IMG/VR virus record: IMGVR_UViG_3300021540_000004
Coordinates: 1-64,000 of that record
Reading direction: 5' to 3' (one strand)
DNA: 64,000 nt
Origin: a virus
Lineage: Duplodnaviria; Caudoviricetes
The notes under the pieces were generated by a model. That model was not told where the DNA came from and did no database searches. It saw only the letters and a program-made list of their open reading frames with translations. Positions 1 through 64,000 of the stretch are shown here, one piece after another (position 1 is the stretch's first letter; each line of letters begins with the position of its first letter). The position numbers were made by a program, and so were the translations under genes.

Positions 1-146
1 TTTTTTATTTTTACAACTGGAATGCCATCTTCAACAAAATCTTTGCTCTTAAAAGCAAAACCTGAAAAAACTGAAGCTCCTTCATTAAGTTCCTTTAAAG
101 GATAACTATCATTTCCTAAACTCAAATCAACAATAAAATCAACCAC
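1..146 (-). CDS. hsdS: Type I R-M specificity subunit (HsdS-like), N-terminal part, runs off the window edge
   Basis: Not in the ORF track. GTG at 146 after a GGTGA SD reads MVDFIVDLSLGNDSYPLKELNEGASVFSGFAFKSKDFVEDGIPVVKIK; G(F/Y)AFKS.DF...GIPV.KI is typical of the start of an HsdS target-recognition domain. Confidence 0.7.
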   Translation of the reverse strand, partial: MVDFIVDLSLGNDSYPLKELNEGASVFSGFAFKSKDFVEDGIPVVKIK

Positions 147-171
147 ATTAATCACCTAACCATAAACTTTT

Positions 172-921
172 CTATATTAATAGTCTGCCTTGGATTATAT
201 TCCTACAATTTTCAATTCTTTTAACTGTCAAACCCCTTATTTTTAATTTATCATGTAAATCTTCAGGATCATATTCTGTAAATAATTCTATTGCTTGGGG
301 TATGGTGGTTATATTAGTTTTTCTAATGATTTCTCTTATCATTTTATCTGATAATGTTCTGGTGCTCCATAATAAGTTTGCAGCGTAATTGTTACTTTCA
401 CGCATTTTACTTCTTGGTGGTTGAGTTAAATGTCTAGCATTTAACCAGAACAAATGACAAATACATTCAAAAGCCATTTTTTCATCATAAGCTAAAAAAA
501 TATTAATCTTTGAATTGAATCTCAGTATTCCTTTCCATTGAGATTTCTCATTCATAAAATGAATTGGATTATCACAGATTACAATTAATGCAATATCCAA
601 AAATTCTGAATGAGAATATAAGTTTTCTATTTGTGTTGTTAATTTACCCTCACGTATAGATGTTTTGAAATCTTCATAAGTTTTGAATTCAACGCACACA
701 TTGTTAAAAGCATAATCTCCATACTCTAAAGTAGTTATTTTACAATACTCTTCATTATTATCCTTTTTATCTTTAAGAACATCAAGAACTTGAAGTTTAG
801 ATTTAGAATTATTATCAAGATAATCAGATAAATACTCTTTAAATCGTTTACCCCGTTCATTTTCCCTAGAATCTATAAATACTATGTCCTGGTTATTTAT
901 ATCTCCATAAAATAAACTCAT
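172..921 (-). CDS. ERCC4/XPF-family structure-specific nuclease
   Basis: IDSRE...GDY...VEFKTxxDFxxSIxxGKLxxQ ERCC4 signature. Confidence 0.8.
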   Translation of the reverse strand: MSLFYGDINNQDIVFIDSRENERGKRFKEYLSDYLDNNSKSKLQVLDVLKDKKDNNEEYCKITTLEYGDYAFNNVCVEFKTYEDFKTSIREGKLTTQIENLYSHSEFLDIALIVICDNPIHFMNEKSQWKGILRFNSKINIFLAYDEKMAFECICHLFWLNARHLTQPPRSKMRESNNYAANLLWSTRTLSDKMIREIIRKTNITTIPQAIELFTEYDPEDLHDKLKIRGLTVKRIENCRNIIQGRLLI

Positions 922-1288
922 AACTTTTCATACCCCCACTAGTTTTACATTATAATCATTTTCCAAGTAATTTAATGCATCAGTTAAACTATCAAATGAT
1001 TTTGAAGCCACATTCATTTCGAAATCTTTATAGAAAGCATACTTATCCTTATACAATGCGTCTTTTATGTATAAATCATAAGCATTAATAGTTTTAACAG
1101 TAATCCTATTCTCATAAGATGAAATAGAATAAAATCTCCTATAATTATGAGGGTTTTTTGTGAAATATGATTTCTCCACAGGAAATTCAGGTATTGGGTG
1201 TGATGTTGTAACACCACGCCAAGTACCCTCATTATGTTTGGAGACTATAAAAAAGTCAAGATTAAACATTGAAAAACAAACCCTTCTT

Positions 1289-1897
1289 TTATTGTTTTAT
1301 TATTTTCATTAACTCTATTTCAGCATAGGTTTTTGCTTTTAGTAAGGATAATTTTCTTTTACTATCATTTATTTTGAATTCTAGATTTTCTTTTTCATCA
1401 GCTAATGGTTTTAATTCTTTTTTAACGTGTGCTTTTCTGATTTTATCATTATTAGCATTGTATATTTTGTTGAAATCTGTTTTTTTGATTATTTCTCTTT
1501 CTTGTTCTGCATAATCTTCTTTAAGTTGGGATAATTTTCTTTCATCAGTGTCTAATTCTTTGATTAATTTTTCCCAATCTTTTAAACAGGATTCTACTTT
1601 AGATTCTGTTCTTATACTCTTATTTAACCGCAATTTTTTGAAGATTTTTATTTCACAGAGGTTGTAGTTTTCTCCTTTTAATTCGTTTTCGAAATAATAT
1701 TCATCAGGTAGTTTATCATTTAATTCTGTCATGAAAAATTCGAAATCGTCTGCTTCACCTTGTATTAAAATAGTATCATTATTTTTTATACCTGTTTTTT
1801 TTATTAATGGTAATTCATCAATTATTGGTCTGATTATTTCTTCTAAGTTTAGTTCTGGAAGATTATTTTTATTATTTATTAATTCTATGGTCTTCAT
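1289..1897 (-). CDS. Coiled-coil hypothetical protein
   Basis: 202-aa ORF with a K/E-rich heptad C-terminal half; preceded by AGGTGA SD and the conserved leader. Confidence 0.6.
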   Translation of the reverse strand: MKTIELINNKNNLPELNLEEIIRPIIDELPLIKKTGIKNNDTILIQGEADDFEFFMTELNDKLPDEYYFENELKGENYNLCEIKIFKKLRLNKSIRTESKVESCLKDWEKLIKELDTDERKLSQLKEDYAEQEREIIKKTDFNKIYNANNDKIRKAHVKKELKPLADEKENLEFKINDSKRKLSLLKAKTYAEIELMKIIKQ

Positions 1898-1902
1898 CTT
1901 TT

Positions 1903-1985
1903 TCTCACCTTATACATTTTTTTTCTTTTGGGGTTTTAGGGTATTGTTCTAATACCGTTATATATTATATTTATATATACTTATA
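1903..1985 (-). promoter_or_regulatory. Promoter and conserved leader (hairpin GGTATT/AATACC, CCCAAAAGAA, AGGTGA SD)
   Basis: TTCTTTTGGG on + at 1923-1932; inverted repeat 1940-1956; TATA-rich upstream. Confidence 0.65.
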
Positions 1986-2018
1986 TTTATATTTTATCAT
2001 TTAATATTATACTTTATG

Positions 2019-3538
2019 TTAATAGCCTCTCTCTTTAACCTTAATAATAATTGCATCCGCAGTAACATACCCTACAGTATCACAATGAATATCAGTTATC
2101 TCCAAGCTAACAATAAAAGCAAACATAGTTGGTTCAAAACAGGCCGTAACCACATCCCAATCCACATCACAATCAGGACTAATAATAACAATACCATTTC
2201 CTTCTGTAATTTCCTCAGGATTATTAGTTGCAATAATAAAATTATTTAAATCTCCAAATTCGTTAAAATACTCCGTATTAATCATATTGTACACTCCCAC
2301 ATTCTATTTTTTTATGAATCTTCCTTTTTTCAATGCATTTATTACTTGTTGGTTGGGTGCTGATCCATTACACCATAAACCAATATCTTCCAGGAATTCT
2401 CCATTATCTAATTGTACATTGAATTTTGCATTATCAAATCCTCCTCTTTTACCTGGTTTGCAGATATAATATACTGTGTGAAGAGTATTGATTGTTGTAT
2501 TACCTTCAATGTTTACAAAGTGTTTGTCTACTTCATCAGGTGCTATGATTTCTTCCCAGAATTCTTTACTGAAGCAGTTTTCACAATCATGATTATATCT
2601 TTTGCAGAAGTCGCTTCTATCGTATTGTATGTATTCATCAATACACCAACGATGTTGGTCTGTATATTTTTTTATGCATGGTGTTAATGTGGTTTTATAC
2701 TCTCCTGTTAAGCCACATTCACCGTAAAAATATCTTCGATTCCAATAGTCGTATGTTTCTCCTTTTACTTTGAAATTTTCACAATCATTACAGTTTTGTT
2801 CTTTCATAATATCATTCCATTATTAATTTGGCACAACTGATTTTTCTAAGATGCCATTCAGCATGATGTATAGCTGAGTTTATTGATATATTTGTAGATA
2901 ACATTACATTTCCTACATATTCATTATCATATAATTTTCCAAAGACTTTTCCTGTTCTTTGGTCTTTTACTTCGTGTCTTGGTAGGAGTTTTTCTAATGT
3001 TTCCATTGTTCTTTTCATTCTGTATAAGATTACTAAGTGTTTGCTGTTTTCACGTATGTCATTTGTGAGGTTGATTCCCACTACATTTTTTGTTAATTGT
3101 TGGTATCTTTTGCAAACTTCTAATGCTTCTATTTCGATTTCTTCTAAGTTTTCTTGGCCTTTAATGGTCTTGTTTTCTTCTTGTTTGATTAATGCGTCTC
3201 TTGCTTTTTGTTGTGATACATATCTTAACATTATTATTCCCTCCAGTTAAAAAAAATAATATTTTTTAAGCAGTAGTGTTTACTGCTTTGAAATTAATGT
3301 ATGCTCCGATCATGTTTTCTTCCCATATTTCTGGGTTTTCAATTTCAACTACTGCGAAAGGTATTGTTTGGAGTAAGTTTTTCACGTGTACTCTTACTTC
3401 CTCGATAGTAATGTACATTTGTACTGTTTCCCATGCTTGGTTGTCGATAGACATTATGATGTCGTATCTGTTGTATGGTATTTTGTCTCTTGGTTCGCCA
3501 TCAGTTTCTAATACTCTTTTGATTTGTATTTTTATCAT
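2019..3538 (-). other. Run of four small hypothetical CDS (2019-2300, 2304-2807 Cys-rich, 2812-3231, 3266-3538)
   Basis: Tightly packed co-oriented ORFs with SD-like sites. Confidence 0.6.
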
Positions 3539-3566
3539 ACGATTAATCCTCCTGAAAAGTAATGTT

Positions 3567-3893
3567 TTAGATAGTTACTTTCATTAGTCCGTAACTACCT
3601 TTGATGTTTATGTTTCCACATACGAATGTTTCTTTTAGGTTTACTAGGTTTCTGAGGTCTGTAGCAGATTTGAAGTTTTTATAGAACTTGTTGGATAATG
3701 TTCCTTTTTTGTTGTTTGCTACGAAGCCTATTTTTTCGCCTTTCATGGTTACTACCATTACTGCGTTTTCATCGAATTTATTGTTGTTGTCTTCAATGAG
3801 TTTTAATGTGGTTCCGTTTTCTATTTTGACATCGGAGTATTTTAATCCGACGATTTTTATTGAAACTGAGTTTTTTCCTAATTTTTGTTGCAT
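3567..3893 (-). CDS. HIRAN domain protein
   Basis: IVGLKY...LIEDxxNKFDENAVxV...KIGFV pattern. Confidence 0.75.
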   Translation of the reverse strand: MQQKLGKNSVSIKIVGLKYSDVKIENGTTLKLIEDNNNKFDENAVMVVTMKGEKIGFVANNKKGTLSNKFYKNFKSATDLRNLVNLKETFVCGNINIKGSYGLMKVTI

Positions 3894-3896
3894 TTT

Positions 3897-3990
3897 TTCT
3901 CACCTTTTAAATTTTGTTTTTTTTCTTTTGGGGTCTTTAATATATATTATGTTTTACTACTATATAAATGTTTCCATTCTAAAAACTATA
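3897..3990 (-). promoter_or_regulatory. Conserved archaeal BRE/TATA promoter plus CCCAAAAGAA leader
   Basis: Minus strand ATGGAAACATTTATATAGTAGTAAAACATAATATATATTA then CCCCAAAAGAA and AGGTGA; near-identical copies near 14.55 and 27.15 kb. Confidence 0.75.
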
Positions 3991-4066
3991 ACATAAATAT
4001 TTGAAAAAAAATATACAACCAATAGTAGAAATTTCTTGTTGATAAACTTTTCAAAGAATTTCTACA

Positions 4067-4579
4067 CTAAATAGTACTAATAAAATCCAAATACTTCTCA
4101 AGTAATTTTTTCTCCAAATTCATCATATATTTCTCCATAAAAACATAATCAGGTTCATCATCTTCATTCACAGGTAGCATTATTTTTTGTCTTTTTATTC
4201 TACCAGTACCCATAATATATCCATAAGAATATTTTTCTTTTTGTTGTTTTATTTGATTTACAATAAACAATGATGCATATTTATTATCACAATCTTTTAA
4301 AATAAATTTCCTACAATTATTTGAAAATAAAGCTCCATATGGATGATAAAAGGCATAACCAACAGAACCAGTACGATTTATTGAAATGCAATTAGATTCT
4401 AATGAATTATTTTTGTTTCCTATAAAACAGTTTATTCCATTGTTTGAGAATGTAGCTGATATATAAGGTATATCTCCATCAACCATTTCTTTTTGAATAA
4501 TATCTTTTCCAGATTTGACTTCCCCAATCTCATCTAAGAAAAAATCACGCCATTTCCTATCCTTTAAACACATAACCAT
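4067..4579 (-). CDS. R-M specificity subunit, single TRD (BcgI beta/half-HsdS-like)
   Basis: W..F.L.EI..V.SG...IPYISAT..NNGI...GSVGYAFYHPY...IMLPV...EPDY.FME; adjacent to the RM gene. Confidence 0.8.
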   Translation of the reverse strand: MVMCLKDRKWRDFFLDEIGEVKSGKDIIQKEMVDGDIPYISATFSNNGINCFIGNKNNSLESNCISINRTGSVGYAFYHPYGALFSNNCRKFILKDCDNKYASLFIVNQIKQQKEKYSYGYIMGTGRIKRQKIMLPVNEDDEPDYVFMEKYMMNLEKKLLEKYLDFISTI

Positions 4580-4586
4580 ACAATAA

Positions 4587-6479
4587 TCATCTCTTAAATA
4601 AATAATTTTTATCTTTCAAAATCATTTCGAATTCAAATGATAAATAATCCGACATTGTGTCTTTGAATGAATTTTCAGAAGGAATATTATCATTAAAATA
4701 ATAAAAAGCATGTAACCATTCATCTGTAGGTTTTATAGTTGACTTAACAATAAACTTTGTTTCAGCATCTATCTCATCACGCCAACACTTCAACAAATGT
4801 TCTTTCCTTTCAATAGCTCTTTCAGTTTTAACAATACCAATATGTTTACTAACACGATAACCATCATCCTTAAAATCAATAAATTTACATCTTTTATTCT
4901 CAGGGTGTGGTTGATTACAGGTGAATACTGCAATACATGGATTAGTACCTACATTATAAAAAGTAGTATCTCCATCTAAAGTAATAACTCCTTCCAAAGT
5001 ATGATTCTTTAATATTTGCTTTTTAATATCTTTATCCTCTTTATTTTTACCGACCATTGCAGATTGTGGAACAATAACAGCACATCTACAACCATTATCA
5101 AAACAGTCTAATAATTGTTTAACAAAATGTATTTCAGATAAATGTGCTGTTTCTTTGTTTTTTCTTTGTGAATATGGTGGATTCATCATACCTTTAGTAA
5201 AATTCTCATTTTTTATAACTTCGGGGTCTTGTTTTAAGAAGTCAGCACATATAAGATTAGTTTTACCATCACCTCTGAGAATCATATTTGTTGTTGCTAT
5301 ACTAAACATATTTTCTCTTATTTCTATTCCATGTAAATTATTTTCTTTTATATAGTCTTTTTCTTTTTGTGAATCTGCTTCTTTTAACATTCTATTTAAT
5401 GCTGAGATTAAAAAGGTTCCTGTTCCTGCACATGGGTCAAATACTCTGTCTTTTTTATTTATTTCAAGTAAATCACAGAACAATTCAGTTATATGTGTTG
5501 GTGTTAGTACAATTCCTAATAATTGGCCGTCTCCACCACTATATTTAATGAATTCTCCATAGAAAAATCCTAAAATATCCTCATGTTCCTGTGATATTGC
5601 TGGAAATATTTCATTCTTAATGTATTCAGTGAAATATTTTAATGGTGTTTTACCAAGGTTTTCATCATATTCATTTAAATTGTTTCGGTCTTTAATGAAA
5701 TTGAATTGATGCATTATTGGATCTATTTTTTCAGTTACTTTTAATCTTTGTAGGCTGCATGCTACTGCATCGTTTATGATTTTACCATCATTATTTATTT
5801 CATCAGCTTTAAGTTGTTGGTCTATGTCTTCATTTTCTTTTAATGCTAGTAATATTGCTGATACTACTAATGGTTTTTCTGAATCACTTATGCTTCCACG
5901 ACTGGTTAGTAATTCATTTAGTTCACTTGATTTTTCCAGTACTTTTTCTATTTCTATATTTTCCTTTGATGGTTTTTTTAATATTACTTCATCATAATAT
6001 TTACGGATATTTTCTTCATTAAAGTTTTCAAAATTATCCACTTCATCAAGTACTGTATATTCTTTTTCATCCACATATATTGGTCGTATTATATGGTGTT
6101 TTTCTGTTCCACTACAACCAAATGCAAATATCTGTTTAAAATTAGTATTAGTTATGATGTGTTGTGCATAATGTAGTGCACCATTTTCAGCATAATGTAT
6201 TATAGCTTCTGTTCTTTGGTCTAGTTTTTTATTGTTTCGTTCACAGTATAATGCTTGTTTGTTAATATCTGCTTTGTCTTCTATTACTATTAAAAAGTCA
6301 TTGGATTTGCATACGAATTCCGGTCTTCCTACGGATGATGTTCCTTTTTTAGAAGCTGTCTTTAATGCTTGTTTAACTTCTTTTATATTACTTCCATCAG
6401 CAGCACATTTTAATCCTGCATCTTTTAACAGTTCAGATATGAAGATATCCGTTTCTTTCTCTCTAGCCATTATAAACAC
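4587..6479 (-). CDS. Fused restriction endonuclease/N6-adenine methyltransferase (type IIB/IIG, BcgI alpha-like)
   Basis: N-terminal GRPEF...IEDK nuclease motif; VLTP, DPCAGTGTFL (motif I), MNPPY (motif IV). Confidence 0.85.
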   Translation of the reverse strand: MFIMAREKETDIFISELLKDAGLKCAADGSNIKEVKQALKTASKKGTSSVGRPEFVCKSNDFLIVIEDKADINKQALYCERNNKKLDQRTEAIIHYAENGALHYAQHIITNTNFKQIFAFGCSGTEKHHIIRPIYVDEKEYTVLDEVDNFENFNEENIRKYYDEVILKKPSKENIEIEKVLEKSSELNELLTSRGSISDSEKPLVVSAILLALKENEDIDQQLKADEINNDGKIINDAVACSLQRLKVTEKIDPIMHQFNFIKDRNNLNEYDENLGKTPLKYFTEYIKNEIFPAISQEHEDILGFFYGEFIKYSGGDGQLLGIVLTPTHITELFCDLLEINKKDRVFDPCAGTGTFLISALNRMLKEADSQKEKDYIKENNLHGIEIRENMFSIATTNMILRGDGKTNLICADFLKQDPEVIKNENFTKGMMNPPYSQRKNKETAHLSEIHFVKQLLDCFDNGCRCAVIVPQSAMVGKNKEDKDIKKQILKNHTLEGVITLDGDTTFYNVGTNPCIAVFTCNQPHPENKRCKFIDFKDDGYRVSKHIGIVKTERAIERKEHLLKCWRDEIDAETKFIVKSTIKPTDEWLHAFYYFNDNIPSENSFKDTMSDYLSFEFEMILKDKNYLFKR

Positions 6480-6594
6480 TTTGTCGAATAAAAAAAATGA
6501 TTTTAAAAAAATGTTATTTTAATAATATTTTTTATTTTTTAATGTATTTAAAAATTTATATAAAAAAAAGAAGATGGGGGTTAAAAAAAGATTT

Positions 6595-7458
6595 TTAGAA
6601 ATCTTTTAAATATTTTGCTTTAATTTTTTCAAATTCTTCTTCGTTTATTGCACCAGCATCCAATAATTCTTTAGCTTCTTTTATCTTTTTCATTGGGTCT
6701 GCTTTTTCCTGGGCAGGTTCTTTTTTCTCAATAACCACCGTATTTTGAGCAGTGTTTTTATGATGTAGGAAAGAATTGTATCTAACATCAATTACATTAA
6801 CCATGTTCTCAGGAATATTTTTTAATTGGATGAATTCTGATGATTTTAGATTTATAATTAAACTATTGCTTAAATGTAGTTTTCCTCGTGCATCATAATC
6901 TATACTTGCAACATTTTCAAAGTATATTTTACGTGTACCCATATTGGATTTTAGGAATACTGATTCTTTAACTATTTCCAGGTATTTGTTTTCAATGAAA
7001 ACATATGCATTATCAACTTCTCTGCGGTTGGTGTTTGTGAATGTGGAATTTTTTCTTTCTTCAATAGTACATTTAAACCATACTCTGTTTTGGAATTTCA
7101 CACCAAATTTTTTTTCTAGTTTCTTTTCGTTTTCTTTTAATGGTTTTATTTTTTCTTCTTGTAATTTTTTATTTGCTTCGTATTGGTTCATGGGTTCTCC
7201 ATACTTTTCTGTTAAGAGTTCGGTGAACCTTCTTTTTATTTCATTTGATTTTAAACCATCTTTTTTTATTTCTTTTTTTATTTTTTTATAGCATGTGTTG
7301 AAGTATTTGGTTTCTGAGAATCCCATTTTTGATATTCCGTATAATGGTAGGAATTGTCTGAATTTAAAATAAGTGTTTTCTTTGTATGTGTCTAATTCTT
7401 TTAATGCTTCTTCTTCGATATGTTTTTCTTCATCTGTTTTTTTGTTAAATAAAGCCAT
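6595..7458 (-). CDS. Protein with C-terminal SHOCT domain (possible PH-like middle domain)
   Basis: C-terminal DPMKKIKEAKELLDAGAINEEEFEKIK. Confidence 0.7.
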   Translation of the reverse strand: MALFNKKTDEEKHIEEEALKELDTYKENTYFKFRQFLPLYGISKMGFSETKYFNTCYKKIKKEIKKDGLKSNEIKRRFTELLTEKYGEPMNQYEANKKLQEEKIKPLKENEKKLEKKFGVKFQNRVWFKCTIEERKNSTFTNTNRREVDNAYVFIENKYLEIVKESVFLKSNMGTRKIYFENVASIDYDARGKLHLSNSLIINLKSSEFIQLKNIPENMVNVIDVRYNSFLHHKNTAQNTVVIEKKEPAQEKADPMKKIKEAKELLDAGAINEEEFEKIKAKYLKDF

Positions 7459-7555
7459 AATTAACCACCTTCTACTTTATATATAATTTATATATAAAAT
7501 ATTACTATAAATAAATTACTCATATATTATTTGGGTGGTTATAGTTTTTTTATCA

Positions 7556-8853
7556 TTAATAGAATAAACCGTCTTTTATACTAATCCATTTGATTTCAGG
7601 GTCATAATCATGTACTAGCCAAAAGCCACCTTGCATTATCACTTTACCACATTTAATTGAAAAATGCTCATCATGATGACGATCATAAACAATACGGCAT
7701 CTTCTATTACACTTCTTACATTTCACTACTATTTGGCTTTTCTGATTATTTTTACCCATTATTCTTTAATTACATCTCCAGTTATGCAGCGACTCATTAC
7801 ACGCATACCATAATCTCTTAAACTTTTACCTAAATCAAATGACTGGTCTTCATCATCTTTATCTGTTTCACGTATTATTTTAATTAAATACTCTTTTTCT
7901 TTTTTTGTTATATAACCCATTTACTTTAAATCTAACTTGTCTTTAAATGTTACTTTTTTAGTATTATCCTTTTTATCTTCTAATTCTTCTTCTAACTCTA
8001 TTATTCTTTTTGATAATGTAGTTACTGTTTGTTCTAATCGGATGATAGTTGATTTTAATTCCTGTAATCCTTTAACTAATGTGTCTATAGTTTCTATTGC
8101 AGTATCTATATCTTTTTCACTCATAACATTTCTTTTACCAATGATATTTTGTTTTCTAAACGTTTATTTTCTTTAAGTAATCGGATAATTTCTTCTTCTA
8201 AAGCATTAATATCTGATATTTTATCTTGTCTTTTTAAATCAGCGATTATTTTACTTGCTTTTTTATTCTTATCCCTTAATTTTATATTTTTTAAAGCAAT
8301 ATCATTGAACTGTTCATCTAATTCTTTTACTTCCCTTTTTAATCGTTCAACTTCTTTTTCTTTTTCCGATAGTTTATCACGAAGCAAATCTAAACCTTTA
8401 TCAATTGTTACTCCGGCCACATTACTAAACTTAGCACACATAAGAATCCTCAGTTTTTTATTTTTTTACTTTTTTTACATTCCAATTATATGGATTATAA
8501 GCTAATGTATTATTATTGTTTTTTGTCCAATCATTCAATTCTTCAAGAAACTCATCTGATGATAACAATTCTTTATCCTCTTCTTTAACTCTTTTGTAAG
8601 CAGCATTTGTCCTTTTAGCAAACTCATCATAATCCGCTTCAAATAAATCATCTTCACTTTTCACAGTTAAAGGAACAAAATCATCATCATCGAATGAATC
8701 AAGGTTCACTTCTAAAGTATCCTCAGCTTTTTCTAAAAACTCAGTGAATAATTCAAAAGCATTATCAGGGTCACTATCTAAACGGTCCCACCAATGAAAC
8801 AATTCACTAACACTAATACATACATGTTGGGTTTTAATATACTTATTAAACAT
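7556..8853 (-). other. Small hypothetical CDS: Zn-ribbon-like (7556-7759), coiled-coil (7921-8124, 8121-8441), acidic (8458-8853)
   Basis: ORF track; CKKC...IVYD...CGKVI resembles a degenerate TFIIB-type Zn ribbon. Confidence 0.5.
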
Positions 8854-8870
8854 ACGACTCTTTATCTTTT

Positions 8871-9209
8871 TTATAATAGTTTTAAATCACTTGTAAAATC
8901 CAATAACTCATTATACTCAGGTCCAATTGCAAGAACAGTTATACTATCTTCAGGTATCTGTGTACGGCCTTTATCTTTAACTAGAAAATGTGGAATATCC
9001 CGTTTAACACATTCATCCCTATAAGTTAATAGTTCTGGTAATGTTTTCACTTTACAAATTACTTTCGTATAATCATACTCATTATCCCATTTATCCCTTT
9101 TAGCCTCATCAGTTAATAAATAAGATTTTATTGCTCCATGACAACATTGACCAGCTATTTTACCTTTACCCATTTTTAAATCTTGCCTTACTATAAATAC
9201 TTGCTTCAT
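8871..9209 (-). CDS. pth2: Peptidyl-tRNA hydrolase, archaeal/eukaryotic Pth2 type
   Basis: KQVFIVRQDLKMGKGKIAGQCCH...KVICKV...DKGRTQI...TVLAIGP. Confidence 0.92.
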   Translation of the reverse strand: MKQVFIVRQDLKMGKGKIAGQCCHGAIKSYLLTDEAKRDKWDNEYDYTKVICKVKTLPELLTYRDECVKRDIPHFLVKDKGRTQIPEDSITVLAIGPEYNELLDFTSDLKLL

Positions 9210-9444
9210 ACTATGTTTTTAAATTCCTCCGCTTTAATAGTAGTGTTTTCTTGTTCCCAATCACCTTCAAATAATCCTAGACGAGTTGCCTTTTCTTGTG
9301 AATAGTTTATTGGGTTTTCCTTGAATTCTAAAGTGTTTCTCACTTCATCAGGGAAATCCCAAATCATACATAAATCATTTGATATTGGAGTATCTTTAGG
9401 GAACTTCTCCAATACCTTAATTAATTCACCAGTAGTGTATTTAG

Positions 9445-9933
9445 TCATAGTTTACCCCATTTTAAACCTTTTTTCAATACTCTTTCTTTTAATGTTTTTA
9501 TCGAATCACCAGTTATGGATTTTCTTTTACCATCAATATAATATTGGTATGTGTAGTAGAAACCTTTACGAGCATTTTTATCTTTCTTTTTATATACCCT
9601 GAAGTAACCTGTAGTGTTTCTGGCTTGACTCATTCGGTATAATGTTTTTTCACTACATTTTTTACCATACATTGGATGGTTTTCACCACTTTTATGTAGT
9701 ACGTTATGATCATGAACAGTCATCATTTCCAGGTTATCTGGATTATTGTTCAGTTTATTATTGTCCCGGTGGTGTATTACATAACCCTGTGGTATGGGTC
9801 CATGTATGGATTCATAGATTAACCTGTGTAGTTTTTTGAATTGATTACCCTCTTCGCTGCTGATTATATGGTAGTAGCCTTTGTTGTTTATTATTGCTGT
9901 ACCATATTCTGTTTCTAGTTTAACAGAAGACAT
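9445..9933 (-). CDS. HNH endonuclease with NUMOD3-like motif and conserved C-terminal DNA-binding domain
   Basis: LHRLIY...IHHRDNNKLNN...NLE...H; GENHPMYGK; NTTGYFRV. Confidence 0.85.
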   Translation of the reverse strand: MSSVKLETEYGTAIINNKGYYHIISSEEGNQFKKLHRLIYESIHGPIPQGYVIHHRDNNKLNNNPDNLEMMTVHDHNVLHKSGENHPMYGKKCSEKTLYRMSQARNTTGYFRVYKKKDKNARKGFYYTYQYYIDGKRKSITGDSIKTLKERVLKKGLKWGKL

Positions 9934-9971
9934 AATAAAACCGCCTATTTTAGTATTTTCCTGGCATTTTT

Positions 9972-10706
9972 TTATTCGTCTTCTTCAATACGTGGTGCTA
10001 AGAGGAATGATAATTTACCTTCACTGTTACCGATTTCAAAGTCTATTGTTAAGGGTTTATCATTTCCCAGGTATAAATCAATCATGTCTGAGATTTTACT
10101 GGCTTTCATTATGTCTTTTAGTTTTTCTATTGCAAAGACACTTCTTGTTGATTCGGTGATTGTTTGACCGTGTAAATATTTCATTTCCGTATCACCAAAT
10201 TCACCTTCATTGTTGAAGATAATATAATCTTCATCGGTTTTTATGGTTATTTTATCACCAAAGACTTCAATGTCAGCCATTGCATCTTTTAATATATCTG
10301 TTGGTAACTCAATACAAGTATTATAATCTAGTGCTGGTGGTTGTGGTGATTCATATTCCAAGTCAATTAATTTTATACGGAATGTTCTTGTTGCATCACC
10401 CGAAAATGTTAATATTAAGTTTCCTTCATCAGTGGTTAATATTAATACATCGTTGTTTTTGCAACGGTCTAATACTTTCATGAATTCTAGTGTGTCTATA
10501 CTGATTTTTTCTGGTGTGTCGCAGATGTATTCTGTGAATAATTCACTTTGCAAGTCTAGTTGTATGAATGTTATGTGGCTGCGGTCTAATGCTCTGAGAC
10601 GCATTCCTTCTTCATCACATTCAAATACTACTTCATCGATTATACTGCTTATTGATTTGAAAATAGTTTTAAATATACTATTATCATGTAATTCTAGTTT
10701 AAACAT
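9972..10706 (-). CDS. pcn: DNA polymerase sliding clamp PCNA (archaeal type)
   Basis: MFKLEL...ISSIIDEV.F...GMRLRALDRSHI...LSFLLAPRIEEDE; start moved to the ATG at 10706 behind the leader. Confidence 0.95.
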   Translation of the reverse strand: MFKLELHDNSIFKTIFKSISSIIDEVVFECDEEGMRLRALDRSHITFIQLDLQSELFTEYICDTPEKISIDTLEFMKVLDRCKNNDVLILTTDEGNLILTFSGDATRTFRIKLIDLEYESPQPPALDYNTCIELPTDILKDAMADIEVFGDKITIKTDEDYIIFNNEGEFGDTEMKYLHGQTITESTRSVFAIEKLKDIMKASKISDMIDLYLGNDKPLTIDFEIGNSEGKLSFLLAPRIEEDE

Positions 10707-11507
10707 AGTTAATCTTTTCCTCACTTTTCAATCTTTTTTTGCGATTAAACTTCTTTTGGGTTGAATTTTAATCTATTATATATTTCTATCATTTAATATT
10801 AATATATTTTTCCCATATAATAGATATTAATAGTATCTTACCAGTTTCATATCATCAGTCAAACCAATACTATACTCTTCTCTATACTCATTTGATAAAA
10901 AGACACAATAATCCATATCCTCACTTACACTACGGCAAACACCGTTAATATCATCAACACTTAAATACACTTCCATATCCGCAGGATATTTCTTTAATAA
11001 ATTAATTAACTCACAAACTTCCATAATAATATTATTTTTCCGCCCCTACCATCATAAGGTAACTATAAAAGATTTTGTAGACAGATAGTAACAAATAAAA
11101 ATTATAAAGATTAACATTACTTATCTTAAACCCATCCATTCTTTCACTGAAAATCTCTTTTAAAACGAACAAACATTTAATATGTTCATATAAATTTAAA
11201 AAATACAATTTAGGATTAAAGTATCCTCCTTTACTCTGAGATAATAAAAAACTCACACTATTCATCTTTTAAGTACACCACCATAATGCCTATAATATTT
11301 TAAGCGGTCAACATCATCTAACAAATTCCAATTATTTTTACACCAATCAGGATCAACCATTAACTTTCGTTTTATGAATTCACTATGATTCTTATCATTA
11401 AGATACTGATGACAGGTTTTACCATCATCTCTTATTTTGCCCTGTATCTCGCACCTGTCCCATTCACTCCAATAACAAGTCATACAATCATGAACATTGA
11501 TTCCCAT

Positions 11508-12170
11508 TTATCTTTTCCTGCCCTGGTTTATGGCATCCATTATCTTTTCAGCTGTAGCATCCCCAATGCCTTTAATATTTACTAAATCATCAAAAGTTAA
11601 CTCTAATAAATCTTCTAAACAATATAAATCTAATGCTTCGGTTATTATTTCTGCACGAGTATCTGCAACATCATCAACACAACGATACAAATACTTAAAA
11701 GCAGGAGAACCTGTTGTTTTTGGATATGATTTAATAAGGTGCTTAGAATCCAAACATTTAACTGCTTGATTCAACATTAACTCAAAAGCTTTCTTCTCAG
11801 TACTTGCAAAAATAACAGTAGTAAATGTGTTTAACCTTTGAATTGCACCATCATACTGTTTACGTGAAAACTTATGCTTAGAATAATAGGATTTCTTTAA
11901 AAAAGATTGTAATTTCTTATCAGAGGTTTCAATTAAAACATAATGATAATCAAAATGTTCAAACTGATTAATGGCTTGGTTAAAAACACGACCTTCTTTT
12001 ATGGATTTCACGAAATCAGGTAATTTCTTATACTCGAAAACTACTTTATCCTCGAATAAATAATCACCTACAGGTAATGATTCTACTTTAACATCACATC
12101 CATTATCAGTGTAATATTCCATTCCTGTTTTCACTCGATTTTTTTCTTTACTATCTATTACAACCTTCAT
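11508..12170 (-). CDS. ERCC4-domain nuclease with C-terminal HhH (XPF/Hef-like)
   Basis: VIDSKE...LPVGDY...FEYK..DFVKSI.EGR...Q; IKGIGDATAEKI HhH. Confidence 0.85.
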   Translation of the reverse strand: MKVVIDSKEKNRVKTGMEYYTDNGCDVKVESLPVGDYLFEDKVVFEYKKLPDFVKSIKEGRVFNQAINQFEHFDYHYVLIETSDKKLQSFLKKSYYSKHKFSRKQYDGAIQRLNTFTTVIFASTEKKAFELMLNQAVKCLDSKHLIKSYPKTTGSPAFKYLYRCVDDVADTRAEIITEALDLYCLEDLLELTFDDLVNIKGIGDATAEKIMDAINQGRKR

Positions 12171-12200
12171 AAAAAAAATATAATAATAATGGATTTTTAA

Positions 12201-12410
12201 TTAATATTGTTTTGCTATACGATTTATTAAACCCAATACTCCACTAATAAACAATGAAACAACAATGGTCACAGCACACCAAAGCATACCATGCAAACCG
12301 GCCCTTGATGCAATATAACCAGCAACTAAAACAACACTAAATACTATAACAGTAATAATACTAATGATTAATAAAGCACCGAATATTACAAATATATTAT
12401 CAAAATCCAT
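12201..12410 (-). CDS. Small two-TM membrane protein
   Basis: Two hydrophobic stretches in 69 aa. Confidence 0.6.
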   Translation of the reverse strand: MDFDNIFVIFGALLIISIITVIVFSVVLVAGYIASRAGLHGMLWCAVTIVVSLFISGVLGLINRIAKQY

Positions 12411-13395
12411 ACCCTGTTTTATTCTCCGTTTATTATCCTAGTATATTTAACACCCGCATGACTAACAGTCTTATAATCATGAATTAAATCATCATAACCA
12501 TTATATTTTAATTCAAAGAAATCAGTTACTGTTTTAACTTCACTAGTGGGAACGGTTACATATAATACTAAACCTTTATCATAACTATAAACAGTCTGAG
12601 TCATACTAACCAACTTCTTAATATACTCCGGAAGATTATTATCAAAAACAAACTCCGCCTGTTTAGTATACTTAACAAGCTCATCATTTATACTTATGAC
12701 TTGTTTAAAAATATCCAAATCCATAACTTAGTTTAATGTACACCTACTGTTTTAAGATAAATATTATAATATTTATTCTCTTCCTGCTCAACTAGCAAAT
12801 CAACAAACTCATTACCAATATCAACGGCATCTTCAAATATTTCAGCATCCATATCAGGTATCTCAACACGAATGTCCACATAAAACTTATTATTGTTACC
12901 TGTTTTTATGTTACTGTATTTATTTATTTCCCTGAAAACCCTTTTTAATATAGTATAAGGGTCATCAGAATACTCTTCTTTTTGTGTGCTTTCATACTCC
13001 ATAATAAAAAAAATTCTTTTCTAGTTCCAAATATGTAGATTATAAATAACTTTTAAATGTTTATCATCAATTCGTTCAACTTTACTTGCATTAGACACTT
13101 CCTGAATATCACTTATTGCTTCCTCAGGAATACTGGATAAACCCTCAACATTTAAACAATATAATTCTGGTTCATCATTATCTGTATCATAAGTGAATAA
13201 TAAGCTACTATATTTTTTGTTTAATAATTTACAGTATTCTTCTAATAAGTATTCAGTATCTTCTTCTAACAAATCTATTTTTCGATAATCTTTCTTTATT
13301 TGAATGAAATTCTTTTTTAATGTTTTATTCTGTTTTTTTATATTCTTTATCATAATATATTTTTAAAAAAAGTTTAAAATATAAATTAACTGTTA

Positions 13396-13432
13396 TGGTA
13401 TTATAATAAGTTTTATATAAATTATAATACCA
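13396..13432. promoter_or_regulatory. Perfect 12-bp inverted repeat flanking a TATA-like box (putative operator)
   Basis: TGGTATTATAAT-aagttttatataa-ATTATAATACCA in an intergenic gap. Confidence 0.6.
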
Positions 13433-13510
13433 AATACCCTTAATATTTATATATAAAGATAACTAGTATAAAAACACAATTAGTACAAGAGTATAAATAA
13501 ATTAAAAAAA

Positions 13511-13825
13511 TTATAAGAGCTCTACCCTTAAAAATCTGAAGTAGAACCCTTCACCCATTTGTTCAAGAAACTCTGTACCAGAAGGTAACCTACCACCAGT
13601 ACTACTATTTGCTTCACATACAAACAAAACATCTCCTTTGTTTAATTGGATTGTTTGCCTATTAAGTTCAACACCAAAGTAATCAGCAGTGTCTTGATGA
13701 CCAATTACAATTTCATCGGCCACCATAATAGCTTGACGGAATTCTTCTTCATGTATAATATTAAAGCTGATATTCGCATCGTTGTTTAGCATTTTTGTTG
13801 AAAATGCATTATTAACAATAATCAT
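13511..13825 (-). CDS. DUF1874/AcrIII-1-like viral ring nuclease (anti-CRISPR type III)
   Basis: NAFSxxML, IGHxxT (catalytic His), NRxxIxLxKGDxLxV and RL(P)xG motifs as in SIRV1 gp29, STIV B116 and YddF. Confidence 0.85.
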   Translation of the reverse strand: MIIVNNAFSTKMLNNDANISFNIIHEEEFRQAIMVADEIVIGHQDTADYFGVELNRQTIQLNKGDVLFVCEANSSTGGRLPSGTEFLEQMGEGFYFRFLRVELL

Positions 13826-13826
13826 T

Positions 13827-14516
13827 TTAATCCCTCCTTCTAATAATTAAAACTCTATCTCCTTCTAAAAGGAGTTCATCATTATATATTGAAGTTGAAA
13901 CACGTTCTGCTGCAACTTCTAGTCTTTCATTGAAGTTTGCTCCACCAGTTATTTCTTGAGCCATTTTTAGGTCTTCACGACCTAAGTCAACTCTCTTAAT
14001 TTTTATTGGTGATGGAGCTTCTCCATTATCAACTAGTTCTGCGTAGTCTTTTAGGCTGATTCCTTTTCCATAGAAGTAATCAGCATCATCATAATAATCT
14101 TCATATTGAGGATTATTCATTAATGGTTTTACTTCACAGTAGAGTTTTTCAATTTCTTCTGTGAAGTTATCTACAATGAATCTTGTGATTTGTGTGGAAG
14201 ATTCATGTGATTGTATGTCCCAGAAATCTAAGAATGAAACATTTTTGCCTTCAGGTGCCATGTCTTCACCACCAACAGTGATTGTGATGTCACCCATGAT
14301 ATTAATGATTTCTTTCATTGCAACACAGGAGGAGATTAATCTTCCTACTATGATTTTTTTTGTTTTGTTGAGGAATATTTTTTCATCAGTTATTTCACCA
14401 TTGACAGAACCGTTTAATACAGTTCCATCAATTAATTCTGCTGTAAACTCTGTTATTATTGAGTATCCTGTGCCGAAAGCTTCGACGCTTTTTGTAGTGA
14501 ATGTTGTTATTTTCAT
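13827..14516 (-). CDS. Acidic hypothetical protein, first gene of the two-gene unit with the AcrIII-1-like gene
   Basis: 229-aa ORF directly behind the conserved promoter. Confidence 0.65.
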   Translation of the reverse strand: MKITTFTTKSVEAFGTGYSIITEFTAELIDGTVLNGSVNGEITDEKIFLNKTKKIIVGRLISSCVAMKEIINIMGDITITVGGEDMAPEGKNVSFLDFWDIQSHESSTQITRFIVDNFTEEIEKLYCEVKPLMNNPQYEDYYDDADYFYGKGISLKDYAELVDNGEAPSPIKIKRVDLGREDLKMAQEITGGANFNERLEVAAERVSTSIYNDELLLEGDRVLIIRRRD

Positions 14517-14519
14517 GAT

Positions 14520-14590
14520 CTCACCTTTTGTGTCTTTAATATATATTATGTTTTACTAGTATATAAATATTTCCATTTTAAAAACTATAA
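14520..14590 (-). promoter_or_regulatory. Conserved BRE/TATA promoter
   Basis: Minus strand ATGGAAATATTTATATACTAGTAAAACATAATATATATTA, then AGGTGA SD. Confidence 0.75.
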
Positions 14591-15922
14591 TAAATATAAT
14601 AGAAAAAAAAATAATGGTTTTTTCTATAGTTTACCATCTAATTTTTCCAAAGCAACCTTATTAATCAAATCCCTATGCTTACTCTTATAATCAGTCATCA
14701 ACAAAAGAGCACCCTCACGACTACAAGTCTCATTAATACTCTCTTCATCCTCCATATCCAACACTAATTTCTCATACAACATATATGCAATATTATATAA
14801 TTGATTATTATAATATAATAAATGATTTAAATCCTTTTTAGATACTCTAACATCACCATCATGAAAAACTTTATTAAATGATTTTTCAGCTTCAACTTTA
14901 CCATCAATATTAGACTGCATATCCCTATTTAAATTATCTAAAATACTCATAATATCATCCTCCACTTCTACAATATTATAACTCTCATAAGTACAACTAT
15001 ACCCCTCACGATAAGGACAATTCGCACAACTATACCATTCACAAGGAGGATATGGAATAAAACTTATACCCCCGCCCTCATGAACTGTTATACCCATCTT
15101 CCGTTCACTCATTCAAATAAACTCCTTAACCCAGCATGTCTTAAATCATTAATCGTGTTATGCTTTTCATTCAACATTTCACAGATAAGCTCCAAATCAT
15201 TACCAGTTAAATCAACACCATTAATATGGTCAATAATATACGGACAAATATTCTCCTTTTTATCCACATATTCATAAGGAGGAACATTCTTCCTTTCAGC
15301 AACTAAATGCTTACAAACAGGACATGAATAAACCATCGTTTCATAAGTCTCATGATGAAACTCCAATTCCGTATCACAAGTAGGACACTTAGACATTAAT
15401 AATCTCCCTCCACTATTTATCCTATCATAGTAAGTACTTCAATATAATTGAACATTCCACAATCAATAATCGTGTAAACACTACCCTCAGAGTCTTTTTT
15501 AACGAAACAATCATCAATTATTTCAACAATATCATCAGGAAATATTTTTTCAATCTGTTCATACTCACCTAATTGATTAAACTTGATTAAAATATCCTTA
15601 TCATAATCTTTTAATTCAGTTAATGCAACATATAATCTTTTAGTTACACCATAATGTGTTTCATCATTTGTTTTAAGAATCATCCAGTACCCTCCTTAAT
15701 TCTTCCAATTTTTTTCTAATCTTTTCTTATCATCATAAATCTCTTTACAACCATCCCTAAAAGTGTCTAACTGTCCTTTCAATGCTTCTATCTGTTTTCT
15801 CTGACTATTCAATTCATCACAGATACTTTCCATGCCCATATAAATATACTCGTCAGATTCAATATATTCAAAAGTAACATACTTTGGACCGGAAACACTT
15901 ACTCTAAAATACTCCTTTTCAC

Positions 15923-16081
15923 TCATTTTTCTCCCATCAAAGTTATCCAGGAAATATTATCTTGGACATGAATTTTTTCTAGTTTCTGAATATGCCAACA
16001 TTTATCATAATGAACACTAAGCTCCACATCCAAATCATCATCTAAAGGTTCTAAAAACTCCTTTAACTCACCAACATTCAC
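15923..16081 (-). CDS. Unlisted 52-aa member of the V.EL...L small-protein family
   Basis: GTG start: MNVGELKEFLEPLDDDLDVELSVHYDKCWHIQKLEKIHVQDNISWITLMGEK; aligns with 23896-24087. Confidence 0.65.
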   Translation of the reverse strand: MNVGELKEFLEPLDDDLDVELSVHYDKCWHIQKLEKIHVQDNISWITLMGEK

Positions 16082-16901
16082 ATGAACACCCCTTTTATTT
16101 CCTCCATCAAATAATCCATGAATACTCTTTCTTGAACTGTTAAATCTCTTTCAGATATATTATTTAAAACAACATTAATACGGTTTAATTTATCAAATTG
16201 TTGAGTTAAAATCCTATAAATTTGAGTATTATTTAACTTTATATCCTGGACATAAATATCCCCGTTCTCATCAAGTTTATATGGTTCACTTCATCTATTA
16301 TTGCTGGTTTTTCATTATTACTCATAATATTAATCATCTCCTTTAATATCTTTATTATAAATTAACGGCTTTGGTACTGTACGATTATTATCTAATTCAG
16401 ATAATATTTTTGTTAGTTCTTCTGTTCTTTCAAGAACATAATCCCTAGCACTTTGAACAATACGCTCATTCTCTTTTTCTAAAAATAATATACGTTCTTC
16501 TTGACTATTTAATTTATCAATGATTTTTCCGGCTTGAAAACCACTATGTGCATATGCTAAATGCTCACCATCTTCAAATATTTGCCAATCATCACTATCT
16601 TTATGATAAAATTTTTTCTTTGATTGATTATTATTTAAATGGGTGCTTGTGGTTAGTCTTATTCCAGCAGGTATTGGTGGAGCTTCCCAAACTTGAAAAC
16701 CTTTATCTTTTTCATTATTTGCTTTTCTTAAGATTTGGATTAAATCCCAGAACTCATTTAATAGTTTAACTATCTCGCTTGAAGAGACATAATTCGCTTT
16801 CACTCCACCATAATATTTTTCTCCTGTTGCCTCATCAATAATAGTTTCAGAGAAATAATCACCACGATGAACTCCTTTCCCTGTTCTGAATCTTTTTTCA
16901 C

Positions 16902-17180
16902 TCATAACTCATAGTTTAACTCCTCATTATTAATTTTTAAAACATTATATAAACCATAGAAACTTTCTGTATTGAATGTGATGTTATCACCAATCATCAC
17001 TTTTTGATAATCCCTTTCAGATACTTGAATATCACCAAAGTCTTTTGTATGTATACAATAACAACTATTATGCGTATTTACTATTGTTTTATCAGTTACT
17101 TCAGAAGTTAATTCCTTAGCAAAGTCTGGTGTAACACACAATAATACTATTAAGCATGTAATTAACAATTTCTTCATCAA
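16902..17180 (-). CDS. Secreted/membrane-anchored small protein (paralog of 28082-28402)
   Basis: Signal peptide; QVS..DY.KV.IGD.IT motif shared with 28082. Confidence 0.6.
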   Translation of the reverse strand: MMKKLLITCLIVLLCVTPDFAKELTSEVTDKTIVNTHNSCYCIHTKDFGDIQVSERDYQKVMIGDNITFNTESFYGLYNVLKINNEELNYEL

Positions 17181-17922
17181 AATTCAATCCCTCCTTATTT
17201 CTTCCCAATTAACTTTTTTAGTAAATTTATAAACTCTCCAAGGCTCACTACTAATACTATCCAAATATTCTACAGTAGGTGAATAAAAACCAAATTCCTC
17301 ACAAAACTTATACATTAACTTAGGTGGAATTTCCTCCATTGTAGCAAATGTTAAGACTGGATTAACACCATCCTTTAATAAATCAGATGGAAAATGTGGT
17401 CTAAATATATAATTATTAAAGAATTCTTTAATCTCCTTAATATACAATTCTTTACTATATTCATACTGCTTCGCATATTTATGATATTTAACACAGGTTT
17501 CATATAAATTAAGAAATAATAAATCAGACATATTCTAATTCACCCAAATTTATAAAACGGACATTCCTCATCACTCATCAAATACTTATTATTTGCATCC
17601 GGAATATCACAATACTCATCAACAAAAGACAATGTAATATTATTCGGCATATGATTTGAATTAAAAAACTTGCAAGAATAACATTGTTTCTTTGTCATTC
17701 GAAAATACACCTCCGTTTTAATTCTTCTAATACCTGTATCCTACCCCTAATATAACATCCAATATTAGCATCATCAATACTTGTATTTCCAACTAATGAT
17801 TTCAATTCATCAACACCACCAATTACTTGACAAAATTCGGTATTATGATAAAAGGGTGTTTCTTTTTTCAAATTTTCATATTCTTCTAATAATTCTTTTA
17901 AAGTATCTTTAAAATTCATTTA

Positions 17923-18252
17923 TTATTTCTCCCAGTGTGCTTTAAAATTACTTAATTGGTTTAATGTTTCATTAAAATCACCATTAAACTTTAATCCTCG
18001 GTCATCAATATAACATACTGCTCCAACTTTAGTTGAAGTTACATCATCAAACAGAATATTATACTTTTCTAACCAGTCACGTACAAGATTATTGTCACGT
18101 GTGGTGAATACTACTACACGATAATCCCTACTTAAACCTGTCATGAATTCACGTGCACCATCACGTGGAGCATATAATTCCTGTTCACCTTTCCAACCAG
18201 TATAAGTGTTTAATACACCATCAAAATCAACACAAACAATAGCTTTACCCAT
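17923..18252 (-). CDS. HAD-superfamily phosphatase
   Basis: VDFDGVL (motif I), FTTR (motif II), K...YIDDR (motifs III/IV). Confidence 0.85.
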   Translation of the reverse strand: MGKAIVCVDFDGVLNTYTGWKGEQELYAPRDGAREFMTGLSRDYRVVVFTTRDNNLVRDWLEKYNILFDDVTSTKVGAVCYIDDRGLKFNGDFNETLNQLSNFKAHWEK

Positions 18253-21200
18253 AAAATGATAACCTCTCTTTTAATCTTTAATATTATTCTTTTTTTTACG
18301 GAAAGTGTAATATGCTTTTAAAATAAATTTATTCCATTCACCATCCTCATATTCAATAAATTCAATTGTTGGCATGTAAAAATCAAACTCCCTGCAAAAA
18401 TCACATATTGATTGTCTAGGTAACATTTGATGACCTAACTTAACAACACAAGGATTATTAAAATGGTCTAAATCAATTTCACAAGTATTAATAACACCAT
18501 TAAAACCAGGCACATTCCCATACTGTTTAAAAAATAATATTATACGTGCTTTATAATTTTTAACAGCTAACTCATACTTTTGTTTACTTTCCATTAGGAC
18601 CTTATATGGTTCATCCCAATCATCTATTTTTATATTTTTAGGCTCCACCATACTATTTCACCTCATCTATGATATATTTTATAATATTCACCTAAACCAA
18701 TATGATCGCCTTCCCATTTAAAATAATACGCCCCCTTGGAGGAGCATTTACCCCTGGAATCACGGTCAAAAAAATACTTACCATTACATCTTAAATCATA
18801 ATATGTTTTCCACCATAAACCATGATCAACCATAAAAACAATTACTCCTCCATATCATCAGTATTCTTTATTCTTTTACAGACAATAGGACACTCCTCAT
18901 CATCATCTTTAAAACATCTACCCTCACAGGCAGATACTTCAATATCCTTATACCGCTTATCACTTAAAATAGGTCGGTCTTGAATAACAACAGTTTCCTG
19001 AGGATATATAACTTCAAATCCTTTATTTTTTAAAAACAATCCCAAACGATACTTATTATGCCTACCAAATAAATTCCAATAGTCCATATGACAATAATAT
19101 GTATCCTTTGAACGTTCAATATGATCCAGTATTGTTTCATCAATAACATCCTGAATTATAGCATGGAATTCTAAATCATCAAATTCTTTTTCATGTGCTA
19201 TGGTTAAATCTTTATGCCCATCATAAGGGACATATACTCTAATATTATAATAATGCATTTTTTTCTTCTCACTTCTTTAAATTTTCTTTTGGGTTAATTT
19301 ATTTATATTATATTATTATGTTTGTGATTTTATTTAAATATATTTTTAATAAAATTGAGGATAACGTACCATCCTACTAACCTGACTACAACTATTAAAA
19401 ACAGGCACCTTCTTTTTCCTAAACATATAATATTTGCAGGCTTTCTTCTCTTTTAGACGTCTTAATATTTTAGTGTATGAAGTTCCAAAATACCAAGGTA
19501 ACGGAATAGTAACTGTAGAGTTAACTGGTGTGACAGTTCCTTTAATTATTATTTCATTCATCATAAAAATCATCTCTTCTTAATTTGACTTTAATAATGT
19601 CATGTTCTATGATTTCATCACTATTGAGTATGTGTTCTCTTAATTCGTTTTCTACGGTACTAACTGCATGAAATAAGTCTTCTGCATTTACTAGACATCT
19701 TACATCAACAAAATAACCAGTCATTCTTGTATCTCCTTTAATTTATTTTCAAATTCATTAACACATATTTTCTCTTGACTATCTCTTACAGGTAATCTAT
19801 AAATCATTATTTCTGCTATTAAACACAATATTGCAAAGATATGTTCTAATCCAATGACTCTAACAGTTCTCCATTGATACACATCATTATCATCAACAAT
19901 GCCAAATTTAGTTGTTTTACGCATAAAATTAATCCCTCCCAATAACCATTTCTTTAATTATGGTAATTTTCGCCACATCAAAATACTATTTCCTCTAATA
20001 ATTCACCGTAAGTTTTAATCTTCTTCATTCACCACCATCCTTATATCTCCCATACAATCAAGCATTATCTTCATAATCTTTTGTAAAGCCCTTAAATCTG
20101 TAAATATCAATGAATATTTTACGTTATTGTATGCTGTACCAAAATCATCCATTCTTTCTTGTATTTTAGTTAATTTTTTATCATACTCATTCAAAAGGTC
20201 AACGATTTCCAGGTCATGATATCTTTTTGCAGAGCATATTCTAGGGTTAGTATTCATATCTGCAATAACTAATCCTGTGTCTTTACTATACATAGGTTTA
20301 TATCTATTTTCTTCTATCATAATCCACCTAATAGTCTTGATAATCTATTCTTTTCCTTATGATTTTCCTTTCTCTTTCTCTTTTTGTATAGTTCGGTTGC
20401 TTCTTTTGATAAAGCATAATCTTCATATTTTTCTTCTTTTTCTAAACAATATTTGCATTCTTTTAAAATTGGTTCAGCAACACTTATAATACCATACCCT
20501 GCATTTGTTCCCCGGCTATGTGTTCTACCCCAGAAATCTTCATTTTCATCACATTTTAGGTTATGTTCATAGTAATTGCATTGTTCTTCTTCAATAATTT
20601 CTGCTCTAAGAAAGCAGAATACATATTCTTTATCTTTACGTAATTTGACTTTATGAAAATCCCACATTTTTTATCATTCCATATAACCTTCCTGTATCTT
20701 GCTTTTAATATTACAACCAATATCAATGCAAGAATATTTTGGAGTATAAAATCCAAATTCTTCTTTTAAACAAGTAATAAGATTACTTAAATAATCATAC
20801 TTGTTATCAGACATTATTTTTCTTGCTTTTTTCACAATACTTTTAAATTCTTTTGTTGAGTAATATTCTTCATGTGTTAATATTATTTTTTCAAAATCTG
20901 AATAACCGTAAGCTTCAATCACATAAATATAATATTTCCTATCCATTCAACATACCCCCACGCAACATATAACTTTATAGGAATTTGTCTAAAGTATCCA
21001 TCTGTTTAATATTGCCTGCTTTTGAATAATATGTTGTTATTAAAACAGTATCTGAAACAATCCAAATATCATGCAATGGTGTAGATGAATATAAATCATC
21101 ACTAGTACGTTTACTATATCTTACTTTCATATCCCTAGGTAAATCTTTTAACTCATCCAGTAAATCACCAACAGTTAGATATCGTTCAACTTTCATAGAC

Positions 21201-24200
21201 AAAAAAAATCACACCCAATTATTTGTTTTTTTTACCAGTGAAAATCCAATGCAGTAACAGTATAATCACCAGAAGAATATTTCTCTGATATTTCAATTAA
21301 CTTATCTTTAAGATTATCAACAAGACAATGCTCATTACACTTCTTACTAAACCTGATATCATTTATAGTATACAATTCACTATTAGCAGGGTCATCTTTA
21401 CAGAATATAATATTTTCCCACACCATAGTCCATTCATTAATATTATCAACGGTCTTATCAACATCTAAGTCAATTAACTTTAATTGATTATATTTTTCAC
21501 CATCTAACCTAACTAAAAAATTAGCATCATCAGGAAAACGATGTTCATTCACAACACCATAATAATCCCATAATTCATAAGGATTATGAAATGTCCCATA
21601 ACCAATATCCTTGATGTAAATATCCACCCATTTATCAGTAGCCCAACCAGCATATTCTTTAATGAACGTTATTTGTTTTGGATGATATACATGTAAATCT
21701 TTTATACCATAAAACTCGTTTAACTTATCACACCAATATTTATAATTATTATAACAATCTTTCGGATATGATCCATTACCATATTTTTCTTCAAATTCCT
21801 TTAATGAATGCTCTGCACGATATTGAATCATTTCAAGACATTCACTTACATTCTTTATAAGATAAGTTTCTATATTTTTTAACACTAATGGAACATCCTC
21901 ATTTTTTAATGTTAAAAAGAATTGGCACCTATCATCTTTGATTTTACCATTATTATCTTTATCTATTTCTTGATATGGATACATTACATCTTCTAATTCC
22001 ACATCAACAGGTTTTATTACTAATACTTGACTATGCACAGTTAATCACCATCCCAACATTTTTTATAATCTTTTATTTTAAACCTAAACCAGTTAATATG
22101 AATAATATCTCCTCACTATTTTCAGTGTAGAAAACAGGATAATTATTAAATAATACCCTATAACCCATTACATGATTATTATCAACTTTCGCAGGTTCAT
22201 AAACTTCTGTGAAACTACATTTATAGAATCCATGATTCCATTTATCCTTATCTTTTATATAGGCCCCCATATTATTCATAACATGGAAAGTATCATCAAA
22301 CACTACTTCAAAACTAATACTATTCATATATCTTGCAATCCTTAATAATTCACCAATACTTAACTCACAATCCCTGCAATTAAACATTAATTCAACTGCT
22401 TTCTTATTATTCAAACTAATAAAAAAATCATGTTTACGGCAGCTATGACCTACTTCATGGGTAAAATGACCTGCATGTTTACAATGACTACAACAAACAT
22501 ACATATTAAATCACACCTCAATATGATACATGAATACTGTGGAATCATCAAACGAATCATTATTAACTATTTTTTCTAATCCTAATTTTATTCTTTCTAA
22601 ATCCATATAATATGACTCACTGAACATTTCAGACCCACTACACCAAGAACCAACCTTTAATCGAGGAGGTAAATAAAACATTGCATAATAATCTCTTTTA
22701 ATAGCATCCTCTTGATTTAACACAAGGGTTAAATGTTCATATAATTCCTCCAAAGTAGACATAAAACATTCAGTATAAATATTATTATAATGCGTTATTT
22801 GCCCAGAATGATTAGTACACAACCAATTACCTATAATATCTGCACGAGCATTAGCCAAATATACTAATTCTTCAACAGAATATTTTTCCTTACCCTCATT
22901 TTTTATCACATATAAGAAAAAATCCATACCCATAAATATTATTCCTCCTTAACTATATCCAATTCATCTTCCGCTACAATATAACCAAGGATTCCTACTT
23001 TACCATAATAAACTTTAGGTCTGGTAACTCCTACAGCATCAGTTCTTCTATCCAAGAAATTTCTACAAGCCCAATTACCACCAAAACATCCTTTAAAAAT
23101 AACATCATCAATATTAACTTCTTCTTCCATCAGGAATTCTTTTCCACCAATATTTTGATGTGTTATTTCCGGTTTCACAAAATATTTAGTCATTTTCATC
23201 ACCACTACCTTATTATTCTTCTTTAACTTTTTTCACTGCGTTTCTCTTCCATTGAGGATAATTTGTCCTATCCAATTCCACAACAACACCATTATCCAAT
23301 ATTTCTTCAATTTTCCATGAAAGATTATTATTATGTAGTAAATCTGCATGATTACTTAAAACAGATAAAGCCTTTTTAGTATATCCTCGTGGAATTGTTA
23401 CTTTTACACTGGCAATAAAACCTGTTTCTTTAAACAACTCCTTTATTAATGATACAATATCATTATCCTGTTCAGCCATCCCCATACTCTAATACCTCCT
23501 TAATCTTATCAACAATAATATTATTATCCTTAGTTTTCTCAATAATCATACTAATCATTGTTAATTTATTCCTATCCGAATATAACCAAGCATTCTCTCT
23601 TTTAAGATTATTAATAATAGTTTCCTTCTTATTAAATAACTTAACAAGCCTATTCAATTCCCCTATCTGATACTTATGAAATGGGCCAATTATTTCCCCA
23701 TCATCAGTTTCAAAATACCTATCATCCCCATTTCTATTAAGCTTCAATACACTACCTGTGCATTCTGATTTTTTACAAAGGTCATCGAACAGGTTACAAG
23801 TAGGAACACCTAAAGGACTTGAAAAATGTTTACATTTCCACCATTTTTTACTCATACTTTAATCACTCCTTCTTCTATTATCTTCAACCATAAATTCAAC
23901 ACTTCCCACACAATACAAGCCATGAACCATCAACATAAACATCTTGGAAATTTTGTATGTGATCACAATCATCATAAGTAACAGATACCTTCAACCAAAA
24001 ATCATCACCAACACCATTTAGCATTTCTTTTAACTCCTTTACAGTTACACGTTTTTCGTTTCTTTTCAACAAAAATAATCCCTCCATACATATTATTATT
24101 AATCATTCCAAGAAGATTTATCATCTAAACTTCTACCTAAACTTTCAAAAAAATCATCTTGATCTTTAATTTTTTCATATACTTCATCATTAATTAAAAT

Positions 24201-24619
24201 TACAATACCCTCAACACTATTTAGTGAAATTACACTCACTTTAAGATTAATATCCTCGCTCATTTAATCACTACCAGTAATAACAGTTTGAATTAGTGAA
24301 ATAGTTCCTACCACTTAAACTACAGTGATAATACCAATTATACAATCTTTTATACCATCCATTTTTATACTTCATTATACTAACTCCCACAGGGCTTATT
24401 TGACTTTTGAATAATTACTAGTCTCCCAATCATAATGTATATCACATTTTAAATCATCAAGCAATTTAATATCACTACTAATACGGTCATAGGATTTGTA
24501 ATCCCCTGCTCTAAAATAAACTCCTTTCATCTCCTCCATTAAGCTTATTTTTTGATTGATTAAATGTATAACATGATTATGATAATCTTTTAAAGTCTGT
24601 GCTTTAATAGTCAAAGACA

Positions 24620-25153
24620 TCACTCCACATTATCAGACTCGTTTATATGTTTTTTCAAATCCAAATTCTCTTTATTTAATCTCATAATCTGCAAATGCTG
24701 TTTATTCAATAACTTAACAACTTTAATAACATTTTCCTCATTTATAATATCATTTGGGAAATAAATTACTTCATCTGCACCAAGAATATCAATACTTTCC
24801 TCTAAACCATCATCAGCAATCTTATATGAATACTTACCTACTTTATCTTCCAGATATATTATTGGCATACCATATGCTACAGCTATCTCATGCTCTAAAC
24901 GGCAGCCTCTTGAATTCTCCCATCCTCTGCCCATACAGATAACATCAGACTCACCAAGATGAAATATGGATTCAGCAAAACACTGTAATTCAGATTTACT
25001 CTCAGGATTCGTTATTATACTATCTACAACTATACAATCATCATGATAAGTATCAAATAAATAGTCAATCATCGCATTTCTTTCAATTTCTATTTGTTCT
25101 TTTGTTTTCCCTTTCATCGGAAAACTTAACATTATCCTTTTTTCACTCATCAT
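24620..25153 (-). CDS. DUF4406-like (nucleoside deoxyribosyltransferase fold) protein fused to an LN-family tail
   Basis: IMLSFPMKG...GWENSRGCRLEHEIA..YG. Confidence 0.7.
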   Translation of the reverse strand: MMSEKRIMLSFPMKGKTKEQIEIERNAMIDYLFDTYHDDCIVVDSIITNPESKSELQCFAESIFHLGESDVICMGRGWENSRGCRLEHEIAVAYGMPIIYLEDKVGKYSYKIADDGLEESIDILGADEVIYFPNDIINEENVIKVVKLLNKQHLQIMRLNKENLDLKKHINESDNVE

Positions 25154-25559
25154 TCATCACCATAATAAATCTAATTTAAAACAACCACCTTTGTTTGTTC
25201 TAATTTCAATATCTTTTAAAGATAATTCTTCTTTTAATTTAACAAGTGCAGATAAGGACACATTATAAAACAAAATAATTATTTTATCTTCTTGGAATAT
25301 AATTTCCTTGATAACTCCATCAGTTATCCTGTGAATCATATCTGCTATTTGTGCTTTTGCTGCATTAATATCCTCTTCCAAATATTGTAGTGTCTTGGTA
25401 AATTCTTCTTTTTGATTTAATAGTTCATTATAATCTTTTAAACTATATTTCACTGATTCTTCTTTTTCTTTATTTTCCATTTCTTCAAAAGTTATTGAAG
25501 GTTTTTCTTTGGAGTATGGTACTCCGAAAGGATCAGTGTCATCATTCATATAGGACATT

Positions 25560-26078
25560 TTAATTACTCCATGTTTTCTTTGCTTTCTTTTCATCAATAA
25601 CAAACCATTCTAACCCTTTTGCAAGGACTTTCTCTTTTAATTTTTTAATATCTGTACTCCCAAGAGATTTTCTATGTTTACCTTCATAATATCGGTATAC
25701 CCATGTAAATCCTTGATTACATGAGTTTGTTTTCGTTTTACCAACCCTAAAAAATCCAGTAGAATTGTTATGTCCTTTACACATATTTTCTTTTGATTTT
25801 AATGAAAGAGATATTCCTTTATGATGAATATTTTGATGGTCTGATGGAGTTATTGGTTCTAAATTCCATATTTCGTTGTTGGTAATATCTTTATCTATAT
25901 GATGTATGTGTATTCCGTTAGGGAACTCTTCTTCTAAACTAATTTTATAAAAATCTTCAAATACTAATCTATGAAATAGTTTTGAGAAGTTCCCTTCTTT
26001 TACACTACTAATTCTATAATAACCATTTCCATCTTTTGTAGCATTGCCAAATTTGGTACATATTGTTTCATTATTCAT
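25560..26078 (-). CDS. HNH endonuclease, paralog of 9445-9933
   Basis: FHRLVF...IHHIDK..NN.I.NLE...H; same N- and C-terminal domains as 9445. Confidence 0.85.
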   Translation of the reverse strand: MNNETICTKFGNATKDGNGYYRISSVKEGNFSKLFHRLVFEDFYKISLEEEFPNGIHIHHIDKDITNNEIWNLEPITPSDHQNIHHKGISLSLKSKENMCKGHNNSTGFFRVGKTKTNSCNQGFTWVYRYYEGKHRKSLGSTDIKKLKEKVLAKGLEWFVIDEKKAKKTWSN

Positions 26079-26777
26079 TATTTGTTTCCTCCTAATTCGA
26101 CCATTTTCTGCTTAGTTCTTTGTCGTTGAATATTGTTTTTTCTTGACATTCTTTTAATTCACTTGCATTGTTAATAAACCATTTTAAGCACATGTCTTTC
26201 TTTGGATTATAATTAGTACAATTTAAATGAATATTTTCTTTACAATTATCACATTGCAAATCATTACCTGTTTTGTTTTTACAATATAACTCGTTGTCTT
26301 GTGTGAAACGAAATTCACAATCTTTAAATTCCATAAACTTTAGTCTCCTCTCTCACTCATATTATCTGGGAATAAAACTACTTTGGTGCAGGTTTGTTTT
26401 TCAAGTGGAATGTCTCTTTCACTTTCAGCCATTTCTGCCCCATTGTTTACTTCCCAACCTATATTCAATTCATTTATTGGTAGTGGTAGTCCATCGTTAC
26501 CGATTATTTTGAATTCTGCATCCATATTATACTCGATTAATTCTTTAATAATGTCTCTTATCTTAGCCATTTTATCATCAACCCCTTTTAGAGTATTGTT
26601 TTCCATTTAATTAAATCAATAATAATTATAATATAGAATGTAGCATAGGTTACAATCCATATTACTGTTAATAAACTAGTTTTACCATATTTTAAGAATA
26701 TGATTCCTAGTATTATGAATAATGTATTGAATATTAAAAGGAAATTTTTTTGAATAAATTTTTTCATACGAAACCAT

Positions 26778-26993
26778 TTATTTTATTATTTTGAATGTGT
26801 CGTAGTCTGTGTTTAAAGCTAGACCGGAACCATTATCCCATTTTACGTGTATTTGACCTATGTCATCTACGAATTCTATTACACCTTGTGTTCCTGTTGG
26901 TGGTGCTTGTATATCATCCATATGTATTAGTTCTACACGTGTTCCTGTGGTGTATATTTTTTGGTTAATGTGGGTCATTGTTGTTCCTCCCAC
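26778..26993 (-). CDS. DUF4314 family protein
   Basis: GTRVELIHMDD.QAPP.GT.G.I.FVDDIGQIHVKWDNGSGL.L. Confidence 0.8.
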   Translation of the reverse strand: MGGTTMTHINQKIYTTGTRVELIHMDDIQAPPTGTQGVIEFVDDIGQIHVKWDNGSGLALNTDYDTFKIIK

Positions 26994-27104
26994 ATTCTTT
27001 GTATGTCTTCTTCTGTTGGGATTGGATTGTATTTTTCGTAGTCTCCGTTTTCTTGCATTATTTGGAAGTCTTTTTCCATTAGTTTTATGTTTTTCATCAT
27101 TTTT

Positions 27105-27190
27105 TTCTCACCTTTAATTTTTTTTCTTTTGGGTTCTTATAATATATATTATATTTTACTAGTATATAAAAGTTTCCATTTCAAAAACTA
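27105..27190 (-). promoter_or_regulatory. Conserved BRE/TATA promoter plus CCCAAAAGAA leader
   Basis: Minus strand ATGGAAACTTTTATATACTAGTAAAATATAATATATATTA; leader motif at 27124-27133. Confidence 0.75.
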
Positions 27191-28081
27191 TAAAAAAAGA
27201 CCAACAAAACACACACCCATTAATCAACTAACTCAAAACTAACACCCCACTTACACAACTCCAAATTCATAACCTCACAAATAAACTCATTCAACTCCCC
27301 AGGATCAACATCACAATCCTCATCAGAAATAACCCGCAAAGTCAACTCATAAGAAACCATCAAAAATCAATCCCCTGATTCTTAATATCCCTAAAAATCA
27401 AATCCAACAACTTAATACCATACTCATACTCAGGAGTAGGATTACGATTATTCATAGACACCAACATCTCACGATAATCCTCCAATATAACACCTATCGC
27501 ACCAACATCACCCATCATAAATCACCTTTTCCAAACATTCATGGAACTGAGATACATTATGGAAGTTAAGTTGAAAAAATAATAAACACATATCATTTTC
27601 AGCAACATAATGCTCACAACCTTTATGGACATTTTTATTTGGTTTAAAATACTTACAATCATATCTCAAACCAACATAACACTCCCATATCCTATCACAA
27701 ACAACAGTATCATTCCTTACCTTTTCTTTGAAATAATAACAATCATAACATGATTCAGCCATAGTGTACCCCCTCTTCTGTAAATTATTCTCTATGAAAT
27801 TTTTAATTATTCTAAATCCTCTCTAACTTCATTAATCCAATAATCAATATCCTGCATATCATCATAAAGTTCCAAATGCCCCACTAACATAGATACAATT
27901 GCACATTGAACATTTAATTCCTGGACAACAGCAAATGCATCCTCTAAAGGATATAATATAATCTCACTATCAAAACCAGTCTTCAACTTATCCAAATTAT
28001 CAATTAACGTTAAACAATCATTCTCCACATCCTCAACAGCCTCAAAACGAACATCCATAATCCCACACACACCAAAAAAAA

Positions 28082-28402
28082 CTATTCTATTTTAACAACT
28101 TTACAAACATCTGTTCGACTATCAGGCACTTCTAATGTTACCTTTTGCCCCACTTTAATTTTACAATAATCTTGTATACTAACCGGATATTCTTGAATAA
28201 TATAATGTTCTCCAGCAGGATTTCTTTCACTAATAACATATACAACATTAACCCAATTATCATAATCAAAAGGGCTATTCCCATTTCCCATACCAATTAT
28301 ATGCTTACTATCTACATACATTGTTACCTGGGTTGCATTTACTGTTCCGATACACAAAAGTATCGCAATTACTGCTAGTATTAATATTAATTGTTTATTC
28401 AT
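28082..28402 (-). CDS. Secreted small protein (paralog of 16902-17180)
   Basis: Signal peptide; PVS..DY.KIKVGQKVT. Confidence 0.6.
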   Translation of the reverse strand: MNKQLILILAVIAILLCIGTVNATQVTMYVDSKHIIGMGNGNSPFDYDNWVNVVYVISERNPAGEHYIIQEYPVSIQDYCKIKVGQKVTLEVPDSRTDVCKVVKIE

Positions 28403-29553
28403 TTTTCATCATCCTTACTTCAAAATCCTGACAAGGACACTTACCACATTCCACAAACAACCGACCTTTATCAGTTTTATATTTAGGTAACAAACAATAC
28501 CCTACAAAACTAGACGCCTTACTACTATTAAATTTACAATCTTTATAATCCATTATTCCCCATCCAATAACTTAAAAATAACCTTATCATCATCAACCTT
28601 AGTCAAATCATCACATAAAACATTCTGACAAAACTTCCTCTTACTAGATATGAAAAAATAAGTATACACTGGATCTTTCATATCAATACTAAAAGTCTTA
28701 GTCTTACTAATACACTTCAAACCATGATTATCACAAACACCCCTTAAAACCTCAGGCATAATCTCACAAAAACTCATAACCCTTACAATCTCATTAAGAG
28801 AATCCAACGTTACATAACAAAAACTTGAATTATCCTTTAAACCTTTATTCAAATCATCACGTAAATTTTTATAATAATCATCATTAACTTGTCTTTCATT
28901 AAGGCAGGCTTTTTCTAATTCATCAAGACCATCAATATACTTATCAAAAATATTATCATTCATACTCTTTCACCTTCTAATCTTTTCCTGGCTACAGTAA
29001 ACGGTTCTTTCTCACCAGGAATATTACGTCTAACTATATGATTAACTCTCCTAATATTAGATGATACAAAATTACCATCCAAAATCATACCCCTGAAACT
29101 ATTCATAAACATAAAATACTCCAATTTCGTTTTATCAGGTAAATCTGAATCCCATAACCTACGAGAAACATATACTGTATGTATATCATAATCCCTTAAC
29201 GTTAATTTTTCATCTTTCAAATCTTCTAACGATACAAAAACCCAGTTATTCATTCTACAAACACCTATTATCCTATTTTTTTTAATCTATTCTACTTATT
29301 TTTATGAAAATATAAGCTAACAGAAACATCAATGTCCTCCTTTTCTTCTTTAAAACTACTAATAAGTCCAACAATATCATCCAACTTAAAATTATCATCC
29401 AATGGAAACAATTTATTTCCAAATAACCCATTGGATAACTCTACTTCATAATAAAATAATGTCCAAGGTAAAATCTTCACAATATTTAAAATTCCTTCAT
29501 TCGCATTTTTTAAAATTACAGTTGAATCAGTTTCTACAATATCCATAAAACCA

Positions 29554-31155
29554 TTACACTCCTATTTTTTCTTTTATTAATTGTAACTGCTCTTTATTCC
29601 AGTTACATTTTTGTAGTTCTTTTACTATTTTTTCTGCTGTTTTTTTGTTTTTATATGAGCCGTACCATACACTTTTTCCTCCAACTTGTTTTTTAATATA
29701 GTATCTTGTTTTGTTGGGTGTTCGTTTATCTTCATAGATTAATTTACTTGTATCTCCTCTTGTTTTACATGATTTGTAACCTATACTTTCACGTATATTG
29801 TCTAGTTGTTTTTTATCCCAGTCCACTTTTTTTAAGTGGTTAGCTACTTTTAAAGCGATTTTTTTAGTGGAATAACTACCATAAAAAACTTTATCTTTTA
29901 CTATTATCCATTTACTGTATTTTCGGGATTTTGCATAATAAACATAATTGGATTTACTTTTCACTGGTTTTAAATCAGGAGTGACGATATTATCATATGT
30001 TAAAACAGTTGATATTTCTTCACCACTATAGGCTAATTCTATAAAATCATTCCATGTAATATTAAATTTGTCTAAAGCATCATTTATGAGATATTTAGTA
30101 GTGTCTAATGTTTCTGCCATTGCAGGAATTGAATTAATATTAAATTCTCTTATGAAAAAAGCAATGTCTTCTATAAAATTAGTATAATGTTCTTCGTTTA
30201 AATCATGATTAATTTTAACTCTGCGTGTGGGATATGCTGGTAATTCCATATTTTTGTATGGATTTTCACATGGTTCTGCTAGTTCAACTACTTTATTAAT
30301 ATCCCAATCATATTTTTCATATAAGTCTCTTTCATGTAATGTGTCTTCGGGGTTTTTGAAACTAAAATAGATTTCATTGTCTTTAGATAGAAATTTTCTA
30401 CAAATCCATTTGTTCGTTTCTTTATCATAGTAGATATGTCTCCAGAAATGTAGGGTGTTGATGTAATATTCTGGGTATTCTTTTTTTATTTTGGGTAATT
30501 TTGTTTTGTCCCAGTTGTTTTCGTATAGTTTTAGTCTTATGTATTCAGCGAATTCCTGGGTGGTGTATGATCCATAATATTTTTTGTTGTACCATACTTG
30601 GTAGCTGTTGGGTCCTTTTTCTGTGACATATCCTTTACCATATGTTGATTGTTGGCGGTTTTTTCTTGGTTTTAGTTTTTCAGGTATTGGATATTTTAAA
30701 CCATTCTTAATATAAGGATTGTCTGTTATTAAATCATACTCTGATGCTTTACCTATAATATAATCATTGCTTCTTGCAATATCTCTGTAGTATAATGCTT
30801 CTTCAATACTCTTGCAAGTACCCATATATCGTGGAAGACCTTTTTTATTATTCTTCGGTCGATTAACTTCATAGTAATAATCACCATTACACTTAATATA
30901 CTTATAATACTGATTAATCTTATCTTCATCAGTAAGTATAATATTTTTATCCCAATCAGATTCAATTAACTTATCACGAACAGCAACAGCCTCATCAAAA
31001 CTATCATAAGTACCAAAATAATACTGTTTACCATTGATAACTTTACGAACCTTAAACTTACCAGTACTGGTTTTATCAATATTTTTACCAAACCATTTCT
31101 GATAATCCGATTTACTATCACTTTTATTATCTATTAAACCATCAGTTACTATCAT
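29554..31155 (-). CDS. Multi-AP2-like-repeat DNA-binding protein with central HTH (533 aa)
   Basis: About six repeats of Y(F/Y)GxYxxxxxAxxxxxxLxxxxW(D/N); central SIPAMAETLDTTKYLI HTH-like segment; colinear with 38028-39590. Confidence 0.7.
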   Translation of the reverse strand: MIVTDGLIDNKSDSKSDYQKWFGKNIDKTSTGKFKVRKVINGKQYYFGTYDSFDEAVAVRDKLIESDWDKNIILTDEDKINQYYKYIKCNGDYYYEVNRPKNNKKGLPRYMGTCKSIEEALYYRDIARSNDYIIGKASEYDLITDNPYIKNGLKYPIPEKLKPRKNRQQSTYGKGYVTEKGPNSYQVWYNKKYYGSYTTQEFAEYIRLKLYENNWDKTKLPKIKKEYPEYYINTLHFWRHIYYDKETNKWICRKFLSKDNEIYFSFKNPEDTLHERDLYEKYDWDINKVVELAEPCENPYKNMELPAYPTRRVKINHDLNEEHYTNFIEDIAFFIREFNINSIPAMAETLDTTKYLINDALDKFNITWNDFIELAYSGEEISTVLTYDNIVTPDLKPVKSKSNYVYYAKSRKYSKWIIVKDKVFYGSYSTKKIALKVANHLKKVDWDKKQLDNIRESIGYKSCKTRGDTSKLIYEDKRTPNKTRYYIKKQVGGKSVWYGSYKNKKTAEKIVKELQKCNWNKEQLQLIKEKIGV

Positions 31156-31188
31156 ACGAAAAAAACAACCTATAAATTTCCTTTTTGT

Positions 31189-32247
31189 TTAGTTTACATA
31201 ACGTTTATGATTATACTGTATTTCATCATCATCCTCAACAACATATAACTTTGTAGTTTCCAAATTAGTATGACCTGCCATTATACGTATCTGCTCTAAA
31301 GGAACATCTTTACTTAATAATGAACAGCAAAAACTTCTACGGAACCTGTGTGGGTGTACATTAACAACACCTGCTCTTTTTCCCACTTGTTTTAAACTAT
31401 ACTCAATACCACCAGTACCTAAACGTGTATTTGGTTTGTTATAACTAACAAGTAATGCAGCATTAGTATCAGTCCTTGAATCAAGATAATTTTTAATAGC
31501 TACTTTACTGGAATCATTAAAATAACATTTACGCTCTTTACTACCTTTACCCATAACATAAAAAGTATTATTATTAAAATCCAAATCATCACGATTAATA
31601 TTAGATAACTCCGATACCCTTACACCACTACTTAATAATAATTCAAATATTACTTTTTCACGTAAAGTTTCACAATTATTACGGAGCAATGCAAGTTCCT
31701 CAGAACTGAATGGTTGTTTAACCTGTTTCAGTTGTTTAATACCCTCAATTTTCTTCATAGGATTACGGAATATTAAACCTTCAACATTACAGAAATTATA
31801 AAAACTAGATAAATACCTACGATAATTATCAACAGTACGAGGTGTTGTTCCTTTCTCTAAAAGATGATTAAACCATTCACGAATATCATCACTAGTCATT
31901 TCAGCCAAACCTTTATCATGAAACTTTAATAAATAGGATATAACATCATTATATACGGTTAATGTTGTTTCAGCTAAACCCAATAAACGTTTAGTTTTAT
32001 TAAACTGCTCTATCAATGTATTATTCATCTTTTCATAATCTATATCCACACTTACTTCAGAAGAAACAGAATAATTCTTAATAACAATATTTAATAATTT
32101 ATTCAATTCAGATAATTGTCTTGCATTCAAAAATTCCTGCATATCACGAATAACATTATTAATAAGAACATTACATTCATTATTATCTGATGTAGTGTAG
32201 AAATCATTTAAAATAGCATTTCCAACATTCAAATTTATAGAATTCAT
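31189..32247 (-). CDS. Tyrosine recombinase (XerA/integrase-like) #1
   Basis: SGVRVSEL, GKGSKER, HPHRFRR, AGH...TTKLY: complete R-K-H-R-H-Y set. Confidence 0.93.
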   Translation of the reverse strand: MNSINLNVGNAILNDFYTTSDNNECNVLINNVIRDMQEFLNARQLSELNKLLNIVIKNYSVSSEVSVDIDYEKMNNTLIEQFNKTKRLLGLAETTLTVYNDVISYLLKFHDKGLAEMTSDDIREWFNHLLEKGTTPRTVDNYRRYLSSFYNFCNVEGLIFRNPMKKIEGIKQLKQVKQPFSSEELALLRNNCETLREKVIFELLLSSGVRVSELSNINRDDLDFNNNTFYVMGKGSKERKCYFNDSSKVAIKNYLDSRTDTNAALLVSYNKPNTRLGTGGIEYSLKQVGKRAGVVNVHPHRFRRSFCCSLLSKDVPLEQIRIMAGHTNLETTKLYVVEDDDEIQYNHKRYVN

Positions 32248-32284
32248 ATCCCAAAATCACCATCCATTAATCATATCTTTTTTT

Positions 32285-33379
32285 TTAGAAGTTAGTGTAT
32301 TTTTTATGAGTCATTGCAATTGTCTCATCATCCATATCAAGATACCTCAATGTAGTCTCCAAGCTCACATGACCCATTAACTTTTGAACTTGATCTATAG
32401 GCATACCTTTCTTGATCATTGTCGTGCAAAAAGTCCTCCTGAATTTGTGTGGATGTATATCTATATCCAAATATTCACCTATCCGTCTAAAAACCTTATC
32501 AACACTTGTAATTGATAAAGGACTACCAATATTTATGTTTGATTCTTGAACAAACATATAAATACTATCATCCTCCCTTAATCGGAGGTATTGGAGCATG
32601 TAATTTTTTGCTTTTTCACTAAAATAGATTACTCTTTCTTTATCACCTTTACCATGGACTAAACCTTTACATTCATCAAAATTAATATTATCCGTTTTCA
32701 AACTAACTAGTTCACCAACACGAATACCACTACTTAATAATAATTCAAACATTGCTTTTGTCCGCATTGTCCGAATGCTTAATTCATTCTTATTCTTAAG
32801 ATAAATATTCCTATTAATGAACCATCGCATTTTCTCTATTTCCTCATAAGTAAATGCTTTTTTAATCTTTTTAGGTTCTTTAACTGGAGGAATACGTAAC
32901 ATTGGATTTATTAAAATCTTCTCTTCATCAGTTAAAAATCTAAAAAAGGAAGATAAATTCCTACGCATATTATTAATAGTTGCTTTACTACAACCATTCT
33001 GTTCTTGATAAAAAATAAGAAAATCTTTTAAATCTTCACTGGTTAATTCCAGAAACGATTTAATAGACCATTTCTTCAATGCATTTAAAGAATACTTATA
33101 AGCACCTATAGTTTTTTTAGATAAACCTTTAATTTTTTTAACTTTAACAAACTCTTTAATTAAAATTTCATTTGTTTTATCATAATCCAAATCATGATTT
33201 TTAGGATTATCTGCAAATGTTAAATGGTTTGTATTATAGTATAATGATTTATTTAATTCAGATAATTGTTTATTATCCAGTAAATGTTCCATTCCACCTA
33301 ATACATCTTCAATGAATTGTTTTTTATATTCACCAGTTATTGCTTGAAGTTCATTAATCATATTATACATCAACTCCAC
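32285..33379 (-). CDS. Tyrosine recombinase #2
   Basis: SGIRVGEL, GKGDKER, HPHKFRR, MGH...TTLRY. Confidence 0.93.
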   Translation of the reverse strand: MELMYNMINELQAITGEYKKQFIEDVLGGMEHLLDNKQLSELNKSLYYNTNHLTFADNPKNHDLDYDKTNEILIKEFVKVKKIKGLSKKTIGAYKYSLNALKKWSIKSFLELTSEDLKDFLIFYQEQNGCSKATINNMRRNLSSFFRFLTDEEKILINPMLRIPPVKEPKKIKKAFTYEEIEKMRWFINRNIYLKNKNELSIRTMRTKAMFELLLSSGIRVGELVSLKTDNINFDECKGLVHGKGDKERVIYFSEKAKNYMLQYLRLREDDSIYMFVQESNINIGSPLSITSVDKVFRRIGEYLDIDIHPHKFRRTFCTTMIKKGMPIDQVQKLMGHVSLETTLRYLDMDDETIAMTHKKYTNF

Positions 33380-34916
33380 TAACGTCTAATTCACCATTCA
33401 TCAATAAAGGTAACATTTTATCTAATAACTCTTTTAAGTATCTATTTTCTTCATTATTCCACATTAAAACATTTTGTATCCATAAACCCATCATCATACT
33501 AAACATTTCAGATAATGATTCTTCCTTACTATTTTGTTCAAATTTAACCTCATTCTTCTTCTTAGATAACTGTAAATACTTTAAAGGAGTATAATCTAAA
33601 TCTTCAAAAGTCAAATCTTCCATCTTATCAGGGTTTGTTTCTAATAATTGTTTTAAATTATTAAATATGGCATTAGCTTGTTTATTATCTACATTAACTG
33701 TTTGAATATCAAATTCTTTAGCTAATGTTTGATTAATAGTTAATTTAACTAAACCTCTGCGAGTATCGCATCTTTTAATATCATTAATAATGTCCTTGAA
33801 ACTTCTATGTTTCTTTAAACTCTTTTTAAAATCAAATTTTATATACTTGGATGGGGATAAATCATAATCCTTTTCTCCCACATCTTTAACATTAACTGTT
33901 ATGCAGTATTCCTCTTGGTCTTTTTGGTTTTTTATCGCTTCTGAGATTTCCACTAAATCTTCATCAGTATAATACAAGAAAGTTTTTGTATATACTCTTG
34001 TTTTCATATGGTCTTCGCCTTTCTGCTTTCTTTCAAACAAACCCGTAGGTTGTGATTTAATAAATGTGATTTTACCTTTTCGATTATCTGGTTTAGATTT
34101 TCTAACTTTCAATATAGTGGTTGGAATATCTGTATTAGTAAACATTTTACCAGGAACATTTATAACAACATCTAATAAATCATTATCAACTAGGAATTTA
34201 CGATATATTTTTTCATCTGTTGAAGATAAAACACCATTAGGTAAAATGAATACTCCTACTCCATCATCTGTTAATTGGTCTAATGCTTTAAACACGAAAG
34301 CATAGTTTAAATTCTTATCAAAATTAAAATCATTGGTAATTACTGTTTTTTCTAAGTGTAAATTAAATGGCGGATTAGATATTACTGTATCTACTTTAAC
34401 ATCAGCATTTGGCAATACATTTACTAATAATCCATCTTGCACAGTATATTCTTTAACTCTTTTATCAAACAATACATCTTCTGTGTACACTTTACAATTC
34501 ACTTTATTATAACATAATTTAAATAGTAAAAATGGTAGAACAGTTGTATCTAATTCTTTTAATATGTAACTGCATTGCTCATGAGATTTAAACTTTTCTA
34601 ATGTTAAACTACCCATTCCACAACACATATCATAGATTATGTTTTCATTTTCATGGTTAGATAACATTGCAACCAGTTTACTTAAACTCTTTGGAGTGTA
34701 ATCCTGACTTAAACCTTCACGATCACTTAACCAGAATTCATATAAACCCTGAAGATAATCAAAGTCATCATCTTTTGTAAGTTTATCATATGCTTTAATA
34801 AGTTTACTTAATTCTTTTTTATTACCAATCGTTTTTATTAAAGTATTAGGTAATTCTGAAACATCTTGAATGTTTAATGTTTTTAATAGTTTATTTGTGA
34901 ATTTTTTTAATTCCAT
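33363..34916 (-). CDS. N6-adenine DNA methyltransferase (HsdM-like)
   Basis: QDYTP, YDMCCGMGSL (motif I), SNPPF (motif IV), FILPNGVL. Confidence 0.88.
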   Translation of the reverse strand: MELKKFTNKLLKTLNIQDVSELPNTLIKTIGNKKELSKLIKAYDKLTKDDDFDYLQGLYEFWLSDREGLSQDYTPKSLSKLVAMLSNHENENIIYDMCCGMGSLTLEKFKSHEQCSYILKELDTTVLPFLLFKLCYNKVNCKVYTEDVLFDKRVKEYTVQDGLLVNVLPNADVKVDTVISNPPFNLHLEKTVITNDFNFDKNLNYAFVFKALDQLTDDGVGVFILPNGVLSSTDEKIYRKFLVDNDLLDVVINVPGKMFTNTDIPTTILKVRKSKPDNRKGKITFIKSQPTGLFERKQKGEDHMKTRVYTKTFLYYTDEDLVEISEAIKNQKDQEEYCITVNVKDVGEKDYDLSPSKYIKFDFKKSLKKHRSFKDIINDIKRCDTRRGLVKLTINQTLAKEFDIQTVNVDNKQANAIFNNLKQLLETNPDKMEDLTFEDLDYTPLKYLQLSKKKNEVKFEQNSKEESLSEMFSMMMGLWIQNVLMWNNEENRYLKELLDKMLPLLMNGELDVSGVDV

Positions 34917-34934
34917 TAAATTGTTCCTCTCTTT

Positions 34935-35414
34935 TTATGTTATGATTGATGCAACCATTTCTTTAGCTTTATCTTCAGTTAAGAAACGACCATAATAATC
35001 ACCATTAATGTAAACAACATAAACTTGTTCATCTTCTAGCCAGTAGTAATATTTTGGCTGGAAATTTAATGTATTAATGGTTTTTTGATGTAATTTACTT
35101 TTATCCCATCCAACTTTTTTTAACTTACGAACAATATTTTTAGCAGTGCTTTCTGATTCAACAGAACCATAATAAACACCACTTTTACGGATATAATATC
35201 GTCCATTACGTTCAAAATAAAACTTATTCTGAACTTTATTTTTAAAGAATAATTCACTCGCTTCACCTGTTAAAGATGAATCTTTCCAATTAACTTTATC
35301 CAATTCATTTACTAGGAATTTCGCTTCTTCTTCAGTATCTACTGTTGTATAATACTTATTTTTTTTACGAATAACATACTTGCCTGATGCTAGTTTAAAA
35401 TAACATTTAACCAT
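34935..35414 (-). CDS. Small protein of three AP2-like repeats
   Basis: YYTTVDTEEEA...VNW; YYGSVESESTA...VGW; YYGRFLTEDKA. Confidence 0.65.
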   Translation of the reverse strand: MVKCYFKLASGKYVIRKKNKYYTTVDTEEEAKFLVNELDKVNWKDSSLTGEASELFFKNKVQNKFYFERNGRYYIRKSGVYYGSVESESTAKNIVRKLKKVGWDKSKLHQKTINTLNFQPKYYYWLEDEQVYVVYINGDYYGRFLTEDKAKEMVASIIT

Positions 35415-35430
35415 AAAGAAACACTTCCAT

Positions 35431-36507
35431 TTAGTCTGTTAGTTTTTTATGAGTATGTTTTAATTCAGATTCATCAATAATAGTGTATAACTGTGTTGTA
35501 CTAATTCCTTCATGTCCAAGGTATTCTTTTATCTGTTCAATAGGAACTCCTTTTTTCAAAAGATTACTTGCCATCGTACGTCTAAAACGGTGAGGATGAG
35601 TATTTTCCACTCCACAACTTCTTCCAACGTTACGGACTAATCTTTCAACACCATTCGTCCCTAATTGGTTATGTGGTTTTTTAGAAGATACGAATAAATA
35701 AGGATTATTATCTGTTCTTTCATCCAAATACTGTTCCAATAAGAATTTAGTTGTTTCATTAAAATAACAGACACGTTCCTTATTACCTTTACCTAATACA
35801 ATACAAGTTTTATTACTTATATTAACATCATCAAGTTTTAATCCAACTAATTCACCTACACGCATACCACTACTTAACAGTAATTCAAATATGGCCTGGT
35901 CTCTTAAACTTTTTTTATTAAAAGCAAAACGTAACCTGACAATCTCAGCATTACTAAAAGGTTTCTTAACCCTAACAGGTTCTTTAATCTTATGAATACC
36001 TACTAATGGATTATTAAAAATCAAACCATGAATAGTTAAATATTTAAAAAATGATCTTAAATTACGAACATAATTATTAATCGTAACAACACTAATACCC
36101 TCCTCCTGTTTACACCTCATGAAATATTTAATATCCTCCGCGGTAATCTCCTGTAAACCTTTAGGAACATACTTTAAAAAAGAATCAACCGTACTCCCAT
36201 ACAATTGTAATGTCTTTTCAGATAAACCCTCAACACGTTTACCATCTAAAACAAAATTGATTAACTTCTCATTAGTAACACTAACATCCTCATTGAAATC
36301 AACATATTTAACACTGAAACTATAATCAGCAGCAATACGTTTCAAGTTATTATTTAATTCTACAAATTGTCTGCTTTCAAGTAAATCTTCCATGTCATGT
36401 AAAACATTATTAATTAGTGATTGTGCTGCACCATTATCAAAATCATTATAGATTTCTTTACTTACAGCACCACCAAAACCTTCTAATCCAGTATTTAAAC
36501 CCAACAT
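35431..36507 (-). CDS. Tyrosine recombinase #3
   Basis: SGMRVGEL, GKGNKER, HPHRFRR, LGH...TTQLY. Confidence 0.93.
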   Translation of the reverse strand: MLGLNTGLEGFGGAVSKEIYNDFDNGAAQSLINNVLHDMEDLLESRQFVELNNNLKRIAADYSFSVKYVDFNEDVSVTNEKLINFVLDGKRVEGLSEKTLQLYGSTVDSFLKYVPKGLQEITAEDIKYFMRCKQEEGISVVTINNYVRNLRSFFKYLTIHGLIFNNPLVGIHKIKEPVRVKKPFSNAEIVRLRFAFNKKSLRDQAIFELLLSSGMRVGELVGLKLDDVNISNKTCIVLGKGNKERVCYFNETTKFLLEQYLDERTDNNPYLFVSSKKPHNQLGTNGVERLVRNVGRSCGVENTHPHRFRRTMASNLLKKGVPIEQIKEYLGHEGISTTQLYTIIDESELKHTHKKLTD

Positions 36508-36513
36508 AATTTT

Positions 36514-37581
36514 TTAGAACTCCATATATTTTTCATGATTTATTTTTAATTCATCCTGATCAACAATTGCATAAATCAAAGTAGTATCAGCATTAGAATG
36601 ACCTAAAAATTTACTAACTTGCTCTAATGGTGTGCCTTTACGCAAAGCATTAGTCGCCATCGTCCTTCTAAATTTATGCGGGTGTGCATGAACACCAGAA
36701 CTCTCACCATACTCCCTTATCAACCTTTCAACACCCGTAACCTGCAACCTATTATGAGGCTTTTTAGAAGAAACAAATAAAGCCACATTATTATCCTCAC
36801 GAGTACTAAGATAATTCTGCAAAGCAACATTAGTCTGACTATTCATATAACAAGTACGCTGCTTATTTCCTTTACCTGTAACAATAAAACTATTATTATT
36901 AAAATCAATACTAGTACGATTTAAATTAACCAACTCACCAATACGAATACCACTACTCAACAATAATTCAAAAATAGCTAAATCACGTTCTTTATTATGA
37001 TTAATCTTATTCTTCTTATGACTATTCTTCTTATCAAAAATAATAGCATTACGCAACAAAGTAATTTCCTTAGCAGTAAAAGGCTCCTTAACAGACTTCT
37101 TAGATTTAATAGCTGGAAGTTTACGCATAGGACTATCAATAATATACTCCGATTCAATAAGATAATTATAAAAACTACTTAAAACACGTCGCACATTATC
37201 CACAGTACTATTACTACAACCATTCAAATCTTTATAAAACTTAAAATAATCCTTAATATCATTAGTAGTTAAATCAGTTAAAGGTTTAACCGCCCAATCA
37301 CTAAAATTCTTCAAAGTACTACGATAATAACTAATCGTCCTTTTACTACAACCCTGTAATTTCTTCTCAGAAGTAAAATTACGGATTAACTCCTCATTAG
37401 TAACATCATAATCCAAATCCACCACAGGCTTATCCTTAATATTCAAATCATCAGTATGCCTATTCAATGATTTATTCAACTCAGTTAATTGCCTATTATC
37501 CAACAAACCATTCATACTTTCTAATACATCATCAATGAATCGTTTCTTATACTCTGCAAAAACAACATCATACTCTTCCAT
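36514..37581 (-). CDS. Tyrosine recombinase #4
   Basis: SGIRIGEL, GKGNKQR, HPHKFRR, LGH...TTLIY. Confidence 0.93.
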   Translation of the reverse strand: MEEYDVVFAEYKKRFIDDVLESMNGLLDNRQLTELNKSLNRHTDDLNIKDKPVVDLDYDVTNEELIRNFTSEKKLQGCSKRTISYYRSTLKNFSDWAVKPLTDLTTNDIKDYFKFYKDLNGCSNSTVDNVRRVLSSFYNYLIESEYIIDSPMRKLPAIKSKKSVKEPFTAKEITLLRNAIIFDKKNSHKKNKINHNKERDLAIFELLLSSGIRIGELVNLNRTSIDFNNNSFIVTGKGNKQRTCYMNSQTNVALQNYLSTREDNNVALFVSSKKPHNRLQVTGVERLIREYGESSGVHAHPHKFRRTMATNALRKGTPLEQVSKFLGHSNADTTLIYAIVDQDELKINHEKYMEF

Positions 37582-37600
37582 ACGAAAAAAACACCCCCTA

Positions 37601-37858
37601 TTAAATTAATTTAGTTTGAATATTGTCAAATGTATCAATAACCCATTCTCCTTTAAAGTCTTTGTCTTCAGGTTCATAGCATATTAAATCATAGCCTAAT
37701 TCATTTAATTTATCCAGTAGTAATTGCTGTTTTAACTCATATTCATTGAGTAGGTCTACTGGGAATTTTCCTATTTTTTTGTCTTCTTTATCGTCTTTTA
37801 TATGGACTGTATCGTGTGTTTTTCCATATACTAAACGATACCTGTTTTCTTCATACAT
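37601..37858 (-). CDS. Small LN-family protein with C-terminal QTKLI
   Basis: MYEENRY...VDLLNEY resembles 20015-20320; ends DNIQTKLI. Confidence 0.6.
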   Translation of the reverse strand: MYEENRYRLVYGKTHDTVHIKDDKEDKKIGKFPVDLLNEYELKQQLLLDKLNELGYDLICYEPEDKDFKGEWVIDTFDNIQTKLI

Positions 37859-38027
37859 TATTTATCCTCCATTTTCTCTTTTTTTAAAGTATTCACAACA
37901 GTCTCCAAGTCTGTGAACATAATAGTTATGATGATAGCAGAATCCTTGATATTCACGTGGTCTTAACCATTGGTAATGTTTACATTCAAAATGTCTACAA
38001 TTCATTCTTATAACACCTCATTTTATA

Positions 38028-39590
38028 TTAGGGGTATATTTTATCTGCTTCCTCTTTGATACCAGGGAATTTTTCCTCGTTCCAGTTTACATCAATTAAT
38101 TGGTCTCTTATGTATTCTGCTTTTTCTTTATTTTGATAGGTTCCGAAGTTATTCATGCGTTTATCTTTTCCTTTATGTCTTACGGAATAGCTAATTACTT
38201 TTCCTTTATATTTATTTTCGTAAACCCATCTTTTGCTGCCGACAATACTTTGGAAACCTATTAATTCATGTATTTTTTTAAGTCTTTTTTTATCCCAATC
38301 ACATTCTTTTAATTTTTTAACAACTTTTTTAGCTGTTTTTTTATTTGGGTAACTACCATAGTATACTCCTTTACGTGCAATTATGTATGGGCTGGGTCTG
38401 CCATCTGTTCTGAAATGAATATAATTTCCATCACTATAATGTACACTTAAATCCGGTGTGAAAACACGTTCTATTTCTAATAATTCTAATGGGTCTTCAC
38501 CAGACCAGCATATGTTTTTGAAATCCTTCCAGCTAATATTATATCTTTTAAGGTAATTTCTAATTGATTGTTCATTAATACCCATTAATTCAGATAGTTC
38601 TTTTTGAGTGTTAACTCCCTCCAGTATTAATTCTTTCATTCTTGTGAGTTCATCTTCATAAGTTTTAAGTGGAACATTATGTAAAATAGTTCTTTCTGGA
38701 TATGGAGGTAATTCCATATTGTAATATGGGTTATTATCATCGTTAGCACAATAGACAATTGTTTCTATATCAAAATCATATTTAACATATAAATCACGTT
38801 CCCATAACGCATCTTCTAAATTACTAAAAACTAATGTTGTTATTTTGCCTTCATTGTTGGTTGGTGTTAATACGAATGCCCATTTACCATCATGTGATCC
38901 ATTCTTTAAATGTGGTCTGACATAACGATAGAATCCTACTAGCCAGGTATACCATTTAGGATAATCGTTTAATATTTCAGGTATTTTATTTTTATCCCAG
39001 TTACATTCTTGTAGTCTTTTTTTCACGTAATAAGCTTGTTCATATGTTCTGCATGCACAATAATACTTACTGCTGTATTTTACATGGTATGATTGTGGTC
39101 CTTTTTTAGTTATTGTTCCTTCAGCGTAATTGGAATCTTTTTCTTTTTTAACTAATCTTTCAGGTACTGGATAATCTAAACCATCTTCTAAATAAGGGTT
39201 ATCTGTAATTAAATCATATAATTTAATATTTAATTTAACATCCCAATTATTATGTTTAACAATGTCTCTCCATAATAAAGCTTCTTCTAGTGTGTTGCAT
39301 CTTCCGAAATATGTGTTTTTCCCGTTTATTCTTTTGATTATAATATATTGGGAATTTTTAACTAATGTAATGTGTTTATAGTATTCTTTTTCGTAGTCAA
39401 CTTCTAATGTTTTTATCCAATCATGTTCTATTAACCAGTCTCTTTTGTTGACTGCATCTTGGAAATTATCATATTGTCCGAAATATTCTCGTTTACCATT
39501 TATATTTTTGAAAATACGATATTTTCCATCATATTTGTTTATGTATTTACCATACTGTTTTTCATAACTATTTTTACTTCCAATGCTCAT
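38028..39590 (-). CDS. Multi-AP2-like-repeat DNA-binding protein with central HTH (paralog of 29554-31155)
   Basis: Six repeats; shared YDLITDNPY...GL.YP.PE.L, KKGP.SY.V.Y, ERDLY.KYD and NPY.NMELP.YP.R blocks; HTH TQKELSELMGINEQSIRNYL. Confidence 0.7.
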   Translation of the reverse strand: MSIGSKNSYEKQYGKYINKYDGKYRIFKNINGKREYFGQYDNFQDAVNKRDWLIEHDWIKTLEVDYEKEYYKHITLVKNSQYIIIKRINGKNTYFGRCNTLEEALLWRDIVKHNNWDVKLNIKLYDLITDNPYLEDGLDYPVPERLVKKEKDSNYAEGTITKKGPQSYHVKYSSKYYCACRTYEQAYYVKKRLQECNWDKNKIPEILNDYPKWYTWLVGFYRYVRPHLKNGSHDGKWAFVLTPTNNEGKITTLVFSNLEDALWERDLYVKYDFDIETIVYCANDDNNPYYNMELPPYPERTILHNVPLKTYEDELTRMKELILEGVNTQKELSELMGINEQSIRNYLKRYNISWKDFKNICWSGEDPLELLEIERVFTPDLSVHYSDGNYIHFRTDGRPSPYIIARKGVYYGSYPNKKTAKKVVKKLKECDWDKKRLKKIHELIGFQSIVGSKRWVYENKYKGKVISYSVRHKGKDKRMNNFGTYQNKEKAEYIRDQLIDVNWNEEKFPGIKEEADKIYP

Positions 39591-39608
39591 ACGAAAAAAC
39601 ACTTCCTT

Positions 39609-40160
39609 TTATATTAGTTTTGTTTGTCCTGTTGCGTTTATATTGTTGAATACTTCTAAATCTAATTCTAATGATTCATCTAATGAAACTGTATCAACAT
39701 CTAACACAATATCCTCTGAATAAATATTATTATAATTATTATCCATTGTTTTTTCTTTTTCTAAACGATAATACGATGAGTTTATGATTTCTTTTTTTAG
39801 GTAGTATGTTTCTTCTGGTGTTGTATATCTCATTCCACGACATGGTGTGTTCAAAGCATAAGGATGATGTAATTTTATTGCATTATTGATACTGTATATG
39901 CTCATTAAATCATCATCTTCCAGGTTATTACATTTTACTGGTCCTAAGATATAATGGTCTTCACTAGTTAAGTTACGGTATAATACTATTTGGAAGTTGT
40001 TCTCTACTCCGATATGTGTTACACGGTCGTTTTTATCAACTACTGCTAATGCTACATAGTAACCGTAGCTCATGCTTAGTTTACGTATGTATCTCATATT
40101 TTTTTGTGGTTTGAATAATAATATTCGTTCAAAACCCGTGTTTAAATTATAATCAGTCAT
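39609..40160 (-). CDS. Hypothetical protein with C-terminal GQTKLI
   Basis: 183-aa ORF with acidic tail then QTKLI*. Confidence 0.6.
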   Translation of the reverse strand: MTDYNLNTGFERILLFKPQKNMRYIRKLSMSYGYYVALAVVDKNDRVTHIGVENNFQIVLYRNLTSEDHYILGPVKCNNLEDDDLMSIYSINNAIKLHHPYALNTPCRGMRYTTPEETYYLKKEIINSSYYRLEKEKTMDNNYNNIYSEDIVLDVDTVSLDESLELDLEVFNNINATGQTKLI

Positions 40161-40741
40161 ACTATTTCACCATTCAATCTTAGTGTATTAACATCAAATA
40201 TGTCTTCACCATAACCTTTTAGATTATATTTACTATGTATTATTTCGTTATCATGGAATAATTTAAAATAAGAACCGGATTTCATGTTTTCTGTACTATA
40301 GTATGTCCATGTTATATTTAGTTCTGGATGCATTTGGAATAGTTTTAATATTACTGGTTCCGGTTGATACCATGCTGTATCAAATACTATTATTAATGGG
40401 GTGGATACTCCAATATTTTCCTCTAATATTTTTTCATGGTCAAATAATTGTAATCCACAGGAGTTCCATTTTGTGTTCCAGAAATCTTTTCTCCATTCAT
40501 ACCAGTTGAACCAATCATTTTCACTGTCTGGTGGGTGTAATGATGCTTTATTATTTAATGCATTACTATGATAGTTTAGATTATATTTTTTAGGACAGTT
40601 TTTTTCTGTTTCTGGTTCTGGTATTATTGTATTAAAATCAAAAATGTTATCCTGCACATGTTTTTCTAAAAAGTTTATTATTTCAGTATTATCTCTTTTC
40701 TCTGAGTATATTTCTATTATATTTTTAACATAATTTGGCAT
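40157..40741 (-). CDS. YubB/DUF1281 ferredoxin-like family protein
   Basis: MPNY..N, FDFN.IIP.P, WYEWR...WNTKWN, FDTAW..P.P. Confidence 0.75.
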   Translation of the reverse strand: MPNYVKNIIEIYSEKRDNTEIINFLEKHVQDNIFDFNTIIPEPETEKNCPKKYNLNYHSNALNNKASLHPPDSENDWFNWYEWRKDFWNTKWNSCGLQLFDHEKILEENIGVSTPLIIVFDTAWYQPEPVILKLFQMHPELNITWTYYSTENMKSGSYFKLFHDNEIIHSKYNLKGYGEDIFDVNTLRLNGEIV

Positions 40742-40769
40742 TTTATCATTAACCCTCCCCTAGTTTTTT

Positions 40770-41186
40770 TTATGGGAATAACTCCATTGCTTTTAACTGG
40801 ATATTTTTTAGGCATTTACGATTCCAGTTAACTTTTTTTAGTTCGTATACTACATATTGTGCTTCTTCTTCGGAGTTGTATGTTCCGAAGTGTTTTTGTT
40901 TTCTACTTTTGGTTAATGGTGAGTAAACAACCCAGTAACCTCCTTTTTTGTTGAAATGATAATATTTTGGTGCATTATCTGTTTCTTGTTTTTTTGTTTG
41001 TTTTTCGGGTTTTCTTGGTGTTATTAATCCATCATCCACTGCATGTTTGTAGAATGTGCTGCATTTATTCAAGCTGATTTGTAGTTTTTCAGCTATTTTT
41101 CGGATAGTCATTCCTTCTCGATAAAGGTCGATGTACTCATTGTATTTGTCTTCCACTATTTTAAATTCAAGCATATTTAACTTCAC
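40770..41186 (-). CDS. HTH plus AP2-like DNA-binding protein
   Basis: GMTIRKIAEKLQIS HTH; HFGTYNSEEEA...LKKVNWN. Confidence 0.7.
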   Translation of the reverse strand: MKLNMLEFKIVEDKYNEYIDLYREGMTIRKIAEKLQISLNKCSTFYKHAVDDGLITPRKPEKQTKKQETDNAPKYYHFNKKGGYWVVYSPLTKSRKQKHFGTYNSEEEAQYVVYELKKVNWNRKCLKNIQLKAMELFP

Positions 41187-41198
41187 CCACTATTTTTT

Positions 41199-41957
41199 TT
41201 AGATTAGTGTTGTTTGTCCATTAGTGTTTTTAATAATATTTTCCTTAATGGATTCATCAACTTTATTTTCATTAGTGTCATTTAATGATGGATTGTTTTG
41301 TTTTACTCCGATGAAGTTATGTGCTTCATGTATTGAATTAATCTCCTCTATATGTGGTAAGGGAATTCCATGAAGTAAATACCGGTTAACTCTCCAACCT
41401 TTATAGAAAGTTTCCTCTAATGTATTCATATGTAAAATACTGCCCCGTACACCATGAATATAGAAATTTAGAACAGACATTTTACAGCTTGTTTCATCTA
41501 AATCTTGACCAATACAATATAGTTGGCCTTTACTATTACAATGTGATGCTAAAAGAAATCGTCCACTTCCGCAACAAGGATCATTAGCAAAACAATTATA
41601 ATATTCTTCAGGTTTTTTATTTATTACCATCTCACCCATTAATTCGGTTATGTGTTGAGGTGTGTAGTATTGTTGTAGGGTTTCCTGTTTTCCTTTTGAT
41701 TGTACATTATCCTCATATAAGTAACCTATTAAGTCGTAGTATGGTTTATCTTGTAATTCTTTGTTCATTTCGTTTATCCATTCGTTGAACATTTCAAAAT
41801 AAGTTTCTTCATTACCATAGAAGCTCTTAGGCGAATATTGGCTTGATGTTTGCATTAAATTTATATCAATGCAGTAATCTAGCCAGTTGTTCCAGATTAT
41901 GCTTCTATCATTGGTTCTTGAGAGTTCATCGAATAGTTCTTCAAATTTAGAACTCAT
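41199..41957 (-). CDS. Short N6-methyltransferase-family SAM-binding protein, C-terminal GQTTLI
   Basis: QYYTP, DPCCGSGRFLL, GQDLD; no NPP(Y/F) motif visible. Confidence 0.75.
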   Translation of the reverse strand: MSSKFEELFDELSRTNDRSIIWNNWLDYCIDINLMQTSSQYSPKSFYGNEETYFEMFNEWINEMNKELQDKPYYDLIGYLYEDNVQSKGKQETLQQYYTPQHITELMGEMVINKKPEEYYNCFANDPCCGSGRFLLASHCNSKGQLYCIGQDLDETSCKMSVLNFYIHGVRGSILHMNTLEETFYKGWRVNRYLLHGIPLPHIEEINSIHEAHNFIGVKQNNPSLNDTNENKVDESIKENIIKNTNGQTTLI

Positions 41958-41959
41958 AT

Positions 41960-42060
41960 TTTCTCACTTTTTCTCATTTTTTCTTTTGGGATTTTTTAGG
42001 AGTAAAAAATTGTACTCCCTTATATAATATTATGATATACTAATATATAAATATTTCCAT
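41960..42060 (-). promoter_or_regulatory. Conserved promoter with hairpin and CCCAAAAGAA leader driving the recombinase/MTase region
   Basis: ATGGAAATATTTATATA box; GGAGTA/TACTCC inverted repeat 41999-42018; leader motif 41981-41990. Confidence 0.7.
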
Positions 42061-42282
42061 CAAATTGGTGGTGAAAAAAACACTAACTCGACAAACGCTT
42101 AACAATCTTACGACTACCCAACCTAATCAAATCATTCAACTCAGCAATCTGATTAACATCAGGATCATCACTCAACACAACACTAATAGTACAATCACAC
42201 CAACCTAAACTAATCTTCTCCTCAACAATATTATCCATACAAAAAACACTCCTTACCTTTAATATTAAATAAAATAAATTTT

Positions 42283-43008
42283 TTAATTCAAACGCTCAAC
42301 AACATTCCAACGAAGCTGAAAACCCGTACCCTTCAAATACCTACGAACCTCAGACCTCGTATACTCCAAACTATAACCAAAACTATCAGCCAATTCCTCA
42401 ACATTCTTACCCGCTAAAAAATCAACACCACCACACTCATTAATCAACTTAAAAATAGGAGTCTCATGCTCCTTATACAACAACTTCTTCAAACTCAAAC
42501 CATTACGACGAAACACCTCATTCAAATAAGGATGTGGAACACCTAAACACTTAATAACCTCACTAAGACTATAACCATCACCTAATAATCGTTCAACATC
42601 ATCAATAATAACCTTATCATTACTAATAACACGATTACTACTACTAGTCTTATTATAACCAAGGTTCTTCCAAATAATATTATTCCTTTTAAAATACTCA
42701 GTTAAAGGAACACTACTCTTATAACCTAAATCCTCACCAATATCCTTTAAAGTATATCCCTGGTTTTTCATACGGATAATATAAGATAATCCTCCTTTAT
42801 CATAAATCAGCTGATTAATATTACGAACCTCTTCATTACATGGTAATTCAGACCAGGTTAAATCATATTTCTTAAGATAATTATAGATTATTTTAGGATT
42901 ACTATAACCTAATTCTTCAGCAGTTTCACGTTGAGTTTTACCCTCAGCACGAGATTGTTTAATAAACTCCAATCCCCCTGCATTATCAATTACATCACTA
43001 GAATTCAT
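42283..43008 (-). CDS. Multi-HTH repeat DNA-binding protein
   Basis: Repeated GG...G.T...(T/I)(A/G)E.LGY units. Confidence 0.65.
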   Translation of the reverse strand: MNSSDVIDNAGGLEFIKQSRAEGKTQRETAEELGYSNPKIIYNYLKKYDLTWSELPCNEEVRNINQLIYDKGGLSYIIRMKNQGYTLKDIGEDLGYKSSVPLTEYFKRNNIIWKNLGYNKTSSSNRVISNDKVIIDDVERLLGDGYSLSEVIKCLGVPHPYLNEVFRRNGLSLKKLLYKEHETPIFKLINECGGVDFLAGKNVEELADSFGYSLEYTRSEVRRYLKGTGFQLRWNVVERLN

Positions 43009-43356
43009 AAATACTACACCTCATCTCTTATGTTGGTTTCGTAGAATTTACATCTTGGATCCATTATCCTACCATCACCACATTTACCTTTCAAATGATT
43101 ATACCTGTTACAAGTATAACAATGTGGAGGTACTGTAATATCCTTATTAATCCATACATCATCAACATTTATATGTTCTTCGCCTTGCCATACCGGTTCC
43201 AGACTTAAATGAACTTTCTTCAATTCCGGTATATTACCATGTGCTCTTTCTTCAGTGTATCTTATTTTAAATATTCTACTATAATATGTTCCATCAGGTT
43301 CTATTATATCTACCAATGCATCTTCTGGTAGTTTACTTAATACTTCTTGTAATTTT

Positions 43357-43839
43357 TTATTTTTCACCTTGCAACTCCTCCCTTAAATATTCTGCATAAG
43401 TTTTACATTTCTCCATATCTTCATCAAGATTCTTACTATCGCATCTCACAGAATATTTAATAATATTACCTTTTAAAAATCCAATATATTCTTCTTGACT
43501 TAATAATCCCATCTTAAACGCTTCAATGGGACTTAAACCATTTTTATTATAATATTTTGGATTGTAAATATCATCAATTGTTTTAACTTTATTACCTTCA
43601 ACATTAATATCAATATTTTCTGAATTTAATATGTTAAAGTATGCTTCTTTTAAACATTCTTTTAAGGAGTTTTTATCAAATGTTACTTTATTATCTTCAG
43701 CATAAATTGTTGTTGATAAGTTTTCACTTAATACTTTAGCGATTTCTGATATTATAGCTAATTTAGTATTTCCTTCAAATGTTGAAGATTTAATAGTTAA
43801 TTTTCTTTGAGATGCTTCCCTATCAATTTGTAACGACAT
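43357..43839 (-). CDS. DUF3310 (T7 gp1.7-like nucleotide kinase family) domain protein
   Basis: NPKYY...IEAF...EEY.GFLKGNIIKY..R...K..Y. Confidence 0.7.
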   Translation of the reverse strand: MSLQIDREASQRKLTIKSSTFEGNTKLAIISEIAKVLSENLSTTIYAEDNKVTFDKNSLKECLKEAYFNILNSENIDINVEGNKVKTIDDIYNPKYYNKNGLSPIEAFKMGLLSQEEYIGFLKGNIIKYSVRCDSKNLDEDMEKCKTYAEYLREELQGEK

Positions 43840-43878
43840 AATTAACCTCCTCCTTAAAAAAAAATATTTTATCTTTTA

Positions 43879-44616
43879 TCACTCTGTTTCTTTATATAAT
43901 TTCCAGGCATCAGGAATATTTATCTCATAGACATGTGCACTTGTAGCATGATAATCTATACCTTTAAAATATACTTGTTTATTTAATTTATAACTATTAT
44001 ATTCCTCCATTAATTTTAAACCAAAATACGTTAAGAATAGCATATTACCATACCATGCACCATAAATATCATTGCTCCTGAACAGACAATGTAATATTAA
44101 TTCATTCTCATGTCTTATTGTTGCTTGCAAAAATTGTAAGCAAGGTATATCTTCAACACTATTATCTAAGAATGGATTGTATATTGTTGCAACAGCACGA
44201 TTAGTGTTACTATTATTATTTAACCTGTTAATCATAACATTAAATTGATTTATAACTGTTACTGGTTCAGTATCTAATGCTTTTTGTTTGAATATACGGT
44301 TAGGATAACTGTAAACAAAACTTTTATCACCAGTTAAATTTATCTGATCAGTATTGTCTACTGCTGTTGCATATTCCATTAATGCTTCACCTTTCAAACC
44401 ATAATTATTCAAGTCAAATCTTCCTTCTTTTAAAGATTTACGGTAGTATTCTAAACCAGTCATGTCATCTGGTTTTTCATACACTTCAGGGAAGGGATTA
44501 TTGATGAATATATGGTTTCCTAGGCTTTCTTGTATTTTACTATCATCTTTATTTGTTAGTTCACCATATACTAGTATGTTTTTTAGTATATGGTGTAATG
44601 CATTTATTATATGCAA
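43879..44616 (-). CDS. thyA: Thymidylate synthase family protein
   Basis: YSYPNR, NRAVA, DIPCLQ (catalytic Cys), FRSNDI..AW..N, SAHVY. Confidence 0.85.
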   Translation of the reverse strand: MHIINALHHILKNILVYGELTNKDDSKIQESLGNHIFINNPFPEVYEKPDDMTGLEYYRKSLKEGRFDLNNYGLKGEALMEYATAVDNTDQINLTGDKSFVYSYPNRIFKQKALDTEPVTVINQFNVMINRLNNNSNTNRAVATIYNPFLDNSVEDIPCLQFLQATIRHENELILHCLFRSNDIYGAWYGNMLFLTYFGLKLMEEYNSYKLNKQVYFKGIDYHATSAHVYEINIPDAWKLYKETE

Positions 44617-44617
44617 A

Positions 44618-44971
44618 TCATAAACCTCCTATTACTGGTATTAAATGTATGTTTTTTAATATTAGTTTGAAATCGTGAAATCCGTTTTCGAATACTATTA
44701 TTGGGAATGTTTTGCGTTTAACTATCATTATATTATATTTTATATGTAACATGTCAAGTACTGGTGTTATGTAGTGTACTTGTGTTTTATGGATTTCTAA
44801 TCCTTCTTTCCATACGCATTTTGTTATGTCGTATGGGTGTTCTTTTACAGGTACTGTTGTTGTGTTTGCAAAGTATCCCATTTGGTTTAAGGATGAGCTT
44901 AAACGGCCTCCGGTATTGTATAAATCCATGTTTTCTACAATGTTGTTTAGTTCTTGTTGCATTTGGGTCAT
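44618..44971 (-). CDS. Hypothetical protein
   Basis: Start reset to MTQMQ behind the AGGTGA SD; the upstream part of the listed ORF is the leader element. Confidence 0.55.
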   Translation of the reverse strand: MTQMQQELNNIVENMDLYNTGGRLSSSLNQMGYFANTTTVPVKEHPYDITKCVWKEGLEIHKTQVHYITPVLDMLHIKYNIMIVKRKTFPIIVFENGFHDFKLILKNIHLIPVIGGL

Positions 44972-44980
44972 AATCAATAT

Positions 44981-45075
44981 TCTCACCTTGGTTTTTTTCT
45001 TTTGGGGTTTTTTTAGGAGCATAATTATACTCCCTTATATAATATTATGATATACTAGTATATAAAAGTTTTCAT
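44981..45075 (-). promoter_or_regulatory. Conserved promoter with hairpin and CCCAAAAGAA leader
   Basis: Minus strand ATGAAAACTTTTATATACTAGT; GGAGTAT/ATGCTCC hairpin 45016-45033; leader motif 44997-45006. Confidence 0.7.
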
Positions 45076-45401
45076 AATATTTTGAATTGATACTGAAAAA
45101 CCACACTACCAAAACCAAAACCATCAAAACAAGACCTTAACTCATGCAAAAACAAATCACGATGAACATAACCCTCAGCACGAGCCATAAAAAAATCAAC
45201 ATCACTCAACTTGCAACTAACAACCTCCTCCACCTGACAAGTCAACCTACCACCCACACCATCAAAAACCATGACAAACCTATCACCACGCCTCAAACCA
45301 TTATCATCCAAAAGACTAAAAGCAACCTTACGCTTACTCAAAACAGGAGCCTTAAAATCCTTATGCAAAACAACCTTAATCATCCACATTCTCCAAGACA
45401 C
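45072..45401 (-). CDS. ASCH/PUA-like domain protein
   Basis: RK.AF...GD.F...V.EV...LSDV...ARAEGY...F..EL. Confidence 0.55.
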   Translation of the reverse strand: MSWRMWMIKVVLHKDFKAPVLSKRKVAFSLLDDNGLRRGDRFVMVFDGVGGRLTCQVEEVVSCKLSDVDFFMARAEGYVHRDLFLHELRSCFDGFGFGSVVFQYQFKIL

Positions 45402-45715
45402 TTAGCCATATAACCCTTAATAATCTTCAACTCATCCTCTAAAACACGACACTTATACGGGTCTGTTTCACTAATAAATAATTCAAAAGTAAACTTATAC
45501 CGTATAACTAACTCTTCAAAACTAGCACCCTCATGAATACTATCTTTACAATTAACACTAGTGAAATATTTAGAATTCACTTTTTCTACAAAAACATCAC
45601 AACGATTCTTAGGATAATACTCTTTATAAGGAATATTCTTTAATAATTCCAGGACATTCTTTTTTTCAAAAGCTTTTTTAATTTCTTCTTGATCAACCAT
45701 AACCTTTCACATTTT

Positions 45716-45812
45716 TTATATTAATGTTGTTTGAACAGATTCCTTTTTCTTTTTTACAGGAATTATTTCCAGTAATTCACCACCATATCCTTTAGGTGAA
45801 TGTATTACTTCA
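45716..45812 (-). pseudogene. 3' fragment of the gene interrupted by the IS605 element
   Basis: Reads EVIHSPKGYGGELLEIIPVKKKKESVQTTLI*; a candidate 5' fragment MIKCPDCNKNRLVV starts at 47177. Confidence 0.55.
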
Positions 45813-45847
45813 TTGAACTACTACGACCTAATAGAGGTCGTAGATTC

Positions 45848-46996
45848 CTAACTTCGAGATGAAAGGCAAACTCCGTCGTCCCAACGGTTTAAGATATTAA
45901 TAGCGGCATTAATATCCCTATCATGAGTATTTTGACACTTAGGACATGTCCATACTCTATGACTAGTAGTTAATTGATTAAAATATTCATGGCAAACACT
46001 ACATTCTTGACTAGTATATGCAGCATTAACTTCAACTAAACCAGTAGCTTCAGGTTTATACCAACTAAATTTATATTGAATCATATTTTTAAATCTATTT
46101 AATGGAAACCGAATATTTTGTTCACCTTTAGTTAAAGATTTAAGTATATTAACCCAATTATTTTCAATTACAATAGTATCACACTCTTTAACCAAATTAG
46201 TTGAAAGTTTTTGAGTAAAATCGTTTAATTTATTCTTGATTTTATCATACCACTTATTTAATCTTCTTTGATATTTTTTAAAGGCTTGACTTCCTTTCTT
46301 TTTAGTACTTAATGATTTATTCAATTGTTTAATCATTTGGATTTCATGATTAATATCAAATTTATATTTATCACCAGTATTACTAACAAGAAAACTATTC
46401 TTATTACTATTTAAGTCAAAACCTTTATTAATACCGGTTAATTCTAATTTATTAACAGGAGCTTCAATATTAACAATAGCAAAATATTTAAAATTATCAT
46501 AACTAATAGTTATATTGTTAATTTGAATATCTTCTGAATTAAGTAGATTAATATATTCTTTACTAGTTCTAAATCTAATCATACCATATTTTCTAAGCTT
46601 AAAATGAGTTCCTTGAACTAAATTATCCGTTACAGTTTGTCTAAAACTTAATCTAGTATTTTTTTTACTGTGAAATTTTGGAAATTTTGATTTAGGATTT
46701 TTAAAGAACATTTGATAGGATTTGAACAAATCACGGCTAGATTGTTGAAGACTAGTAGATTCAACTTCTTTCAAAAAATGAAATTCTACTTTAATTTCAT
46801 TTAAAAATGTATTGATTAATTTGATATTTAATTTATACATTCCTGAATACCTAGCATATAGATTGTTTAATCTATCTAATATTTGATTATATACTAATCT
46901 AGAACAACCAAAGTTTTGCTGAAAAAGTCTTTCCTGTTCCTTATTAGGATATATTCTAACCTTAATTCCTTTATTTACTATTTGCATATACTTCAC
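45848..46996 (-). CDS. tnpB: TnpB RNA-guided endonuclease
   Basis: KVRIYPN..Q, FGCSRLVYN, RuvC D (GFDLN), E (IVIEN), YTSQ.CSVC...CPKC, DRDINAAINI. Confidence 0.92.
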   Translation of the reverse strand: MKYMQIVNKGIKVRIYPNKEQERLFQQNFGCSRLVYNQILDRLNNLYARYSGMYKLNIKLINTFLNEIKVEFHFLKEVESTSLQQSSRDLFKSYQMFFKNPKSKFPKFHSKKNTRLSFRQTVTDNLVQGTHFKLRKYGMIRFRTSKEYINLLNSEDIQINNITISYDNFKYFAIVNIEAPVNKLELTGINKGFDLNSNKNSFLVSNTGDKYKFDINHEIQMIKQLNKSLSTKKKGSQAFKKYQRRLNKWYDKIKNKLNDFTQKLSTNLVKECDTIVIENNWVNILKSLTKGEQNIRFPLNRFKNMIQYKFSWYKPEATGLVEVNAAYTSQECSVCHEYFNQLTTSHRVWTCPKCQNTHDRDINAAINILNRWDDGVCLSSRS

Positions 46997-47142
46997 CTCC
47001 TTGATTGATTTTCAATATATTATTTAATAGTTTCTATATTTGCTCCTCCAATAGTGGTTATGAAATATCCTATTTTCCAAAATTGAGATTTCCACAGTTT
47101 ACTTTTAATTTCTGGATATTCTTTTTTAATTAATCTACTACT
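46993..47142 (-). pseudogene. tnpA: Truncated TnpA (Y1 HUH transposase) C-terminal remnant
   Basis: SSRLIKKEYPEIKSKLWKSQFWKIGYFITTIGGANIETIK*YIENQ, internal TAA at 47020-47022. Confidence 0.85.
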
Positions 47143-47205
47143 AGCCGGTTTTTATTACAATCAGGACATTTAATCATAGAACCTTCCTCCAGTTTATCTT
47201 ACTTT

Positions 47206-47802
47206 TTAGTATTCTATGATACGAATATCAGACTCCCCACCACAATAAATATTATGCTGTGAGGCTGCTTCAATAGCTAAAGACACCTGCTTAACCTTCC
47301 CAATATTCGGGTTCAACTTACCGCTAGTATATAAACTAGCTAAAGCTTCAACATAACCTGAACCATCAACAATATAATCCATTACTTGTAAAACACCAAA
47401 ATTACGTTCTACCTAAAAGATTTCATCACCATAAACTATTATAAGATTAGACTCACTATCAAACTTATTGTTACTGTCACCAACAATTTTATTATTAAAT
47501 AAATCATCTCTTAAACATTTTAAGAATTTTTTATGTAAATATTCCATGAATTCCATATTATTTGGTAATGATGGTGCTTCAAAGCTATATTCAATAAAAT
47601 TAGTCATAGAGGCCATTCCTGCAACAGCAATGTAACATTCATCAGTTCTTACAGTTTCACCGTAACCATCAATAACAGGAATGTTAATATTTAAAATTTT
47701 ACTATCAATAATATCTTTAGTATAACCATAAGTCATTTGCTTATCTGTACCGAGTATTATACGATTATTTTTTTTATCTTTTAAAGCAACTATAACTGTC
47801 AA
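47206..47802 (-). pseudogene. HslV/proteasome-beta-like Ntn hydrolase with in-frame TAG at 47413-47415
   Basis: Starts (M)TVIVAL...GTDKQMT; frame continues past TAG with DGSG...ALASL...AIEAA..HNIYCGG to TAA at 47206. Confidence 0.75.
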
Positions 47803-48268
47803 TTTAACGATACCTCCCTGGACCTTCTATTACCTTATTTTTTTTAAACCATTTTCTATTTAAAAAGTTAATATATCGTATTTCTATTAAACTACCGTCT
47901 CTTTGACGATATTTATAATATTCTCTTTTTGGTATAAATTTCATCATAATAAAATTCTATTATCTTCTTGGGTTTGTTACTAATCTGTATATGGAACCGT
48001 TTTCTTTTTTAAATTCTTTTTCTAGCTTGTATCCTATTGATTCTGCGATTTCTTGTATATCTTCCCGTTCTTCTTCAAATCCTATGTATATGGTGTATAC
48101 ATTATTATCAATAGCTAGTAAATCTACATGTTTTGTTCCTAGTTCTTCTTTTAATCTGTTTTTTAATTCTTCTTTTTTATCATATACCTGGTTTAATTTT
48201 ATTAGTAATTTGTTTAAATCTTCATTTAGTGTGTTTGATAGTTTCATACGAAAAATCCCTCACGTTTA

Positions 48269-48643
48269 TTATTTTTTTTGCCAGTTGTTCTTTTTTAATT
48301 GTTCAACCATTTTTTGTGCTTCTTCTTCAGTAGCATATCCGCCGAAATAGATTTGTTTTCCATCTATTCTTTTACTAACATCCCATCTTTTCGTACATTT
48401 ATTATACCTGTAATTTTTAATATTATCCCTTTTGGGCCTGCTTACACGTGGTGTACCTCCACGTTCTATGAATTCATGATATAACCTTAGATAATGGTTT
48501 TTACCATATTTTGCATATAAATCTTTTACACTATTATTTTTATCAAGGTAATCTTTTTCGAATTCATCATATTTGTTGCGTATTTCTAAATTGAATATAG
48601 TATTAGGTATTGTTTTAAATTCATCAACAGCAACATCACTCAT
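48269..48643 (-). CDS. AP2-like domain protein
   Basis: RWDVSKRIDGKQIYFGGYATEEEAQKMVEQLKKNNW. Confidence 0.7.
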   Translation of the reverse strand: MSDVAVDEFKTIPNTIFNLEIRNKYDEFEKDYLDKNNSVKDLYAKYGKNHYLRLYHEFIERGGTPRVSRPKRDNIKNYRYNKCTKRWDVSKRIDGKQIYFGGYATEEEAQKMVEQLKKNNWQKK

Positions 48644-48663
48644 TTTAGAATCCCCCCAGTCAT

Positions 48664-49014
48664 TTATTCATTTTTTTGTTCTAGTTCTTCTAATTCTCGT
48701 ATTATTTCTTGGTTTTCACTTAATGAATTATTTAAGCATTCTTTTAAAATGTTATATAATACATTGGTAGTGTGTTCTTGTAATTTTAATTGAGTTTTTA
48801 ATTCTTTGTTTTCTTCTTTTAATTTCTCTATTCTTTTAATATATTCTGTTTCTTGTTCTTGTAATCTGTTTTTATAATAAAATTCTAGAAAAGAATCAAG
48901 TTCTGGTTTTTCATATGTTCTGTGATTATTAACGTAGTATATTGCTGAGAATACTAATGCTAATAATAGTGGAAATCCAATTGCTACGATTATACATGGA
49001 ATGTAATCTATCAT
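48664..49014 (-). CDS. Membrane-anchored coiled-coil protein
   Basis: N-terminal TM segment followed by heptads. Confidence 0.55.
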   Translation of the reverse strand: MIDYIPCIIVAIGFPLLLALVFSAIYYVNNHRTYEKPELDSFLEFYYKNRLQEQETEYIKRIEKLKEENKELKTQLKLQEHTTNVLYNILKECLNNSLSENQEIIRELEELEQKNE

Positions 49015-49017
49015 AAT

Positions 49018-49521
49018 TTATTCTCCGGTATATTTTGAGTATACTGTTCCTTTACTGTTTTGATAATGTGAGTTTAATCCATCTGAACCATAAGGATTAT
49101 CGCATCTGCTGGATAATTGTTCTAGAACTAACTGGCAGATTTGTATCTTTTTATGTAATCTGAATGTTTGGTTACTGCAATTGTATAGTTCTAGTGTTAT
49201 GTTTCCTTTAAATCCTGGGTCAATGTATCCTGCTGTTACATGTATCATGATACCCATACGGCCTATACTGGATTTTCCGTCAACTATACCAACAAGATAT
49301 TCGGGTATTTCTACATGTTCATATGTAGATGCAAGAATAAATTCACCAGGTTCAAGATTATATCCTCCATCATTTAAATTCCATGAATCACCATTTAATG
49401 TTTTAATCATATCACCTAACCTTAAATCAACACTTGCTGGTTGAATAATATCAGGTTCAGGTATAATCTTTAATGACTCATCCATTAATTCCAACTTAAT
49501 ATCACGATCACTTAAAATCAT
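49018..49521 (-). CDS. dcd: dCTP deaminase (trimeric dUTPase superfamily)
   Basis: MILSDRDI, IQPASVDLRLG, GKSSIGRMG, AGYIDPGFKGNITLEL, YQ. Confidence 0.93.
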   Translation of the reverse strand: MILSDRDIKLELMDESLKIIPEPDIIQPASVDLRLGDMIKTLNGDSWNLNDGGYNLEPGEFILASTYEHVEIPEYLVGIVDGKSSIGRMGIMIHVTAGYIDPGFKGNITLELYNCSNQTFRLHKKIQICQLVLEQLSSRCDNPYGSDGLNSHYQNSKGTVYSKYTGE

Positions 49522-49547
49522 CTTATAAAACCAACCTTATATTTTCT

Positions 49548-50081
49548 TTATACTACGATACGATTACCAAGATAATTACTATAATCAAGTGATGTAGCAT
49601 TAGAATCATCAATAACTTCCACACTCAAAATATTCGGGAACCCATTATTAAACCCTTCACGCCAACCATAATATTTCACTTTCAAAACAGAACCTGGTTT
49701 AGCATTATTCAATATATCACGACTATTAAACTTACCGAACAAGAAATTATCCTCATTTAAAAAACCTTCACCATCACTAGTAACCATTAATAAATCACCA
49801 GCAGAATCAATAACCATAAAACCATTATCATTTTTACTTATACCTGGTTTAGGCTGCCAATCACCAACAGTAACAATCTTCTCATTAACAGAATTCACTT
49901 CAACAGTATAATGCCACATAAGTGGTGTTGCAACTAATAATACCACACCAATTATCAAGAAAACAATACCTACCTCTAATATCCTATCATTATTACTTTT
50001 AAAAATACAAAGTACGCCAATTACAATTGGTATTATCCAAAGGGACCATAGTAACATTCCCATAAACCATGAAATCATCAA
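49548..50081 (-). CDS. Membrane protein, DUF1523-like
   Basis: Two TM segments; NED..LFGKFNS.D, YYGWR, FPNI. Confidence 0.6.
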   Translation of the reverse strand: MMISWFMGMLLWSLWIIPIVIGVLCIFKSNNDRILEVGIVFLIIGVVLLVATPLMWHYTVEVNSVNEKIVTVGDWQPKPGISKNDNGFMVIDSAGDLLMVTSDGEGFLNEDNFLFGKFNSRDILNNAKPGSVLKVKYYGWREGFNNGFPNILSVEVIDDSNATSLDYSNYLGNRIVV

Positions 50082-50097
50082 ATCACACCACCATTTT

Positions 50098-51408
50098 TTA
50101 TTTGTTGAGTTTAATCTCCAATAAATTATAAACTTTACCGGACTGCTTTTTTAACTGAGGATACTTCTGAGCAAATAACCTAATCAAATCCACCACATCA
50201 TAACCAGGATAATCATTAATCAAAGTATCAGTTATTTCATCTAACTCCGGTGAAGGATTACGAGCCTCCCACATTTTTAAAAATAATCTTTCAGTCTTAT
50301 TTTTTGTTTTATGATTATCCACATACTCTACAGGATAATCCTCTAACAACATTTCACGAACATAACCCCAGTAACAATACTTATCTTCACTGTATAATTC
50401 TTTTAGTTGTGATTGATAATCATCAAAATACTTATTCAACTCTTTAATAATATCATTTTTAGGAATACCATTTTCACTGCGATGTTTTATTTCAATAGCT
50501 GATGTTTTAACTTTAATATACTTCTGATTACCACTTGGTGAATAAGTATTGAAAACAACACCCTCCAATAAAATAGACTCCCTACTTTCATTAATGTAAT
50601 CTATAGCATTTTTACATGCAACGATACAATCCATCATATTATCAAAAGAATTATCCTCACCAAAAATCTCGTCGGTATAGTTTAAATCAGCTAGAAGACT
50701 ATCACCAACAATTCCTAAACGGAATTTACCATCCTCATTTTTGTCTATGCGGATTAAAGGTATGTTCTCTGTGAAATAATCTACACTAACATTTCTTAAT
50801 TCCCCTGCACCTAACCAATAGGCACCGCATTCTTCAGGAGGATAATTTACTATACTTTTATTCTTATATACTCCGATTAGTGTTAAATCTAAATCAACAT
50901 CAGGATAGTATATTTCATGCTTATTTTGTGAACCATACATTTCAAAAACAAGTGTATCAAAACGATTACCTGGAGCATTATAATATTCATCGATATGTTT
51001 ATGATCCATTTTGTTAAACATGCTGATGAAATGTTTATCTGCAACAGCCATTCCACGTGTTTTAGGTACATATTCAATAGTATGGTCCGGTAAAAATAAT
51101 GGATAAATAATTAAACATGAACCATCCAATTTTTCAAAAGCAAAATGAACACTTAAATCTTCATCAATCTGACTTTTATGCTCATAATATTTAATCTTTG
51201 GAAACGATTGTACAAATTGTGTTGTTTCTTCACCATCAACACGTAAAATCAACAAACTACCAAGGAAATGATTATGTTTATTACAGATATAACCATTAAT
51301 CTCATGGCCTTCTGGTGTTGTGGCTTTAAATTCTCTTAATTCTTTACTGTTCATACCACCGAAATATGAATCAGCATACTTCTGCTTATCTTCTTTACTT
51401 ATATTCAT
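50098..51408 (-). CDS. ATP-dependent RNA ligase family protein
   Basis: Nucleotidyltransferase motifs FEKLDGS (I), FEMYG (III), EGVV (IV), KVK (V); no DNA-ligase OB domain evident. Confidence 0.75.
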   Translation of the reverse strand: MNISKEDKQKYADSYFGGMNSKELREFKATTPEGHEINGYICNKHNHFLGSLLILRVDGEETTQFVQSFPKIKYYEHKSQIDEDLSVHFAFEKLDGSCLIIYPLFLPDHTIEYVPKTRGMAVADKHFISMFNKMDHKHIDEYYNAPGNRFDTLVFEMYGSQNKHEIYYPDVDLDLTLIGVYKNKSIVNYPPEECGAYWLGAGELRNVSVDYFTENIPLIRIDKNEDGKFRLGIVGDSLLADLNYTDEIFGEDNSFDNMMDCIVACKNAIDYINESRESILLEGVVFNTYSPSGNQKYIKVKTSAIEIKHRSENGIPKNDIIKELNKYFDDYQSQLKELYSEDKYCYWGYVREMLLEDYPVEYVDNHKTKNKTERLFLKMWEARNPSPELDEITDTLINDYPGYDVVDLIRLFAQKYPQLKKQSGKVYNLLEIKLNK

Positions 51409-52788
51409 ATGTCCTCACTTTCTTTCTTTTGGGTTGATAAAAAAAATTTATAATTTTAATAAGTGTAATTAAGTTATTTATTTAACCATCACATTTATTC
51501 TCCTCCAAATAATTCTCCAAATCATAAATATCAATATCCAAATCACCTAACCGTATAAGATATTTTATCCGTTCATGCTCTTTATCACATTCCTGCAACT
51601 TACGAGTATAATATCTTAATAAACTGTAACAGGCTTCTAATTTCTGCTCTTCATTAACCAATTAATCAAGCCTCTCTATTAATGAATTTTTCAATATTTT
51701 CAGGATTCAAATCATAACAAAAACTTAAACTATTATCATAATGATTATCCTCATACCATCCTTCACAGAAATCATCTAAAAGTTTACGTATATCTTCACT
51801 TACACGATATGAACAGTCAAGAACAATCCGAACATGAGATTCATCACTATACTCCACATACTCCACAGAAATATCATCACAACTGTTAAGGATTATTTCA
51901 GGTATTTCCTGTTTAACTTCTTTTTCCAGTGTATCTATTACTTGTCGAAGATTATCTCCTAACAGATAAGCATTAACCATATAACCTTTTAAATCCATAT
52001 ACTCGCCCTCAGTCTGTAAATACCAATTATACTCTTCCATAAATTCTTCGTATAATTCTTTTTGAATATAACCTGCTCTAATAGATTCATTAATAGCATA
52101 ACATAATTTATTATATGCTTTAACTACTTCATTAGCTAATATTTTAAAATATTTATCCATCATTCTAAATCTTCTTTTTTAGTGTAGTAATTACAAAAAT
52201 CAATTAATATAGGTGTTATTTCTTCACCACTGTGTTCACATAAATGTTTAACCATATATTCAATACCTTCACCACGATCACCAATACATACTTCTTCACC
52301 ATAACAATATTTGCATGTGAAACAATCTATTCCCACTTCTTCAACATTGATTAATTCTGGTTTTTCAACAAATACTATTGCTGATTTTTCATGTTCTTTT
52401 ATTTCTTCAATTATTCTTTGAGCTACTCTTTTAGCATCTTCAGTGTTTTTTTGGTAATTTACTTTGAATGTTATAGTAACTTCATGAAACATACTTTATT
52501 CCTCCTCATACATTTCTAATAATTCTTCAGGAGTCTTCAACTTTATAAGAATACGTGGATTACCTGAATTTACTCCTTCAAGTTCTATTTTAAATAGTGA
52601 AATAAACTCTTCATATTCAATTAATGATTTATCTTCATCAGATAACTCATCATACCATTCAAGTAACTTATCATTAACATTATTCAATGCAGTTGATAAT
52701 GCGGTTTCGAGTATTTCGCTTAAATTTTTCTCAAAATTTAGATTACTCGTTCTTTCAGGAGTTTTTATTTTATCAAAATCTAGAGTAT

Positions 52789-53163
52789 TCATTCTTCCAT
52801 CTCACTTATTTTTGATTTAAGTTTGAAGTTTTCATTCTTTAATTTACGATTATTTTTTCTTAATTGATATATCGTATTATCTTTAACTTTATCACTACAT
52901 GATTTACGGATAAATTCTGCAAATGTTTTAGGATTAACTTTCTTATACCGGTTATGATATTTTTTATGGCAGGATTTACAGATTACAACAAGATTATTTT
53001 CTTCACAATAATCTGGTTTACTTGCTTTCACTTGTTTTAAATGATGTGGTTCAAGATTTTCTCTTGATCCACATACAAAACATTCACCAGTTTGCCTTTT
53101 TAATCTGTTGAAAGTATAACCTAAATCATAATAATATTTTCCTTTATGTATCTTGTAACTCAT
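52789..53163 (-). CDS. HNH endonuclease (CxxC-type)
   Basis: CFVCGS.ENLEPHH...NNLVVICKSCHKKYH. Confidence 0.85.
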   Translation of the reverse strand: MSYKIHKGKYYYDLGYTFNRLKRQTGECFVCGSRENLEPHHLKQVKASKPDYCEENNLVVICKSCHKKYHNRYKKVNPKTFAEFIRKSCSDKVKDNTIYQLRKNNRKLKNENFKLKSKISEMEE

Positions 53164-53662
53164 AAGAACATGTTTTTCTCTTTATTTAATGGGAATTCAT
53201 AAGTTTTCATATCATAATCCGTCAACGAATAATAACAAATACTCAAACAATAATCAAACTCACCATGTATCTTTCTTATATTCTCTAAGAATATTTGATT
53301 ACTGTCATTATAAACTTCTAAATGGAGATATGGTATGTTTATTGTTCGTTTTAAAAGCACCTCATCCTTAGGAATATATTTTAATTCCATTGAAATATCA
53401 CGAGTTTGTTTTAATATTTCATGTATTACATCGTTTAAATTTTCATTAAGAATATACTGTGCTATTCTTTCCAAATCACCAATATTTTTCACATACCTTA
53501 CTATTTCATCTTGCATTGTATCTAAATCAGATGTTAATAAACAGTAATGTGCTCCATAGGAGTATACTCCAGTTATTTCTTCACCATTTCTTTTTTTAAC
53601 TACAGTTAAATCCGCAGTTCTTTCACGTAGTTCTTCTAATTCTTTTATTAATTCACTAATAT

Positions 53663-54253
53663 TCATTGTACAATATTACTCCATGTTAATGGTATTCCTT
53701 GATGTGTACCTTTTTTATTATTACATTTTAACCAGGATTCATTTTTGTTTAATCTGTGAAGTAATGTCCTGGTGTATTCAACACTATAATATTTATTATA
53801 TTCCTTGTTGATGTGTTCGCTTATTTCTCTTGTTGTGAGTTCATTATTATCCTCTAATAATCTTTGTATTGTTTTTTTCAATTTTTTTTCAGGTATGTTT
53901 TTTCTTTTCATCTCACCCCATTTCTCTTTATTCCAATCAATCGACTCTAATATATCCAGTACAACCCGTAATTCTGCTTTGATATATGTACCGTAATTAA
54001 TATTATTCCTGGTTATATTATAACGGGAACCTTTTTTACTAACATATTCTGAGTATATTGGTGTTACTGGTCTTCCACAGTTACGTTTATAACCTGTTTG
54101 CCGGTATATTCGTTTTAAAATATTACGCCAGCGATTATTGCTTAAGTTATATTCTTCTTTGATTTTGTGTACTGGTACATTGTTCAGGTAATCTATGCTG
54201 ATGCGATTTATTATTTCATCAGATGTTGATCCACCGTCTTTTATATGAATCAT
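53663..54253 (-). CDS. DNA-binding protein (AP2-like repeat plus C-terminal winged HTH)
   Basis: NYGTY...LESIDWN; LTTREISEHI. Confidence 0.5.
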   Translation of the reverse strand: MIHIKDGGSTSDEIINRISIDYLNNVPVHKIKEEYNLSNNRWRNILKRIYRQTGYKRNCGRPVTPIYSEYVSKKGSRYNITRNNINYGTYIKAELRVVLDILESIDWNKEKWGEMKRKNIPEKKLKKTIQRLLEDNNELTTREISEHINKEYNKYYSVEYTRTLLHRLNKNESWLKCNNKKGTHQGIPLTWSNIVQ

Positions 54254-54808
54254 TCACCCAACCACCTTTTGCGTATGTCTTCCCATAAAAAATAGTTTTT
54301 TGACTTTTCACAGTTGTTTCGTGTTGTGTAGATTGCTTTGTATTTGATTAAATCGTAATCTAAGTCAAATAGTTTTAAAACTTTTTTGGGTGTGGTACGG
54401 TCATATTTTTCATATTCAAAAACTAGTATTGTTGAGTCAGTGTATACTTTGCAGCATTTGCAGTCATTGTCTTTTAGGTATGTTTCTAGTTTTTCTGATA
54501 ATGTTTCATTATTGATTTTTTCCCTGTATAGTACTTCTAGGATATTTTTTGGTTTTATATTTTTGTTTAACCATTGGGTTAATTCTTCAGCTTCATGTAG
54601 CTGTGTTAATGTTATTTCTGGAAGTTCATTATATTCATCAATAATTTTAATTGAATCATCATCTAGATTAAATCTATCTTCATTCTTCTTGATTTTATCT
54701 TTTATGTATTTGTTTTGAACTAAACAATCTCTGATACTAATTACTTTATTTTTTTCTTTTTCATTCATACGAAAAAAATCCCCTTTAAACTCCAAAAAAA
54801 ATTTTTAA

Positions 54809-54863
54809 TTTTTATTCTATTATGTGATGCTGCAACATCCATTATAAAAAAATAGAATAAAAA
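54809..54863. repeat. Intergenic 13-bp inverted repeat (possible terminator or structured RNA)
   Basis: TTTTTATTCTATT ... AATAGAATAAAAA. Confidence 0.45.
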
Positions 54864-55432
54864 AAAATATTTTTATATTCATTATAATGTTTTTTTTACA
54901 TTTTAAACGAAACATAAATGCCTTTATAATCAAACTCCTGCTTATACTCTATATATGTAAACATTAATTCTGCGAATTCTTTTATAGTACATAATAATTC
55001 ATAATCCTGTACTTCAAAAGGACCATAAGCATCATCTTCAGTGTGATTAATAGTTAAAATATTATCATGATACTTTAAATACAATCTGTTTCCACAAGGT
55101 TCTCCCATTTTACGATATTCTTGATATTCATCAACTATACGGTTCAATGAGATATATGTGGTATTTGAAGAATCTTTATACAGATATGTTTCTATTGTAT
55201 CGGTTATTTTATGGTATGGTAAAGGTATTTGACAGTATCTACAGAATTCCTCTAATTTTTCTATAAAGACGTTTTCATCAATAACTGAATTATGTACTGA
55301 TATACTGGCTATTATCATAGTTGATAATTCAGGGTAATCAGTTATTATTTTTTCTTTTAATTCTTTTTTTGAGATTAAATCTTTTATTGATTTTGTGTCC
55401 ATAATCTCTGTGTATGTTATTGTTTCCATCTC

Positions 55433-55533
55433 TTTCTCACCTTTATAATTTTTTTCTTTTGGGATTTTTATAGGAGCATAATATATACTCCCTTATATAA
55501 TATTCTGATATACTATTATATATAATTTACCAT
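55433..55533 (-). promoter_or_regulatory. Conserved promoter with hairpin and CCCAAAAGAA leader
   Basis: GGAGTAT/ATGCTCC hairpin 55473-55491; leader motif 55454-55463; AGGTGA SD. Confidence 0.7.
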
Positions 55534-55823
55534 ACATATACCTGTGATTCTACTCAGATTCCAAACGAACCAAAGACAACTCACTAATACCCTTATACTG
55601 CAAATATATAGTACTACTATCCATCAAAATAACCTCAAAACCACAATCACAAAAAGTAATCAAAGAAACATTACTTAAATCAAAATGAAAAGACTCACCA
55701 GAATTACGAACAACAGCCAAAATATAATGATTCAAATGATTCTTCAAATTACTCAAACGATGATTCAACCTTTCAAACAAAGTAGGAACATCACCTACAC
55801 ACTCAGACTTCACCATAACCTAT

Positions 55824-56333
55824 TCACCTGACAAGAACATTATCATCCAACAATTTAACAGTATTCCAATAAGCACGTTCCAATAAAGTTGGATCTATTA
55901 TCTTCAATTCATCACTAGTAAAATAACCTTTACGGCCTTTCTGCATAACCATATCCGCAATCATCTCTAACACATCAATAAGATTAACATCAACAGGACA
56001 ATTAGCATTTAAATGATGACGCTCCTTAGTAATATGTTTAACCCACCAGTCAGATTTAAGAAACTCATCATCTTTCACATCATTCAATACTAAGCCAATG
56101 TATTCATCCATGTCAACTACTTTAGTATTGTCATGCATTAATCCTGCACGAGCTATTTTAGCGGAGAAAAAATTCATCGCTTTTTGAACATCTTGAACAT
56201 GTTCTAATGTGTCTTCCCTACAGGTTTCTTCAGTTAAAAATTGGTTGCTTGTACGGCTATCTGCATTGGGTGTTGGTCGTATAACAATCTTATTACTTTT
56301 TGTTTTTTTTGCAGGTAATGTAATATCATTCAT
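55824..56333 (-). CDS. HD-like (DUF5662-like) protein
   Basis: H...HDNTK...H...ERHH...LIDVLEMIAD. Confidence 0.6.
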   Translation of the reverse strand: MNDITLPAKKTKSNKIVIRPTPNADSRTSNQFLTEETCREDTLEHVQDVQKAMNFFSAKIARAGLMHDNTKVVDMDEYIGLVLNDVKDDEFLKSDWWVKHITKERHHLNANCPVDVNLIDVLEMIADMVMQKGRKGYFTSDELKIIDPTLLERAYWNTVKLLDDNVLVR

Positions 56334-56855
56334 ACTTTTATTCCTCACTTTATTTTTTTTGGGTTGAAAAAAATATTATTTTTTTATATGTTAATATTAT
56401 CTAATAACTCTAAACGATACTCTTCAAAAGCATCAATCTCCTTTTGTATCTTATCAGATAACTCTTTATCAGTAACATTCTCTTTTTTCTTTTTCAACTC
56501 ACTTATAGTGAATTTAACAGCTTCTAATTCGTTTTCTAATTTATTCATATTCAATCCTTTTTATATTTTAAAGTATACTCATAACTTAATGATTGTGATA
56601 AAACTTTATCCTCACCTATATTATTACGGGTTGTTATTTTAGCACTTATCAATGCAAGGCCGTAATCGTTTTCTAAACGTTCAATTAAACTATCAGTTAA
56701 TTCTAACCATGTGAGAATAGTAACACCATACTTGCTAATATAAACTCTTGCATCATAATCTAATAATTCTTTATGAATTAAATCCTCTAATTCATCAACA
56801 AGTAATAATTTAATCCTCATTAAATCCGTATACTTTTCGTATAATTCTTTAAAAC

Positions 56856-57203
56856 TCATTTTCTTTTAATCCTCAAATATTTAAATTCTTTTTCTATTAT
56901 ACTTGCTTCTCTTTCGAAATCTTGCTCCTCATTAATGTGAGGTCCTAAAGTACCTGTACCTAAACCCCACCGTTGTTTCTCCGTTAACTCATGTTTATGT
57001 TTATGATACCATCTATGACTTGTTCTTCGTGAATGCTCCTGTAAAGAATAGTATCTGCATTCACTACTACAATAAGATTCTTTATTGTGTTTCTTTATAA
57101 ATAATCCATTACACCATCGACAAGTACCAACACTCAATCGTGGAACTCTTTTTTTTAAAAAAATATTATTCCATGTTGTTAAACCTGCATTTAAACTATG
57201 CAT
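56856..57203 (-). CDS. Zn-binding protein
   Basis: CRWC..LF...YCSSECR. Confidence 0.55.
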   Translation of the reverse strand: MHSLNAGLTTWNNIFLKKRVPRLSVGTCRWCNGLFIKKHNKESYCSSECRYYSLQEHSRRTSHRWYHKHKHELTEKQRWGLGTGTLGPHINEEQDFEREASIIEKEFKYLRIKRK

Positions 57204-57876
57204 GTCCTAATAAATCCTCCTTAATATAATTTTTATTAGTCAGCCAGCATCCATAATCCCATTCAATCGACTCCAGGTAATCACGGATTTTCATAGCATC
57301 CTCATAATTATTATAATAACCGAAAAAATGATTCTTATCCCCAATTCTTTTTCTGATGTATACTTTATCAAAATACTTATAGATATACCTGTGCGGATTA
57401 GCAAGACGATAATCTTTTGTTGAATTTAATTCCTCTTTGATTATGTGAATGAATTCATATAATCTGTTATATGGTAGTTTGAATTTTGATTGTAATTGAT
57501 CCCACGAGTAATCTTTATCATATTCTTGTTTTATCATTTCCAGTATATCTTCATCAGTTACTTTTTTCACAACATAATCAGGATTATTTATCTCACTATT
57601 CTTTAATAATGCCTGTTGTAGTGTGGGATGATAACTATGCACTTGTATTTTTAAAGTGTTTATTATCATGTAGCAGCCATTATGGTATTTGTTATGTACA
57701 CGTGGTGTACGATAACTGTTTTCATCCACACCTAATTCTTTTTTCACTGTTTTTAATAAACGATTATATGTTCTTGTACTTATACCTACGATTTCACGTA
57801 TCTCATAGGAGGATAATGTTGTGTAATAATAAGCTTTTAATTGTTCAACGAGTTCCCTTTCTGTTTCATCCACCAA
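57196..57876 (-). CDS. HTH-repeat plus AP2-like DNA-binding protein
   Basis: EIREIVGISTRTYNRL; FFGYYNNYEDAMKIRDYLESIEWD. Confidence 0.65.
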   Translation of the reverse strand: MVDETERELVEQLKAYYYTTLSSYEIREIVGISTRTYNRLLKTVKKELGVDENSYRTPRVHNKYHNGCYMIINTLKIQVHSYHPTLQQALLKNSEINNPDYVVKKVTDEDILEMIKQEYDKDYSWDQLQSKFKLPYNRLYEFIHIIKEELNSTKDYRLANPHRYIYKYFDKVYIRKRIGDKNHFFGYYNNYEDAMKIRDYLESIEWDYGCWLTNKNYIKEDLLGHA

Positions 57877-57932
57877 TATTAAAAACCCCCAAATTTGTTA
57901 TTTTCCTGTTGAAACGATTCTAAATACCATTG

Positions 57933-58832
57933 TTAATATTTACATATTGTTTTTTTTCCATTTATAATATACCAGTCTAACCCCTTTTCTTTTACTTTAT
58001 TTTCTAATTTTTTAATATCAACACTTGTAATAATCTTCTGCTTACCATTTTCATAATATTCATATCTCCATGTAAATCCTTGTTTACAAGATTCACATTT
58101 ATTTTTACTAACCCTATAATAACCTGAGGTATTTTGTACTTCACTTAATCTTTTTTTATGTTCATTTGAAAATATTCTACCTTTAAGTTTTTCACTTAAT
58201 TTCTTTTTATGATCATCTGAATGATGTTTACCATAATTTGGATTATTTTTACCTTTTTTTGAATCACTTATTTTTCTTTTAGTTTCCTTCGATGGATGTT
58301 TACCATAATTTGGATTATTTTTACCTTTATTTGCATCACTCATTTTCTTTCGAGTTTCATTGGAAAATACTCTACCTTTAAGTTTTTCACTTATTTTCTT
58401 TTTTGTTTCATCTGAATGATGTTTACCTTTATTTGCTTCACTTATTTTCTTTTTTGTTTCATCTGAAAGAGGTCTACCTTTCTTTGATTCACCTACTTTT
58501 TTTGCGATTTCCGGATGTTTCATTGGATTAAAATCACCACCCCAAGTAAAATTATAACCCCCTTTATAAGTACCATACAAATTAATCAACTTCCTCTCTT
58601 CATCATCCAATTCATTCTTGGAACATTTTAAAAGAATATTAAAATTAAAATCATCTTCACCATATTTATTCCATACATTTTGTAAATAATTATTCGGATG
58701 ATTACCCTTATTCAAATGATTAATATGATGTTTAAATCTTCTTTCTATATTAATGGATTGACCAATATACATTTTACCAGTACTTTTATTGATTATTGCA
58801 TAAATACCGCAAGTCATAATAATCCACACCAT
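57933..58832 (-). CDS. GIY-YIG endonuclease with NUMOD3 tandem repeats
   Basis: GIYAI...YIGQS.NI.RR..H; repeated S.ETKKKISE..KG units; C-terminal domain shared with the HNH proteins. Confidence 0.92.
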   Translation of the reverse strand: MVWIIMTCGIYAIINKSTGKMYIGQSINIERRFKHHINHLNKGNHPNNYLQNVWNKYGEDDFNFNILLKCSKNELDDEERKLINLYGTYKGGYNFTWGGDFNPMKHPEIAKKVGESKKGRPLSDETKKKISEANKGKHHSDETKKKISEKLKGRVFSNETRKKMSDANKGKNNPNYGKHPSKETKRKISDSKKGKNNPNYGKHHSDDHKKKLSEKLKGRIFSNEHKKRLSEVQNTSGYYRVSKNKCESCKQGFTWRYEYYENGKQKIITSVDIKKLENKVKEKGLDWYIINGKKTICKY

Positions 58833-58858
58833 ACATCCATTTATTTTTCCATTTCCTT

Positions 58859-59107
58859 TTACAGCATATTATTAAAATAAAAATTAATACATTTTAAAAT
58901 ATGTTTACAACAATAACTACCTAACTCTTTATGTTTTGCATACAAGTACGACGGGCAATCACATCGCCAAATTCCTTCCACACAACTGGTTAAATATTCA
59001 TCTTCACTTGTACCTTTTACTTTAAATACTATTTCATCTTCATCAGTATCATAAAATAAACTTATGTCTTCATCTTTTATTTGTGAAGCTCTTTGAAATG
59101 TTTTCAT
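58859..59107 (-). CDS. SWIM zinc-finger protein
   Basis: F.VKG...Y...W.CDCP...CKH. Confidence 0.8.
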   Translation of the reverse strand: MKTFQRASQIKDEDISLFYDTDEDEIVFKVKGTSEDEYLTSCVEGIWRCDCPSYLYAKHKELGSYCCKHILKCINFYFNNML

Positions 59108-59151
59108 AATGCACGCCCATTTTTAATATGATTATATGTTTCTAGCAAGTA

Positions 59152-59793
59152 TTATTTTATACCATGTTCTTCTTTATATTTCTTAATATATTTAATTGCT
59201 TCACGGTTATCTTCTTTGGAGATTTCTCCTGCTTTGTACATGTTCATTCTTAAACCGTTGAGTTTGTATACTTCTGCTTTTTTGTTTGGGTATTTGTTTC
59301 TGTATATTTCTAGTAGTTCTTGTATTATTTTTGGATGTTCAGATTCGGTTACTTGTTCAACTACATTACCTGTTTCTCCAGGTGCTTCTTCTATAGTTGC
59401 ATCTGGATCTATACTGTCTTCCAGTATTTGGAATGTATCCATTAACAGGTAACGTTTTAGGTATGTTATTTTTTTTCCTTCGTCTTTTTCATCTTTGGTT
59501 ACTTCAGGTAAGCGTACTCTTGCACTGAATTCTTGATAGTTTTTATCTTGCCAGCCTACGAGTTTTAATAGTAATTGGTCGTTTGTTGCTGTGAAGTACA
59601 ATGTAAGATGATATTTTTTACATTCTCTCATCACAGGTGGTAGCATTTCTTGTAGTGGTATAAATTCTCCATGATATCCTTCTTTGGTTTTGAATTTATG
59701 GCCCATTAATGCTGTTTGTATGTTACTTATTTTTTCATGTATGGACATGTTTTCTATGTCTTCTACTTGTTCAATGGTATTATTTTGGTTCAT
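59152..59793 (-). CDS. ERF-family single-strand annealing protein
   Basis: IHEKI..IQ; G..ITY.KRY.L...F.I...DPD. Confidence 0.75.
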   Translation of the reverse strand: MNQNNTIEQVEDIENMSIHEKISNIQTALMGHKFKTKEGYHGEFIPLQEMLPPVMRECKKYHLTLYFTATNDQLLLKLVGWQDKNYQEFSARVRLPEVTKDEKDEGKKITYLKRYLLMDTFQILEDSIDPDATIEEAPGETGNVVEQVTESEHPKIIQELLEIYRNKYPNKKAEVYKLNGLRMNMYKAGEISKEDNREAIKYIKKYKEEHGIK

Positions 59794-60194
59794 TGTTATA
59801 AGTCCCCCATGTGGTAGTAGTATGTATTTGCCTCGGTGTTACCAGAGAATGCAAAGCACATTGTTATGAATAATGCCATTATAAAGATCAATAGTAATGC
59901 TACTAATATGGTCATTATTGTGTTGTAATGTTTTTCTGTCCATGTTTCTTTTTTTGGGTATAAGTTAGTAGTTGTTGTTGGTTTGTCTACTAGACTTAAA
60001 CATACTATTAGTATTATTGTTTTTATGGTGTTTAGTATGGGAGTGTTCATTTTTGAACCTCCTGTTTTAGTATGTTTAGTAGTTCGTCTTCTTTGTTTTC
60101 TTTGCGGTATTGCATGAATTCGTATCCTACTTTGGCGAAGTTTAGGATGGTGTTCATGTCCATTTGTTTAACTTTGTCTTGGAAAGTCATTTTT

Positions 60195-60372
60195 TTCTCA
60201 CCTTCTATAATTGTTTCTTTTGGGATTTTTTTGAGGAGATTTTTTTGTAGCTGCAACTACAAGTTTGGTTTCTCCTGTTTGGTTGTAGTTTTTGTTTTAT
60301 ATAATATATAAAATTTATTTTAACTACTGTGTGATATAATATTTCTATATACTAGTATATATATTTTTTCAT
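60195..60372 (-). promoter_or_regulatory. Promoter plus extended structured leader (CCCAAAAGAA at 60215-60224)
   Basis: Nested GGAGA/TCTCC and TTGTAG/CTACAA stems; TATATATACTAGT box near 60345-60365. Confidence 0.6.
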
Positions 60373-60668
60373 TTTTTAAGTTAATGTAAAATAAAAGTTA
60401 CAATAAACTATAAATAACATTTACACTATATATTAAAAATGCATACAAATCAAAAAAATATAAAAACAGTTTTTTTCTCACTTTTTTCTTTTGGGTTGAA
60501 ATAAAATGACAAAATTACTTTTTTTTAAACAAACTTGATTTGTACTGCATTCATACGAAAAAACAGGGAAATAAAATATCTGCTCACGAGAACTGCAATT
60601 CTCAAGAAAATTTTATTTCCCAAACCTTTTAAAATAATACAAAACAAATCTAAAAAATTAAAACACCA

Positions 60669-61853
60669 CTACAACCACCCCTCCATATCTTCAACATCAC
60701 TCTTAGAAACATTCTTAAAAATATAATGCTCAATACTCTCCAAACGACTAGATAAAACATCCAAATCCTTAGACTTACGCAAATTCTCACGCTCCAACTC
60801 AATATATTCCTTACTCTTATAAGTTAAATTCTTCAAATTCCATCCAATCATAACTGCATCCATATAACGCATATACTCCTCTTTCAAAGAAGCTGGATCA
60901 TCTAAAAAATAAGCTTTATGAACATTACTTTTACTACGGCCTTGCAAAGAATCAACATTATCTACACTCATACCCGCATTATGCAAACGACTAGCATGAA
61001 ACTTCCTTAACATATGTGGTCTTAAACGAGTATAAGTTCCTTTTTTACCGAGATTCAGTTTTTCATTCAATACATTAAAAACATAATTCATGTTAGAAGC
61101 ACCAATATCAAATAGTCTATCTGTATTATGTATTTCTTTTTCTTTGCTTACTAAATGAACGTTTATTGCATTAGCTGCTTCAGGTGAGCAAAAAGTAGTA
61201 TAATGTTTATTTGTTTTTTTACGTAGTATTTCAAATTGAGGAACAATATCTTCTCTGTCTTTTAATATGCTTAAAACTTCATAGATATTACTACTATGAT
61301 GATAGGAGTATGTTGCATCAATATAATCTTGTACTGTAAGGTTGGAAACTTCTGTTCTTCCACAACCGCTTGATATTATGAATAGTATTATGGCCCTGTC
61401 TCGTATTTTAGCTATATCTAGTGCTTTTTTTATTATTTCTTCATCGGGTAGGTCTCTGTAGTTTATTGTTCTTGGTGTTTTTACGTTTTTTTCGCTTATT
61501 GGTGGTAAGTCTCCTATTTCTATTTCGCAGTGTCGGTATATTGTGCATATACAGGTGAAGTATCTTTTTGCTGTGTTTTTTAGGTAGTCTTTGTATAGTG
61601 CTGCTCTGAATTTTAGTAGTCTTGTTCTTATTGTTCTGTTTTTCCACCTCACTCTTTCTTCTTCTTCTTTTTCGGCTTCTTTTATCAACTCTTTCATTGA
61701 TTTGTTGTTTTGTTTTGTGTATTTTGTTATTACTATACGGTATATCTCTTGGGTTGATAATGAAATGTTTCGTATATCTATTATGTCTTGGAGAAATTTT
61801 TCATCTTGCATATACATTAGTATCACTTTTATATTTATATTTGGTTTTTCCAA
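60669..61853 (-). CDS. Archaeal-type tyrosine integrase (distinct from the four-gene cluster)
   Basis: SSGCGRTE, RKKT, RPHMLRKF, LQGR, AYF. Confidence 0.85.
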   Translation of the reverse strand: MEKPNINIKVILMYMQDEKFLQDIIDIRNISLSTQEIYRIVITKYTKQNNKSMKELIKEAEKEEEERVRWKNRTIRTRLLKFRAALYKDYLKNTAKRYFTCICTIYRHCEIEIGDLPPISEKNVKTPRTINYRDLPDEEIIKKALDIAKIRDRAIILFIISSGCGRTEVSNLTVQDYIDATYSYHHSSNIYEVLSILKDREDIVPQFEILRKKTNKHYTTFCSPEAANAINVHLVSKEKEIHNTDRLFDIGASNMNYVFNVLNEKLNLGKKGTYTRLRPHMLRKFHASRLHNAGMSVDNVDSLQGRSKSNVHKAYFLDDPASLKEEYMRYMDAVMIGWNLKNLTYKSKEYIELERENLRKSKDLDVLSSRLESIEHYIFKNVSKSDVEDMEGWL

Positions 61854-62084
61854 GAGAGCATTTGAAGAGTAATATTTTCCAAAAGGTCGAAGGAAATATG
61901 TATTTCCTGATGAAAGAGATTATTGATTCTTACGTTCTTTTGGGTTGTATTTTTCAGAATAAATGCCCTAAAACCAAGTAATATATTATATATGTTCATT
62001 ACTATAAATAAATAACTATAACTCCTTATAGTAATAAAAAAAATAAAAAAAGTAATACTAAAAAAATGAACGTAAAAAAAAACA

Positions 62085-62112
62085 AAGGGAAAAAAACAAT
62101 TTTTCCCTTTTT
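62085..62112 (-). terminator. Hairpin/U-tract terminator
   Basis: AAAGGGAAAAA...TTTTTCCCTTT inverted repeat just downstream of the 62112 ORF, followed by a T-tract on the minus strand. Confidence 0.5.
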
Positions 62113-62528
62113 TATAATCTTTTCAAAATCAACTCACCAAGATGCAAAGATTGACCAGACTCTAAGATTGCAGCCATAGCATAAATATTATTCAAATCAT
62201 CAACAATATCCTTAAACTTCAACCATCTTTCCTGCTCCTCAGCATCCTCATAATTATACACCGGCAACTCATCAACCAATTCTTTCTTACGATTAAAATA
62301 CTTAATATTACGTTCCGGTATATTCCAATCAATAACAAACTTAACCCAACAATTCTTGCACTTTGTATCATACAAAATATATTGAGCTTCTTCCATTCCT
62401 ACTTTACTCTCCAACAAACGGAGAATAATATTCTCATAAGTCTCTCCAGGACTATATCTTAAACTATTTAATCTTTGTTTTGTAGATTCACTAAGTCTTA
62501 TTGTCGTTATTTTCATAACTAACCTCAA
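62112..62528 (-). CDS. Ribbon-helix-helix/antitoxin-like DNA-binding protein
   Basis: TTIRLSESTKQRLNSL...ETYENIILRLLE. Confidence 0.6.
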   Translation of the reverse strand: MRLVMKITTIRLSESTKQRLNSLRYSPGETYENIILRLLESKVGMEEAQYILYDTKCKNCWVKFVIDWNIPERNIKYFNRKKELVDELPVYNYEDAEEQERWLKFKDIVDDLNNIYAMAAILESGQSLHLGELILKRL

Positions 62529-62588
62529 ATAAAATATTTATATATTTATTATTTATTAATTATTTTATAATATAAAGTTAACTTCCCA

Positions 62589-63797
62589 TTATAAGTTGAA
62601 TGTATTTTCTATTCTTTGCTCATCAATAATATCATAAGGGTCTCCAAGATTATCATATAACTTGTATACGCCCAATCTATCCGTATTGATTGCTTTAATA
62701 TTATTGTCCTTTGAATAATCCAATAATATATAAGAAACATTATCCTCTAATTTATGTTTCATTGAATATACTTCAATAGCCTCCATAAACAAAGGACTTT
62801 TAGTATTCACATATATATTAACTCCAGTATTTTTAACAAACTTACACAACCACTCACCCAACAACAACTGCTTTTCAGGATGAAGATTACACTCCACCTC
62901 ATCAAAAATCAAGAAACTATCAGGACCAATATTATGATAATGCAGCAGCAAATATAAAACACCTAAACCACGAGCACCACCACCACAATTACTCAAACTA
63001 TAAACATGATCATCCACCCTTGATTTAAAAATAAAATCACCTTGTTCAGTATAGTCAAACACACCACCAATAATATCAACTAACTCATGCTCCAATTCCA
63101 AGAAGATACTATTATCAAAGAAACTATTTTTATCCATTAATATAGCATCACGAACATCATCCATATAAATACAATTAAAAATTCCATTATAATCCATGTA
63201 ATCAAGAAGTGTACCTGAATTATCTAAATAGAATACATCATAAAAAACACCACATTCTTCATACTCTAGAAAATCATCACTATAAAAATCTTCATTAAAA
63301 TCTAAACAATAAACATTATCATCATTGGTTAATGTTATTTCACCATTAAAACTATCAGTACCATACATTCCTTTTAATAATGTTCTTAAAAGTGAAACAT
63401 GTAATTCCAGGCCATTGTCTTTTACTATTTTAATTAGTTTATCCAGTAACTTAAAATCCTCTTTATAACATTCTTCATATAATGCATGATGTTCTAATTT
63501 GAATTCTTCTTTTAAATCTAGATAGTTACCAATATATTCATATGTATTAGCTACTGGTAAAACTAAATCTATTTTATGTCTTACCCTTATTTTATTAACT
63601 AATTCATCTATATGTTTAGTGATACTTTCTAATGCTGGTTCATTTCTATTATAACAGTTGGATTTTAATAAGCAGTATAATATTTTACTTATGTTTGTTT
63701 TACCTACACCGTTTACTCCAGTTACAATGGTTAGTTTATCTAGGTTTAATGTTATTTTTCTGTTTATTTGCTGGAATTTTTTTATTGATAATTTCAT
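62589..63797 (-). CDS. AAA_15/AAA_21-type ABC ATPase (AbiEii/OLD-like)
   Basis: Walker A GVNGVGKT; Walker B LIFDEVECNLHP. Confidence 0.8.
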   Translation of the reverse strand: MKLSIKKFQQINRKITLNLDKLTIVTGVNGVGKTNISKILYCLLKSNCYNRNEPALESITKHIDELVNKIRVRHKIDLVLPVANTYEYIGNYLDLKEEFKLEHHALYEECYKEDFKLLDKLIKIVKDNGLELHVSLLRTLLKGMYGTDSFNGEITLTNDDNVYCLDFNEDFYSDDFLEYEECGVFYDVFYLDNSGTLLDYMDYNGIFNCIYMDDVRDAILMDKNSFFDNSIFLELEHELVDIIGGVFDYTEQGDFIFKSRVDDHVYSLSNCGGGARGLGVLYLLLHYHNIGPDSFLIFDEVECNLHPEKQLLLGEWLCKFVKNTGVNIYVNTKSPLFMEAIEVYSMKHKLEDNVSYILLDYSKDNNIKAINTDRLGVYKLYDNLGDPYDIIDEQRIENTFNL

Positions 63798-63821
63798 AAT
63801 CCCTTTACACCTTAATGTATT

Positions 63822-64000
63822 TTATATTATTTTTAAGCTTAATATTTTTCTTGCTAGACGATAATCATATGGTATTTTTCTACCGATTGCTCCATGCATA
63901 CTGGTTTTAATATTATTTTTACTATAGTCATCTCCTTCTTTACTGTTGTTGATGATGTACCATATTTCATGGTCTTTTTTGTTTATGATGAACCATTCAC
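63822..64000 (-). CDS. 3' end of a hypothetical gene entering from the right edge
   Basis: Open frame EWFIINKKDHEIWYIINNSKEGDDYSKNN...LKII*. Confidence 0.5.
   Translation of the reverse strand, partial: EWFIINKKDHEIWYIINNSKEGDDYSKNNIKTSMHGAIGRKIPYDYRLARKILSLKII

Follow-up and report, generated by a model that had tools for sequence, protein, structure and literature searches.

The locus at positions 29554-41957 raises the question of why a single viral operon carries four tyrosine recombinase genes beside genes for proteins built of AP2-like repeats, and which reaction such an assembly would perform. The window (the whole stretch analyzed, 64,000 nucleotides) is the start of a 120-kb record of a Methanobacteriales tailed virus, and the host side is that of gut methanogens infected by a large virus. 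The module encodes four intact tyrosine recombinases, one HsdM-like methylase, one truncated methylase-like protein, and four AP2-like-repeat proteins. All of its genes are on the minus strand and form one co-directional operon behind a single leader (41958-42055, minus strand); their order, strand, and sizes match the initial annotation. The leader sequence contains a CCCAAAAGAA box at 41981-41990. Downstream on the minus strand, the nearest exact copy is at 27124-27133, and the window has 17 such boxes, all on the minus strand, against 6.4 expected. The neighbors of the operon are nucleotide-metabolism genes (thymidylate-synthase-like and DUF3310, with a dCTP deaminase/dUTPase among them in relatives), and an ERF recombinase gene is located further upstream within the window.

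Pair 1 consists of Int355 (36514-37581) and Int358 (35431-36507), and pair 2 of Int364 (32285-33379) and Int352 (31189-32247). The four proteins matched PF00589 (E-values of 8e-32, 2e-36, 2e-37, and 9e-32, respectively) and also possess SAM-like core-binding domains. The full catalytic set attributed to them earlier is present: R213, K240, H302, R305, H328, and Y337 (Int355 numbering) are invariant in all four, and the catalytic residues are invariant across 13 B-type and 12 A-type sequences. The common N-terminal motif that had been noticed likewise holds, as I16, V19, M23, L27, Q31, E34, L35, N36, and L39 do not vary among the four. This R-K-HxxR-H/W-Y set, together with the two-domain fold seen in the alignment and the model, places these proteins in the tyrosine recombinase superfamily (PF00589). 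When scored against NF040815, the XerA equivalog profile with a cut-off of 220 bits, Int358 and Int355 reached 233 and 224.5 bits, and Int352 and Int364 reached 207.4 and 205.3 bits. XerA was the best-matching family and also provided the best solved homolog (4a8e, E-value of 4e-45), which aligned only from profile position 66 on, and the N-terminus of the predicted Int355 model is helical. Judging from these alignments and this model, the A and B recombinases are XerA-derived, with what is predicted to be an extra 65-aa helical N-terminal hairpin.

The two subtypes proposed from the sequence alone form separate clades in the phylogeny, with Int352 and Int358 in clade A (SH-aLRT 97) and Int364 and Int355 in clade B (SH-aLRT 89). 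Int364 groups there with orthologs from the relatives L055, L014, and L066, and Int352 is 82% identical to its ortholog in a Methanobrevibacter MAG. The raw pairwise identity of the four recombinases is 35-44%, and the subtypes are not visible from identity alone. The B gene is always first and the A gene second, in agreement with the suggestion of a duplicated pair that kept its order. Pair types 1, 2, and 3 are congruent between the A and B clades, indicating co-divergence; the two genes of a pair are thus distinct paralogs that are co-inherited in fixed order and co-evolve, as in XerC/XerD-type systems. Relaxed selection on the recombinases would have spoken against the initial annotation, and we instead observed purifying selection throughout, with dN/dS values of 0.08-0.21 (Int355, 0.11; Int358, 0.12; Int364, 0.14; Int352, 0.11).

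The AP2-like repeats were counted using an HMM built in this analysis. A 138-aa protein (40770-41186) combines an N-terminal HTH (HTH_7, E-value of 2e-5) with one repeat at residues 82-122, and a 524-aa protein (38028-39602) has five repeats around a weak central HTH. A 159-aa protein (34935-35414), the conserved partner of pair 1, has three repeats, while a 533-aa protein (29554-31155), encoded directly after pair 2, has six and a central HTH-like stretch. The repeat numbers given previously therefore stand for the 533-aa and 159-aa proteins, but not for the 524-aa protein, to which six had been assigned. As for the HTH domains claimed in both long proteins, a weak match (HTH_28, E-value of 7e-4) was found in the 524-aa protein only. 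These two proteins are collinear paralogs, 39% identical. Homologs of the former are not next to a pair in relatives, and a homolog of the latter, which itself matches phrog_99 (the AP2 part of HNH endonucleases, E-value of 1e-7), is two genes downstream of the pair in L164; both are variable accessories. In L055 and L058, pair 1 is immediately followed by orthologs of the 159-aa protein (72-82% identical). The predicted model of the 159-aa protein (pLDDT 90.6) consists of three beta-beta-beta-alpha units, each with the three-stranded antiparallel sheet on one helix that is characteristic of the AP2/ERF fold. The best PDB match of this model was the DNA-bound tandem-AP2 factor WRINKLED1 (Foldseek probability 0.77; VIA Z 5.5 over 94 aa), and 2gcc superposes on it with an rmsd of 1.2 over 38 aa. 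None of the window proteins matched Pfam AP2 (PF00847) even at an E-value of 10, and 1 of 33 relatives did (E-value of 4e-4).

The core of the module is thus a unit of three parts that is present twice: a B recombinase, an A recombinase, and then one or more proteins of two to six AP2-like repeats. The spacers are short, at 1-43 nt between B and A and 1-45 nt between A and AP2 (176 nt in one case). The proposed tie between the recombinases and the AP2-repeat proteins is upheld by gene order, since an AP2-array gene is found directly after 15/15 B-A pairs (nine contigs) and after 0/12 single relatives. The synteny search in Methanobacteriales viruses and MAGs that had been recommended showed that the three-gene unit recurs in related viruses. 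The second pair has been swapped between near-identical viruses, and the sole boundary that could be mapped is ~400 nt within a recombinase gene, which argues for homologous rather than site-specific exchange. Pairs are found in only 2/201 Methanobacteriaceae genomes, on virus-like contigs, and host XerA in 179/201 genomes of the host family, as single matches starting around residue 90 of the query. Independent assemblies of the viruses are near-equal in size (120,184/120,416; 100,264/100,769/101,835; and 172,775-177,560), which, with the near absence of pairs from host genomes, suggests free genomes rather than proviruses. This B-A-AP2 unit is real and seems to be undescribed.

The remaining genes of the operon encode methylase-related and small proteins. 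The gene described as a short methyltransferase (MT252, 41199-41957) indeed encodes a truncated HsdM-like protein of 252 aa that covers just the first third of PF02384 (E-value of 6e-14, profile positions 4-118 of 311) and matches phrog_5696 (E-value of 6e-24). In an alignment to the full-length methylase below, it has the SAM-binding motif I (DPCCGSG) and a GQTTLI ending but lacks motif IV (NPPF/Y). It is a frequent neighbor of the recombinase family (dN/dS 0.079). A related ending, GQTKLI, closes a 183-aa protein (39609-40160; no Pfam/PHROG match) whose orthologs in L055 and L058 retain this tag, and an 85-aa protein without family match (37601-37858) ends in IQTKLI. The YubB-like gene was confirmed as encoding a 194-aa DUF1281_C (Api92/YubB-like) protein (40157-40741; PF18406, E-value of 1.3e-5), conserved in L055-L057. 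Lastly, a 517-aa HsdM-like N6-adenine methylase (33363-34916) carries the NPPF motif and matches PF02384 (E-value of 1e-39) and phrog_6380 (E-value of 2e-75).

The pairs are not the only recombinases of this virus. Instead of the four initially counted, the genome has six tyrosine recombinase genes, which fall into three kinds, the two additional genes being Int394 (60669-61853) and a frameshifted Int394-type gene (65086-66133 of the genome). Int394, which has a large non-coding flank and is 45% identical to the MSTV1 integrase, is by its sequence an MSTV1-type lysogeny integrase. The frameshifted gene is near a fiber shufflon of ten cassettes (70447-75403 of the genome), 33 kb from the pairs. 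Lysogeny and the shufflon, the other two classical tasks for recombinases, already have better candidates in Int394 and its fiber-linked paralog, which leaves a task in DNA topology by elimination. The reading that we tentatively prefer is that the pairs function in cyclization of the genome and/or multimer resolution, with AP2 arrays on accessory sites. By analogy with XerC/XerD, each B-A pair would be a heteromeric site-specific recombinase; the AP2-array protein would bind accessory or arm-type DNA beside the core site, fixing the reaction geometry and direction; and incoming DNA would be cyclized and/or replicon multimers resolved at one candidate site per pair. PepA and ArgR set the geometry and direction of the Xer reaction at cer, and lambda-type integrases carry an AP2-like arm-binding domain in cis. 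Several observations count against cyclization or resolution: no target site was found for the pairs, either as a dif-like palindrome or in adjacent non-coding DNA; one relative, G207, copes without any pair; nothing accounts for the retention of two different pairs per genome; and host XerA could carry out resolution instead.

It is unlikely, in our judgment, that the pairs are additional integration/excision modules, in which a heteromeric integrase would serve an alternative attachment site or host and the AP2 arrays would be arm-binding or directionality factors in trans. The relatives of the pairs do point in this direction. Bacterial ones (27-39% identical, some spanning the N-terminal extension) are encoded on contigs of Clostridia and Selenomonas genomes, those in phage records (28-34% identical) are annotated as integrase, and ~30/201 Methanobacteriaceae genomes carry a single homolog (38-46% identical), some on large chromosomal contigs. 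As the closest bacterial relatives are annotated as prophage integrases and single family members are on host chromosome contigs, the ancestral function may have been integration, which also counts against the reading preferred above. Moreover, the arm-binding domains of the lambda and Tn916 integrases have the AP2-like fold, and the swap of the second pair would alter site specificity. However, Int394 is already present, host DNA was not seen on either side of any pair-bearing virus, assemblies are of equal size across samples, and the pairs have no adjacent non-coding stretch that could hold an attP site.

A broader proposal, to which we also give a low probability, is that heteromeric Xer-derived pairs receive their targeting and directionality in trans from modular AP2 arrays, as in a lambda-type intasome that has been split, with the number and order of repeats corresponding to the arm-site pattern. 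Exchange of units would then re-program where cutting and joining take place in the genome, perhaps also at the fiber shufflon. The shufflon enters this proposal for viruses with a broken fiber-linked recombinase, as in the present genome.

We consider it quite unlikely that the B-A-AP2 unit is a selfish Tn554-like mobile element accumulating in tandem in a viral accessory region. Its spread is patchy, with no pair in G207 and pair-type combinations that change from virus to virus (1+2, 1+3, 3+4, 2+4, and single+2). Selfish genes, namely TnpB and the HNH_3-AP2 and GIY-YIG endonucleases, abound in the region, and our HMM found the AP2 repeat in the HNH_3 endonucleases of relatives as well. Yet the units are always co-oriented within one operon and separated by few bases, the only mapped swap boundary is inside a gene, terminal repeats are lacking, and pairs are almost absent from host chromosomes.

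That the fiber shufflon is inverted by the pairs, or at least by the conserved pair 1, with the AP2 arrays limiting the reaction to inversion, appears very unlikely. The genome contains no inverted-repeat system other than the shufflon. The asymmetric core of the shufflon, GTGAAAGA, is invariant in 31/31 sites even though 10.7% of Val codons are GTG, and near-identical fiber N-termini are joined to differing cassettes; from these features we take the shufflon to be real and active in nature. Fiber shufflons are also present in the pair-bearing genomes G000, the 100,769-bp contig, G001, and probably G002, and the fiber of the pair-less G003 is without cassettes. On the other hand, an Rci-like enzyme would be found wherever its cognate shufflon is. 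In G207 (87 kb, CheckV 100%), an identical core and ten cassettes occur with no XerA-like recombinase, B-A pair, AP2 array, or MT252, and the pairs therefore probably do not drive the shufflon. In G207, L060, and G000 alike, the lysin and the shufflon are in synteny with a divergent Int394-type recombinase. Pair type does not follow shufflon type, pair 2 occurring with both site types.

Finally, a recombination switch gated by methylation, or a shufflon of the type I R-M kind around the HsdM-like gene, is contradicted and extremely improbable: the 517-aa methylase does separate pair 1 from pair 2, with a 17-nt overlap between its end and the beginning of Int364, but it is a genome-specific insertion from a family of phage orphan methylases (phrog_6380) that no relative has at the corresponding position, and profile and repeat searches of 27000-44000 found no HsdS, HsdR, or inverted repeats. 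The interpretation in the initial annotation thus survives for the paired XerC/D-style paralogs, their link to AP2 proteins, and purifying selection. Gating by methylation is left unsupported, the methylase being a variable extra, and rearrangement inside the module is likewise not borne out, as neither recent DNA repeats nor inverted repeats were found there.

Tyrosine recombinases are usually divided into simple (Xer/Cre-type) and complex (lambda-type) enzymes by an arm-binding domain in cis. If our reading is true, two co-evolving simple recombinases with separate AP2-repeat proteins would represent a third arrangement and, among archaeal viruses, the first case of AP2 arrays being used alongside recombinases. 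The B-A-AP2 unit also marks a family of Methanobrevibacter viruses with genomes of 100-177 kb, none having been found among the phage-collection matches or in the literature searched. With its three kinds of recombinase, six genes in all, and its ten-cassette fiber shufflon, the present genome offers a compact system in which to sort the enzymes of integration, inversion, and resolution in viruses that infect the main gut methanogens of humans and ruminants.

Among known systems, archaeal XerA (P. abyssi 4A8E, T. acidophilum 5HXY) shares with the pairs the core-binding and catalytic domains and the full catalytic set, and XerC/XerD resemble the unit in being two adjacent co-evolving paralogs. 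XerA, however, lacks the 65-aa N-terminal helical hairpin (absent in 4a8e and 5hxy) and is a single chromosomal host gene acting at dif to resolve chromosome dimers, whereas the unit is virus-encoded, occurs in each genome as two different pairs that invariably precede an AP2-repeat protein, and yielded no dif-like site. Tn554 (TnpA, TnpB, TnpC) and RIT trios likewise have tandem recombinase genes in a fixed order, and Tn554 also has a small third protein. The unit differs in having pairs rather than the three tandem recombinases (subfamilies A, B, and C) of RIT elements, an AP2 array as third gene that stands between the pairs, no flanking inverted repeats, no evidence of transposition, and a swap boundary inside a gene. 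The R64 shufflon (Rci/sfx) is comparable to the multi-cassette fiber shufflon with its asymmetric conserved core in the present genome, and tail-fiber inversion by phiCh1 Int1, together with HCTV-5, provides an archaeal precedent for a tyrosine invertase (PMC8651126). R64 and phiCh1 use one recombinase, that of phiCh1 inside the invertible region, in contrast to pairs that are 33 kb away and missing from G207. As in the lambda and Tn916 integrases, an AP2-type sheet and helix is associated with a tyrosine recombinase, there as an N-terminal domain and here as separate proteins of two to six repeats beside recombinases whose own N-terminus is helical. Plasmid Xer systems employ accessory proteins, ArgR/PepA at cer and ArcA/PepA at psi. 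These offer a functional analogy, in that a simple Xer-type recombinase relies on separate DNA-binding proteins at accessory sequences; in the unit, the putative accessory proteins are dedicated, virus-encoded AP2-repeat arrays from the same operon.

The thirteen genes of the module (29554-41957, minus strand) were found where the initial annotation had placed them, but its proposal that all of them form one system proved too broad. The core is a smaller unit, present in two copies, in which a recombinase gene of subtype B is followed by one of subtype A and then by a gene encoding an AP2-repeat protein (B-A-AP2). Pair 1 comprises Int355 (B) and Int358 (A), and pair 2 comprises Int364 (B) and Int352 (A). 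All four proteins belong to the tyrosine recombinase superfamily, matching PF00589 (E-values of 8e-32 to 2e-37) as well as SAM-like core-binding domains, with a mutual identity of 35-44%. As proposed earlier, their alignment shows the full catalytic set (Arg, Lys, HxxR, His, and Tyr) and a common N-terminal motif in each. The top curated family is archaeal XerA, with 205-233 bits (cut-off 220), and the top solved relatives are XerA of P. abyssi, XerA of T. acidophilum, and XerD of E. coli, the matches starting at profile position 66. In the model of Int355, residues 1 to ~45 form a helical hairpin that precedes the XerA-like body. An Atlas feature search with this N-terminal extension gave scores of ~0.8 only, which is chance level.

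Relatives were drawn from IMG/VR, a large protein collection, and species genomes using alignment queries, as single-protein queries gave no related loci. A maximum-likelihood tree of 39 recombinases contained two clades. Recombinases encoded second in a pair, Int358 and Int352 among them, all fall in clade A (support 97), and those encoded first, among them Int355 and Int364, all fall in clade B (support 89). Both the subtypes suggested from the sequence (352/358 and 364/355 aa) and the pairing itself were thus recovered. Pair type 1 consists of Int355/358 and orthologs at 72-87% identity, type 2 of Int364/352 and orthologs, and type 3 is found in three relatives (G001, L056, and L058). Because the same pair types branch in the same way in both clades, the two genes were duplicated together and then co-diverged. 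All components tested had dN/dS values of 0.08-0.21.

The linkage to AP2 proteins was also confirmed. A gene encoding an array of 2-6 repeats lies 1-45 nt (176 nt once) past the pair in 15/15 pairs on 9 contigs, and none was found in the loci of 12 single relatives and one unrelated double. The partner of pair 1 is always a dedicated three-repeat protein of 158-159 aa, and a separate set of three array proteins belongs to pair 4; the arrays that follow pair types 2 and 3 are mixed in part. The repeats of the module are not matched by Pfam AP2 and are matched by phrog_99, the AP2 part of phage HNH endonucleases (E-value of 1e-7). An HMM built from the repeats counted six copies in the 533-aa protein that follows pair 2, five in the 524-aa protein, three in the 159-aa protein that follows pair 1, and one in the 138-aa protein. 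The 159-aa protein was modeled as three beta-beta-beta-alpha units (pLDDT 90.6), and its top PDB match, on which Foldseek and an independent aligner agree, is the tandem-AP2 factor WRINKLED1 on DNA. Single AP2 domains rank below it, and the scores are modest, as expected at 40 residues per domain. No match was obtained when PDB sequences were searched with the AP2 profile. The family is rare, with 41 representatives among 1.84 billion proteins.

A CCCAAAAGAA box is located in the leader directly upstream of the first gene of the module (41981). This box occurs 17 times in the window against 6.4 expected, always on the coding (minus) strand and ahead of gene blocks (e.g., at 41981, 44997, 51424, 55454, and 60215). 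Since the next exact minus-strand copy downstream is only at 27124-27133, the transcription unit probably extends past the lower limit first assigned to it. A repeated 55-80-nt version of the box was seen in a relative's contig (G006:C72). The first gene encodes MT252 (41199-41957), a truncated HsdM-like protein of 252 aa in which the SAM-binding motif (motif I) is present and NPPF/Y (motif IV) is absent (dN/dS of 0.08). MT252 often adjoins this recombinase family, single members included, and recurs beside both recombinase families (relatives in L014, L015, L021, L162, and G006:C72). It is one of three unrelated proteins (37601-37858, 39609-40160, and 41199-41957) with a (G)QT[KT]LI C-terminus, which could be a clamp-binding peptide; orthologs in L055, L058, G002, and G003 keep the tag (e.g., GQTTLF, GQTKLI). 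A Cys/His-rich ORF of ~47 codons (MNCRHFECKHY...) lies inside the apparent intergenic gap at 37859-38027 (minus strand), ahead of the 85-aa gene. Elsewhere in the window, also on the minus strand, are a TnpB/Cas12f-like gene (45848-46996) and a GIY-YIG/NUMOD3 homing endonuclease gene (57933-58832). In relatives, HNH_3-AP2 endonucleases are encoded in the same operon. Upstream of pair 1, L058 carries HNH_3 endonucleases, a third weak recombinase, and a nicotinamide phosphoribosyltransferase. Downstream of the module, the close relative L055 (16557-21071) carries RAMP and Csf3-like genes, two PAPS-reductase/DUF3440 genes, and a ParB_N gene, and this region may be a defense or DNA-modification island.

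The parent IMG/VR record is linear, 120,184 bp long, and 89% complete (CheckV), with a G+C content of ~30% and almost all genes on the minus strand. It encodes three kinds of tyrosine recombinase and no serine recombinase. One of them, Int394 (60669-61853, minus strand), a fifth recombinase beside the two pairs, is a lysogeny integrase of the MSTV1/psiM100 type. It shares 45% identity with the integrase of MSTV1, a Methanobrevibacter smithii virus, and 33% with the psiM2 and psiM100 integrases. Downstream of its gene are 875 nt of non-coding DNA, and ERF, GIY-YIG/NUMOD3, and AAA_15 genes are close by. Because of this resemblance, and because a Methanobrevibacter MAG is the source of the closest genome contig carrying the module, the host is assigned to the Methanobacteriales. 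Independent assemblies from different samples have near-equal lengths (120,184/120,416 bp; 100,264/100,769/101,835 bp; 172,775 to 177,560 bp), and B-A pairs were present in just 2/201 Methanobacteriaceae genomes, both times on separate virus-like contigs. These two observations argue that the pair-bearing viruses are free genomes and not proviruses. That the pairs are extra integration modules, in a genome that encodes Int394 as well, seems unlikely to us.

Our leading, still tentative, proposal is reached by elimination and homology: each B-A pair would form a heteromeric Xer-like recombinase that acts on the viral genome itself, either in cyclization after entry or in multimer resolution. 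The role of the AP2 arrays would be to fix geometry and direction, by binding to accessory DNA next to the core site and contacting the recombinases. A search for dif-like 11-6/8-11 palindromes gave four hits, none of them convincing, and a search for conserved non-coding DNA common to pair-2 viruses gave nothing useful beyond a shufflon match between G002 and G001.

The B-A-AP2 units might instead be selfish, Tn554-like units, which we rate somewhat lower than extra integration modules. No recent DNA repeats or inverted repeats were found within 27000-44000. Two relatives, L055 and L056, match at 98% identity from pair 1 through the 158-aa gene to ~400 nt into the third recombinase gene, and carry different second pairs beyond. 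As the identity ends within a gene, this exchange appears to be homologous recombination and not cassette insertion.

The only inverted-repeat system of the genome is a ten-cassette fiber shufflon outside the window (genome 70447-75403; L005:6447-11403). It consists of a 312-aa fiber gene and nine more C-terminal cassettes, of which six are direct and three inverted; each starts at GTGAAAGA. This 8-nt core is unchanged at 31/31 sites in three viruses with fibers just ~45% identical; GTG accounts for only 10.7% of valine codons in the genome. Arrays of this design in relatives are in different inversion states (nine inverted cassettes; ten direct and one inverted). Because near-identical fiber N-termini are fused to differing cassettes precisely at VFVK|D, as natural chimeras, the array is a working shufflon. 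The pairs could be its invertases, as fiber shufflons occur in pair-bearing viruses (the present virus, the 100,769-bp contig, G001, and probably G002) and not in the pair-less G003. However, G207 (87,267 bp, rated 100% complete), found by a fiber-alignment search, has eight direct and two inverted cassettes with the same core but no XerA-like recombinase, AP2 array, or MT252. What it encodes beside its lysin and shufflon is a divergent 345-aa recombinase of the Int394 family, with orthologs near the shufflon in L060 and in the present genome. The present copy, a sixth tyrosine-recombinase gene (genome about 65083-66136; L005:1083-2136), is split by an apparent frameshift at genome ~65,316 into 278 and 81 codons; intact orthologs of 345-349 aa are encoded close to the G207 and L060 shufflons and in L164. 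In this subfamily, Lys replaces the first catalytic Arg (Arg-I), while HxxR and Tyr are kept. The 345-aa type is thus tied to the fiber cassettes by position, and the XerA-derived pairs lie in an early operon amid nucleotide-metabolism genes. Shufflon type is not tracked by pair type either, since viruses carrying pair 2 include both site types. A role for pair 1 as shufflon driver was demoted on these grounds, and we regard invertase function as slightly less probable still than selfish units. The second kind of shufflon, in G001 (57298-60837; L041/L042), has convergent cassettes and another site (TTACTACGGAAAA...); the G002 contig begins within a homologous fiber gene at a TTACTACGGAAAA-type site, as if the assembly broke there. 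A possible fiber gene with one inverted cassette (G006:C52), from a MAG that also includes a pair-bearing contig, was too weak to count. A weak tyrosine-recombinase match is split over the two contig ends of G207 (L174:2-928 and L178:6689-7267), indicating either a circular genome or an integrase gene interrupted by its own attachment site.

The 517-aa protein encoded between the pairs is a complete HsdM-like N6-adenine methylase, and the initial annotation had suggested that methylation gates recombination. This did not hold, as none of the relatives compared has the gene at this position; the unit does not require a methylase, and a methylation switch is highly improbable. The ~530-aa AP2+HTH proteins are at other places or missing in relatives, and both they and the methylase are outside the core.

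The module enzymes resemble XerA by sequence, although context and the extra domain set them apart from that family, and they resemble XerC/D in being paired paralogs. The arm-binding domains of lambda-type integrases have an AP2-like fold; the arrays of the module share it but consist of several repeats in proteins of their own. Neither RIT trios nor type I R-M invertons fitted the unit, and Tn554, with a similar gene pattern, probably does not fit either. The single Int1 of phiCh1 is a known archaeal precedent of virus-encoded inversion (PMC8651126). No description of the B-A-AP2 arrangement was found in the literature searched, including PMC8371274, PMC8651126, PMC9800368, and PMC11375127. 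The arrangement seems new, as a variation on known recombinase systems.
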